A DNA stretch of 63,360 bases, the filler included, from Folioceros fuciformis (lineage: Eukaryota): the NCBI GenBank assembly GCA_049999805.1. It is 8 parts of 8 records of this genome, joined end to end, with 100 filler letters (N's around TTAATTAATTAA, not from the genome) between each part and the next. Parts side by side here need not be neighbours in the genome. Positions count along the whole stretch, not along the records: positions 28,321 to 35,002 come from JBNGIO010006197.1; 7 more parts are not named here. One strand, given 5' to 3'. A program made the position numbers and the translations under genes. Positions 1 to 63,360 of the stretch are shown here, one piece after another. Position 1 is the stretch's first letter. Every line of letters starts with the position of its first letter. The notes beneath the pieces were generated by a model, which was not told the DNA's origin, ran no database searches, and was given only the letters and a program-made list of their open reading frames with translations.

Positions 1-2
1 CC

Positions 3-1994
3 GCTGGCGGGCAGCAGGGCCGGAGATCGCAGGAGCAGGGCGCTGGTGGCTCGGGGCCGCAGCGGAGCCAACAGGCCCAGCAGCCGGGCCAGCAGCAGCC
101 CGGCCCGCAGGTGCCGGCGGGGATCGTGCGCGCGGCCAACCCCTGGTCGGCCCGCCGCGGGGCGCAGTCGGAGAAGGACAAGGTGTTCCGCATCGTCAAG
201 GGGATTCTCAACAAGCTCACGCCGGAGAAGTTCGATGTCCTGCTGGAGCAGATGTTGGCGGCGGGGATCGATTCGGCGGAGATACTGCAGGGCGTCATAT
301 CGCTTGTCTTCGACAAGGCGGTGCTTGAGCCCTCCTTCTGCAGCCTGTACGCGGAGTTGTGCGTCAATCTTAGCAAAGCGCTGCCGGAATTCCCCGCGGA
401 GGATCCCGGGGAGAAGCCCAGCACCTTCAGGAGGATCCTCCTCAACACTTGCCAGGAGGAGTTCGAGGGCGCCGACGCGTTGCGGAATGAGGTCAGGCAG
501 CTTGTGGCTCCCGAGCAGGAGGCGCTGCGAGCTGAAAAGGAGCGGAACGTGAAGCTGCGGACTCTGGGGAACATCAAGCTCATCGGAGAGCTCTTCAAGC
601 AGAAGATGATCCCGGAGAAGATCGTCCATGCCTGCATCAACGAGCTCCTAGGGCAAGATAGGTCCACCGTGCCTGCGGAGGAGAACGTGGAGGCTCTGTG
701 TCAGCTCATGGTCACTGTGGGGAAGCAGTTGGAGGAGAGTGTGAAGTCGCGCCAGGTGATGGATTCCTACTTCCGGGCGCTCACCGACTTCAGCAACAGC
801 GCCAAGCTGGCCTCCCGTATTCGTTTCATGTGCAGGGATGTTGTTGATCTGCGGTCTAATAAGTGGGTGCCCAGGCGGGAGGAGCTCAAGGCGAAGACCA
901 TCAATGAGATTCACACCGAGGCAGAGCAGAAGTTGGGTATCCGTCCTGGGTCTACCAGCTTCAGGAACGGGGGTCGTGGTTCTGCAGGTCCACCCGGGTC
1001 GGATTTCTTCTTCCCTCCACGAGCCGGGGGGCGGATGCCGGGGATGCCTGGCATGCCCGGCTTGCCGCCGACCGCACATGCCATGCCTGGCATCACGTCG
1101 TCTGGGTTTCCCAGCGTGGAGATGGATGGGTGGGAGATAGCTGGACGGAAGGGAAAACGGGAAGGTGTGCTGCCCCTTCCTCAGAGCAGGGCTCCCCCTG
1201 CTGCGTATTCGAGCATGCCCTCCAGGGTGCTGCCTCAGGGCAGTGGTGGGTCGTTTTTGGGTAAGACGAGTGCGTTACTGGGTAACCAAGCCCGTCCTCC
1301 CACGACTGCGCTTGCTGGTATATCTGTTCCTGACACATCTAGCTTGCGGGTGCCGGAGAGGGGGTCAGTTGGGTCAGGGCCTGTGGCTCCCCCTGCTGCG
1401 GTGCCATCTAGGGTTGAAGCTCCGGTTGCACCACCACGAGCAGCTGCTGAGGGACAGGCCCCATCGGATACCGTGTTGAGGAAGAAGACAGACTCTCTGC
1501 TGTCCGAGTACTTCTCCATTGCAGATGTCAATGAGGCTACACTGTGCGTGGAAGAGCTTCGTGCACCCTCCTGGCTTGCTACTTTTGTCGAGGTGGCCGT
1601 TTTTACAGCTTTGGAGAAAAAGGATCGGGATCGGGAGCTGCTGACCAAGCTGATCATCCACCTGAGTAGAAAAAAGACGATCTCAGGTCCTGATGTTCTC
1701 AGAGGTGTGGTGCAGGTGGCTGAGCAGCTAGATGACATTGTGATGGATATCCCCTTGGCAGGCAGGCATGTTGGAGAGCTCATCGGNNNNNNNNNNNNNN
1801 NNNNNNNNNNNNNNNNNNNNNNNNNNNNNNNNNNNNNNNNNNNNNNNNNNNNNNNNNNNNNNNNNNNNNNNNNNNNNNNNNNNNNNGGGGTAAAGCAATC
1901 ATCTATTGATATTGTCAGTGTCTTCGGTGCTGCTGACAGGGCCGCAGCGCAGAGTATTTCTGAACAAGAAGGGCTTAGTTTTCTCCTACCCTGA
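3..1994 (+). CDS. eIF(iso)4G: Eukaryotic translation initiation factor iso4G (MIF4G + MA3), 5'-partial, apparently intronless
   Basis: The frame is open from base 3. Motifs: [93 protein letters not shown], then the MA3 domain ([22 protein letters not shown]). A 100-N gap lies inside MA3. Confidence 0.93.
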
Positions 1995-2162
1995 ACTAGG
2001 CTTTCTTTTTCTTTTTTTTTTGGAAAGATTGAGCAAGATTTTAGACCGACATCCCTGAAATGTTGATAGGCCTGCAGAAAGAGGACGTGTAGTGAAGATA
2101 ATGTGATGGAAGTTGAACTGTAAATTAATGGTAGTAAGGTATGCTGAACCTCTCCTGGGCAA

Positions 2163-4951
2163 TTAACCCTTGAAGGGACTGAAGCTGAAAGAAACTTGTT
2201 CAACCATGTTGGTATGAGCCTGAGAAGAGGGTAGAGGGAGTAGGTGATCCTTGTTGGAGGGATGAGTGACCACAGGTGAGTTGGATTTGATGTTGGCCAG
2301 CTGCTTTGATTTCAGGCTGATATCCTCGTTGATAGCTTCTGTCACTTCAGAAGTGGTTTGATTTTTGGATGGGTTTGGTATATTTAACTCTATTGGAGGA
2401 ACATCAGCCTCAGCTTCTATGAAACGGCTTCTGCGAGGTGTTATGAGTTGTTCCGTATATTGCTGTCCTCTAAGATGGCTGTTATCAATATATGCAGCTT
2501 TCCTTGGCATCACCGGTCACGTGTCCTGATGGTGGATCTTCCACCTTATGATTTTTGTATATCCGCATTCTAGAGTTTGCGTGTCGATCATTGTGTATAG
2601 ACCGCGGGGTGGCTTGTGTATTGTTGTTTTGGCCGCCATTGGTGGCTCCCCTCTTAAGTTCATTGTGCCTGGAAAACTCTCGTGACCGTGGAGGCATGAG
2701 TGATCCACAAAACGCCCAGTCAATCTGAAGGATTGGCTCACCTCACGTGATGCCGCGAAGGGGATGTTCTAAACTTAAGTCGACACGCGTAGTCTCTTCC
2801 CGAAATCAATTTTAATCAGCCGGCACGATTGCGTGCCCTGTCCTCGAAGCCTCTTAGTTAGGCCGATCCACTGGACCCAGTATTCTTCCAAGCCTGGACT
2901 TGACAGAATCCAGATCATCCGGGCCTTCAGATTGGGAAGACTGTCGGAGCTGTTGAAAAGCGTGGACGCACCTCTCTTGCAAGCTTGCTTGTTCACGATT
3001 AGCATAGCTGTGCAATTTAACTAGCATGTCTCCCAATTCCCTGTCGCTCATAAGTTTTTCACCAATCTTCCGCACACCCTGAAAATAATCAGACAATGAC
3101 GAACACGCTGTGACGCAGGAGCCTCGTGAGTGGCATCTTTGCAGACGGCTGGAAAACAGTACCTGGGAGTGTTCTTCGCTATACGGCACCAGGGTAGGCA
3201 CAGCACTGGAATTGATTCCTTTCCGATAGGTCTTCCTCACCGTGGTTCGCCCAGTTTCCTGCAAGCACTAAGACCCCCAGCCAATGAAACCTTAGTGGTA
3301 GGGCCACCGCTCCTTTTTGCCAGGATCATGGACTGTATTGCCAGTCTTGTGTGCTTACCTCCGCGATCGGCTCAGTATTACATTGTTTACACCTAGTCTG
3401 AAGAGCTCGTTCACTTCGTTCAACCTTTTGTTGAAGGAGATCTTTTTCGACTGTCACCTGTACATTTTAACTTGGTCAGTGGAAGCCATGTAAGAGAGCA
3501 ATAGATGAGGCGCGCCGGCCAGGATCAGTACCTTGGCCAGGTTGTGCTTCTCGGACATAAGCTCTGCAGTTAAACTGGAAACCTGAGACTTGAATGCAGA
3601 AAGCTGAGCACGGCTGAGATTCATCTCGTGCTCCTGCTTCCTACAGAGCTCCCTCAACTCTGTGGTTTCCTTGAAAGTGGCTGGGTAGGAGGCCTTCAAC
3701 GCCTTCAACTCCTCACATTGCTTGTAGTACAAGCTCTTAAGCAGCATACCTGCAGTGCGCACACTTTGCATCTGCCACATGATATTGTCAGCTGGAAAGA
3801 GGCAAATGGATCATAGAATGGAGGCCAAAGGTGTGGCGACATACTTCACTGTCTTTGGTGTCCAATTGATCCTGCAAAAGCTGCAACTCCACAGCATAAT
3901 GCTTGTTTTGCCTCAACAAATCTTCCTCGCTCCTCAGCAGTTGCGATAGCCTTCTGCTCTTGCGACCCGTCCGGGTGAGGATATCCTTCCTCGAAGGTAT
4001 TCTGTCACCGCTCCTCACCCCGGACGAAGGTCCATCCCCCGCGAGAGACAGAATTTCCTTGTGCAGGTCCGTCAGATTTCCCATGGTGTACCTGCCGATC
4101 CCATTCTCTCCATCCGACCCCGTGGTGCCTCCCTTCTGTCCTTGTGAGCTGGTAGACACCGAAACTGACACCGAGGTCGCCGAGTCCTTCCAAAACGACA
4201 CCTGCGAAGGCGGCTCCGACGCCATGCTGTTCCTCTCCGCTTCCCACTCCTCGGCCTGTGACGCAAACACCATCATATGCTTCTCCTGCAACGCATGGCC
4301 ATCTCCCATCCTCCCGGCCTCCAATTTCACGTCCTTCTTCACCTCTCCCTCACTCTGCTGCTGATCCGACGCCGGCACCGGCTTCGCCTTCCGCGGCCCT
4401 GCTTTTACAGTTTTGGAGCTCCCTCCTTCCTTTCCAGCCGGAGCCAGAGCCGCCGCCGGCTTGTACGACGAGGTCCAGGGTCTGGGACTCTCGCGCACAC
4501 TCGCGGCCTTTCCCCTGCCCGCGTGCGGCACATTCTGGTCCCCGGCTTTCCTAGCAAAAAGCGCGGGACTCCTCCCTCCCGCGTCCCCGTCCACCTCCCG
4601 CAGCGGTCGGGTCCGGAGCTCCGACAACAGCTGCTTCTGCCTGCTCAAACTGGCTCCAAGACTGTCCTCCCCCTGGCTCCCCGCTCCCAGCAGCTCCTTG
4701 GCCGGCAGCCGGTACTGCTCTCCTATCCGCCTCAGCCTCGCCTCCTCCTCCCTCTCGACAGCCCCGATCTGCAACTTCCTGAAAGACGTCTCCCACTCAC
4801 CAGCATCGGGTTGCAAGTTGGGAGACGCATTCTCGTTGTGGCTGTGGCAGGCATTGGCAGGACCCGCTTCCCCCTTGTCCTCCTGCAGCGTCCCTGTAGA
4901 CCCTCCCCTGGCTCTCTTCACGTGCCCCGTGAGCATCACTCTTGAGGCCAT
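2163..4951 (-). CDS. Unidentified multi-exon protein: long disordered N-terminal exon followed by coiled-coil exons; 3' exon structure uncertain
   Basis: The ~390-aa ORF (ATG 4951) ends in heptad-like EEDLLRQNKHYAVELQLLQDQL. Further GT-AG-bounded exons read KQCEELKALK...LMSEKHNLAK | VTVEKDLLQQKVERSERALQTR | ETGRTTVRK...EEHSQ | GVRKIGEKLMSDRELGDML. ORF 2163-2513 is a plausible last exon. Confidence 0.6.
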
Positions 4952-5194
4952 TCCCCAGCTCAACAAGAAACGTTTCCCTCACAGCCCCATTTGCCACTGC
5001 TTTCCTGCAATGAGGCCTACTGAGTTCGTAGAACAGAATCACGTCCCAGCACGCCCACTCATTTTCACACAACACACCTGCTCTCAGGAGTCTGAAAGCT
5101 CCTGCCGCAGCCGGCACCACACGAACTCTTCTTTGGCTCTTCTTTTGAATTCGAATGACAGCTTCGGTTCCTCAGGTTCGGCCGTAGCCCGTTC

Positions 5195-5310
5195 GTATGT
5201 ATGTACAAATCAGTAGGTAGGTCGTAGGTAGGTAGATACAGACATACATACATACGTACATACGTAAATACATACATACATACGTACATACATACATACA
5301 TACATACATA
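5195..5310. repeat. Compound tetranucleotide microsatellite (GTAG)n/(TACA)n
   Basis: Directly visible: tagg/gtag units followed by many taca units with tacg variants. Confidence 0.9.
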
Positions 5311-5465
5311 TTTAGGTTTGGGCTTCTCTGGGTATGGTACGGCAGGCGTGTGTTAGGGAATGTCCAGAAGAATTAATGAAGTGGGACATGTTTTGTCTTT
5401 TGTGGGCCCGTTTTTGTTTGTTCCTTTGAGCAACTAATGTGCTTGTTCCACATTTGTGGCAACCA

Positions 5466-5495
5466 GCAACGGGAATTTCAAATGTAAAGCGGGAT
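5466..5495. promoter_or_regulatory. Cluster of cell-cycle-type motifs in the divergent promoter (AACGG MSA-like, TTTCAAAT CHR-like, GCGGGA E2F-like)
   Basis: gcAACGGgaaTTTCAAATgtaaaGCGGGAt. Site II-like TGGGCY motifs occur near 5319 and 5403. The motifs are short and function is inferred. Confidence 0.35.
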
Positions 5496-5763
5496 CGGTG
5501 GCTGAGCGCGAGGGAGATTGCCCCTCAGATTGTGGAGGCGAAGACAAGTGTAGTATAACAAGCTGAAGAGTGGGTGGGCGTTGGATGTATCGAGGACAAA
5601 TCTTGGTATCTTCTGTGATGGCGGACCGTGCGGCTACACTGGAGGGCAGTTGTTGTCTTGGTGTTGACGCAACCGAGACTGCAGAGTCTCCGTGGATTGA
5701 TGAGGCAGGATCCTAAAGTTGCTGGACTGACTTGCATGGGAGGACGGGCTGACCTGCGCCACC

Positions 5764-15543
<9,780 letters not shown>

Positions 15544-15771
15544 AAGCGAGAGCTTAGTTTCAGAGAGGACACTATAGAACCTGTTGATCAGTCATCACAT
15601 TTCTGCAGCTTAGAAAGAGGAGGTTCATTACAGTTCAGAGAGGACCAGATTGTTGCAATTCTTTGAATAATACATAATGTGGGAACTTAGCAACCGTGGA
15701 GTTTTTGCCCACGTTCCTGGCCCTAACAGATATGTTCAGTCAGCTGCGTACTCACAGCCCACAACTCAACG

Positions 15772-16590
15772 CTATTGAACATGCATAGAGGACTCATACC
15801 CTGGAGGATCAAAATAGGGGTTGAAGTGACGCTGTGCCTCATCATGTCGATGCTGGGGGTACAACGGCATTTGATTCCACTGATCAAAGGCATAGCCCTC
15901 CACCGTACAAGGAACAACCCACTGCTGATTTTCCTGTGGTTTTCGTTTCTGACGCTTCTCTGGTTGCAATTCGTGTTGCTGCTGCTGCATCTGGAGATGC
16001 TGATGTTGCTGCCTTTGGCGTGAGGCTTGCTGAGCCTGGTAGTAATACTGCTGAGAAGACTCTTGGTTGGTTGGGGGCAGGGCAGCCTGGCTTGCTTCTG
16101 GCATATTGAGGAGATCCGCATGGAATTCTCTGATATGCCACTCGAACTCTGATTGTGTAAGGAAAGAATACAAACAGGAGGGAGCGCCACAGACGTACAT
16201 GCCTTCCAACACATCCATTCTCTGTATCCGCGCAACTTTCCCGTCGCATAGGTAGCACTCGGGTGCCTTCTTTGCGCAAGTTAAGCAGAAGACATGTTGA
16301 CAAGGGTCAAGCCGTCCATACACAGCGATGGGAAAATCACAGCGTATGCAGAAGTGGACCTTATTCCCAGGCATCCTGTCGGCCTTTCGTCCAATCAAGC
16401 GTACTTCAGACAATAGAGCGACCAACGAACTCGAGACACCCCTTGCCACGGGGAGCTCTGAGTTTCCTTGATCGCCAGCAGGGGACTCAACAGCAGGTGC
16501 AGCTTCTGGCAAATCATTCCCCTCTCTCATGGCTCCTCGGGCGTTGGCCACCCCTTTCCCCTTGGCAAGACGGATTGTGAGGCTCGCCAT
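15772..16590 (-). CDS. HAKAI: E3 ubiquitin ligase HAKAI homolog (m6A writer-complex subunit), single exon
   Basis: MASLTIRL N-terminus, RING KVHFCIRCDFPIAVYGRLDPCQHVFCLTCA...CYLCD, then C2H2 YVCGAPSCLYSF...FEWHIREFH and a Q-rich tail. Confidence 0.9.
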   Translation of the reverse strand: MASLTIRLAKGKGVANARGAMREGNDLPEAAPAVESPAGDQGNSELPVARGVSSSLVALLSEVRLIGRKADRMPGNKVHFCIRCDFPIAVYGRLDPCQHVFCLTCAKKAPECYLCDGKVARIQRMDVLEGMYVCGAPSCLYSFLTQSEFEWHIREFHADLLNMPEASQAALPPTNQESSQQYYYQAQQASRQRQQHQHLQMQQQQHELQPEKRQKRKPQENQQWVVPCTVEGYAFDQWNQMPLYPQHRHDEAQRHFNPYFDPPGYESSMHVQ

Positions 16591-18989
16591 CGTCGGTGCA
16601 GGCACGCAGCTAGTCTTGTCATTCACCCTGCCCTAAACCACAGGCTGGGAGCGTATTCGCAGCACAATCAAGACAAGCCCTCTCCTGAACTGTCGACAGG
16701 TGTAACCAATATGCAGGCCTATAGTCACGCCCACCTTCACCGCAGCCAAGACCAAAGCTACGCAGACATGGTGACGCAGGCTCAAGGACCTTGCCAATCT
16801 AGTCCACAAGGGAAACTACACGCCTTCCGTGCACTCTCGATTCCAATCCTTCCTAGGAGGAGACGCTGCTCCTCTTTACGTCCTCGCATTGATTAAGTGC
16901 TGTTTGCATTGTCACTTCGAGCGGATACGGATCGCCCTAGAAATGGGTGAAATTGGCTGAATCACCCACGAATTCCCGCGGGTGGCTCTTGATACCTCTA
17001 TTTATTTTTCATGGGATGATAATCATTTAATTTATCACATTTTGACAAAATTTTGACTTCAAGTTATCAAAATTGACAACTTGAAGTGACAATGTGTGGC
17101 AAAGTTTAAGCAGCTTATAACAAAGGTGTACACTTATAACTGGCTGTTTTAAGAGGCCCATTGTGATTGGTGCTTTGGAAGGCAATCAATTCATTCATAA
17201 TGACAATCCTATGTTGGTGGGATTCTAAACTCTAATTATGAACCTGGTTTTATTGATTTAGCATCATCAAATTGTTGCTTGAATTATATCGTACAAGCTT
17301 AATCTATCATAGATTTCAATGGGCAGGAAAACACTATGCCTGTGTTGTGAATTTGTTTATTTTTTTATTATAGTATTATTTATAATCTTTAATATTTACC
17401 ATAGATAGGTTCAACTAATGAAATGAACAAGCTATCATTCTATCCTCCAAATGGCCAATTTTATATCTCATATATCAAAACTTTAATTTACTAAAATTAG
17501 AATAAGAAAATTAATAAAATAATTTTATTTATGTCCACAAAGAAGGATATAAGAATTGGGACAAAAATTTTACATAGCATCATGGATATAAATTGTACAT
17601 AATAGAAAATGAAAGAAATATCATTGCCTTGTATACATACTTATATCTAATAGAGAGAAACTGAATGATTTGTGTGAAAGGTAAGGCTAAAGGAGGAAGG
17701 AAGCAAAGGCTTATAAAAAATCCAGCTGAAACTCCAATCACAGAGGAATTCAAAGAGGCCAAGGCTTAGTTAGGGATATGCATCTCAATATTTTGGGCCT
17801 TTACCTTGTTAAGCTTCATTAGGATACCATTCATCTTTGTTTCTTCTCCACTCCTACACAAGCATTTGTCTCTCCTTCATTCCTACGCTAGAATGTCCAA
17901 AGTTCACAACTTCAACACTTCTACAACTTGTATCTTGCAACAAGCCTGTCGGAGTTGTAACTTGCAAGCTTGAATCTAGCCTTTAACAATCTCCTATTCT
18001 TGCAACGAGCCTATCACAGGTGTAAGCTTCTAAAAGTAAAGCATTTGCTTCCTTTCGATTCCACAACCTACATCCACACTTTTCAAACTTCTGAAATCCA
18101 TGATTGGTTCATGCGATCTTACACATACCTTAATTGAATGGCCAACATGAGAAAACACCTTGAAGATAATTCATTTAGGAGAATACAAGCTTATAGCTGT
18201 ATTAGACACTACTGAGCTAGGTTTTTATGCTTGCTACTTAAGACATTTGCAACGCATCAAGTTAAAGATAAAATTGCTCAAGAACTACCATCTCTCAAAT
18301 CTATATGACATGTTTGCTACAAGACCTATCTAGCCAAAGGAAGGGCAACCAGTGCATTCTAGCCAAGAGAGCTAAATGATGCCTTGTTGCCACAACAATA
18401 ACACCTTCGCAAAGTTACACCCTCCTATGATGCAATGACCTGGGCATTGCACCATGAAGGGTGTACTATGGCTAACAACTTAGCTTGAGCTGAAAACCTC
18501 GAACCAATAGAAGCAAGTTGTGTGGAATGAGGGTGCTAGCAAGTAGCCTTGTCATGCATCCCACTTTGGTATCACAACTTGGCCTGGCTAATGTAAATAT
18601 CCAGCAGGGTCATGCTTGCTAGATATAATTCTCGATATCAGCATGCATTTCTTGGCATATGAGAGAGCTGATATACATAAGTTTGTATTTCAATATCAGC
18701 CCCGTTTTCTGTGAGTTTTAGACCGCTATCGAGGTGGTATTGTTGCTCCTTTAACGTCACGTGTGGCAAGAAAATATGGTCTACAAACCACGTTGCGAAG
18801 GCCTATATTATCGCCTTAACGAAGAGCTAACTTAGGAACGGAGAGATCATGTCGAAAGGGAGCCGGGAAGTAATACTACCCAATATATTTACATAAATTT
18901 TATAAACGATCATTGTCATTTATCAACCGCAGTCCAGGCACCCTGGTACGTACGAAAACCAAAGCTTCGGCAGGCCTTACGGGTTTTCG

Positions 18990-21900
18990 TCAGAATGCAC
19001 TTGTACTGTCCTCAGCGTCCTGGAAATAAGCATCTTGCAGGGCCTCCAAAGCAGAGATCCGATCGTCCTGCCGCAATTCAACTCCGATCGTCAGTTCTCA
19101 CTGGTAGACCACCAGGCACTATTAGACAGACAGACTCCCGTGGAAGACCAGAATTGTTTAACATGACTGTGAACAAAATGAAGAAACATTTCTGCAGTGA
19201 CTACATTGCCATCCAAAGTACAACAATTAAGTACCAACACCGTCACTTACGGGATACCACTCTAGAAGGCGACGAACCAGGCGCACGGCCGACACATCCG
19301 GCATCCTGCGCATTATGTTAAGGCTTCAGAATTGAAACTAGCACAATTCAATATTGCTTTACAACCACGACGATATGAGAAGGAGGGAAGACCCTATGCC
19401 CAGGGGATCGCGCTGTCTTATTTGTTCGCTGAAGGCAGCATCACTGCATTCGAATGATACAAGTCGAACATCGTCCTGCATGTGCATTCTGTCTTGAGAA
19501 ACCTGCAAGTTCTACTGCAAGAGTACAGAAATGCCATGCAGCTGGGTAGGTTGAGTGAACAGATATCATACGGTTTGGTCGACAGGATTGTCACCGTGAC
19601 GATGATGACGGTGCGGGGGTATCCCAGGTGGGAGAATACACAGCTCCATGAAAGCCCGGAGCCTGCACATGACGGACGCCACCAGGATCCATTGTATACC
19701 ACAGTGCTCGGCAGAAACATCCTGTTTGCGAGCTCCAATTTGGTAAAACGTGTCACTCAGAAACATGCCAAAGCGATTGAACAGAAGACACACATGTAAG
19801 CAGTCTCTTTAGCAGCCTGATCCCATCCTTTCAAGCGATGGTCAAGGAGCGCTCGAGTTCGCGCACTGATCTGAAACACATGGGGCGTCCCTAACACAAG
19901 CTCCAGCATCACGACTCCCACGCTCCAGATGTCATACCTTTGGATCAATTTTTACAATCAGCAATGAAGTGTAACGACAAATTGCTCCACACAACCAAGA
20001 ATGAGCCCTCATCAAATGGACGGTACCATACTAAACGAGTTAATCCGATGAGCGATAAGTGGATAGTCTTAGCTTACACATGAGCCCTGTGCGCGTGAAA
20101 GTGGATCCAGTGCCTCCCCAAAAAGGCTTCAGGAGGAGCATACTCAAGAGTCTGCTCATCTCTGCACCCCACAAGAATGTTCGGAGATGAAACATAACTG
20201 TTGCAAACTAGGACTCCAAAGCAAGTCAGTGCAGACTACTTACTGGGACGGACCCGGGCGGCCGTATAAATTATGCAGAGTGAATGGGTCAATGGCACTC
20301 CCAAAGTCAATAAGGTGCCTGGAACGATCCTCACGTTAGCACCCATTAAGCAGAAGTACAAAACCCGACGATACACTTGCTGCCACAGATCTTCCTTCAT
20401 CCAGAGCAGTGCAGTGCAACCACTCACATTGTCAGATTCGTTGGCCAGTCAGCCAGAGGCCCACCAGCAAGGCTGCTCGACTTAACAATCATATTTTCTG
20501 CAACAACATGACACGTTAGGCTACATGGATAAAGATTCAGTTAGCAATACAAATTCACACACTGCAACTGTTACCTGGCTTGATATCCCGATGCGTTATG
20601 TTGAGACTATGGCACGCATGCACAGCCAGGAGCTGCAACTCAGAGAGTGCAGTCAAGGAATAAGATGTGACTACCCATGGCAGCCCACAGATCTCATTGA
20701 GAGGGGTACAGAAAACAAAACACTATGGCTTCAGTACGTTTACAACCACAGTGTACCAGGTTCCACGCACCAATTGTCTTAAAAGGTTGCGCATCTCCGT
20801 GCGCCCAACATCAGTAGTCTTCAACCAATGCCACCATGGTGATGGCTTTAGCACATTAAACCCACTAAAATGTCCCTCTTCCATGTAAGTAGATGATGTA
20901 TCTGCGACATACAAGAGCCTTGAAAGCGATTGGCCCTCATTCCGGAACACCAACCACAGTTCATTGCCGGTTGGCCTTTCGAAGGCTTCTATGTACCGTG
21001 CCACATGTCCCAATCCTTCGTCCCTCCACTTCTGATAATCACTTTGCTGATTCATGTCAACATCTGGACAGAAAGGCAAGGCCTTAACTTTCCATGATCA
21101 GAGCATTCTTACGAACATGACCTGCACTTCCCAGATGACTGCTACCTGAAGCTCTCTGGGATTGCTCCTTCCCCAGAGTTCTAGAGGAATTTAGGAATAG
21201 CTCGCCAAAGTACTTCTCACGATATCCACTCAGAACGGTACTGCCACCTTTTTCCACCTGCTCATCAAATAAAGTAGAACTTAGTGTGCAAAGTGCCTGC
21301 ACGATTTCCTTCACCAAGTTCATTGGACACCAAGGAAATCCTAGTAGAATTCAATACGTAAAGGGACAACAATTATACAAGGTATAGCTACCACAAGAAG
21401 AGTTAGAAGGGGTAGCCATACTAATATACGTTTGAAGATGAAGGTCTCTGCCTTATCGAGACACAAAGCATCCCCGCAGATGCTAAAGTAGTTTTCCTCT
21501 GTGTTGCTACTGCCGCTTGAATGATTGCATGCCTTCTCCGGATGAAGCAAGTTGAAGGACCCAGGCTCCTCTGCCCCCGTGAGGCATTCTCTGCTAACAC
21601 CCAGCCAGATCTCCCCAAACGCTCCTTTTGCAATATTCCTTTTCAGCAGATATCTGGACAAACCACCGGAAAGTCAACGGATTCTAGCAGTGTCATTAAC
21701 GATCCACAGCATGAGCTGTCAGTATAGCATACTCTCTACCTATGGTGATGAACCATATATGGAGGTAGCATAGACGACTCGGTTTGTCTCCCTGGCATGG
21801 ACTCCCTCTCAGAAGCTGGCAAGCTGAGAGTATCAACAGGTACGGATCCGATCAAACTTAAATACTGTGACAATCCTTTGGGCCTGAGGCAAACTTCCTT

Positions 21901-24900
21901 ATGCTCTCCTAGCTCATATTGTCCTGGAGCGTATACCAGATGCTCACGATAGACATCCAGCTCATACTCACCTTTCCCTGAAAAAGCACGGCAGAATGCA
22001 TCTGGGACAATGTTGGTAAACAAACGTCAGAGCAAACCTCTCACTGACAATTATTTCAGATGCTTCAAAATTTAGACCACCTAACGAACCTTTATCGCCC
22101 GGCTTGTAAGCAGGGATGCTCTGAAGCAAACCACCCTCATGCTTGGCTTCGGGTTCAGTAATGACCTGAGGCTCCTGTTTGAAACCTCTTTCCATAGTTG
22201 TAGTACCAGGGTACATAGGTATGATTGACTGTCGTGGAAGTGCCTTAATGAGCTCGTAACACTGCCTACTTCTACTAACCTGCACCTCAGGATCTTGTAA
22301 TGGTCATCAACTGTAGAGGTTCTGACATTACAATAGCAATCACCCAGTAGGAAGAATGTCATATTGTTACCCAATAGAAACGAACAGAGCGAGAAGCATC
22401 CAGGTAAGGGATCCACAAGTTTCCCGGTGGATATTGAGGTCAGCTTCATCTACTTGCTATTGCTTCACAATCTCAATGCTGGCAGGGATGTGATTTGAAT
22501 TCAGAGATGAGGCTTCTGTTTCTGTGGATCCATGTCCATCAACATGCCAAGAAACGAAAATTGTAGCTTAGGTGCACGTCAGGTTAAATGCTGTTGTCAC
22601 TGACATTTGCTATGTTATACACAATGCCACCTTCAGCGGTTATGAATCACACAATCACATTCCATATTTCGTTATTGTGGGCATTAGATGATTTATTCTC
22701 AAGTTCAAATCAAAATATTTATGGGCATTGAATGGCAGCATGCCTGTAACTCCTTATTCATTTATGGCTACTAAGGTTAGGTTTTTCCAGCTTGGGTTCT
22801 TTGAGTTGCATCCTAAGCTGATAGTTCTGCACAGCAGGCAAAGCAGGCTCACCTTTTCTAAATCGTCCTCCGGACTAACACCAGCAGAAGGGCTTATAAT
22901 ACCATTCATCTGTCCTGTCTTAGGAGCCATATCCTTGTCAGAGGTCATAACTCTGTCTTCTCGTTTGCCTCGTGACACAGTGGATTCTTCTGCGAACACA
23001 TTGACATGTAAAAAAAAATTAAAATTATCTAGAGATTCACTAGAAATTCTCTATCAGCGGGATGAGCAGCAGATGAAGATCCGTTATCCAGTGACAAGGT
23101 GCCCAAATTTTGCAACATATGCAATATACCTGAGTTGGGACACTGCAATGATGTTAAGGGGATCACAACGGCAGCTAAGTTGTCCATGCTTCCTAAACCG
23201 AGGGCAGTGTCAACCACTGCTTGGGCTATCTGTTGGTGCACTCCATCCTGCCGTGTTTGCAGAACTGTGTCAAGCTCAGTACTCTTTGAAAGGGCAAGTG
23301 ACTGTGCGCCTTTAACCTCCAGGGTATCCGAGCGCAAGCTATCACTCTTCGAAAAACTCAAAGCAGTTTTTCCTTTTCCAAAGAGCGGCCACGCAGACAC
23401 GGTTTTGACCTCCTGAACAGTCACAGCAAATTCCGGAATCGCTGAAGCTTCACCGTCCACTTCCAAACTCTTGAAGCTCTCCATGGGGAACAATGGAATA
23501 GCAGGCTCTGGTTGGAGGAGTTTCTCTGCTACTGATGATATAGAGCTTCCAGAGGTTACAGCCGAAATAGTACTGCAAACGTCCTGTGGAGTCATCTTCT
23601 CGAAGACTCCATCAGATGCAACAACTATGAAGTTGTCGGTATCTGCTACTCTTTGCCAGCTACTCAGTTCAGGCTCAGCAGTGACCCCAAATCTGCAAAA
23701 AACAATTCCAGGGGTGTTATGTACACACCACAACACAATGCTTCACTGAGAGACGTCGCTGTTTTTCCATCACATGGAAACTGAAAGCAACTAGATTTAC
23801 ACAAACCGTTTCAAAGCAATGTCTCCAATGGCTCGCGTGACTGCCAAGCGTCCATTGACCCTGGGAACACCTCCAGAATTCTCAATAAAACCTCCAGCGG
23901 CCAGAATCCTAATTCTTTCATCCTCCCTGTGTGGACGGTGGTCACTTGTTAGCTCTGTAACACAGGGATGAGCATCTCCTTCTGCACTAACTCCCTGACT
24001 TGGTTTTTTCCGCCTTTGCTTGCGCAAACAGATTCTAGGATCCTCTTGACAATCACCTTTCATCACATGAATGGAAGGAGAACTTCTGTCAGACTTCTTG
24101 CAACCAGAGTGTCCATGACGACTGTGATCACCCTTTAAAATTTGCACTACCTTGTTGCAGGGGTGGTGAGCACGAGCTCGACGAGGAGCAGATTAAAGCT
24201 TTACAGTCTCCAAGGTTCGCTACCAGGAGATGTTTTTCAGCAAGAAGAACGACACAAGCCGTTGACCCACCTTCAAGGCCGTCCCTCCTCGCTCTCTGTT
24301 GTACAGACATGCGTACTTGAGAAGGAACAGTGCAAGGAAAGAATCTCCTACAGGGAAGAGTGCATAGTGTGCTGAGGTATATTTTCACTGTTCAACCTCT
24401 CATCTCAAGCACGTTCCAAGCAGTCAGACTCAAATCCGCTGTAAAGCATGGCCTAAAACTGGACCGGGTAACTTAATAGCTTACATCAGAGAAAATCGCA
24501 TCGATCTCCAGAACGGCCTTCGCTAAAGCTTCTTTCAGTACCGCCCTCAGGAACGAATCTTGCATCTTGCCTGAGGCCATCCAGTTTCTGACATTCTCAC
24601 GAGATTCACCATCCAACTTCTTGGAAGTCTGCAAATCAGATTGGTGTGCACTTTGCTTCGCTGTTGCATCCCACATGGTCTTTGCAACGTCCGAAAAAGG
24701 TACCACATCATCCCCACCAAACAGACCTTCAATTGCAGCTGCCTTTATGTCAAGACATTGGTCTACCAATGAGCTGGAGGAACCATTTTTTCTCCCCTCT
24801 CCACAGAACCAGTCATGGACTTGACCCGACTGTATGTGTTGTCCTGTGATTTCAGCTGGCTGCGAGCAGGTGTCCACGTCGGAGAGACATAAGCTGCTGG

Positions 24901-25587
24901 CCAGGCCACCAACAATAGAGNNNNNNNNNNNNNNNNNNNNNNNNNNNNNNNNNNNNNNNNNNNNNNNNNNNNNNNNNNNNNNNNNNNNNNNNNNNNNNNN
25001 NNNNNNNNNNNNNNNNNNNNCAGCCAGCTCACTGGCTTCGTGCCCGTGATGTCCATCAAAGACTGCAAGCAAACTTATTTGAGGTGAATGCTCCTCATCT
25101 GCACATAGCACAGAGCAGGCAGATAAATCAGAGACGGCACCGAAATTGAATGTCAGAACAGGTACATGCAGCAGGAACAGGGCTAACCGATAAATTGCAG
25201 CTGTATTTCAGGTACACAAACAATCCGGTCCTCCTGGCTGATCCTCCTCCCTTTCAGCAATGCGCTGCCACATCTCCCCCCTCCTGTGGCTCTTCTGCCC
25301 TTTGAGGTCCGCACATAGTCTCTCTTTTTCCACTGGCTTTCATGTTGTCCCAGCATTAGGGTCTTAAAAAGAGTAAGAGCTTTGGTCTCCCGTCCCCTGG
25401 AGCTTCTGTTGAGAATTTCACTCGTCGGTTCTGACAAGTCATGTTGCTGATTCGCAGACGCTTCTTGGCTTTCGTGGGCTGCTCCATGATGCAGGTTTCC
25501 TTTCCTCCAAAACTCCTTCGGAACACACGCAAGGAATAGGACAAGTCCAAATACCAGGACGCCGATTAGAGCCTGCTGCTTATGCAT
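18990..25587 (-). CDS. PP2C-domain + Ser/Thr protein kinase fusion protein with N-terminal hydrophobic segment (PP2C51-like), multi-exon
   Basis: PP2C motifs: [69 protein letters not shown]. Kinase motifs from my translation of spliced exons: [47 protein letters not shown]. The last exon [15 protein letters not shown] ends at TGA 18992-18990. Confidence 0.88.
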
Positions 25588-26096
25588 ATTCCCGTCTCTC
25601 CCATAAACACGCAATTATCATTTTGTGAGAACTTCAATGCAACAAGGCACCAGCCACCCGGATTGAGTGGCCAGCGGTACATCCATGAAAGCCGAACGAC
25701 GGACTATGGATCGCATAGCTCAGTCGACTATAATACACGTCTTCTTCTTCTTCAGCCCGCACTAACCAATTCTGTCACGCCACGACGTGAATGATTCCAC
25801 TACGACGTGCAGTTAGGAGTCCTAAATGTTAGGAGCCCCTCGGAAGGCGGGACACTGTGCCTATTTACCCCGCTGATTTTTAGATCTGTTTCGGCCTGTT
25901 AACAATTGTCTGTTTCAGCAACAGCGGGTTTCCACATCACGCTGGTGCTCTGTACCTAGCTGTGTAGGCTCTCAACCGTGAATTGTCGAAGGACGACATT
26001 TCTCTCGAAGATGCATGGTGAGGCTTGCACTCTATAAGATGGCTGACAGAAAGGTACAGGTAACTTCTGATGGAGTCCTTCAATAATGTGGCTGCC

Positions 26097-26520
26097 TTAT
26101 CGTCTTCCCTGCAAATTCCGATTCCAGATGTTCAAGATGTCCTTGCCAAATCGGATGCTCAGTGCAGCACCGAAGACGGTGTCACTTGCCTCTAGTTGAT
26201 CACACGCCGTGGCCAGCACCAAGTCTTTCCTCTTCCTCGCTGACGCTACCTTCTTGAATTTGATGATGCACTTGCCTGCATCACGGTTAGCTACATCCTC
26301 CCACAGAGGACGGATTCTGTACTTGAACATACGCAGATATACCACCCCTCCCCCACCTTCAACCGTGTTGAATTCCGTCGTGTTCCTTCATGCGGTCCTC
26401 GTTCGGGGTGATATTTCGAACCCCGTGAGTTCATCGGGTGTACCAGCACACAACGCAGTGCTACAGAGGGTGCAACACAATTCGGAAATCCCTGCTCTGC
26501 CGCTTCCCCTCCCGCTCAGC
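26097..26520 (-). pseudogene. nCBP: Processed pseudogene of novel cap-binding protein (nCBP, class II eIF4E)
   Basis: It reads LHPL*HCVVCWYTR*THGVRNITPNEDRMK, then a frameshift, TEFNTVEG, then IRPLWEDVANRDAGKCIIKFKKVASAR..DLVLA..DQL...GAALSIRF..DILNIWNRN. This matches the nCBP consensus, with in-frame stops, a frameshift, a deletion and no introns. Confidence 0.85.
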
Positions 26521-28220
26521 TGCTACGCACAGAATGTATGACAGTGAATGTCTGATACCTGTGTGTGCACAGCAAGGGCTTGTCGTGTACGGTCAAATGG
26601 AGCAGGTGAAGCTCATATTAGCTAGCCGAGGTACCTCTGAAGGCCCGTGCAGTGACTGGTGCGTTGCAGCAGGTCCCTCAGACAGCTGCACTTACAGATA
26701 TTGCTGAAGGAGGACTTCTGGTTGATGTAGTGGTGGAAACCTGCCTGGCGGGCAAGAAGTCAACTGAAAAGCATGAACTCAAAGAATGTACATAGTGACA
26801 TAGACTGCCCATAGATCTGGATATGGTCTGGTAGATGTGACCACGGTTACACGGCACTATTTTTTTTGGTGAGGGTCATTAATCGCAGGGACTAGTCAAC
26901 ATTTTGACCACCTAACCTACCTTGTAGACGATGGAGGCTTACGGCCCTCTCGCATGAAATGACTCCTACAAGTGACAGCGAGCCAGTCTGGGAAGGCCTT
27001 CCAAGATGTGAAGACCTCATCGGCAGATCGAGGGACTCCCTGCCAAAAAATGGAAGCACCTTAACTAACGTCATGTAATTTGAGGTGCCTCGTTCAGAAG
27101 GTGAGCAATGCAAAAAAGCGTCTGCTCAGGTCTCCAAGGTGGTGTAGTCATACACGCGGCAACCCGGGATCGTACCACACGTAATCTGATAATGCTAGTG
27201 TCAATTCCCATCAAATGATACTCGAACAATAGTCCTCAGTGTCGCAGTCAGACCCGTTGTGCAACACTGGCACTGGGATTCGATCAGAAACTCCAGCTCC
27301 CCTCATGACAGGGAGTCCATCACCTAGAGAAACAATATTCCCAGCACCAGAGAGAGGACGCGAGGTCGCTGAAGAATTTTCCAGAGATGTAGTCGCCAGG
27401 GGGAAGACCACGTCGCCTTCCCAAGGCGAATCGCACGGGAGCAGCCCTTCAAGTCTCGCGTTGCAAGCTGGCTGCTGTACAGGCCACGAATCGTGGACAA
27501 AATTCTGTGCTCAGGCCAATCGGGAGTGGACACGAGAAAAAATGTTCCGTGATGCCATGTCAGCAGAATTTCCTCAACCAGGCGTTTGCCTACCTCTGTC
27601 CTTGTCCACGCTCTCTCACATGTGTGCCCAAATCTATTTAGATAAATAAGTTTTAGGGCACTTTTCATGTTCCATAACACCATGTAGGGGCTAAAAAGTG
27701 CTGGTTTTCAAGGGCACTCACCGAGACGAAATGCTGCTCCAAGTGGTGCACCCCAGAACTAGTTCTTTGCCACCGTGAGCATTTCAGAAATAGTTCTTTG
27801 ATGTTACCGCGATCGTAGCTGATCGTCAAGACTACCCGATTCTTGCAGCTATGATGGCCGTTGTGGTCACAATCCCAAGCGCCCAATACACAGCGTCGTA
27901 GTTACATCTATAAGTGAGCTTAGTGCCTACGAAATGTCCACATTTGTGTTCTTCTTCCCCTATGAGAGTGGCAGATGAGGAAGACACCTGTGAACCTTCC
28001 AAAGCTTGGGGTAGTAGTTCGTTTTGGTTGAAAAAGGGTTGATAGTGGTATGGTTTGGTTTTCTTTTTCAACTTATTTTCCCTAATTTTCCTTGATTTTC
28101 TGATCATTTTTCCTATTTTTCTTTGTGCCAATTAGGTTAATTGACCAGGAAATAGTTGGTTTGGTTATAAGAGTGGGTATAGGTTTGGTCCCAGACCTGG
28201 GAAGGTATAGGTTCGGTACC

Positions 28221-28320
28221 NNNNNNNNNNNNNNNNNNNNNNNNNNNNNNNNNNNNNNNNNNNNTTAATTAATTAANNNNNNNNNNNNNNNNNNNNNNNN
28301 NNNNNNNNNNNNNNNNNNNN
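28221..28320. other. Artificial contig linker N44-TTAATTAATTAA-N44 (also 35003-35102, 37577-37676, 47091-47190, 56238-56337, 58784-58883, 61078-61177)
   Basis: An identical 100-nt spacer with a six-frame-stop 12-mer occurs seven times. Confidence 0.95.
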
Positions 28321-28745
28321 TCGCCCCGAACAGCACACATGGTAAGAATGTTCTTAGCCTCATATGTCTGTGTAAGAAGAGTCCAGATCTCTTCAGCCTT
28401 GGTGAGAAAAGCAACATCGGCGAGGAGGGATTCGTCCAGCCCGCTGATTAAGACGGCGCGTGCGACGTAATTCAGGTTCGCCCACTTGTCCTTTTCGTCT
28501 TGTGTAGCAGATGATGCTGGTTCTTTGAGCGTGCCAGTAACAACTCCCCAAACGTGTCGCGCTTGCAGGGCAGCTGTCATGCGCACCTTCCAGCCTTCGA
28601 ATTTCAAGCCATTAAACCTGTCCCTCTCCTTGAATTCAACAGAATAAGAAGGCTGAGGTATGACAGGGACTGCAGGAAGAATGGGAACAGATCCCGCTCC
28701 GCTGCTACTTCCAGCACCGCTTCCCCCTGTGCTTCCAGTTGCCAT
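28321..28745 (-). CDS. gag: Copia gag N-terminus (element A), 3'-partial
   Basis: RFNGLKFEGWKVRM...LWG-like HVWGVVTG, and AEEIWTLLTQTYE, typical of copia gag. Confidence 0.85.
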
Positions 28746-29214
28746 GGCAACCTACTTAGGGAAGAAGGGATCAAGGCGGGTGATCAAGCCGCGCAAGACC
28801 TTCTTCAATAAGTGCTTGGACAAGGAGGATTAGGTTGCTGAAAGTTATGTGCTTGAAATCGTGGTTGTTCTTTCTTACGGTGTATTGTCTCCAGCGAGAC
28901 CTTGTTGGGCACAGAATTCAGGGGTCATCCAACGTGATGGCTGCTGGATCCTGAGCCCAATTGAAGGTCTCGCCAGGGGTAATTACAACGTAGGTTGAGT
29001 GCTCTACAGGCATCTAATGTTGCAGGTCCGAAAGTCGCGACGCTTCAAAGTTGGGGCGTCCATACGACAGAGCACAGCCAGCAAGCGCAACGGCAACGCC
29101 TCTTGGAATCTCAGCAGCTATGATGGGTCACAGATCCCAGCCAGGACTTGGCCGCGCCGAAATTCCAGCAGACGACGTTTCGGATCTGGCGGTGCAGTGA
29201 GACTTGGCCGACTG

Positions 29215-29739
29215 CTACAGCGCCGCCGGCGACTCCTTCGATCTGAACTTCTCGCGATTGGGAGAAAGCATCTGCAGCAAATCTGTGACTGTAGAAGGCG
29301 CTCCTGAATTAGAGGTAAACTCCTGCATCAATTCTGTTAAATCTCGCACTTCCTTCAACAGAGTGGTTTGTATTCGCAAGAAAAGGTCGATTGCTGCCAG
29401 AATTTCTTGATGCCGAGCAATTTGCATCTCACTCTGGCGAGAGAGAGCCGTCAGCAACACTGATTGTGTAGTTGTCAACCTGTCACTGAGCACTCTGTAA
29501 GCCCCATCAATTTCAGGTATGTCTGTTGATCCGAGGTCGAACGCATTCTTTGGCTTGACTTTGGGTTGGCCTAAAACATGCGTACGGCAATTTGATCGAG
29601 AGAGGATGTGTGGGATTCTGTCCTGTCTTGTTCTATAATCCCGAACAGGCCTTACTAACCCCACACGTTCACTGAAATTGGAATGGCTGCAGGGTACAAA
29701 AGTTGGAGGCTCGACCCGAGATCGTCTCCGTCGAGGCAT
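29215..29739 (-). CDS. Extra 174-aa ORF upstream of gag in copia A (Arg-rich N-terminus, helical C-terminus)
   Basis: Open frame MPRRRRSRVEPP...LLKEVRDLTELMQEF between PBS and gag. A positional counterpart exists in element C. Confidence 0.55.
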   Translation of the reverse strand: MPRRRRSRVEPPTFVPCSHSNFSERVGLVRPVRDYRTRQDRIPHILSRSNCRTHVLGQPKVKPKNAFDLGSTDIPEIDGAYRVLSDRLTTTQSVLLTALSRQSEMQIARHQEILAAIDLFLRIQTTLLKEVRDLTELMQEFTSNSGAPSTVTDLLQMLSPNREKFRSKESPAAL

Positions 29740-30007
29740 CTTCAACTTTCATCATCTGCTGCTCTTTCGCAAGCAGATGTGCACAGCGGAATTTCTAGTT
29801 TCTGATATTGTCATGCAAATTGTAAATTGTAACATAGTACTGACGTTGTATCGCAAGGTGGGAGAGAAAATGTAGACACAAATCCAGAAACCACATGATG
29901 TGACTAATGGATTTTGTGTCCGCATCTTCTCTTCGACCCCGCATACATGTTACTATATAGAAATTTTTGCAGACATAAATATCAAAACGTAGATTGCTCT
30001 GATACCA

Positions 30008-30202
30008 TGTTAAACATTAGAGAATCTCACACTACTCACCAAGTTGTGCATAAAGATTGTTCAATTAATATCAACAAAAGTGTTTATATACAAAAACCCT
30101 CCAAGAGTCACGTCTTTTGGGAATAACTAAACTGCTCTTAATAAGTCTGACAGCTGCTATCGTTTAAATGACGGGTAAACCCTAACGGGGTTTCTCCAAA
30201 CA
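30008..30202 (-). repeat. 5' LTR of copia A (195 bp)
   Basis: TG...CA termini, directly abutting the PBS. It starts exactly where copia B RT homology stops. Confidence 0.88.
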
Positions 30203-33200
30203 TACCCACAATCTTCCTGTACATTGTTGGATCTTCAAGTGCTTCACCATCATGAGCACTGAGCTTTAGATTTTGATCCAAAGGAGTCGAGATTGGCTTG
30301 CACTCAACCATACCATACTTAGTTAGTACATCCGACGCATACTTCCGCTGTGACAGCCAAATGCCTGTGTTGGTTCGTATAATTTCAATGCCCAAAAAGA
30401 ACCTCAGTTCACCTAGGTCCGCCATCTTGAACTCTTGTTGTAGAAGTTCCTTGATCTGCTCCACTTGATCCAACTGATTACCTCCAATGATTAGATCATC
30501 CACATAAATGGTCACAAAGACCAGTCGTTTTGTACTTTTGCACACATACAACGAATGATCCGCATCTGCCATGTTGAATCCGATGTGAATCAGATGCTGA
30601 GCAAGATGCTCATGCCAAGCCCTCGGGGCTTGCTTCAGTCTGTACAACGTTTTTTTCAGCTTGCACACATGATTTGGATGATCCAAATCCTCATAACCTG
30701 GTGGCTGGTCCATGTATACTTCTTCCAGCAATTCTCCATGTAAAAACGCATTCTTCACATCCATATGATGTAGGACCCAACCTTTCGATGCCGCTAGTGC
30801 AATCACGGTTCGAATTGTTGCCATTTTGGCAACTGGACTGAACGTCTCCTCAAAATCTATTCCATATGTCTGGGCATATCCCTTGGCCACAAGCCTTGCC
30901 TTGTACCTGTTGATACTACCATCTGCGTTGTGTTTGACCTTGTACACCCATTTGCAACCTATTGGTTTCTTGCCTTCAGGTAGTTGTACTAGGTCCCATG
31001 TTGCATTCTGATTTAACGCATTCATTTCTTCATCCATAGCATGTTCCCACTTTGTGTCTCCAATAGCTTCTTCAAAGCTTCTTGGTTCCACATCCTGTAC
31101 AACCTTTGCCATATAGGCATGGTGCCTAGCTACATAGCTATCATAGGTCAACCGCTGTATTGGAACCTTCTGCCTTCCAGATCTCCGTGGGATTGAACCA
31201 CTTCCAGGGGCTGATTGAACCTCTTTTGCACCAGGTGTTTCGATTTTCGGTACACCGAATTCCTCATCCAAGCTCTGCTCAAATTCGCTTGAATCATCCG
31301 CACCTGCACTTAGGTCTGGTATCTTTGAATCCTGGACTTTTTCCTTCCCTTTGCGAGACACAGCTGTGGAGCTCGTAGGACTCACACTACCTCGCAACCT
31401 GCCACTCCATGGATTCTGAACATTTGTCGAGTTTGATGACGCTTGCGGTCCACTCAACACTTGTGATTGTTGACCTGCATTGCTTGTTACCTCAGTTTCA
31501 AGCACATCAGCTACACTACTTCCTTGTACTTCAAAGTACCAGCTACCCATTTCATCAAAGACTACGTCTCTGCTTACTCTCATAGTCCGTGTACTGGGAT
31601 TGTAGCACCTGTATCCTTTCTGTGTAACAGAATACCCAATGAAGACACACTTTTCTGCTTTTGGATCAAGCTTAGTCCGCAACTCCTCCGGAATATGGAC
31701 ATAAGCAATGCAACCAAATACCTTTAAGTGTGACAAGTCAGGTTTCTTCCCTGTGAACTTCTCCTCCGGTGTTACACTGTGCACCGCTGCTGTGGGAGTT
31801 CTGTTCATGATGTACACTGCTGTGCTTACAGCTTCAGCCCAATAGTAGTGAGGCATCTTCTTCTCTGTCATCAATGCTCTCGCCACTTCTGCTATGTGCC
31901 TGTTCTTGCGCTCTGCAACTCCATTTTGTTGTGGCGTATAACGACATGAGTACTGCCGTTGAATGCCCTGTTCTGATAAGAATTTGCTGAACTCTCTGGA
32001 GAAGTACTCTCCCCCTCCATCAGATCTTAGGCATTTGATGTGCCTACCTGTCTGCTTCTCAACCATCGCCTTGAAAGTATGAAAATGAGTGATCACTTCA
32101 TTTTTTTCTTTCATGAAATAGACCCACACCTTCCTTGTGTGGTCGTCAATGAAGGTCACATAGTACTTGCAGCCTTCGATTGATGCAGTCTGTGTAGGAC
32201 CCCATACATCTGAATGCACAACATCCAACACATATCTGCTGACATGTTTGTCATGGGGGAACGCATTCCTAGGTTGTTTCCCAAGTTGACATGCTTCACA
32301 TATACCTTGCAGTCCATTTTCTGTAAGCTTGGGTATGCCTGTGACAACCTTCTGATGCTGCATGGACTTCAACTTCTGCACATTTACATGTCCAATGCGT
32401 TTGTGCCACATCTCTAGGTCTGTCACTACCCTTGTACCCTTTGCAAACATGGCTGACTTCAGCTTAGGAACCTCCACGTTCAAGGTGAACATCCGTCCAA
32501 CCTTCTGTCCTTGAGCAATCAGGCGACCGCCTTTCTTGCACTCTTCAACAAAGAGTCCTGCAGGTGTAAATCTAACCTGCAGTCCTTGCTCAACCATCTG
32601 CCCAACTGACACCAAGTTCTTTGTGATGTTGGGTACGTGAAGAACATCTACCAGGCACTTCACTTTGCCATCCTGCATCTTCAGAGGTACAGTTCCTGTA
32701 TGCACAATTGCATGTGTTGTGTTATCTCCAGTTTCTACATATCCAGGTTTGTCAAGCACTTGCATTTCTTTGAACCACTCCCCATGGCATGTCATGTGGT
32801 TCGAAGCTCCTGAGTCCACATACCACACAATCTCATCATTGTTGGATCCATTAGCAGACATAGAGTTAAGCATATGCTGCATGACAAACAAGTTTTCTGA
32901 GTCATTCTGACTGCTGCTAGAGGCATAATTGTTCTGCTGCCTCCTGTTGCCTTGATTTCTCCTTGGACAGTCTCTTTCGAAGTGGTCTAACCTACCACAA
33001 GTCCAGCAACCACTATTGTCTGCATTTGCATCATTTTGTTGTTGATTTCCACGTCCTCTTTGACTCCCCCAGCCTCGAGAATTTTCTCCTCTTCCACGTG
33101 TACTCTTGTACTGGGACTCCTGATTCTGTTGTTGATTTTGGTAGGGATTCCGACCTCTACCACCTCTTTGCCCTCTGCCACCTTGGGCTCTACCTCTGCC

Positions 33201-33854
33201 TCTGCCAGAGTAGAAGGCCTGCTCAGAGTTTTCCTTAGGCTTAGAGGATGATTCCTCGCCTAGGTTTTTCTCCTCTATCATCAACATAGAAATCAGGTCT
33301 GAGAAATTGGGAATGTTTTCCCGAGTCTGTATGGAAGTCTTGAACTGCTTGTAGGCAGGTGTTAACCCGCGCAAGCAAACTTCGACCTTGTCATCATCTT
33401 CCACACTGACACCAATGGACGCAAGGGATTCCACTATCCCTTTGATCTTTAACGCGTACTCATTGATTGATAAGTTCTTCTTCATAACTGTGTTGAAGTC
33501 ATTCTTCAACTGCAGTTTTCTCGCCTTCGTGTTAGTCTCATAGAGTTTTACCAACTCATCCCATGCTTCTTTGGGCGACTCTGCATCCTGTATGTGCCCA
33601 ATCATGGTGTCATGAATGCTGATTGACAGCCAATACATGACCTTCCGAGATCCTTGACTCCAATCCTTCAGCGCCTTAATCTGCTCCGCTGTTGCATTCC
33701 GTTCAAGTACTACAGGGGGTTTTTCATACTCCCCCTCAATGTAGTCCCAATAACCCTTTCCCATAAGAAAGTTTGTAAAACGAAACTTCCAGGCATGGAA
33801 GTTGTTTTTGTCCAGCTTCTCCTGTACGATCTGGTTAATACTGTCACTGGCCAT
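30203..33854 (-). CDS. Copia gag-pol polyprotein, truncated after MYRKIVG by insertion
   Basis: Zinc knuckle [14 protein letters not shown], protease [22 protein letters not shown], integrase [40 protein letters not shown] and IYVDD. Confidence 0.93.
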
Positions 33855-34757
33855 TCTTGCCACCACTCAAGGTTGACACTCAATCCTTTCTTGAGTACTC
33901 ACACCTGATAAATGTCTGAAAGAACCAGACTGCTTCTGACTGGAGTTTTACTCACAAGACCTTAAGTCTCTTCTTCCTAAGAGCAATCTGGTGCGGAATC
34001 ACGCTGCCTTGCGTGAACCAGATTGTCTCATGCTTCGTGTCCTTACAGACTCTTGGCTGTCTGCCCACAAAGCTCCAGTGAGATTTCCTGTCAATTCCTT
34101 CCCTGCTGCCAAGCTAGGGTTAGCACACTTTCTTGCAGCTGCTGAGGCTATTGCAGCTGTTGCCTCCACTTGTCAGCCCTTCCACAGAGCTATGGGGATC
34201 AACAGCTAGTCCAGTAAGCTGACAGGGCCTTGTCGCCCTTCTCCTCACTTCCTGCACAGACCGATATGAGAGTTAGCTGCCGGGACGCTTGCTGCCGATC
34301 TCCCTCCAAGCTCCTCCAACTTCTCGTAGCTGCTCTAGCTTCTGGTGTGCACTCTTGCTGCCTCTTGCAGCACCTCCTACGCCGANNNNNNNNNNNNNNN
34401 NNNNNNNNNNNNNNNNNNNNNNNNNNNNNNNNNNNNNNNNNNNNNNNNNNNNNNNNNNNNNNNNNNNNNNNNNNNNNNNNNNNNNTCTACGTGCAAGTGT
34501 AGGAGAGGAGAGGAGAGAAGAGAGGGTGGTATTGGTGATCACAACCATGAAAACAATACACATCACCACTGTCTTACTATGGAGGTCCGAGGTCTCCATT
34601 TAAGTAGTACATTTAGGGCTACACAACTTCCAGGTTCAATATGGGATAATCTACACTATCCTAAGTTCACTAATAACTAGAACTAGTCTAGTATGAACCC
34701 AACTGGGATAACTAACACCACATGAGTTTAGCTCATATAGAGCTCGATAACTCAACA
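30203..34757 (-). mobile_element. Ty1/copia element B (gag-PR-INT-RT), interrupted in RT by element A
   Basis: Single long ORF from ATG 33854. A putative LTR starts TGTTGAG at 34757 (minus strand); the PBS probably falls in the 34386-34485 gap. Confidence 0.85.
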
Positions 34758-35102
34758 CTGATACCCGAACCACTACTCATGCAAGGAGTGTTCTGTTTAA
34801 CGAACTATCACTCTTAACTCCTCCTCAGCTAGCACCAACCAGTTCACAGGCTAGTAGCAGTCATTCAAATGACATGGAGGATACAGACATGAATGTGCAG
34901 CCACCAGTCCAGGTGGCGACACCACAGACAGCAGCAACACCTCCTTCCACACAAGTACAGCCTTTAAGTACACCTGTTGTAGTTCCCACTCCGACTGGAG
35001 GGNNNNNNNNNNNNNNNNNNNNNNNNNNNNNNNNNNNNNNNNNNNNTTAATTAATTAANNNNNNNNNNNNNNNNNNNNNNNNNNNNNNNNNNNNNNNNNN
35101 NN

Positions 35103-37576
35103 CCTACCTAAACCGGGATCTTTCTAACTGTACAGATCCGGTCTAAGACTATCTAACTTAACTAATTTATACATTTTATTTTTCTAAACGTCTGGTCGTC
35201 CGGCTTGGTGGAGTCTTCTTCGGACTCCTACTTCCGGATGCGGGGACTTCGGCTGCCTTCTTGGACTCTGGAGTGAACATAAATTCTCCAGCTCCGGTTT
35301 CGTCCAGGAAAAGGTTGGGAAGGGAGACGTCCGACAGATGGGGTTCTTGAGACTCCCTTGCCCGCACTATCCGCTCCATGCTGTTGACGATCCGGTCCGC
35401 AGCCTCCCGCCCCTTCTGCATGGCGCCCTCTATTCGCTCCGAGTAGTCGGAGAGGATCGCCAGCATCCTGGAGCCGGAAAGTTTCCGATCCTCCAGGGCC
35501 TTCGCATTGTACAACTCTGCCTTGGCCGCTGCCGCTCCCGGTACGCCGAGGGTTTCCTTCACTTGGGTCGCCACCATGGAGACCTCCCGGGCGATCATCC
35601 GGATCGCGACAGTATCCTCTCTAGCCCGGAGAAGCTCGGCCTTGGTCTTCTCCAGCTCTCCTCGCAGCGCCCGGATCTCGGCTTGATGTGCTTCTGCCTC
35701 ACCCGGATCCGCGATGCACTCGGCTACCTTAGCCGCTAGGTTCTTATCCGGGCGAACACCGATCACGTTGGCGACTTCGATTAGAACCTGGTTTTTACTT
35801 TCCATGTCTAATCGAAGGTTCGTCACTGCGTCAAGCAGTGGCGTGATCGGATCGCCGAATCCCACGAAACTCTTCGGCTGTGCTCCTGGTTTGGAGTTAG
35901 GCCGGGAAGAAGTTTCCGGTTCCTGGGCTTTTGCCTTGCCCTTCTCCTGGGGAGGAGACTTCGCCTTTTGTTTCTTTGGCGGCGGGGAGGTGACTGCACA
36001 GTCTTCCTCATCTGAATCCGGTTCCGTCCCGGACTCGGGTTGAGCCTCGTCATCTGACGTCGACTCCCCGTATTTCAACAGCATCTCCTGATGCTTCCAG
36101 ACCTTTTCTTCCGGTCCGGTCAGGAGTTCTGCATGCTCATACAGGTGGAAGAGGTAGGGACTCAGAGGAGTTGCCCTACTCTTTCCGACCCGGCTGACTA
36201 ACTGGGACACCAGATCATGCATGATCCGGCCCCAGTCTACTTTCCGGTCCCCTTTTAGGGCCCCGAAAATCGTATTCGCGAGGGTTATTGTAACCCTCGT
36301 GGGTTTTTCCGGATGCAGAATGGGGAGTAAAAACTCCAGCAGTCTACGGTTCCGGTTGGTCGCGCAATCCTCGATTGCGTAACCATCTTTCGGATTTACT
36401 GGTCCACGGAACTTTCCGCGGATCCAGTCATCCTTGCGGCTGGCCATCCCCAGCCCTCCGGAGCGGAAGCCATAGACTTCTCTCCAGAGCTTATCCGTCC
36501 ACCTCGCAGGGTCGGCACGGATTGAGCCGTTAAAAATATTAGAGCGGCCTCCGACCAACTCCCTAACGACGAGTTCTTCCTTAAACCCCCAGGGCTTAAG
36601 GGAAAACTCCGAGCAACCCATGGAAAAGAGATCTTCCATGAGTTCCATCCGCTCCTTCTCCACTTCAGGGAGGAGCGGAACCACCTTCCGCAGCTTCACC
36701 TCGACAGGAGATGAAGCTACTGGTCCTTGCTTTCGCTTGACCGGCGGCATGGATCCTAACACACAAACTTACTTCTCACCACACGAAATAAACCTTACTT
36801 CGCTCTCCGATCTCAACCGGAAGGTATGGACTGCAACTACTGACACCTGACACGATTCTCTAAAACACTGTGCGCGGAAGCCTCGTGGAAACGATGAGCC
36901 AACGCTGACGCACACTAAACGACAAGGAAAAAGAGTTGAGGCGCGCCAGGCTCCTGTCTTTTATACTCGGGCGACCGTCCGGACAGTTATCATGACCTGT
37001 ACCGGTCCGGTTTGCGCCGCTTCGAATTAATTACCCGGTCGTGCCCTAATCCGGATAGGATCCGAGCGCCGCCTGGATCGGAATCATTCCGCATCCGAGC
37101 AAACCTCTTTCTTTCCGTAAGATCGCAACTCCGTTCCAATTCTTTTGGTGAACCGCTTTCTAACTTCCGGTTATTCATCACTTTATCATCTTAACACCAA
37201 AAAAATGAAATTTTGAGTTGTCACATTATCCCCCTCTCATCTGTGAGCGTCCTCGCGAACACTACGCGGTTTCATCTGAAGAAGCACTAGCGACGTACTT
37301 CTTTACTCGTGATCCGTTTACCCGCGTATCTAACCATTGGCCTTGCAAATCCTTGAGCTGCAAGGATCCGTTCTCGAATATCATTGCAACCCGGTATGGT
37401 CCCATCCAACGAGTGTGCAACTTACCCGGAAAATCTTTGTGGCGGTTGTCATATAGAAGGACCAGTCCTCCTTCTCGGATTCCATGATCGGTTGGGATCT
37501 TCCGGTCGTAGTCCTCTTTTCGTTTGGTCTGGACCCGTTTGGTCCTTTCGAGGGCTGCATTCCGGATTTCTTCCAA
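35103..37576 (-). mobile_element. Non-chromovirus Ty3/gypsy element E, 3' part: integrase end, PPT, LTR start, long accessory ORF
   Basis: Integrase C-terminus GKLHTRWMGPY..RVNGSRVKKY (37262-37576), PPT AGATGAGAGGGGGATAA (37242-37226), then TGTGACA at 37225. The whole contig is CCGG-rich. Confidence 0.8.
35176..36750 (-). CDS. 524-aa retrotransposon accessory protein (globular N-domain, acidic/NLS linker, coiled coil)
   Basis: Uninterrupted ORF containing WREVYGF, FLLPILHPEKPTRVTITLANTIFGAL, KVDWG, PLSPYLFHLY, PPPKKQK and a heptad-rich HQAEIRALRGELEKTKAELLRARE. Confidence 0.8.
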   Translation of the reverse strand: MPPVKRKQGPVASSPVEVKLRKVVPLLPEVEKERMELMEDLFSMGCSEFSLKPWGFKEELVVRELVGGRSNIFNGSIRADPARWTDKLWREVYGFRSGGLGMASRKDDWIRGKFRGPVNPKDGYAIEDCATNRNRRLLEFLLPILHPEKPTRVTITLANTIFGALKGDRKVDWGRIMHDLVSQLVSRVGKSRATPLSPYLFHLYEHAELLTGPEEKVWKHQEMLLKYGESTSDDEAQPESGTEPDSDEEDCAVTSPPPKKQKAKSPPQEKGKAKAQEPETSSRPNSKPGAQPKSFVGFGDPITPLLDAVTNLRLDMESKNQVLIEVANVIGVRPDKNLAAKVAECIADPGEAEAHQAEIRALRGELEKTKAELLRAREDTVAIRMIAREVSMVATQVKETLGVPGAAAAKAELYNAKALEDRKLSGSRMLAILSDYSERIEGAMQKGREAADRIVNSMERIVRARESQEPHLSDVSLPNLFLDETGAGEFMFTPESKKAAEVPASGSRSPKKTPPSRTTRRLEK

Positions 37577-40500
37577 NNNNNNNNNNNNNNNNNNNNNNNN
37601 NNNNNNNNNNNNNNNNNNNNTTAATTAATTAANNNNNNNNNNNNNNNNNNNNNNNNNNNNNNNNNNNNNNNNNNNNTAGCCTCTTATACTACCTTGGCCT
37701 AAACCTCCATCTCTATCTATTAGGGTTAGCCTTAGTCAACCACCCAGCAATCGCTCTCTGACCTAAGCCGCCCCTAATTCTGACCTAAACCTAACTCTGA
37801 CCTAACCCTAACTTTGACCCAAACCTAGTTCTGACCTAACCCTAACCCTAACTCTGACCTAACCTTAATCCGACCTAATAGGGGTTGTGTCCCATGGACA
37901 CCACTGGGTGCCCTTACCAAAATTGACCAACCTCTCAAGACTACCAAAATGGTTAGTGCCTCTCAACATTCTCCCTCTTCTCTTAAATCATTCCATCCCT
38001 TCTCTCAGATCATTCCATCCCTTCCCTTCAGAGCATCCAGCAACCCTTCAAAGACCCGTCTCGCCTCACCATTAATCTAGCTACTAATCTAACCTAATCT
38101 TCTAACCATTTCACCACAGGATTCACTCAGAGATTCCCAAAAAGAGAAATCCTACCATTTCCCAAGGACCTATTCACCATGTGGAGTCCACATACTCCCC
38201 TTCTCATTTGTTGGCGTCCTCGCCAACTACTGATAATATTTCTTCACCCGCAAGCCATTAACCCTAGTTGGCAAGTTAGGGCCGTTGAGGTGCTGCAGTT
38301 GGATGGACCCATTCTCATACACTTCCAGCACCCTGTAAGGTCCCATCCATGTCAAGTGTAGCTTACCTGGAAAGTGCATGTACCTATTGTCATATAACAA
38401 TGCTAAATCTCCAAGCAAAACATACTCTTGTTTACGCAACTTCTGGTCGTGCCACTTCTTCCTCCTCTCCTGAACATCAAGGAAAACAGCCAAGGCCCGT
38501 TCCCTATCCTCATCATGCTGCACAAAACTAGTTAGCCTCTCCAGTTGGCTCTCCTCCACGGTCAATCGATTGCTCTCCTGCATTCTCAAGGTAGGTACCT
38601 CAAATTCGATGGGCATGACCGGTGAGTGTCCATAGGTGAGGTAATAAGGGGTCTGCTGGGTAGTAACCTTCTCAGCAGTCCTATACGCCCACAAGGCTGA
38701 ATGGAGCTTCCTATCCCAATCATGAGCATAGGTGACGGTGACCTTGCCTAGAATCTTGCACAACAGCCCATTAGCCTTCTCCATGAGTCCATTGGCCTTA
38801 GGGTTGTAGGGAGTGGTCTTCCTATGACTGATATTGAAATATTCAGTCATGTGCTTGACTACGTCATTGATGAAGTGAGTCCCCCTATCACTCACCAGCT
38901 CCAACGGGCACCCATACCTTGTGATGATTTGCTCAAACAAAAATTGGGCCACCACATTTGCTGTGTCCACGGGCAAAGCTTGGGCCTCTACCATGCGTGT
39001 GCAGTAGTCAGTTGCCACCAAGATGTATTGGTTCTGCCTTCCCTTGGACTTGGGCTGAATTGGTCCTACAAAATCAATCCCCCACTTCTCAAATGGTGCT
39101 AGGGCTAGGATGGGGACCAATGGCCATTGTGTGGTCCTAGTAGGCTTCCCCACCCTTTGGCATGCATCACACCTCTTGATGAATTCTCCAGCATCAGCAT
39201 GCATTGTTGGCCACCAATACCCTGCTGCCAGAATTTTTCTACAGGTCACATGGGCTGCATAATGGCCTCCAGCCTCTCCCTCATGTAGGGAGCTGATAAC
39301 TTGCTCCACTTGGCCAGGTTTGACCCACAACCTCTCCACGCCATCAGCTCCTGTGCGATACAGCTTGCCCTTGTACTTAACCACCAGCCTTGTGAAGTAC
39401 AAGAACAGCCGCTGCTGCTGCCGTGTGAGATCAACTGGAAATTCCCCCGTGCCTAAAAAATCAGACACCTCTTGGTAGGAAGGCTTGCGGGACCCTCTTC
39501 TCCCCTTCTCATTTGGTGCTGCACCTTCACCTCTTGGCAACCTAACATTTGGTTTGGCCCTCTCCTTCTCCACTAGGTCTGCTGAAAATGCTTCATCCGG
39601 AAAATCATCTTCTTGGTCCTGAACCACATTCCCCGTTTTCAGCCTGGATAGAAAATCAACATTCACATGCCTGCGCCCTTCCCTTGTTTCCACGGTGAAT
39701 GTGAACTCCTGCAAGAGCAAAATCCAGCGAGCTATGCGGCCCAATAGGTCTGCCTTGTTGACCAAGTGCTTGAGAGCAAAATGATCAACATGGAAGACAA
39801 ACTCATAGGAGAGGAGTTAGTGGTGGAATTTACGACAAGAGTAGACCATGCCAAGTGCCTCCCTCTCGGTTGTGGTGTACTTGCGTTCAGCCTCTGTAAG
39901 TTGACGTCCAGCATAGTAGATTGGGTAGTCCCTCCCCTTCTCATCCCGCTGGCTAAGGATTGTCCCAATGGCAAAGGTTGAAACATCCACGTACACATGG
40001 AATTTCTTGTCCCAATCAGGCCCCTTGAGTGTTGGTGCTGTCACAAGAGTGGTCCTCAAGTCCTGAAACGCAGCCTCCCTCGCCGCTGTCCACTCCCAAG
40101 ATTGCTCCTTCCTCAATAGGCCCGTCATAGGGGCAGCCCGTCTAGCAAAATTTGGCACGAATCGGCGGTAGTATCCCACCATCCCAAGGAATCCACGCAG
40201 CTCTTTCAGTGTGGTTGGGGCCCTCAAGGCAGCAATCACCTTCACCTTATTCAGGTCCACTTCAATGCCCCTTGCTGAAATTTTGTGACCTAGCAAGATC
40301 CCTTCAGCCATGCCAAAATAGCATTTCTCTGGATGCAAACAAAGCTGCGTCTCACGGCACCTAGCCAAGCACAGCCTTAGGTGCTCCAGATGCTGCTCCA
40401 CCCCTCCAAACACATAAAAATCATCTATGAACACCTCTAGGAATTTGTGGAGGAAATCCTTGAAGATCTTGTACATGCTGCGCATAAAGGACCCCGGTGC

Positions 40501-43500
40501 TCCTGTCAGCCCAAAAGCACTCCTCTTGTAGGCGAATGTCCCCCAATCAGTTGTGAAGGCTATCAATGGCCAGTCACTCTCCCTGAGGGACAGCTGATTG
40601 TGACCAGAATAGCCATCCAAAAAGGAGTAAATCATGCGGCCAGCCACCAAATCTAGAATGTTGTCAATGAATGGCAAGGGGAAATGATCCTTCTTGGTGG
40701 CTTTGTTCAGCCTTCTCCAGTCCTGGCACACCCGGATCTTCCCTTGCTGTTTCCTGGGCACCACCACGATTGGGGCCACCCAATCTGAGTTCACAATTGG
40801 AAAAATCACATTTGCCTTCAAGTATTGCTCCAGCTGTTCCTTTACCTTCATGGAGTATTTTGGATTCAGCTTGTAATGTGGAATTCGAATGGGAACAACG
40901 CCTGGCTCCAAGTCGATCTTGTGCTCCCCCCACTCTTTGGGAATTCCCTTCATGTCCGTCACCTCAAAGGCAAACACATCGATGAACTCAGCCAGGAGTT
41001 GCTTCACTCCCTCCTCCAATTTGGCATCCAGCTGTTTGGAAAGCTTCAGCACCTTGCCCGGCAACACCTCCACATCCTTAATTTCATCAGCCTGCACCCA
41101 TTCACGCTGCACGGGTGCAAAGCTGACTCCAAACCCTTCTTCCGGCTCTCGGGGATCTTCCTCCCTCATTCCCCATTCCCTGAATAGGTCTTCGGAGGTG
41201 AATCTAGTGACCTCTATATCCTCACCAGCAGGCCCTTCAGACCTTGGGTCACAGCCCCCTTCCCTCATCTCACCTTCCTTCACACCCCTCTTGGCATGGG
41301 AGGCTTTTTCCTGGCCCTTCCCTTCAGCAACTCCAGCAACCTGTCCTTCCACGTTTGCTGCTTCAGCCCCTACCATGTTGCAGTCCAAGGTGATCCCGAA
41401 ACACTCGACCCGATTCAAGGTATAAGGAATATCCCTCCGGTAGTCCTCCTCTTCATCTGTCCATGATATGTGGGAAAAAGGGAATTTATCTTCCCCTTCC
41501 CCCTCCTCCAAATCAGTTGTGTCCCCCACGGACGTGTACCCCTCCGTGTCCGTTGGGGTCTCACCGAGGTAGACATCCCGGCTCCAGCTCAAACAAATCC
41601 TACCCTCCTTTGTCTTGGGGTTCCATTCAGGTGGTTTGAAAGCCACCTCCTTCCTCCCCCATGACAACCTGCACCTCAATCCATACAGCCAAGTCCTGCC
41701 CAGCAAGATGTCGTAGCCTAGTGCCTTGTGTTGAATGACCACAAAATCGAGAAGGTAGGGAATGGTCCCTATGGTCGTGGTTACCCCTCTCAGCTCCCCC
41801 ACTGGCTGCATTCTGGACATATCGGCCAACCTCAAGACCTTGGTTGTGTGCTCGATCTCCAATCCGAGTTTCTTGGCGGTATCCTCCGTCATAATATTCA
41901 CCCCTGAACCTATATCTAGCGGCACCCTCTTAATCACGCAGCCTGCAATCTCCACCTGCAGTTCAGCCGGTCCTTGGTCCTCCATGGACACCATGTTGAC
42001 CATGGGAGCCAACAACCTTGGCCTTGATTTAGGTAGCCTCTTCCTTCTCTTGGGTTGGGCCTCCTGCAATGCCTTCCGGACCTGTTGTCGATATTTAAGG
42101 TTATCCTTCAGGAGCTGACCAAAGGTAACAGCAAATTGCTGGTCCATGATGGCTCCAGCCAAATCAAATGGCTTCTGGACAGCCCCATTGGTGCCTTTGG
42201 TCACCGCTGCCACCTCCCTAGGTGGCAGACTTGCAGCCACGGGTGCTGACTCCTTTGCTGCCCTATCCAACTCCTCCTGGATCATGTCTAGTACCTCTCC
42301 CCTCACATCTGGAGGAAATTCCAGGTTTCCCCCCTTTGCTGGGCTTGCTCCCTCTCCAGCCCTTGATTTTTCCTCCTTGGGGGTCTGCCCTTCCTGGTCT
42401 CCTTTCTCCCGACATGATTCCTCCACATTTGGGGTGCCCTTCTCCTCCTCCAATCCTGCAGCAGATTCCACTTGCTTCCCCTTCTTCTAGGCACCCCGCT
42501 GCCTTCCCCTTCTCTTCCCACTGCGGGTACATACCGCCATGGCTGCAGCCTCCCCATAGGAACCCTCCTTAGTGTTGTCCAACCCTTCCAGCCCCTTAGG
42601 CACCTTGGCCTCGGCCTCCTCCCAAACAGCCATGAGGGCGTCCTCCACGTGCATGGCCGTTGCAGCCCCTTGAGGTGCTGCTTGCAGCACCCCTGTCACC
42701 GCTGGCTGAGCAATCCTCACGCTCTTCCTAGGGTTCTGACAAAGCACGCTGCCCGCCACGTGCCCCTGTTGTTTGCAGTCCTGGCACAACCTATCGTAGT
42801 CTCCATTGGCCTGCCTAGTTGCTGATGGACAGCTGTTGGCATAGTGTCCAAATCCTCGACAATTATAGCATTGGACAACCCCCGTTGCTTGACCAGCAAC
42901 TCTCCCCACCTGGTTGCTACGACCACCCGTGCCCATAGGATTTCGAAGAATGGAAGGATGGGCTGTCTTGAAATATTGCTGCCCTTGGGAAAACTTCTGA
43001 ATTTGGTAGGAGTCCTCCACTGACCACTCCTCTTCTTCCCCTTCACAGGCCAGCAAATGCACCTTGGCCCCTTGACAATGGGTCTTGGTGTGGCCTTGCT
43101 CACCACAAATGGAGAAAAACAAGTTAGCCCTGCCACTAGTTGCAGCCCTCCTTCTCTCATGTTCCTTGACAGCATGGAGGTGAAACTTCTCAAACTTGTT
43201 CATCATCTCTCCATCTTGGACTCCTGCTGCTCCACTTTCTTGGCTGCAGCCTCAGCCTCTTTCTTGACCTGCTCCACCTCCCTCTTGGCACAAGCCACCT
43301 CTTGCTTGGCCTTAGCTAGATCCTTTGCCTTCCTTGCTTCCTTCTTCCGCCTAACCACCTCTTGCTCCTTCTTCTTCAGCCTTTTCTTGACAGCCTCGTC
43401 CTCCGAGGACTCCTCCTCTAGGTTGTCCCCTGCTAAAGATGAAGAGTTCTCTGCTGCTGATTCTTCTCAAGAATCGCTCTCCTCAGAGAAATCTTCATCC

Positions 43501-44619
43501 GAGGAAGATGACTCCCTCTTCTTCTTCCCCGTCCTAGGCATGTTCTTCTTCTTGTCCTTCTCCCTCACTCTCTCCTTCTCCTTCTTGGATCTCCCTTTGC
43601 CCCACGGATGAGACTCCTCATAATTGAGGGCTGCCCTTACAGCCCTGTCCACATCTTTTTCTGCGAACAATTTCACATGGCCCCCCATCCTCGATCCTAA
43701 GCCTCCAGCGAACCACCTAATGGCTTGTAAGTCCGAATGAGGTCCACAGCGATCCCGCAGGCTGTGGAACCTCTCCACATAGGCCTGCAAGGTCTCCTTC
43801 CTCCTCCTCCTCAAGGCCTCCAGCTTGGACAGCACATAGCCCTCTACGTCTATCCCCCTGAACCGCTCACAAAAGGCCCTCTTCAACACATCAAAAGTTG
43901 CCGGAAATGTGCCAACCTTGAGGTACTCTCTCCTGTACCACTTGGCAGGCCCTCCACATAGTACACCATAGAACAATTGGATGCGCTGTGCATCCGCTGA
44001 TTCCTGGTTACAAAGGGTCAGCTGCTCAAACCTCTCCACAAATTCATCCGGGTCCTCATACCCCTTCTTCTCCCCATACAAGGGGTACAACTGCTTGGTG
44101 GACATTGCAACAATTGGGGCCGCCATGGTGCTTGCACTCACCACTGCAGTTGCGGATCTAGCAGCTCTAGCAACTGGAGTTGGGCTGATGTTGCTGAATC
44201 CTTCAGCCCCTGCACTCCTAATCACCTGCACCAGTCTAGGATGAAGACCAAAGAGCAGACTTGGATTAGGTTGCCCTGGATTAGGCCTCCCCCCAATAGC
44301 TGAAAGTTGAGGGTCTTGTTTCACCGTGATTGATTCCCCCAAGATCTGCTGGTTGCTTGCCCCTCTCCTCCTCCTCTCTAGTGTATGCCCTGGCTGTGCC
44401 CTCCTTAGCTCCCTCTCCACTACTCTTTGCTCACGCTCCAATACTTGCTGCTGCCTCCTTGCTTGAGCTTGAGCTCCCCCTTCAAAGCTAGAGTTGAAAT
44501 CTTCAGCTCCTATGCGGGGCATCCATCAACCCTGCAACATTCCCTTGTACAGTCCCCTATCCAGGTCAGTCCTCTCCAAACCTTGACAGCAATGTCACTC
44601 CCCGACAACGGCGCCAAAA

Positions 44620-46009
44620 TGTGGAGTGATTTCTTGCACACCCAAGAACCACTAAGGGGCCACACTTCCCCTTATTATCGTTGCAGTCTTATGATTCGCT
44701 CCCAAGGGAGTGAACTAATGTCAAGATTACCTACATCTCCCTAATCTCACCCTATCTATCAGCATATACCAAGTGCTACAGCAATAGGTCAGAATTCTTG
44801 GTCCTGTCTTCGACTCCTACCACAACACCAACCCCAGCCTCAACAAAATGAGAACTCCAGCGTTGTCTTCAGCCCTCGCTTCCAGCTCCAAGTATCAATC
44901 ACTTCAATGCTGAGAGGAGGCTCCAGCCCCAAGTCTGGCCTCAAATTCTCAGCATCTAGTGCTAGCTACCTCCGCGGCTGAACAAGAACCTCAACCTCAG
45001 CTAGCTCCTCACTCCACCTTCAACACTTCATTCCACCACTTCAGCACTTCACCCCAGCATTTCACTCCTTCACTTCAGCACTTCAGTCCTTCACTTCAGC
45101 ACTTCACTTCACCCTCCAGCCCCTCACTTCAGCTCAACTCCTCACTTCACCACTTCCACTTCCAAAATCTACAACTCAACCCTTCTCTCCTGCAATTTGG
45201 AACACAACAGCCTTCTCTCTTGCAGCCTTCAAGGCAGAGGCGAGGCCTAGGGCTGGGTAGCCTCCTTGGCTCACGGCCCTGCAACCTCACCTCAGCCAGC
45301 ATGCAAGGTGGTCAGCCATTGCGGATCCAGCCACACGAATCTTGGCAGTCTTGGGATCCTCCACGTTCCCCTAGTGGCAAGGGAAATCAGAACCTTGGTT
45401 TAGTCTCAACTAGCTCAGCGCCCTAAGCCAGGAGTTCTGTACCCAAGGTCTAGGGAAATCGCATCGTAGACAGCCCCCTCCTCAATGGCAGGTTAGCCTC
45501 TTATACTACCTTGGCCTAAACCTCCATCTCTATCTATTAGGGTTAGCCTTAGTCAACCACCCAGCAATCGCTCTCTGACCTAAGCCGCCCCTAATTCTGA
45601 CCTAAACCTAACTCTGACCTAACCCTAACTTTGACCCAAACCTAGTTCTGACCTAACCCTAACCCTAACTCTGACCTAACCTTAATCCGACCTAATAGGG
45701 GTTGTGTCCCATGGACACCACTGGGTGCCCTTACCAAAATTGACCAACCTCTCAAGACTACCAAAATGGTTAGTGCCTCTCAACATTCTCCCTCTTCTCT
45801 TAAATCATTCCATCCCTTCTCTCAGATCATTCCATCCCTTCCCTTCAGAGCATCCAGCAACCCTTCAAAGACCCGTCTCGCCTCACCATTAATCTAGCTA
45901 CTAATCTAACCTAATCTTCTAACCATTTCACCACAGGATTCACTCAGAGATTCCCAAAAAGAGAAATCCTACCATTTCCCAAGGACCTATTCACCATGTG
46001 GAGTCCACA
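44620..46009 (-). repeat. LTR of element D (1390 bp), shared between two tandem units
   Basis: TGTGGA...TCCACA termini, with the PBS on one side and PPT + integrase on the other. 45494-46009 matches 37677-38192. Confidence 0.9.
45577..45697. repeat. Degenerate ~17-bp tandem repeat containing CCCTAA (TTAGGG) units in the LTR; second copy at 37760-37880
   Basis: ctgacctaaacctaact-ctgacctaaccctaact-...-ctgacctaaccctaaccctaact. Confidence 0.8.
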
Positions 46010-47090
46010 TACTCCCCTTCTCATTTGTTGGCGTCCTCGCCAACTACTGATAATATTTCTTCACCCGCAAGCCATTAACCCTAGTTGGCAAGTTAGGGCC
46101 GTTGAGGTGCTGCAGTTGGATGGACCCATTCTCATACACTTCCAGCACCCTGTAAGGTCCCATCCATGTCAAGTGTAGCTTACCTGGAAAGTGCATGTAC
46201 CTATTGTCATATAACAATGCTAAATCTCCAAGCAAAACATACTCTTGTTTACGCAACTTCTGGTCGTGCCACTTCTTCCTCCTCTCCTGAACATCAAGGA
46301 AAACAGCCAAGGCCCGTTCCCTATCCTCATCATGCTGCACAAAACTAGTTAGCCTCTCCAGTTGGCTCTCCTCCACGGTCAATCGATTGCTCTCCTGCAT
46401 TCTCAAGGTAGGTACCTCAAATTCGATGGGCATGACCGGTGAGTGTCCATAGGTGAGGTAATAAGGGGTCTGCTGGGTAGTAACCTTCTCAGCAGTCCTA
46501 TACGCCCACAAGGCTGAATGGAGCTTCCTATCCCAATCATGAGCATAGGTGACGGTGACCTTGCCTAGAATCTTGCACAACAGCCCATTAGCCTTCTCCA
46601 TGAGTCCATTGGCCTTAGGGTTGTAGGGAGTGGTCTTCCTATGACTGATATTGAAATATTCAGTCATGTGCTTGACTACGTCATTGATGAAGTGAGTCCC
46701 CCTATCACTCACCAGCTCCAACGGGCACCCATACCTTGTGATGATTTGCTCAAACAAAAATTGGGCCACCACATTTGCTGTGTCCACGGGCAAAGCTTGG
46801 GCCTCTACCATGCGTGTGCAGTAGTCAGTTGCCACCAAGATGTATTGGTTCTGCCTTCCCTTGGACTTGGGCTGAATTGGTCCTACAAAATCAATCCCCC
46901 ACTTCTCAAATGGTGCTAGGGCTAGGATGGGGACCAATGGCCATTGTGTGGTCCTAGTAGGCTTCCCCACCCTTTGGCATGCATCACACCTCTTGATGAA
47001 TTCTCCAGCATCAGCATGCATTGTTGGCCACCAATACCCTGCTGCCAGAATTTTTCTACAGGTCACATGGGCTGCATAATGGCCTCCAGC
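46010..47090 (-). mobile_element. PPT + integrase of a second, tandem copy of element D
   Basis: Apparently identical to 38193-39273 (offset 7817); the ORF translations are identical. Confidence 0.88.
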
Positions 47091-47190
47091 NNNNNNNNNN
47101 NNNNNNNNNNNNNNNNNNNNNNNNNNNNNNNNNNTTAATTAATTAANNNNNNNNNNNNNNNNNNNNNNNNNNNNNNNNNNNNNNNNNNNN

Positions 47191-50100
47191 TGTTTTTGGT
47201 TCAGCTTTAACAGAACTGTCTGCTTTGGTGGCAGGTGTTGCCCTGTGACGGCGAAAGTCTATGGATTCATATGGAGTCTCCTTCCATTGATCTCGAGGTA
47301 GCCTGTGTCTCCTAGGATACCTAGTCTCTGGTTCCATGGGTCGAGGCTCCTCTAAATTCTGTGGACCAGGTTCATCTTCAAAGAAATCATCAAGATTGTC
47401 AGGGAGGTTGACTCCATTTTCAATATCTACATCTGAATCGGCATTTCTTGGTTGTGCTTGTGCAGCATCAGCAGCCTGCAGTTGCTGTGCTACCACCTGC
47501 GGCTGTTGTGCAACTTGCTGCAGTTGCTGTGGTGCAACTTGCGGAGCAGCGTGTACAGGCTGTGGTTGCTACTGTGCAACTTGCTGTACTGGCGGATTTT
47601 GAACTGGCATATTTATCTGCTGAGCCTGAATTTCGCCCCCATCAGGTGTAGATGTTGAATCATCTTGAGGGTATTCAGCTGGTACTTCATCCAGGTTGTC
47701 GGAAGCTGTAAGGGCAGGGGGCTCACCTATTTGTGAATGTGCAGGTAAGAGCAACTCCTTGAAGGTGACACTGCGTGCATACGTAAGTGTATTTGAAGAT
47801 GGGTCATAAAGCTTGTAGGCTTTGGCCTCTTCGCCATAGCCGACAAAAATAAGAGAACGAGCTCTGGCCTCCAGTTTTCGTCGTTTGGCTTCAGGTATGA
47901 ACGCATAGGCAGACCCGAACACTCTCAAATATAAGAGACTTGGTTTCTTTCGCCAAATCACCTCAAACAGTGTTTTGTCAGGTACTGCACTTGTCAAAAT
48001 TCTGTTAAGAATGTATGTTGCAGTCACTACTGCTTCTGCCCAGTAGGCCTTGCTGAGACCTGCCCACTCTAACATACTTCTTGTCATGCCAAGCAGGGTC
48101 TGATTATGACGCTCTGCCACACCATTTTGTTGTTGTGTGTAAGGCACAATGAGTTGTCGAACAATACCATGTTCAACAAGAAGTTGATCAAACTCAATAT
48201 TCACAAATTCAGATCCGTTGTCAGAACGGAGACATTTCAACAGCTGGCCTGTTTGCCTTTCGGCCATAAGCAACCATTCACTGAAAAAGGTAAGTGTGTC
48301 AAATTTCCTGTGAAGAGGGTAGGTCCAAGAGTACCGGCTGTAGTCATCTGTGATTGTGAGATAATATAAGGCTCCTCCCAATGATGGCACATGTATTTTA
48401 CCAGAAATATCAGCGTGCACGAGCTCTAAGGGTTGGGATGCCCTGTGGGCAACCTGCTTTGGAAAAGGAAGTTCCTTTTGCTTTGATATGATGCAGGCGT
48501 CACATAAGGGCAAATCCTTGAAGCATTTGGGAAGGGGATCCCTATAGCATGTCATTTGTGACATTTTGATTAACTTATCTTTGTTTGCATGCCCCAAACG
48601 GGCATGCCACAAACTGGCCTGTGCAGCTTAAGACCTTCCTGTGAGGTGAACAATCTCTGCAGGTATACATTTCAAACTCAACTTGTACAGGTCATCAGAG
48701 AGGAAGCCTTGTGCAACCACTCGTTCTGGTACTCCTTTCATTGTAAGCTTGCAGCCAGTAGAAGTGAAGCTCAAATCAAACTGCTGCATGTTCATCAGCT
48801 CACTAACAGATAGCAAATGCTTTGCCATGCGAGGAACGTACAACACATCATCCAACTGGAGGACTGCACCATTTTTAAGCCGAAATCGGCATGTACCAGT
48901 TCCTTCAATTCTCAGACCTGTGTGAGTAAGCTCATCTCCTAACAAAACTTTATCTGTTCTCTCTGAAGCTTTAAAATGACTGAGGAGTGCTCTGTTGTTA
49001 CAGATGTGTGAAGTGGCCCCGGAGTCAAGATATCAAGAACCAGACGAGTGTTTTGGAGCTGCTGAAAGGCATACAATCATGACAACAGGTTGCTTTGCTG
49101 AAGAAGAGTCCTTGGCAACACAATGTGCTTCAGCCTGCCTCTGAGGCTTCTCAGCACGCTTTGGGTCACCAGCCTTTTTCTTCCTACATTCTCGCTCCCA
49201 GTGTCCAGGCAGTCCACACCAGTTGCACGAACCACTCCTCTTCTGCGTAGATGCACCAGATTTGGACGATCCTCCAACTGTTGATGATTGCTTGCCCTTG
49301 CCTATAGTCTTCCCTTTTGTGAATAACACTTTGTCATTTTTGGTACGTCCTGGTTGACCAGTTTTCGGCCGACTCTACTCTTCAAACATCAAGGCACCAA
49401 CAACATCAGTGAGTTGAATTCTTGCAGGCTTCCCGGCAGCAACAGCTTTCTCTGCAGCCCGGACAGATGCTCCGTAGCCAGAGATGAAAGTTTGATAACT
49501 GCTGGGCAAGCTTGTTAAGAGTTGTGACACAACATCTAATTCATTGAATGTAGATCCAAGACTTATCAGCTGTGCTCGAAGTTGTCGGTACTTGGCGATG
49601 AAGGGAGCCACCTTCTCATTCTCTTTCAAACACATAGAGAAAAGCTCAGCTCTAACAGCACACAAGGTTAGTATGCTTTTCACTTCATACGTTTGTCAAA
49701 GGGTGGTCCAAACTTCCTCTGCTTTGTCTATGTACTCAACCTCAGGTACTATCACCTCATCTAAACCAGCGATGATGAAAGCTCGGGCCACTGTGTTAAG
49801 GTTGTTCCATTTGTCTTTCTCATCCTGGGTAGTTGATGCAGGTGGTGCCTGAAGTGTTCCGCTTGCCACAGGCCAGAGATGTCGTGCCTCCAGCGCTGAC
49901 TTCATCCTCACACGCCATATCTCGTACTTCGTCCCGTTGAAGCACAATCGCTCCTTAAAATCCACAGCATATGCTGGTGGAAGAGGAGTTGGTGGTGCAG
50001 GGAGCGGAAGAGGAGGTGGAGGCGGTGGTGGAGGCGGCGGTGGAGGTGGAGGCGGCAGTAGTGCATTAGACATTTCACAAAGTTACTCACACGCTTTTGC

Positions 50101-51223
50101 AGAGGAGCACTAGATCTTGCATCCTTGCAGTGAGTTGAAGCGACGTGCAGGAGGCTGACGACGGTTGGCTCCTTCTGGTGCCAGCCGAAGTGGACAGCCA
50201 ACTCACACCGTTTCGCATGTGCAAACGCGCTGTTAGCTTACAACGCGCCGATCCAGATCAGGAGTGCCAGCTTGGTGGGCTTAGCGCGCCTGTTCGCCGG
50301 ATCCTCTCACAACGGTTCATATCTTGGTACACCCGTGGAGCTCATGCGATCTTGCTGTCGAATCTCTCCAATCAGCAGCACGCGCTCGAGATGCCAGCCG
50401 TGCTTGCTGAATTGACAGATCGTCAGTTTTTGCTTGCACGATGTCCAGATCTCGGAGCCGGAGCAGAATGCAATCTCTCCCAGGTAAATTTCGTGTTGTT
50501 TCGTCGTAGAATTGCCTTGAATCACTCGCTCTGTAATGGAGTTGTGAATCAATCCTGCCAAGTTCCCTGATGCTGTCAATTGTCGCAGGTGAACGCAATT
50601 CTTGCTGAACACCGGCTCTAAAGTGGGGACATTGTTGTGAGACGTTGCCCTGCTGTCTCCTGCGGTTTCGCTCCCTCACGAAGTGAGCCACGTTCCTTGG
50701 TACTTGGTACTTGGGTTGTGGCACAAGCTGGGCAGGGCGGCGCCTCGACATCCTCACTTCAGCATAGTTTGTATCTCGACAGGCTAGAGCAGTGGAATTT
50801 CGTGATTTTCTAGTCCAATGCAAGTAGCTCTTTGCATTTTTTATTTTATTTTATTTTTTTTCGTTCAGACTAAAAAGTGTGATGCAGGCGGAGGGGTCTG
50901 CAACTAGACACTTGATTAGACATGCACTCTATAGTGAATGCCTAGTGATGTGTTTAGCTGCGTATCCCATCACTAGCACTCACAATTGAACGAGCTCTGA
51001 TACCATGTTTGGGGATCGTTCGATAAGAATACAAAACTTGGATAACAAACTTGCCAAATGAACGAACGATTAATTGATGATAAGTTTCTCCTTATATACA
51101 AAATTGTAAAGTCATGTCCTTTCGTAATTAGGTTTAACTAAGTCACTTTGATATACATGGCCCTAATCTAACTGGCGTATGTTTATATAACGTGTAACCC
51201 TAACGGCACGGTTACTCTCAACA
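47191..51223 (-). mobile_element. Ty1/copia element C (same family as A): LTR, PBS, extra ORF, degenerate gag-PR-INT
   Basis: LTR 51006-51223 (TGTT...AACA), PBS at 51005-50994, gag ATG at 50073 with poly-Pro. Motifs CNWCGLPGHWEREC, *YLDSGATSH and integrase VHADISG/LRSDNGSEF. Several frameshifts and stops. Confidence 0.92.
50317..50751 (-). CDS. Extra 144-aa ORF upstream of gag in copia C
   Basis: MSRRRPAQLVPQPKY...ILLRLRDLDIVQAKTDDL, at the same position relative to the PBS as in element A. Confidence 0.5.
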   Translation of the reverse strand: MSRRRPAQLVPQPKYQVPRNVAHFVRERNRRRQQGNVSQQCPHFRAGVQQELRSPATIDSIRELGRIDSQLHYRASDSRQFYDETTRNLPGRDCILLRLRDLDIVQAKTDDLSIQQARLASRARAADWRDSTARSHELHGCTKI

Positions 51224-52771
51224 CTCCAAAGTTGGCCAGCATATTCACTAAGGAAATCTTCAGACTTCACGGCTGCCCACAAAACATCGTTTCAAACCGC
51301 AACCCTAAATTCACAGTAGGGTTTTGGCGAGCCTTCACCGAAACCTTGGGCATCTGGTAGAGTTTAACTTCCACATGCCATCCTGAATTTGATGGTCAAA
51401 CAGAACGTCAGATACAGGTGCTTGAAGATATGTTGAGGCACTACACGCATGATAAGCAAGACAAGTGGGAAGAGTTCCTACCTCTCCTCAAATACGCCTA
51501 CAAAAGCTCCAAAGATGCGGCCACAGAAGTGTCCCCCTTCAAGTTGTTATATGGAGAGAACCCACCACCACCCGGATTATGGCCCGCTAGCGAAGCCAAA
51601 TGGAGGATCGCAACTGAGGTTGTTGAAGACATCTAGCATGAGATGCACAAAGCAAAGCAAAATCTTTTATCATCTCAGGATCGCACCAAAAAGTCGAGCA
51701 ACAAGCATAGGCGGGAAATTTCTTACACCATCAGCCAGTTGGTGTGGTTACGAATTCGTCCTCACTGGTATCCATCACTACTCCAGCAAAAGCACAAGTT
51801 GGCGTATCGGTTTGCAGGCCCCTTCAAGATCTTACGCAAGGTCAATGAAGTCGCCTACACACTCCATCTTCCAGCTGGTTGGCGCATGTGTCACACCTTC
51901 CATGTGAGCATGCTGAAAACCAGTGATCCAGAGACCCACCCAGCTTGCCCAGTCGCTGCCTGTAGACTCCGTCGACAAGGGCAACCCGAAAACCCTAGCC
52001 GCAACGAACAACCTTGCTGCTTCACCAACACGGCATAACTCTCCAGACTCCACCACGACAAACAACTCGACCACCACACCACCGACATCAATCACACCAC
52101 CCCAACCAAACTCCTCAGCACGGAGGCGGAGCAAATTTCCCCGCCATCCCCAGCTCACCGACCTCATCCAACCAGATAGGATCCTTGAGGTACGCACTTG
52201 TCACTTGTGAAACCGATCTATCCGTGATTGCTTGGTTGGATGGAGCCAGGAACCAGATACTTCTGCCACTTGGGAGCCAGAAGACTTCTGCATATAATTT
52301 CCTCACCTCAGCCAGCAACTCGAGGGCCTGGAGGACTAGGCCTCTTGCAGTGGGGGAGAATGTTACGATCGCTAGGAGCAGGAACGCTTGTGACGATCAC
52401 CAGCATGGGAGACGAAGCCATAGAGGAGGCAGGAGCCCAGCTAGGTTTTATAACACCAGAGGGGTACCCACAAAAAAACCTGACTGTGATAGTGTGAAAC
52501 GGAGCGGGCCAGATAAAAGCATGCTAGAGTAAAATATACATACGTTACAATATTGGCTAGGTAAAGTAAACTAGATTAGGTTAGAATTTCCGTTCACCCT
52601 AGGAGGATGTTAGAGTTAGTTACTCGGGCCTTCTTTGCCTGAACCAGAACTACCCTTCTTATACCGCAGACACTAAACCAAAAGTAGCCTATTGCAGACG
52701 GCTCACTCACGTTTCTGAGGACCAGTCCTGAAAATTCAGTTGGGCTTAAGCCACAGATTAGGAACGTGACA
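51224..52771 (+). mobile_element. Degenerate chromovirus gypsy remnant F: integrase, chromodomain, PPT, 3' LTR (52361-52771)
   Basis: IFRLHGCPQNIVSNRNPKF, HPEFDGQTER, RFAGPFKI, FHVSMLK, PDRILEVR...ATWEP. PPT tgggggagaa, then LTR TGTTACG...CGTGACA. Confidence 0.85.
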
Positions 52772-53485
52772 ACTATTTTCTATTACTGATAAAGAGATGG
52801 AAAGTCTCATCTACTCTGAAGATTGGAAGAACAACCCGAGAATGGCTAATGGCCAAAAAGGGTACTAGCCCCCTTCAAACATCATTCTAAAAAACTACCT
52901 ACTGCTTCCAAAATATCATGATGTAGAATAACAAAAGGCCTACCTACCACCGGTGCCGAAGAATCCGATTGACCTAAGCTTATTATTGTTCTAAAAACCA
53001 TGTTGGCCAAAGCTCTTTGCAAAGCAATGGATAGGCGTTGTCGAAAGAAGGCCACCACATAGGAAAGAGGGGAACACCAATCCCATGACTCTGATAAACC
53101 TTGGTGCACTCCTTCATGAACCTTGAAAAGTCTTTGCCCATGGCTTCATGAATCTTAAGAGCAAGCAGGATGAAAATATGCCCGTAGTGCAAGGGAGAAA
53201 ACTTATGGACTTTGGCCCTTGCACAACCCTCTGCCGCCCATCCAGGGGGGTTGATGACAATTTGCTTGCAAATCAAATCCTTAGTGGGGCATCCGTAGCA
53301 ACCACATCAACGACACAAACTTATTCCCCCTACTGAAAAAAGGTTGGCTCCAAATGAAAACCCCATTGCGCAAAGTATATGAATGCTTCTTATACAAACG
53401 AAACCCGCACTCCCTAGCCATTGAAGACATAACCCACTTGATAGTAGCAATGCATGAAAATGATTGAGACCAACAATCACATGAC
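52772..53485 (-). mobile_element. Degenerate 3' remnant of a CRE-like (restriction-like endonuclease) non-LTR retrotransposon, copy 1
   Basis: VVDVV.TD, GWAA...AKVHKF...IF.LLAL.IHEAMGKDF, AFFRQRLSIALQRA resemble the RLE C-terminus. Homologous to 54465-55535. Confidence 0.6.
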
Positions 53486-54464
53486 CTACTGATGTGTAGC
53501 ATTCATAGCAATGTTTTCTTTCCATTTTCTAAACTCAAGGTTCTTCATAAATAAATGAGTGGTATGAAAGACATTAGTGATATTGAATGCCTCAAAATTC
53601 AACCAATTGAAGGCCCAGTGATTCCATTTCCTATTTTTATCATTTTCAACTCTTTTAGCATAATATAAACTCATTTTGACGAGTCCTTATGTTTCTTCTC
53701 AAAGTCTAAACCATAAACAAGTAATAAGAATCTTTATGGTATTTGGCAATCTTGACATGTTTGGCTCAAGCTCAGCTCCAAGTATAGATTATATCTAGCT
53801 CATTCTAGTACAACATGAAGATTAAAGAGCATAAGGTAATTGTGAGAGACAACTTCAATACAAGTCTAAGAGGAGGAGTAGTCTGAGAAATCATAAATGA
53901 ACGAAATCATTTGTACACTACAATTTGAGCATATTCTATAAAAATCCTAAACATCTATACTCTAGTTGAACTTGATAATGACCTTGTTGCTTAAAACCCT
54001 CATAATTGAATAAATTTTAAAATAAAAGAAATATTTACTTTGCATAAAAGAAACCTAAACTCTTCAAAATTGATGTTTTTTGTACAGATATTTGGTCATG
54101 GGAAAAAGCCTCTAAGTAGAAAAAAGGATGATAGGAGAAACCCCTTTCTCCACATATAATGTTTCATATGAAAAGTCTAAGCATGGAATGCACTTGTTAC
54201 CCTTGATTGAGCCTATTTACGTAGAAGCTTAAAAATGTTGATTAGGCAATTCTAATGGGCTTATGAGGTTTGATCACACCTTATAGATTAATGGGAGGTA
54301 GCTTGCCTTATGTAAAGAGTGTGAGAATGTAAGGCAATTATTAAACCTCAACCAAAGCATAATCACTTGCTTACGTTGATCTAACACAAACACAAGCTCA
54401 ATCATAATGGTCACCCTCAATCAATGTGGAGTCCCTTTCATAAACTGGTTTAATTAAGGGAAGG

Positions 54465-55535
54465 ATTATTTTCTATTATTCATAAAGAGATGGAAAATCC
54501 CATCTACTCCGAAGATTGAAAGAAGAACCCGAAAAGGGCTAATGGCCAAAATGGGTACTAGCCCCCTTCAAGCATTATTCTAAAAAACTACCTACTACTT
54601 CCAAAATATCATGATGCAAAATAACAAAAAGGCCTACTTTCCACTGGTACCGAAGAAGCCACTTAACCTACAATTATTGCTATTTTAAAAACCATGTTGG
54701 CCAAAGCTCTTTGCAAAGCAATAGATAGGAGTNNNNNNNNNNNNNNNNNNNNNNNNNNNNNNNNNNNNNNNNNNNNNNNNNNNNNNNNNNNNNNNNNNNN
54801 NNNNNNNNNNNNNNNNNNNNNNNNNNNNNNNNCTCTTTGCAAAGCAATAGATAGGAGTTGTCGAAAGAAGGCCACCACAATTATTACTATTCTAAAAACC
54901 ATGTTGGCCAAAGCTCTTTGCAAAGCAATAGATAGGAGTTGTCGAAAGAAGGCTACCACAATTATTGCTATTCTAAAAACTATGTTGGCCCAAGCTCTTT
55001 GCAAAGCAATAGATAGGAGTTGTCGAAAGAAGGCCACCACAATTATTACTATTCTAAAAACCATGTTGGCCAAAGCTCTTTGCAAAGCAATAGATAGGAG
55101 TTGTCGAAAGAAGGCCACCACATAGGAAAGAGGGGAAACACCATTCCCATGACTCTAATAAACCTTGGTGCACTCCTTCATGAACCTTGAAAAGTCCTTG
55201 CCCATGGCTCCATGAGTCTCAAGAGCAAGCGGGATGAAAATATGCCCGTCGTGCAAGAGAGAAAACTTATAGACTTTGGTGCTTGCACAACCCTTTGCCG
55301 CCCATCCAAGGGGGTTGATGACGATGTGCTCGCAAATCAAATCCCTAGTGGCATCCGTAACAACCACATCAACCACACAAACTTATTCCCCCTTTTGAAA
55401 AAAGTTGGCTCTAAGTGAAACCCCATTGCGCAAAACTATATGAACGCTACGAAAACCGCACTCTGTAGCCATTGAGAACATAACCCACTTGATAGCAGCA
55501 ATGCATGAAAATGATTGAGACCAACGATCACATGA
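54465..55535 (-). mobile_element. CRE-like remnant, copy 2, with internal tandem amplification
   Basis: VVDVVVTDAT...GWAAKGCASTKVYKF...IFIPLALETHGAMGKDF. Clear nucleotide similarity to copy 1. Confidence 0.6.
54671..55122. repeat. 81-bp tandem minisatellite (at least 4 units; spans a gap)
   Basis: caattatt recurs at 54878, 54959 and 55040. The unit encodes VAFFRQLLSIALQRALANMVFRIVIIV. Confidence 0.9.
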
Positions 55536-57721
55536 CTAAATCGAGCATGCGAATAGCAAGCTAGCTTCAACCCACTGAGACATCGTCGTGATTAGAGATT
55601 GGTTCTGTACTTAGCAAGTCCTATGCATAATTGATGAGCAAGCTCACAATTCTAGCTAACCAGGCGTGTTGGTCATGATCCCCAAAAGCCTCTCCACTCT
55701 TCTCGAACCTTACACTAGCTCATCAATTCCTAACATTGGTGCTAACATTCCTAACATTGGTGCTAACAACCCTAAAATATATCACGTCTTTATCTAAGCT
55801 TAGGTCTTAAGGATGTAGAGCCCCAATACAGTTACTGCTCCTACATTACCATATTATAAGTCAACATTTACCACCATAATATCTGACGTGTATAAGTAAA
55901 GATATATGAATATTCATTTAAATGACAAGAATTTTTAAATTATAGAAAATAAGTAAAATATACTATATCTTTTTCGACCACCTCTCTAGATATAGTGAAG
56001 AAACTTAACAAATATCAAAAGACCCTATTTCCTTCTTCTAAACATATTTTAGGAGCCCAATTACAAGGGTCGTAGATTAACTCAATGACATGTTGAATGT
56101 ACAACATTCAACTAGACTGAAAGCAACATCCTCATAATCCTATCCAATTTTCGAAAGTTGTACTCCTCCAAAAGATACCAACAACACTTCGCATCATGCT
56201 TCAACCGTAATCCCACGAGCGAGATCAATTTGGGAACNNNNNNNNNNNNNNNNNNNNNNNNNNNNNNNNNNNNNNNNNNNNTTAATTAATTAANNNNNNN
56301 NNNNNNNNNNNNNNNNNNNNNNNNNNNNNNNNNNNNNAGACTGAATGACTACAGTATATGTCTGTGGAGCAGTGGTAAGCGTTCAAATGTTTACGTCTGT
56401 GAGCAACTGTTGCTAGTGTTGCCTGCAGGCGAAGGTGCAGCTCTTTATTAGGAGGCTGGGCATCACATTAATCTGGGTGAACCAATCTTCTACACCGACG
56501 TGTGTATATGGAGTGTGGCACTGCTCACGTCATTGAGCAGGAGCAGGAGCAGGCAGGCCTGGGACGCTGTAGTGTAGGCACATGAGCATGAGGTCCAGGG
56601 GATTACGACTGGGATCGGGCCTTCCCAATCCCAGTCGTCTCAACTCTCCCACCCACACTTGTCCAGGGGGAATTTCACACGCCATGCTGAGAGAGATGCT
56701 CAGCTCTCCCTCCCTGCTAGCACCTCGTGCAAGTGCAGTGCGGGGGCAGCACTCCATTGGCCTCACATTGAATAGCAGCTGGTGGACGCATCCGACAACG
56801 CCAAGCAATCGGATTAAGAGCCTAGGGAGCTACATTCGATGCATGCCCAGATCGCCCTCACCCAGTACCTGCACCTCTCGGTGCAATTTGGAACTCCTTA
56901 GTCCACTTCCCTACGTTGCTGCAGCTTTTAAGCAGCTTCCTTGGAAGCATTTCGAAGGACGACTTCTCCAGATAGCAGCAGCGGGATTTGGACACTTCTC
57001 CAGGGAGCCCGATTTGGGCACATCATGACAAACGGCGTTTACCCACCAGGATCTTGTCTGCCACAGGAACGGGCTCTGGAGGGCAACTCTCCACTGCTTG
57101 CCAGACGCGTGCTCTACGCTTGCCCTCAACCACGTGACCTGCCAACGGAGCATCATCCGAACAAGGCAGCCATGCCCAGACTGTGCTTTCTGTAAGCACC
57201 TCTTACATTGCTGTATCAAATCCTTCATGATTCCCCGGCCAGAACGGCGAGCAAGGGGAGGAGGCCAGATTGGAACAACAACCCCATGCACATTCCGCAA
57301 TTTCCCATTATTATTTCCACTGCTCTCATGGACAAGTGCTGAGGCCGCTGTACGCTGTACATTTGCCTGTTTGCAGTAAGTACCGCACAGTGACTTACTA
57401 CTGTACTGGCTCTGGCTACTGTGCTATCTACCTTACAACCCCCTCTCAATAAAGGGGCGCAACCGCCTTCTGACATAGAAGAATCTACTCCAAACAACCC
57501 GGTTAACATGTCCCATCGCCAATATAGTTCTTCAAACTAGGCAGAATGTCTCCCTTTAACAAAGATAGCAGCGGTTGTCACTAACCACAGATAGGCCTTC
57601 AGTAGAGCTGTCATGGATCACCAATCGTGACAAATTCACCACTCATCAATACCCGGGCCCCAAGATGCTAACGCATGTTATCCAGCTTATGGTACAGTAA
57701 ATGTTAGACTTGCTCACTCTT

Positions 57722-58783
57722 CTACAAAGTAACTCGTGGGGTGTCTGGAACTTGATAATTTTTTTGTTTCTCGCCGTTCATTATGTCTTGCTGTCAGACA
57801 ACGCCACACAACGCGGGTCAACTTCCAGCACAACCCCACGTTACCGACAAGCAAAGGGAAAGGACTTGAGTATGGAACCAAAACTGTGTACCTCGGACGG
57901 TGCCCTCGCCTCGAACAGGGTAATTGACTTCAGATCCCAATTCAACCCACTGTGCCACCAACCACATCAGACACGAGATAAACCACGGGCACGTCTCGAA
58001 AGAAGATTGCACATGGATCTCTAATCATAGGGACTCACCTGTGAGCTACTACGAGTTGCCAGACATAAGGGACGAAAAACTCCTCCGGGTGCAACTCCTC
58101 CTCGTACGTGAACCTCAATTGCGTGAAAGTCTGACATACTCACAGTGTGAAGATAAGGAAACACAAGTACCACAGGGCAGGAATCTGTTTAGACAAACCT
58201 TCAGTCCATCTCCTCGCCAAGACCTTGTATTTGCAACAACTAATTCCAATACTTTCTCGACAGACCATTCCCCATTCAGGTGTTGATCATCCATTCGTAC
58301 ATTGAAGAACTCCAGAACCTGAAGCACCAGCAGCCTCTTCATGAGCCCACAAGCCGGCAGGATGATGAGGGGCCCAACAAGAAATGACAAAAATGTACCA
58401 ACCGTGAATATGTTCTCCAACAGCTCATAGAAACGAGGATGGTCCCGGAGTGGTGAAAAGAGTTCCTGTCTGTGTAGCAAGGCATACACGACCTGTCCAA
58501 TAGCAGGTTCACAGACCAGATAGCTATCTTAAGTATTGGCAAACAATTTTAAATACATTACTCCAATCCAATGTAGACAACAAAGACAGATGAAACAACT
58601 TACCTCTGGATTCCGAGGCAGGGCGTATGTTAAAATGGCATTGATGATCTCCAAAACAATTCGAAGAAAATCTGTATAGATATGCAAATCCGTAGGCTGT
58701 ATACACAATTGTCAGTCAGTAACCAGAAATCACGAACCTTCAAAGTATCGGGGCGTCTTGCAATTTTCACATCGACTTTTCTG
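57722..58783 (-). CDS. DYM: Dymeclin, 3' exons (5'-partial)
   Basis: Spliced exons read [31 protein letters not shown] | [30 protein letters not shown] | [26 protein letters not shown] | [27 protein letters not shown] | [12 protein letters not shown]. The last exon and stop are tentative. Confidence 0.88.
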
Positions 58784-58883
58784 NNNNNNNNNNNNNNNNN
58801 NNNNNNNNNNNNNNNNNNNNNNNNNNNTTAATTAATTAANNNNNNNNNNNNNNNNNNNNNNNNNNNNNNNNNNNNNNNNNNNN

Positions 58884-60447
58884 AGCCACAGTCATACGAG
58901 GAAGCACTCAGGAGGCCTGATTCTGCAGAATGGAAAAAGGCAATTCAATCTGAGTATGACTCACTCATCAAAAATGGGACTTGGGAATTGGCTAAATTAC
59001 CTCCAGGCCGAAAGATGGTATCCTGCAAATGGGTATTCAAGCTCAAGGTCAAAGCCGATGGAACCTTTGACAGATATAAAGCTCGGCTTGTTGCTCGAGG
59101 CTTCACACAAGTACCAGGGCTTGACTACTTTGAGACATATGCACCTGTTGTGAAGATGGCTACCTTTCGTACTCTATGTGCAGTTGCAGCACACAAGGAC
59201 TACGAGCTGCAAATGTTTGATGTCAAGACAGCCTTCTTACATGGAAAACTTGACACAGAAATTTACATGCAGCAGCCTCCTGGATATGAGGTACAGGGCA
59301 AGGAGGACTACGTTCTACGACTTATAAAGACCCTGTATGGCCTTAAACAATAAGCGCTTAAGTGGAACGAAGCTCTGGATGAAGAGCTTCTAGCCTTAGG
59401 TTTTGTAAAGTGCAAGGCAGACGGAAGCCTTTACGTCTACAGAAAGGACAATACAGTCTGTTACCTAGCTGTCTATGTAGATGACTTGATACTGGCCTAC
59501 AATAGCCCTACTTATATTACTGAGTTGAACAGACTGTTAGCAAGCAAGTTCGAGATGACCAATCTGGGTCCTCTACAAAGCTGTTTGGGTGTTCATATCC
59601 AAAGAAATAGGGATAGGAGAGTAATTACCTTGACTCAACCTAGGTATGTGCTTAATCGTGCTGAACAGATGGGTCTTAAGGACGCCAAACCAGCTTCAAC
59701 CCCTCTTCCTAGTGATCTCAAACTCAGTCGTGAGATGAGCCCTGAGACTCAGCCTGAACGGGAGGTTATGGCAAACATACCTTACAGAACAGGAGTAGGA
59801 AAACTTATATATGCCTCTAATACCACCAAACCTGACATAGCTTTTGCCACAAGCTCCTTGTCACAGTATTTAGAAAACCCCGGACAGGGGCATTGGCAAT
59901 GTCTTAAACGAGTCTTTAGATACTTGAAAGGAACATTCGATGTTGGATTCAAATACCAGCTTAGCAGTGAAGCTCTTGACCTAGAGGTTTTTACAGACTC
60001 AGCTTATGCTGGGGATGTGGACTCTAGGAGGTCTGTGTCAACCCTAAATCCTGATATGTGGTGAGCTTTGCTGGTGGTCCTATCTGTTGGAGCAGTAAGA
60101 AGCAGCCCACAGTAGCGACATCCAGCACAGAAGCAGAGTATCGAGTGTTGACAGCAGCTGCAAAGGAAGTTATATGGCTTAAGCTGCTGTTCAAGGAGAT
60201 AGGGATTGATCTGCCCACCTGTACAATCATAAACACTGACAGCCAGGGCTCAACGAACTTAGCTAAAAATCTGATCTTTCACTCAAAGACTAAACGCATA
60301 GAAGTGGAGTACCACTTCATCAGAGAGCTTGTTCAGGCAGGCAAAATTGTTCTGGAATATGTACCAATAGTAGAAAACCCAGTAGACATCCTTACCAAAG
60401 CTTTAGGAAGAGATATGCACCAGAACATGTTAAGAGGCTGGGCCTAG
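58884..60447 (+). mobile_element. Ty1/copia RT-RNase H fragment, degenerate
   Basis: [29 protein letters not shown] (stop 59351), VYVDD, SKKQPTVATSSTEAEY, KRIEVEYHFIRE. Frameshift near 60050. Confidence 0.92.
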
Positions 60448-61177
60448 GGAAGTCGGAGGACCTCCTCCAGCCACAACAAGTCTGAAAAGCAAATGCTATG
60501 CCTAATCCCAGCTGTAACGCGAGCTGAAATTGTTACTGTCTTCCTCCTGACGCGAATCAGGAGTTATGGGAGAATTGCCAGCATCACTGCTCGAGCTGGA
60601 AAACTCAGTCTCCGGTTCGCTGCAGGTGGTGAAACTCTCATCCGAGCGTGGGCTGTTATGTCTGCGTCTCTCCTCATATGAGATCCTTTCTGGAGAGAGA
60701 CAAGGCGGACTTCTTCTTGCAACCTGAGCTCAAAACCTGGAGACAGCAGCACAACTATGTTAGAAACAGTGGGAGAAAGGCATACAGGAGTCTGCAAAGA
60801 TGGCAGGCTTCACACACAGATGTAAACGAGGACGTGACTCACGATAGTAGCTGATCGTGTGGCCGGGAAATACTTTGCAGGGCTGAACCTTCACACGCTT
60901 CATCACCAAGCGGCTAAAACGGCAGCGATACCAAATAGGCGTACCTGGATTGAGCATGCTACTCACAGCTACGATCTTCGTCTCTTCCAGGTAGTCGTTA
61001 GTCTCAGGGAACATGAATGGCTTGCTGGGCTGATGCTGGGAATCTGCATACTCGCACTCCACTTCACTGCGGGAGCCNNNNNNNNNNNNNNNNNNNNNNN
61101 NNNNNNNNNNNNNNNNNNNNNTTAATTAATTAANNNNNNNNNNNNNNNNNNNNNNNNNNNNNNNNNNNNNNNNNNNN

Positions 61178-63360
61178 ATCAAGAGATGGGAGAAACCATC
61201 CACTCAAAAAGGCCTAAGATCGTTCCTAGGGTTGGCCAACTACTATCGGCGATTCATTCGGAATTTTTCGAAAATCGCTAAACCTTTATCGGACCTACTC
61301 AAGAAGGCGGTGTCGCAAGAGTGGGACGAGCCGTGCTACACGGCATTTCGGGAGCTTAAGGAGAAGCTTTCCTCCCCGCCGGTGTTAAAGTTTCCCGAGA
61401 CGGAGAAACCGTTCGAGGTGCACACGGACGCATCGGACTTCGCAATTGGTGGAGTTCTCATGCAAGAAGGTAGGCCCGTGGCCTTCGAAAGCAAAAAGCT
61501 TTCGGAGGTAGAACAAAGGTGGCCGACGCATGAGAAGGAAATGTATGCGGTGGTACATTGCCTCAAGTTGTGGCAACACCACCTAAGTTTGCACAAGACC
61601 ATTGTGTATACGGACAATGTGTCTTTGAAGTATTTTGAAAGTCAACCGAAGATCACGCCCAAACAATGGAGGTGGGCGGATGTTTTGGCCTCGTTCGACA
61701 TCGAATTAGTGCACAAGCCGGGTCGGGACAATGTGGTGCCCGACGCCTTGAGTCGAAGAGAGGAGCTTCGGCCTAGCCGCACCCAAATACTAAGGGTGAT
61801 CTATCACGGAGAAACGTTGGTGGAGAGAAAAATTCGTGAAGGATACCGGGGCGACAAGGAAGCGGGAGACATTCTAGCAAAGGTTAGGAAAGGCACAAAG
61901 GTGAAACAATTCACGTTGCACCGAGGCTTGATTAGGTACAAACAAAGTCGAATTTATGTACCCAAGGGGAAGTGGAGATTGACATTGCTCAAGGAAGAGC
62001 ATGATAACCCCTTGGCGGGTCATAGAGGAGAGAAACCAACCTTAGCCGCTATGGCGAAGCGGTACTATTGGCCGAACATGAAACGAGACATAAGCCACTA
62101 CGTTAAGACTTGTGTGGCGTGCCAACAAAATCGAGCCTCATACTTAAAGCAAGCGGGGTTGTTGAGGCCATTGCCGATTCCCACCCAATGTTGGGAAAGT
62201 ATTTCCATGGACTTTATGACGTCGTTGCCGGAATCCGGAGGATTCAACGCCATTTACGTAGTGGTAGATAGGTTTAGCAAGATGGCCCATTTTGCGCCGA
62301 CACGCGACACGGCGACGGCGCAAGAAACCGCAAGGTTGTTCTTCGAGTTGGTCGTGAAGCATCACGGAGTTCCGAAGGATATTGTGTCCGATAGAGACCC
62401 GAAATTCACAAGTAAGTTTTGGAAGGCGCTTTGGAAAAAGATGGGAACGGAACTCAAAATGAGCACCGCATTTAGACCACAAACCGATGGCCAAACCGAA
62501 AGGGTGAATTCGGTATTGAATCAATATTTGAGGAACTACGTGAGTGCGGACCAACGGGATTGGGTCGAATGGTTGGGGTTGGCGGAGTTTAGTTACAATA
62601 AAGCTAAACACTCCGCAACCGGTGAGTCCCCATTTATGGTGGCTCAAGGGCGGGAGCCCTTAACTCCCGCCGACTTAGCGAGCACATCGGCGACACTACC
62701 GGAAGCGGATCGAGTTAAGGAGGCGGATGATTTCGTTATGGAACGGAAATCGATGTTGGAACGTACTAGGTTGCTCCTCGAGAAGGCGCAAAGCAAGTAT
62801 GTAAAGCAAGTCAACAAAGGGCGAAGACAAGTGGAATTCACCGAGGGCCAAAAGGTGTGGCTCAACGTGAAGAACTTTGCAAGACCGGAAGGCCTCACAA
62901 CAAAGTTTATGGCAAAGTTTGCGGGACCGTTTCGCATTGTTAAACGAGTGTTTGATGATGTGTATAAGTTGGAGTTACCCAAAGAGATAAAGGTCCACCC
63001 TACCTTTCATGTTTCGTTACTCAAACCGTATTTCGAAGATACTTCGAGGCCGGAACGACAACAAGTGTTGCGGCCTCAACCCGAGTTGGTGGGCGAACAT
63101 GTGGAATTCGAAGTGGAGGCCATATTGAATAGCAAAAATACACGCAAGCAAGGGAAACAATATCTTGTGAAATGGAAAGGTTATGGAGTGAACGAAGCAA
63201 CTTGGGAACCGGCATCGGCTCTAAAGAATGCAAAGGAAGTGGTGGAAAATTTTGAGACGGCGGGACGACCAACAAAACGGCGGCGAACACGTTGATGAGG
63301 ACATCAACCTCAAGAGGAGGGGGGTGAAAATAAATGGATTTAGCTTGCATAAGTTTTGGC
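61178..63360 (+). mobile_element. Chromovirus Ty3/gypsy (Tcn1-like): RT end, RNase H, integrase, group I chromodomain, PPT and LTR start; ORF intact to 63295
   Basis: LRSFLGLANYYRRFI, VHTDASDFAIG, WESISMDFM, PQTDGQTER, FAGPF, FEVEAIL...YLVKWKGY...TWEP. PPT aagaggaggggg, then TG at 63325. Confidence 0.93.

Follow-up and report, generated by a model that had tools for sequence, protein, structure and literature searches.

The window, by which we mean the whole 63,360-nucleotide stretch of Folioceros fuciformis DNA that was analysed, carries the 5' portions of two copia copies, here called element A and element C, both of which are truncated by gaps. Element A comprises the following features:

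30008..30202, minus strand: 5' LTR of 195 bp, TG...CA, read from the sequence
29996..30007, minus strand: PBS of 12 nt, adjoining the terminal CA of the LTR
29794..29993, minus strand: leader hairpin, a 200-nt imperfect hairpin between the PBS and ORF174
29215..29739, minus strand: ORF174 (protein P0001), 174 codons, between the PBS and gag
28746..29214, minus strand: spacer of 469 nt, from the ORF174 stop to the gag ATG
28322..28745, minus strand: copia gag, N-terminal 141 codons, cut by the run of N at 28221-28320

The LTR contains a TATATAAA motif at about 30090-30083, and its outer edge was placed where the host ORF (33854-30138), itself a copia polyprotein (Pfam RVT_2 and others), ceases to resemble copia. 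Only the 5' LTR of element A is present; a blastn self-search found no 3' LTR for it in the window. The gag fragment matches Pfam PF14223 (Retrotran_gag_2) with an E-value of 1.2e-11 and 44.8 bits against a cut-off of 27. The TG...CA LTR, the adjoining PBS and the copia-type gag were all found, as expected of a Ty1/copia element. As to the order of pol, element A ends after its 141 gag codons; in element C an integrase-like ORF follows gag, and the RT region would lie beyond the gap at 47190. The 12-mer of the PBS occurs twice in the window with no mismatch, in elements A and C, compared with a shuffle mean of 0.35 occurrences at up to one mismatch. We take both PBSs to be complementary to the full-length initiator tRNA-Met at its 3' end, and a PBS of this form would argue against the Bryco lineage. 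In the sections of the REXdb survey cited here (PMC6317226), it is a half-molecule tRNA-Met to which the PBS of Bryco is complementary. A tRNA scan over the window detected no genes, and Rfam detected no families over its whole length.

The leader of element A is 1,262 nt long. An ORF of 174 codons within it had been noticed in the original prediction; we found this ORF, with its ATG 268 nt past the last LTR base and not 269 nt as then given. Its frame is open only from 29748. Of 2,000 dinucleotide shuffles of the leader, 8 produced a sense ORF of this length, and the codon log-odds score of ORF174, 0.157, compares with 0.224 +/- 0.078 for real in-frame windows (n = 82) and with 0.081 for the best of ten spurious ORFs. 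The 469-nt spacer downstream holds three further AUGs and no sense ORF of at least 40 codons starting from ATG, and it is predicted to fold with -165.9 kcal/mol (z -3.57). At its end lies a run of 12 pyrimidines followed by AG (about 28769-28752), ending 6 nt before the gag ATG, just as had been predicted; it may serve as a splice acceptor. A splice donor within ORF174 joined to this AG was considered and dropped, because by reading of the sequence the frames mismatch. A fusion of ORF174 with gag by read-through or frameshift was likewise dropped, given that the two are in different frames and are separated by 469 nt containing stops.

The deduced ORF174 protein has a mass of 19.9 kDa and a pI of 10.2. 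Its first 70 residues are disordered and rich in Arg, with a pI of 11.7 and an RRRR run near the N-terminus, and AlphaFold assigned residues 14-70 a pLDDT below 50. Using an alignment of two sequences, AlphaFold predicted one long helix for residues 75-144 with a pLDDT of 93-98, and residues 108-144 are hydrophobic at 80% of the heptad a/d positions. At E <= 1, no Pfam family matched ORF174 or its counterpart in element C, ORF144. Among PDB sequences the best match to ORF174 had an E-value of 0.43; in the protein atlas the top score was 0.78 (bornavirus p24), within the chance range; and Foldseek against viral models returned no match at E <= 0.001, the best being 1.4.

We searched 1,835,955,588 representative proteins with ORF174 by HMMER and obtained one match at E <= 0.001. 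This protein, P0003 (185 aa, E 2.5e-27), originates from a 939-nt contig, forms a singleton cluster, and spans residues 1-172 of the 174 in ORF174. By BLASTP, 78/184 positions are identical and 114/184 positive (E 2e-40), and identity amounts to 42-45% from the first to the last residue. The two proteins match at their start, M-x-R-R-x-R-S-R-x-E, and over the C-terminal portion, and all three gaps in the alignment are in-frame. Identity varies along the protein, with 19/70 in residues 1-70, 44/75 in residues 71-145 and 15/29 in residues 146-174. A separate homologue search gave no relative of ORF174 among 60 candidates, and a profile built from ORF174 and P0003 recovered P0003 alone among 1,015 candidates. 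Scanning for loci with the ORF profile gave 153 pattern matches in metagenome contigs and 47 in viral contigs, none of them confirmed; with the gag profile the counts were 589 and 159, again with none confirmed.

The window copy of ORF174 and P0003 are both intact. When ORF174 was brought down to 45% amino-acid identity in a neutral simulation of substitutions only, it acquired 5.0 in-frame stops on average; among 5,000 runs, 31 were stop-free and 8 were stop-free with the ATG kept, indels not being counted, and these figures are subject to an ascertainment bias in that being an ORF is what brought P0003 into the protein library. Of the 96 mismatches between the two proteins, 36 are conservative replacements, against a neutral expectation of 24.3 +/- 4.5%, and the observed share was reached in 6 of 2,000 runs. 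The open frame and the pattern of conservative replacement together argue for selection on the ORF174 protein.

Additionally, a relative's DNA contig, from the same organism's runs, is collinear with element A in four patches, namely the LTR end with the PBS, the surroundings of the ORF ATG, codons 71-124 of the ORF, and the start of gag. Two ORF174 patches are thus kept there, in a contig where the frame is not readable, and the shared patches are the stretches where P0003 most resembles ORF174. We infer that P0003 is itself encoded in a copia leader. Within the 164-nt ORF patch, P0003 requires at least 22 nucleotide changes, and the relative contig has 33. If P0003 sits on this contig, the comparison suggests that the best-conserved patch of ORF174 is under only weak constraint, because of the 33 differences at least 22 would be forced by amino-acid changes. 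The conserved leader patches could partly reflect cis-acting RNA signals.

In both leaders, a predicted hairpin just after the PBS encloses most of the upstream AUGs. A 331-nt stretch of the element A leader folded with -108.6 kcal/mol (z -6.7), and 0 of 100 shuffles were as stable; the hairpin alone, made of nested inverted repeats centred near 29897, gave -73.9 kcal/mol (z -9.4, 200 shuffles). It holds seven upstream AUGs. Altogether nine AUGs lie between the AUG at the PBS junction and that of ORF174, including an out-of-frame AUGAUG 13-16 nt upstream of the latter. A 319-nt stretch of the element C leader folded with a z of -2.96, with 0 of 100 shuffles as stable, and its hairpin region (121 nt) with -43.5 kcal/mol (z -5.2). 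In each element an 8-codon uORF starts from the AUG at the LTR/PBS junction and ends inside the predicted stem base, by 9 nt in A and by 2 nt in C. We dropped the idea that the hairpin is an inserted foldback element, as its 5' arm is kept in the relative contig and the hairpin of element C occupies the same place.

Element C, which sits in a degenerate gypsy integrase on the plus strand, comprises:

about 51006..51223, minus strand: 5' LTR, its start resembling the start of the A LTR by alignment
50994..51005, minus strand: PBS, identical to that of element A
50878..50984, minus strand: leader hairpin, in the same place as in A and of different sequence
50317..50751, minus strand: ORF144 (protein P0002), positional counterpart of ORF174
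47191..50073, minus strand: gag-integrase body, degenerate, cut by the run of N at 47190

Beside element C, an integrase-like frame on the plus strand, its motif recognised by eye, resumes at about 51226. As predicted, the gags of the two elements are homologous: gag of C (start 50073) is 62% identical to gag of A over 108 aa (tblastn E 2e-45). The first in-frame stop of the gag-integrase body falls at codon 126 (49698-49696), the tblastn match of gag A continues past it to 49648, and the integrase ORF occupies 48564-47569. This copy, with in-frame stops in its gag-pol, is dead.

The ATG of ORF144 follows the LTR of element C by 254 nt, a distance that differs by no more than 14 nt from the one in A; the 144-aa ORF had been predicted with a distance of 255 nt. 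An ORF as long as this arose in 27 of 2,000 dinucleotide shuffles of the C leader. ORF174 and ORF144 had also been thought to encode similar products, and this likeness did not survive comparison: BLASTP gave an E-value of 3.3, Smith-Waterman a z of -0.85 to 1.14 (500 shuffles), and hhalign a probability of 0.1%. The two leaders showed no match by blastn, their best local DNA match outside the PBS scored 23 against a shuffle mean of 21.9, and a global MAFFT alignment was uninformative. The claim that both proteins are helical C-terminally held for ORF174 in the AlphaFold model and is not supported for ORF144, whose predicted fold is unconfident (mean pLDDT 35). No relatives of ORF144 emerged from 42 candidates, and its codon log-odds of 0.080 is at the level of the best spurious ORF. 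What ORF144 and ORF174 have in common is position, length and the M-x-RRR start only. ORF174, ORF144 and P0003 all begin with M-[PTS]-R-R and are all basic, with a pI of 10.0-10.9. ORF144 is probably a degenerate positional counterpart of ORF174.

We consider it reasonably likely that a low-copy Ty1/copia family has, in ORF174, a genuine accessory gene that is restricted to its lineage and encoded in sense between the PBS and gag. Alternatively, it might be a non-functional relic or a chance ORF, open by luck in a leader whose patches are kept for cis-acting RNA signals in packaging, dimerisation, reverse transcription or translation control. The strongly structured leader, its many upstream AUGs, the patchy conservation in the relative contig and the single relative, P0003, would all fit such a history, as would the weak constraint implied by some 22 forced changes against some 11 silent ones across the 164-nt patch, if P0003 is the ORF of that contig. 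Against it, an open frame with its ATG at 45% amino-acid identity persisted in just 8 of 5,000 neutral runs before any indels, and the excess of conservative replacements was matched in 6 of 2,000. The alignment with P0003 moreover extends from the first residue through to the C-terminus, its gaps all being in-frame, and a 70-residue helix is predicted with confidence; we regard a relic as unlikely. Somewhat less likely still is a long upstream ORF of which only the openness and position are selected, such that the act of translating it, and not its product, would tune gag translation or the fate of the RNA. ORF174 does precede gag on the same RNA strand, A and C place the ORF alike, its ATG following the LTR by 268 and 254 nt, in spite of their different sequences, and the N-terminal 70 residues of P0001 and P0003 are just 27% identical. 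Against a purely regulatory role speak replacements more conservative than the neutral expectation and a helix region that is 59% identical and folds confidently, and 469 nt with three AUGs before the gag ATG make a poor layout for reinitiation.

A different question is whether the accessory gene extends beyond the A family. One serious contender, to which we would give a little less than an even chance, is that ORF144 has no relationship to ORF174, the gene having been gained independently by the A family and the dead element C bearing a chance ORF, with no accessory gene across the lineage. It accords with the failed sequence and profile comparisons (E 3.3, z <= 1.14, 0.1%), with 0 relatives of ORF144 among 42 candidates, with its mean pLDDT of 35 and a codon score of 0.080 that equals the best spurious ORF, and with the in-frame stops in the gag-pol of C. 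Against it stand the length of ORF144, attained in just 27 of 2,000 shuffles, the start codons of A and C within 14 nt of each other relative to the LTR, and the shared M-[PTS]-R-R start and basic pI (10.0-10.9) of the three proteins; besides, given how fast P0001 and P0003 have diverged, likeness would be expected to vanish at the distance between A and C, whose gags are 62% identical. The claim of a copia lineage with a fast-evolving accessory protein is supported for A, with a full-length homologue, an open frame and conservative replacements, and is not supported for ORF144 in C, with its lack of sequence, profile or structural likeness. Finally, ORF174 could be a transduced fragment of a host gene, or part of some other mobile element that lodged in the leader; that LTR retrotransposons capture genes is known from the parts of PMC7264820 cited here. 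This we hold to be highly improbable, as ORF174 has no Pfam family at E <= 1 and no PDB sequence below E 0.43, its one relative among 1.84 billion representatives comes with no longer or fused form, and the order LTR-ORF-gag is kept in the relative element.

If ORF174 is an accessory gene, translation of the full-length RNA would meet it as its first long cistron behind the structured leader hairpin, and gag would need a second route, by a spliced or shorter RNA or by reinitiation. Its product would be a basic protein of about 20 kDa, disordered and Arg-rich in its N-terminal third, with one amphipathic helix of about 70 residues. Such a protein may bind nucleic acid via the basic N-terminus and self-associate via the helix, and it may act on the element's own RNA in chaperoning, packaging, export or translation. 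Because the family comprises two protein sequences only, the claim for ORF174 carries modest weight. Paired with a leader hairpin that is conserved in place, ORF174 would offer a compact and testable example, in a retrotransposon leader, of an accessory protein as well as of translational control. As a practical lesson, annotation of transposable elements should include short leader ORFs.

Small basic coiled-coil co-factors accompany several reverse-transcribing elements, among them the caulimovirus virion-associated protein (ORF III), LINE-1 ORF1p and retroviral Rev, and caulimovirus ORF III and L1 ORF1 are encoded just upstream of the capsid/RT genes. The resemblance of ORF174 to these proteins is an analogy only, made of a basic stretch and an oligomerising helix without a match in sequence or fold. 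Its domains come in the opposite order to those of caulimovirus ORF III, and the RRM and CTD of LINE-1 ORF1p are absent from it. Rev/Tat-like regulators have an arginine-rich RNA-binding motif, come from a spliced mRNA and bind a structured RNA target; an RRRR run stands in the N-terminal part of ORF174, and a Rev/Tat-like or silencing-suppressor role, as first proposed, would be a hypothesis for it. The leaders of A and C also recall the shunt configuration of pararetrovirus and foamy-virus leaders as reviewed by Pooggin & Ryabova 2018 (PMC5902531). In the sections of that review used here, these have a long leader, several short uORFs, a large stable stem-loop, and a 5' uORF ending at the foot of the stem. 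In A and C, by contrast, the uORF stop falls 2-9 nt within the predicted stem where those leaders have it ahead of the stem, and the two elements do not share a conserved stem sequence. A shunt would further call for an unstructured landing site behind the stem. It is improbable, in our estimation, that the genomic RNA is polycistronic in the manner of a pararetrovirus, with a short-uORF-dependent shunt past the post-PBS hairpin of about 200 nt leading to an Arg-rich coiled-coil RNA-binding protein that would aid gag expression, RNA export or packaging. If that reading were true, an accessory regulator and a shunt-type leader would be combined in a plant-type LTR retrotransposon.

Closer parallels are found among the extra ORFs of plant LTR retrotransposons, which are common and of almost entirely obscure function. 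The original prediction that such ORFs in copia are 3' ones, as in SIRE, was too narrow, since the portions of Neumann et al. 2019 (PMC6317226) drawn upon here report eORFs in 582 Ty1/copia elements of 45 groups. The 3'-forward eORF of SIRE, present in 74% of SIRE elements in 19 groups (PMC6317226, from the same portions), is nonetheless the characteristic one of Ty1/copia. Like ORF174, this env-like ORF is a heterogeneous and fast-evolving copia extra ORF; it is larger and lies between pol and the 3' LTR, whereas ORF174 lies in the leader. The env-like ORFs described in the consulted passages of PMC7264820 have transmembrane features, and none are evident in ORF174. Ogre ORF1, like ORF174, is an additional sense ORF placed upstream of gag and downstream of the 5' LTR/PBS, as illustrated by the Medicago Ogre family Mtr70 with its 1,527-bp ORF upstream of GAG (in the section of PMC2533021 cited here). 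Ogre, however, belongs to the Tat clade of Ty3/gypsy, and its ORF1 is much longer and often carries PF10536, the plant mobile domain being found in 57% of Ogre eORFs in the cited part of PMC6317226; ORF174 goes with a copia gag and has no Pfam match.

Another close parallel is the 5'-forward eORF (eORF-5'F) of Neumann et al. 2019, which like ORF174 is in sense, lies between the 5' LTR and gag, outside gag-pol, and is upstream of the polyprotein region. eORFs in general, as portrayed in the cited sections of PMC6317226 and PMC7264820, also share with it the lack of a conserved domain and a fast evolution. Systematic surveys have skipped ORFs below 250 codons: according to the methods quoted from PMC6317226, eORFs including the 5'-forward class were scored at 250 codons or more, and because of this cut-off ORFs the size of ORF174, at 174 codons, fall outside that survey. 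In the literature searched, no copia 5' ORF of this kind is described, and the supplementary tables of PMC6317226 may list 5' eORFs in copia. An aORF is conserved in the sense of Vicient & Casacuberta 2020 when it is present in all or most copies of a family. ORF174 is probably one of the extra ORFs of a kind known from LTR retrotransposons, a small one that sits 5' in a copia element and withstands neutral decay.

On re-reading the sequence, we found the positions stated in the original prediction for elements A and C, two minus-strand copia elements with an ORF in the leader between primer-binding site (PBS) and gag, to be accurate within 1 nt. The LTR, PBS and gag start of element A listed here come from this sequence reading.

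30202-30008, minus: LTR of element A, 195 bp, TG...CA, with TATATAAA at about 30090-30083
30007-29996, minus: PBS of element A, 12 nt
29993-29794, minus: imperfect leader hairpin of element A, 200 nt, beginning 3 nt past the PBS, with nested inverted repeats
29739-29215, minus: ORF174, in the leader of element A
28745, minus: gag ATG of element A
33854-30138, minus: polyprotein ORF of element B, the copia host of A, 1,238 aa (Pfam RVT_2, E 4e-82; rve; gag_2)

The leader of A is 1,262 nt long (minus strand, read from 30260 to 28300), and the frame of ORF174 opens no earlier than 29748, so that the ORF starts at the first ATG past the preceding stop. The gag fragment matches PF14223 (Pfam, E 1.2e-11) and ends after 141 codons at the N run 28221-28320, which leaves pol and the 3' LTR beyond view; no second copy of the LTR is present in the window. 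Element A is nested in the RT/RNase H region of element B, and the outer edge of its LTR is well defined, since the B polyprotein ORF loses its copia likeness exactly there. As for element B itself (30203-34385, minus), its 1,238-codon gag-pol frame is intact as far as the insertion point, and its leader exceeds 530 nt and has no iMet-type PBS; long leaders may be common among the copia elements of the F. fuciformis genome.

We searched 1,835,955,588 representative proteins with HMMER and obtained a sole match to ORF174 at E <= 0.001, the 185-aa protein P0003 (E 2.5e-27; ORF174 residues 1-172 aligned with P0003 residues 1-183). BLASTP of the pair gave 78/184 identities and 114/184 positives (E 2e-40). 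Both proteins begin with M-x-R-R-x-R-S-R-x-E and have their C-terminal part in common, with identity of 27% over residues 1-70, 59% over 71-145 and 52% over 146-174, and all three gaps between them are in frame. P0003, a singleton, comes from a public-run assembly, in which its contig measures 939 nt, and a word-index search of 5.8 billion proteins returned no further relatives of ORF174.

Shuffling and codon usage were examined as measures of whether the leader ORFs exceed chance. A sense ORF at least as long as ORF174 arose in 8 of 2,000 dinucleotide-preserving shuffles of leader A, and one at least as long as ORF144, the leader ORF of element C, in 27 of 2,000 shuffles of leader C. A codon log-odds score, for which ten long ORFs in the window served as the training set, was 0.157 for the frame of ORF174 and below zero for each of its five other frames; real in-frame windows scored 0.224 +/- 0.078 (n = 82), and ten spurious ORFs, none shorter than 100 codons, ranged from -0.27 to 0.081. 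ORF144, at 0.080, did not rise above the best spurious ORF. Both tests are weak, since the absence of stops is the definition of any ORF. We also let random substitutions (ts/tv 2, substitutions only) accumulate in ORF174 at the DNA level, stopping at 45% amino-acid identity. This neutral decay produced 5.0 in-frame stops on average, with 31 of 5,000 runs stop-free and 8 of 5,000 both stop-free and retaining the ATG, a share that indels would push lower still. Among the mismatched columns of ORF174 and P0003, 36/96 (37.5%) are BLOSUM62-positive; the neutral share is 24.3 +/- 4.5%, and the observed one was reached in 6 of 2,000 runs. The simulated stops and the conservative replacements thus argue that the frame of ORF174 and, to a degree, its residues are under selection, on the evidence of two sequences of which P0003 is in the protein library because it is an ORF.

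Sequencing runs of the same organism bear on where P0003 comes from. In the DNA runs X1 and X2, locus A is present at single-copy depth, and one contig, which differs from it by 7 substitutions and 1 indel, spans 28738-30202. Another contig (1,522/1,618 nt), at about twice the depth of locus A, matches A in four patches only.

28569-28702: patch 1, gag start, 19 differences
29366-29529: patch 2, ORF174 codons 71-124, 33 differences
29705-29794: patch 3, ORF174 start and 55 nt upstream
29883-30031: patch 4, LTR end, PBS and 5' arm of the hairpin

Since the four patches are collinear, this contig represents a diverged family member with the order LTR-PBS-ORF-gag and a similar leader length. Its patches are the same parts in which P0003 resembles ORF174. 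P0003 requires at least 22 nucleotide changes relative to ORF174 in the 164-nt patch, and outside the patches its maximum possible nucleotide identity is 63% and 73%, under the 80% matching threshold. Given this coincidence and these limits, it is plausible, if unproven, that P0003 is the ORF of the relative element. The best patch would then hold about 22 forced against 11 silent changes, implying only moderate constraint. In a third run, X3, differences over 28322-30210 consist almost entirely of C>T (130) and G>A (122), as in a bisulfite library; among the differences listed for 28785-28821, the converted cytosines are non-CG and the CG cytosines 28790 and 28792 are absent, a pattern that hints at CG methylation of element A.

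The ORF174 product (19.9 kDa, pI 10.2) begins with a basic region (residues 1-70: pI 11.7, 16 R/K, 8 P), of which residues 14-70 have pLDDT <50 in an AlphaFold model built on a 2-row alignment. The same model predicts a helix at 75-144 (block means 93-98) and a short one at 148-158, and hydrophobic residues occupy 80% of the a/d heptad positions in 108-144. No known fold or family matched in Pfam, PDB sequences, the protein atlas or Foldseek viral models. As a working reading, drawn solely from this architecture, the N-terminal tail would bind nucleic acid, the helix would oligomerise and the protein would act on the RNA of its own element.

Element C shares the plan of A (LTR, PBS, ORF, gag), with its LTR and gag start likewise placed by sequence reading.

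about 51223-51006, minus: LTR of element C
50878-50984, minus: leader hairpin of element C, shorter, in the same place as in A
50751-50317, minus: ORF144
50073, minus: gag start of element C
48564-47569, minus: integrase ORF of element C

The PBS is identical in A and C, and its only two matches in the window are these elements. Gag C is 62% identical to gag A over 108 aa (E 2e-45), with the likeness extending beyond an in-frame stop at codon 126; element C is a dead copy. The two leader ORFs had been proposed to encode similar proteins, for which we found no support: BLASTP of ORF144 gave E 3.3 against the ORF174 protein (P0001) and 8.8 against P0003, Smith-Waterman z was -0.85 to 1.14 (three scoring schemes, 500 shuffles each; P0001-P0003 control, z 26-46), and hhalign returned a probability of 0.1%. 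ORF144 yielded no relatives in our searches, and its AlphaFold model has a mean pLDDT of 35. That ORF144 and ORF174 are unrelated, as the lack of similarity in every test would have it, is quite possible, if somewhat short of probable, for both lie at a matching place behind the LTR (254 versus 268 nt), ORF144 is unusually long for a leader, and its product is basic and starts M-[PTS]-R-R like P0001 and P0003. With only 27-59% identity already within the A family, undetectable similarity is expected at the A-C distance, so the negative searches are compatible with homology.

Element C is inserted in a degenerate gypsy integrase on the opposite strand (51226-51900, plus; recognised by eye) and runs into an N run at 47190. 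This integrase frame is broken by C as copia B is by A; both elements are thus nested in older retrotransposons. In seven gaps, a 12-nt linker with stops in three frames is flanked by 44 N on each side, and these gaps look like scaffold joins; four others are plain 100-N runs.

28221-28320, 35003-35102, 37577-37676, 47091-47190, 56238-56337, 58784-58883, 61078-61177: linker gaps

Since A and C both end at linker gaps, their missing halves may be a matter of assembly and not deletions. Elsewhere in the window, two 100% identical copies of a 300-nt stretch lie 7,817 nt from each other (37677-39204 and 45494-47021), with identical 325-aa gypsy integrase ORFs at 38227-39204 and 46044-47021 at the same spacing. 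Gaps adjoin this region (just after 37633-37676; the following gap starts at 47091), and it may reflect a gypsy element duplicated in tandem or as part of a segment, or else sequence duplicated in the assembly. A 524-aa ORF (35176-36750, minus) lies between two gaps amid retrotransposon pieces. It has no Pfam family, its one match, to WEMBL, falling short of the threshold (E 0.012), and may be either an orphan gene or an additional ORF that belongs to another element. Finally, 52774-55351 is a direct-repeat block with 160-220-nt repeats about 1.7-2.1 kb apart and an 81-nt tandem unit at 54833-55122; the ORF 54694-55125 within it is composed of repeat.

Between the predicted start region and the ORF174 AUG lie 12 AUGs, seven of them inside the hairpin. 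The hairpin of A folds at -73.9 kcal/mol (z -9.4; in its 331-nt context z -6.7, with 0/100 shuffles equally stable) and that of C at -43.5 kcal/mol (z -5.2); their placement is alike and their sequences are unrelated. In both elements an 8-codon uORF begins at the AUG formed where LTR and PBS meet; its stop is at the stem foot, 9 nt (A) and 2 nt (C) inside the predicted stem. An out-of-frame AUGAUG 13-16 nt upstream would compete with the ORF174 AUG. Six further AUGs lie within ORF174 and three in the spacer before gag, so that leaky scanning, judged from these positions, cannot reach gag. The pyrimidine run plus AG previously noted before the gag ATG of A, a putative splice acceptor, is indeed present; sequence reading of C revealed no clear counterpart at equal distance from gag.

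A uORF ending at the foot of a stable hairpin resembles the shunt configuration known from plant pararetroviruses and foamy virus (PMC5902531), and a shunt-type leader in A and C would be a bold reading only. For the A-type family, one diverged, fully collinear homologue, P0003, supports the original prediction that a copia family carries a fast-evolving accessory protein in its 5' region. Extra ORFs (eORFs, outside gag-pol) are well known in plant LTR retrotransposons (PMC7264820). Neumann et al. (PMC6317226), who set a minimum of 250 codons and distinguished four position/orientation classes, reported eORFs in 582 copia elements of 45 groups and stressed the high divergence of their proteins. 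The literature consulted, including portions of PMC2774666, yielded no account of any copia family with a conserved small 5' ORF; the supplementary tables of PMC6317226 may list some. Among known systems, Ogre gypsy elements typically carry an upstream ORF (PMC2533021), and the sole lineage-typical copia eORF, in the sections of PMC6317226 drawn on here, is the 3' forward ORF of SIRE.

Follow-up and report, generated by a model that had tools for sequence, protein, structure and literature searches.

An intact accessory gene downstream of the polypurine tract in a gypsy-type retrotransposon contig of Folioceros fuciformis, possibly carried inside the LTR

A short contig of the Folioceros fuciformis assembly carries the end of a gypsy-type integrase gene, a polypurine tract (PPT) abutted by an apparent LTR start and, beyond these and oriented like the integrase, an intact 524-aa accessory ORF belonging to a large protein family. 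The leading reading, to which a probability of roughly 0.45 may be given, is that this gene is carried inside a long LTR. The evidence for this placement is the form of the junction, the point at which similarity to an intact relative begins, the lack of any primer binding site or LTR end from the junction to the contig end in either sequence, and the complete expression cassette that follows; the evidence against it includes read depth.

Results

The integrase-LTR junction

The window (the whole stretch of DNA analysed, 63,360 nucleotides with filler) is made up of eight contigs joined via seven N44-TTAATTAATTAA-N44 linkers. The element considered here (contig E) is one unplaced 2474-bp contig at 35103-37576, in which 104 codons of integrase are followed by the junction and the ORF and which ends 73 nt past the ORF stop (35103..35175, minus strand, read directly); the ORF-bearing unit is present in a single copy within the window. 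All of its features are on the minus strand. The 3' end of the pol integrase (37262..37576; 104 codons plus the stop codon TAG at 37264-37262) is truncated by the contig end at 37576, and is 53.8% identical over 93 aa to the C-terminus of the integrase of element D, from another contig of the window (tblastn E 3.9e-25). Following the stop codon in minus-strand order are tgttc, GCGAGGACGC (37256-37247), tcacag, the polypurine tract ATGAGAGGGGGATAA (37240-37226) and TGTGACA (37225-37219), the last being where the LTR (U3) presumably opens and where the best local match to a relative, L001, begins.

This junction motif (GCGAGGACGC, 6 nt, polypurine tract; 37226..37256, minus strand) starts 5 nt past the integrase stop codon, and its order and spacing are as in element D, where the corresponding stretch reads TAG-ttg-GCGAGGACGC-caacaa-ATGAGAAGGGGAGTA-TGTGGAC; in both elements the TG start directly abuts the polypurine tract. 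A 1059-nt read contig from run X4, covering 37041-37576, spans position 37225. The preliminary description of this DNA had quoted the element D junction correctly, and was also right that the two junctions share the same parts and arrangement; the stop, junction, TATA, ATG, ORF and protein motifs that it listed for contig E are likewise present where it had placed them on the minus strand.

It had gone further in taking the TGTG of element D as a demonstrated LTR start. No repeat boundary shows this: the start is inferred from the combination of PPT, TG start, terminal inverted repeat (TGTGGACTC... / ...CACTCCACA) and primer binding site (PBS; TGGCGCCGTTGTCGGGG). Contig D opens and closes with the same 1597 bp (37677-39273 and 45494-47090, 100% identity), a stretch that extends through the junction into the integrase, and the contig is a collapsed or tandem assembly with a period of 7817. 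The integrase copy of element D has Pfam rve and Integrase_H2C2 matches. Its PBS resembles that of ATHILA, which is TGGCGCCGTTGCC in the available text of 10.64898/2026.03.20.713144; a tRNA gene with which to compare it was not found within the window.

Relatives and the search for LTR boundaries

Two short relative loci, of 2678 and 1580 bp, came from a metagenome scan, and scans of viral contigs and genome contigs found no relative. L001 is the sole intact relative with flanking DNA, and its ORF is 50% identical to that of contig E. Similarity between the two begins exactly at TGTCACAAC (L001 positions 82-115), with its onset at TGTSACAAC and an unrelated flank preceding it. The junction match has a score of 25, where shuffled sequences average 18.0 (sd 2.2) and 3 of 300 shuffles do as well; the boundary evidence consists of one intact relative, at modest significance, together with one degenerate relative, L002. 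From TGTCACAAC to the ATG the distance is 513 nt in L001 vs 475 nt in contig E. Neither a PPT nor an integrase was found in the 82-nt upstream flank of L001, nor an integrase in the ~400 nt upstream in L002.

A search for an Athila-type PBS (TGGCGCCGTTGCC, up to 3 mismatches) found none in contig E (2474 nt) or L001 (2678 nt). Nor does the LTR start recur in inverted form, as an LTR end would, in the 2123 nt that follow it in contig E or in the 2596 nt available in L001, both contigs ending first. Neither a 5' copy or solo copy of the unit, nor a PBS past the ORF, nor a target-site duplication turned up in the sequence covered, and no reading frame is open in the 420 nt after the L001 ORF. Several candidate boundaries were rejected. 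As possible PBSs, TGGCGCGCC at 36950 lies 9 nt past the TATA box and is absent from L001; TGGCTCATCG at 36903 (TGGCACAAGCG in L001) has no preceding CA end and would restrict R plus U5 to ~30 nt at most; and at TGGTGAGAAG (36782) L001 lacks the TGG. GCACA at 36869, a possible LTR end, is followed by sequence that is neither PBS-like nor conserved. Read contigs with loose ends at 36868, 36832 and 36948 represent diverged versions of the leader rather than boundaries, and in single read contigs there are joints that skip 76-191 nt of the leader.

The accessory gene, its promoter and its composition

The accessory ORF runs unbroken from the ATG at 36750 to 35176, stop included (35176..36750, minus strand), downstream of the integrase stop, PPT and TG, and its 524-aa product carries VDWG, PYLFHLY and PPPKKQK. 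Its family is large (233 matches in a first search; 915 clusters at 50% identity, E up to 0.001) and has no Pfam name or model. Among the listed variant sites in the ORF, drawn from read contigs, 19 of 25 are synonymous, against an expected fraction of 0.24 (p 7e-8). The size of the family and this excess of synonymous sites bear out the earlier claim of an intact accessory gene, and support its being a genuine one under purifying selection.

Upstream of the ORF is a TATAAAA box (36959..36965, minus strand), kept as GAGTATA(A/T)AA in L001, and between it and the ORF an ATG-free leader (36751..36958, minus strand): counted from where the TATA box begins up to the start codon, contig E has 215 nt and L001 has 216 nt, with no ATG in either, and five ATGs are found further upstream in contig E and three in L001. 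This conservation agrees with the promoter-like role first suggested for the TATA. The acceptor-like site noted before the ATG is present in contig E, as tttgtgtgttAG followed by 5 nt and then the ATG at 36750, but its AG is not conserved in L001, and a splice acceptor at this position was rejected. At the other end of the gene are putative signals read directly from the sequence, AATAAA at 35180-35175, overlapping the stop, and TATAAAT at 35171-35165 (together 35165..35180, minus strand); L001 carries TATATAAG ~130 nt past its ORF stop, and a second TATA-like box follows the ORF in both.

Contig E was described at the outset as rich in CCGG, and the counts agree: 38 sites over its 2474 nt, or 15.4 per kb at a CpG o/e of 1.03, vs 0.6-4.6 per kb in the other seven contigs of the window. 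The integrase fragment is likewise dense (4 sites in 315 nt), and shares with the ORF unit a rare CCGG-dense, CGG/CCG-preferring composition. By motif count, five RACCGGR-like CCGG sites lie just upstream of the TATA (36979..37054, minus strand); the 150 nt preceding the TATA contain 5 CCGG in contig E, and the equivalent place in L001 contains 7. In both sequences the counts of ACCGGA and ATCCGG exceed expectation 7-10 times. A CpG o/e near 1 is unusable as a sign of anti-silencing, because the chromovirus contig at 61178-63360 reaches 1.11 without such a gene. RACCGGA-like motifs are dense over the whole element, coding sequence included.

Architecture of the protein

In an AF2 model, residues 20-229 form a globular N-domain (36064..36693, minus strand; mean pLDDT 88.2, pTM 0.83), followed by a disordered acidic/basic linker that contains PPPKKQK (residues 230-298; 35857..36063, minus strand; pLDDT <50) and by a region of long helices, presumably a coiled coil (residues 299-466; 35353..35856, minus strand; modeled helices 302-330, 349-401 and 426-466). 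Mean identity to 27 relatives is 0.61 in the N-domain and 0.27 in the linker, with 0.27-0.30 outside the N-domain. The N-domain is always N-terminal among the family clusters, the longest protein having 742 aa; a search for longer, fused forms found none, which is weak evidence. Pfam gave nothing on the long-helix region beyond noise of coiled-coil type.

PMD, Transposase_28/32 and ATHILA types, which the preliminary description had proposed for comparison, have no Pfam match in the family (none among 28 members with E allowed up to 1, none among 30 further relatives with E up to 0.1). VANC carries DUF1985, and the Pfam search for this domain was equally negative at the same thresholds, both in the 28 members and in the 30 further relatives. 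In a feature search the nearest named clusters to the N-domain were Transposase_32 (0.90, 0.89, 0.89) and ATHILA (0.89). With its globular domain followed by a modeled, presumably coiled-coil region, in an ORF of its own within a gypsy element whose integrase is akin to that of the non-chromovirus element D, the protein has the arrangement of the Tat/Athila extra ORFs.

Only one solved structure resembles the N-domain model, that of VANC21 with DNA (9lnk_A: Z 6.5, rmsd 4.1 A, 197 residues aligned, 11% identity), and this Z is within the common range of best hits and speaks at fold level only. The next chain has Z 3.5, and 41 of 48,161 chains reach Z 2. Foldseek of the N-domain against the PDB gave no match at E up to 0.001, with a best Z of 2.5 in a second comparison of its 361 chains, and two sequence profiles run against the PDB found no VANC21 chain at E up to 10, one returning coiled-coil noise and the other nothing.

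Discussion

Contig E appears to be the 3' part of an Athila/Tat-like Ty3/gypsy retrotransposon. Since the PPT/TG junction is directly past the integrase stop, plus-strand priming there would put everything downstream into U3; and since this normal junction is followed by a complete gene cassette, an accessory gene within a long LTR is the most likely arrangement. The cassette would consist, in order, of the RACCGGR cluster, the TATA box, the 215-nt ATG-free leader, the 524-aa ORF and the AATAAA at its stop, with transcription starting from a promoter within the LTR. The LTR would exceed 2.1 kb in contig E and 2.6 kb in L001, and every replication cycle would place a copy of the gene at either end of the element. 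The original suggestion that the ORF is LTR-borne thus survives in part: the ORF does lie past an element D-like PPT/TG junction, at which similarity to L001 starts, but its read depth is not doubled. Two identical LTRs would double it, so an ORF depth close to that of the integrase counts against the placement. In read contigs closely matching contig E, ORF vs integrase depths are ~9 vs 11.3 (X1), 9.4-15.5 vs 15.8 (X2), 21.9-26.3 vs 27.5 (X3) and 12.4-17.1 vs 14.8 (X4), contig depth being a poor measure. No loose read-contig end at 37225 was found among the matches listed, in which the contigs are short.

These depths would suit a single-copy ORF, as expected under the strongest of the alternatives, which we consider somewhat unlikely: that the LTR extends less than 475 bp from 37225 and the internal region opens with the ORF as its first gene, an Ogre-like 5' extra ORF, joined to the integrase in contig E either by the assembler's collapse of the two LTRs or through a tandem arrangement of two elements. 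Joins of integrase, LTR and 5' region do arise from collapse in the same assembly, contig D, with its 1597-bp identical ends, being such a case in the same window. Sense ORFs encoding 'PMD plus coiled coil' are placed at the 5' end in Tat lineage IV in the available text of PMC4408406, and the non-pol flanks of L001 and L002 would fit a 5' LTR followed by the ORF. Against it, no PBS was found: nothing matches TGGCGCCGTTGCC at up to 3 mismatches, and no TGG block conserved between contig E and L001 stands at a CA end. The TATA and the ATG are 215 nt apart, and the sole TGG blocks would limit R plus U5 to ~30 nt at most. The 420 nt past the L001 ORF, the expected place of gag, contain no open frame.

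Integrase-like depth for the ORF would equally fit an internal extra ORF at the 3' end, as in Athila or SIRE, with the PPT-like motif vestigial or additional and the true PPT and 3' LTR beyond the contig. This is the usual position of sense extra ORFs as described in the accessible part of PMC7264820, and the ATHILA ORF sits downstream of pol in that of 10.64898/2026.03.20.713144; the second TATA-like box past the ORF in contig E (35171-35165) and L001 also speaks for it. The explanation nonetheless needs a dead tract, because a single replication cycle turns whatever follows a working PPT into U3, and the contig E junction, 5 nt past the stop codon, matches the functional junction of element D in parts and spacing. 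L001 and L002 moreover have no integrase at the position where contig E has one. We consider this explanation decidedly unlikely. A separate element or gene that landed beside the end of a gypsy element, or was misassembled onto it, is very improbable: contig E is short and unplaced and L001 has the ORF unit without pol, but the integrase fragment has the same rare composition, a read contig of another run spans the junction, and insertion precisely at the first base of an LTR would be unlikely.

The protein itself may be a nuclear, oligomeric DNA- or chromatin-binding factor that acts on the motif-dense DNA of its own element, similar in kind to the Tat 'globular domain plus coiled coil' extra ORFs and to the VANC anti-silencing proteins. 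The Tat extra ORFs (of Ogre and Retand, among others), whose products in the available text of PMC4408406 join PMD or Transposase_28 to a coiled coil, are likewise accessory proteins of non-chromovirus gypsy elements, with a globular domain preceding long helices and a frame separate from pol. They differ in that the ORF described here has no Pfam PMD, Transposase_28 or Transposase_32 match, and lies past a PPT/TG junction, apparently outside the internal region, with a TATA and leader of its own. The ATHILA-specific ORF (PF03078) likewise follows pol in sense orientation and belongs to a lineage whose PBS type is that of element D (10.64898/2026.03.20.713144, in the part available), and the feature search puts the N-domain near ATHILA clusters (0.89); the PF03078 HMM has no match here, however, and ATHILA has its conserved PPT/LTR junction after the ORF, whereas the junction in contig E comes before it.

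VANC21, from the Mutator-like transposon VANDAL21, is an anti-silencing protein with sequence-specific DNA binding (PDB 9lnk), and is likewise a transposon accessory protein with a coiled coil. The accessible text of PMC13547354 describes VANC as structurally similar to MAIN, a PMD protein, and reports extended coiled coils for VANC as well as for the Athila domain; that of PMC5735166 describes the VANC21 motif, YAGTATTAY, as arrayed in its own element. Density in a short motif is a feature of contig E as well, in the 7-10 times enriched RACCGGA-like motifs, though VANC21 sites are mainly non-coding and the motif here also fills coding sequence. The other differences are the 11% identity to the N-domain, with no sequence-profile match, and the host, a MULE in one case and an LTR retrotransposon in the other. 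The anti-silencing role proposed in the preliminary description has one point in its favor, VANC21 being the sole solved structural neighbor of the N-domain, but the resemblance is of fold and no sequence profile agrees with it. A more far-reaching proposal is that every LTR, solo LTRs included, would be a cassette of RACCGGA-like array, TATA and gene for a VANC-like coiled-coil DNA-binding protein, which would bind such sites family-wide and block silencing; as a whole this is improbable. If true, an anti-silencing system of the VANDAL kind would have evolved in an LTR retrotransposon, with the repeat as its carrier. Self-directed anti-silencing becomes directly testable through the resemblance to VANC21, at fold level, and the motif-dense DNA.

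In retroviruses, MMTV sag and HIV nef lie within the 3' LTR or overlap it, past the polypurine tract. The ORF in contig E shares that position, and would therefore be duplicated in both LTRs; it differs from them in having no homology to either, a plant-type host element, and what looks like its own promoter, placed upstream within the putative repeat. For plants, the extra ORFs of LTR retrotransposons are described solely in the internal region in the available portions of PMC7264820, PMC6317226 and PMC4408406, and a search of open-access literature text for plant LTR-borne ORFs found retroviral cases only. An LTR-carried gene would be doubled in each element and persist in solo LTRs, and could act in trans across the family long after the coding elements had decayed.

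Contig E and the comparison with element D

Every feature of contig E, a 2474-bp gypsy-type fragment (35103-37576), lies on the minus strand: an integrase C-terminus of 104 codons at the high end, its stop TAG at 37264-37262, GCGAGGACGC at 37256-37247, the polypurine tract (PPT) ATGAGAGGGGGATAA at 37240-37226, TGTGACA from 37225, TATAAAA at 36965-36959, and an unbroken 524-codon frame from the ATG at 36750 to 35176, after which 73 bases remain before the contig ends. Read directly, the sequence statements of the preliminary description on E were all correct in position. The integrase is 53.8% identical over 93 aa (E 3.9e-25) to that of D, another gypsy element, and the intervals from stop codon to TGTG in the two elements match in parts, order and spacing. 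The junction is found outside this assembly as well, a 1059-nt read contig spanning 37225 in sequencing run X4, which may derive from the source sample itself.

Element D (contig 37677-47090) has gag, zinc knuckle, RT, RNase H and integrase in gypsy order. The ends of its contig, 37677-39273 and 45494-47090, are 1597 bp each, 100% identical, and reach through the junction into the integrase, pointing to a collapsed (circularly permuted) or tandem assembly of period 7817; the second integrase copy, at 46047-47090, is a product of this permuted or tandem assembly. TGTG had been called demonstrably the start of the D LTR. No repeat boundary gives it, but despite the collapsed ends the placement is well founded on inverted termini, PPT and primer binding site (PBS): the LTR begins TGTGGACTC right after the PPT, its terminus CACTCCACA about 1390 bp on is an inverted copy of that start, and after a further TTT comes TGGCGCCGTTGTCGGGG, close to TGGCGCCGTTGCC, the ATHILA PBS according to the accessible part of the ATHILAfinder preprint (10.64898/2026.03.20.713144).

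An intact accessory gene with its own leader

The 524-aa ORF is a real gene under selection: it has a large family of relatives, a conserved globular N-terminal domain (N-domain), and an excess of synonymous changes. A first protein search gave 233 relatives (best 64% identical), none with a Pfam domain on record, and a profile search with the N-domain gave 915 clusters at 50% identity (E up to 0.001), 122 of them at E up to 1e-30. In all of these matches the domain is N-terminal, and no protein among the matches listed exceeds 742 aa; longer fused forms were searched for and not found, which is weak evidence. Mean identity to the E protein across 27 aligned relatives is 0.61 for residues 20-229 and 0.27-0.30 for the rest. 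Near-identical copies of E occur in four DNA runs of one study, and of the 25 ORF variants among the 40 rows listed of 115 variant rows, 19 are synonymous, against an expected fraction of 0.24 (p 7e-8).

Summed contig depth in run X1, and in no other run, is 2892-6726 across 36265-36430, within the N-domain coding region, and 50-280 alongside, with loose ends at 36363, 36393 and 36396; this gene fragment may belong to a very high-copy sequence in the X1 sample. A degenerate family copy, 44% identical across residues 16-205 and interrupted by in-frame stops, lies at 910-1480 of the metagenome contig L002, where a CCGG-bearing stretch begins about 490 nt ahead of the ORF.

A second metagenome contig, L001 (2678 bp), has an ORF 50% identical to that of E, and upstream DNA that is nearly unalignable with it. 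The TATA is conserved (E, GAGTATAAAA; L001, GAGTATATAA) and precedes the ATG by 215 nt in the first and by 216 nt in the second; neither leader contains an ATG, with five (E) and three (L001) just upstream of the TATA. The leader of the E gene is thus its own and, by these features, promoter-like. The acceptor-like AG noted earlier before the ATG is absent from L001 at the equivalent place.

Placement of the gene

Were the PPT functional, reverse transcription would by its mechanics turn everything following it into U3, and the gene would sit in the LTR. We give this placement, proposed in the preliminary description, a probability of roughly 0.45, and regard that interpretation as partly supported. 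It draws on the junction, the TG start, the want of a PBS and a boundary in L001: the best local match between the E junction region and L001 begins exactly at TGTGACAACTCAAAATT (E) and TGTCACAACACAAATTTG (L001), 475 and 513 nt from the respective ATGs, with a score of 25 (shuffles, mean 18.0, sd 2.2; 3/300 reach the score). Upstream of this point lie the PPT and integrase in E, and in L001 82 nt without either; integrase is also absent from about 400 nt upstream in the degenerate L002. The TG-starting unit contains the promoter-like leader and ORF and extends past both contigs, with minimum lengths of 2123 bp (E) and 2596 bp (L001). No inverted copy of its first 9-11 bases was found in E or L001, and there is no open frame within 420 nt downstream of the L001 ORF. 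Against the placement, no far LTR end, 5' copy or target-site duplication was seen, and ORF depth in read contigs closely matching E is, in all four runs, about that of the integrase, where two identical LTRs would double it, read-contig depths being an unreliable measure.

A serious rival, if on balance an unlikely one, combines a short LTR with an Ogre-like first ORF behind it: contig D shows that this assembly can join integrase, LTR and 5' region, but the arrangement fails mainly for want of a PBS, no Athila-type PBS (up to 3 mismatches) being found in E or L001. An ordinary internal 3' ORF is improbable: the junction behind the integrase would have to be a dead duplicate, and L001 would go unexplained.

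It is unusual for such a gene to follow the PPT. The reviews and surveys consulted place extra ORFs of plant LTR elements solely in the internal region (PMC7264820, PMC6317226, PMC4408406), and a search of the open-access literature on LTR-borne ORFs found only retroviral cases.

The encoded protein

An AlphaFold2 model of residues 1-240, made with 57 sequences, has mean pLDDT 88.2 and pTM 0.83. The full-length model has a folded part (residues 20-229), a disordered acidic stretch with PPPKKQK (230-298), long helices (302-330, 349-401, 426-466) and a disordered C-terminal tail. Foldseek of the N-domain against the PDB gave nothing at E up to 0.001. When all 48,161 representative chains were aligned structurally, a single outlier stood out: 9lnk_A, which is VANC21 bound to its target DNA (Z 6.5, rmsd 4.1 A, 197 residues aligned, 11% identity). 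The runner-up has Z 3.5, and 41 in all have Z 2 or more. Because best Z values of 7-8 are often seen with models that lack clear relatives, the VANC21 likeness, strengthened by margin and coverage, is a lead and not proof. Sequence profiles gave no match to VANC21, and Pfam PMD, Transposase_28/32, ATHILA and DUF1985 matched 0/28 and 0/30 relatives. In a language-model feature search the N-domain came nearest to Transposase_32 (0.90, 0.89, 0.89) and ATHILA (0.89) clusters.

In the sections available, extra ORFs of Tat elements are described as fusions of PMD or Transposase_28 with a coiled coil, none having been found in moss Tat-like elements (PMC4408406); VANC is likewise described as structurally similar to the PMD protein MAIN, and VANC and the Athila domain as both modelled as coiled-coil oligomers (PMC13547354). 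Taken with the fold and feature searches, these kin make it most fitting to class the protein, as a diverged form, with the plant-transposon accessory proteins built as "globular domain plus coiled coil"; the type is already known, but the protein falls in no named family.

CCGG sites

CCGG occurs 15.4 times per kb in E and 19.4 in L001, against 0.6-4.6 in the rest of the window's contigs, and ACCGGA and ATCCGG are 7-10 times above first-order expectation in both. The E ORF has 25 sites, against 16.9 in synonymous-codon shuffles (3/1000 reach 25), and the L001 ORF 37, against 22.7 (0/1000 reach 37); the pol of D has no such excess. Arg and Pro codons are skewed to CGG and CCG, and density peaks in the 150 nt preceding the TATA, with 5 sites in E and 7 in L001. 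The integrase fragment is also CCGG-dense, tying ORF and pol to one element, so that a foreign or misjoined unit is very unlikely. Retention of the trait at only 50% protein identity suggests selection acting on the DNA itself. According to the part of PMC5735166 available, the motifs that VANC21 recognises are short and densely arrayed in its own transposon; by analogy, the CCGG sites could be what the E protein targets.

Other contigs of the window

Rather than a single stretch of chromosome, the window comprises eight contigs divided by seven N44-TTAATTAATTAA-N44 linkers (28221-28320, 35003-35102, 37577-37676, 47091-47190, 56238-56337, 58784-58883, 61078-61177); the contigs are therefore unplaced, and features across a linker are not genomic neighbours. 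On contig 61178-63360 lies part of a chromovirus pol, comprising RNase H, integrase and chromodomain; its CpG o/e is 1.11 and its CCGG density 4.6 per kb. Retention of CpG was rejected as a mark of contig E: a CpG o/e near 1 is unusable as support because this unrelated contig has the same value. Contig 1-28220 holds ordinary host-gene fragments: MIF4G plus MA3 (3-1787), HTH_61 (10073-10654), and pieces of DNA_pol_A (13562-14008) and PP2C (23032-23742). An apparently intact Ty1/copia gag-pol ORF of 1238 aa (30138-33854) lies on its own contig. In contig 47191-56237, direct repeat families at 52774-55351 form a tandem or nested structure, with 81-nt spacing at 54833-55122 and longer copies 1.7-2.1 kb apart.
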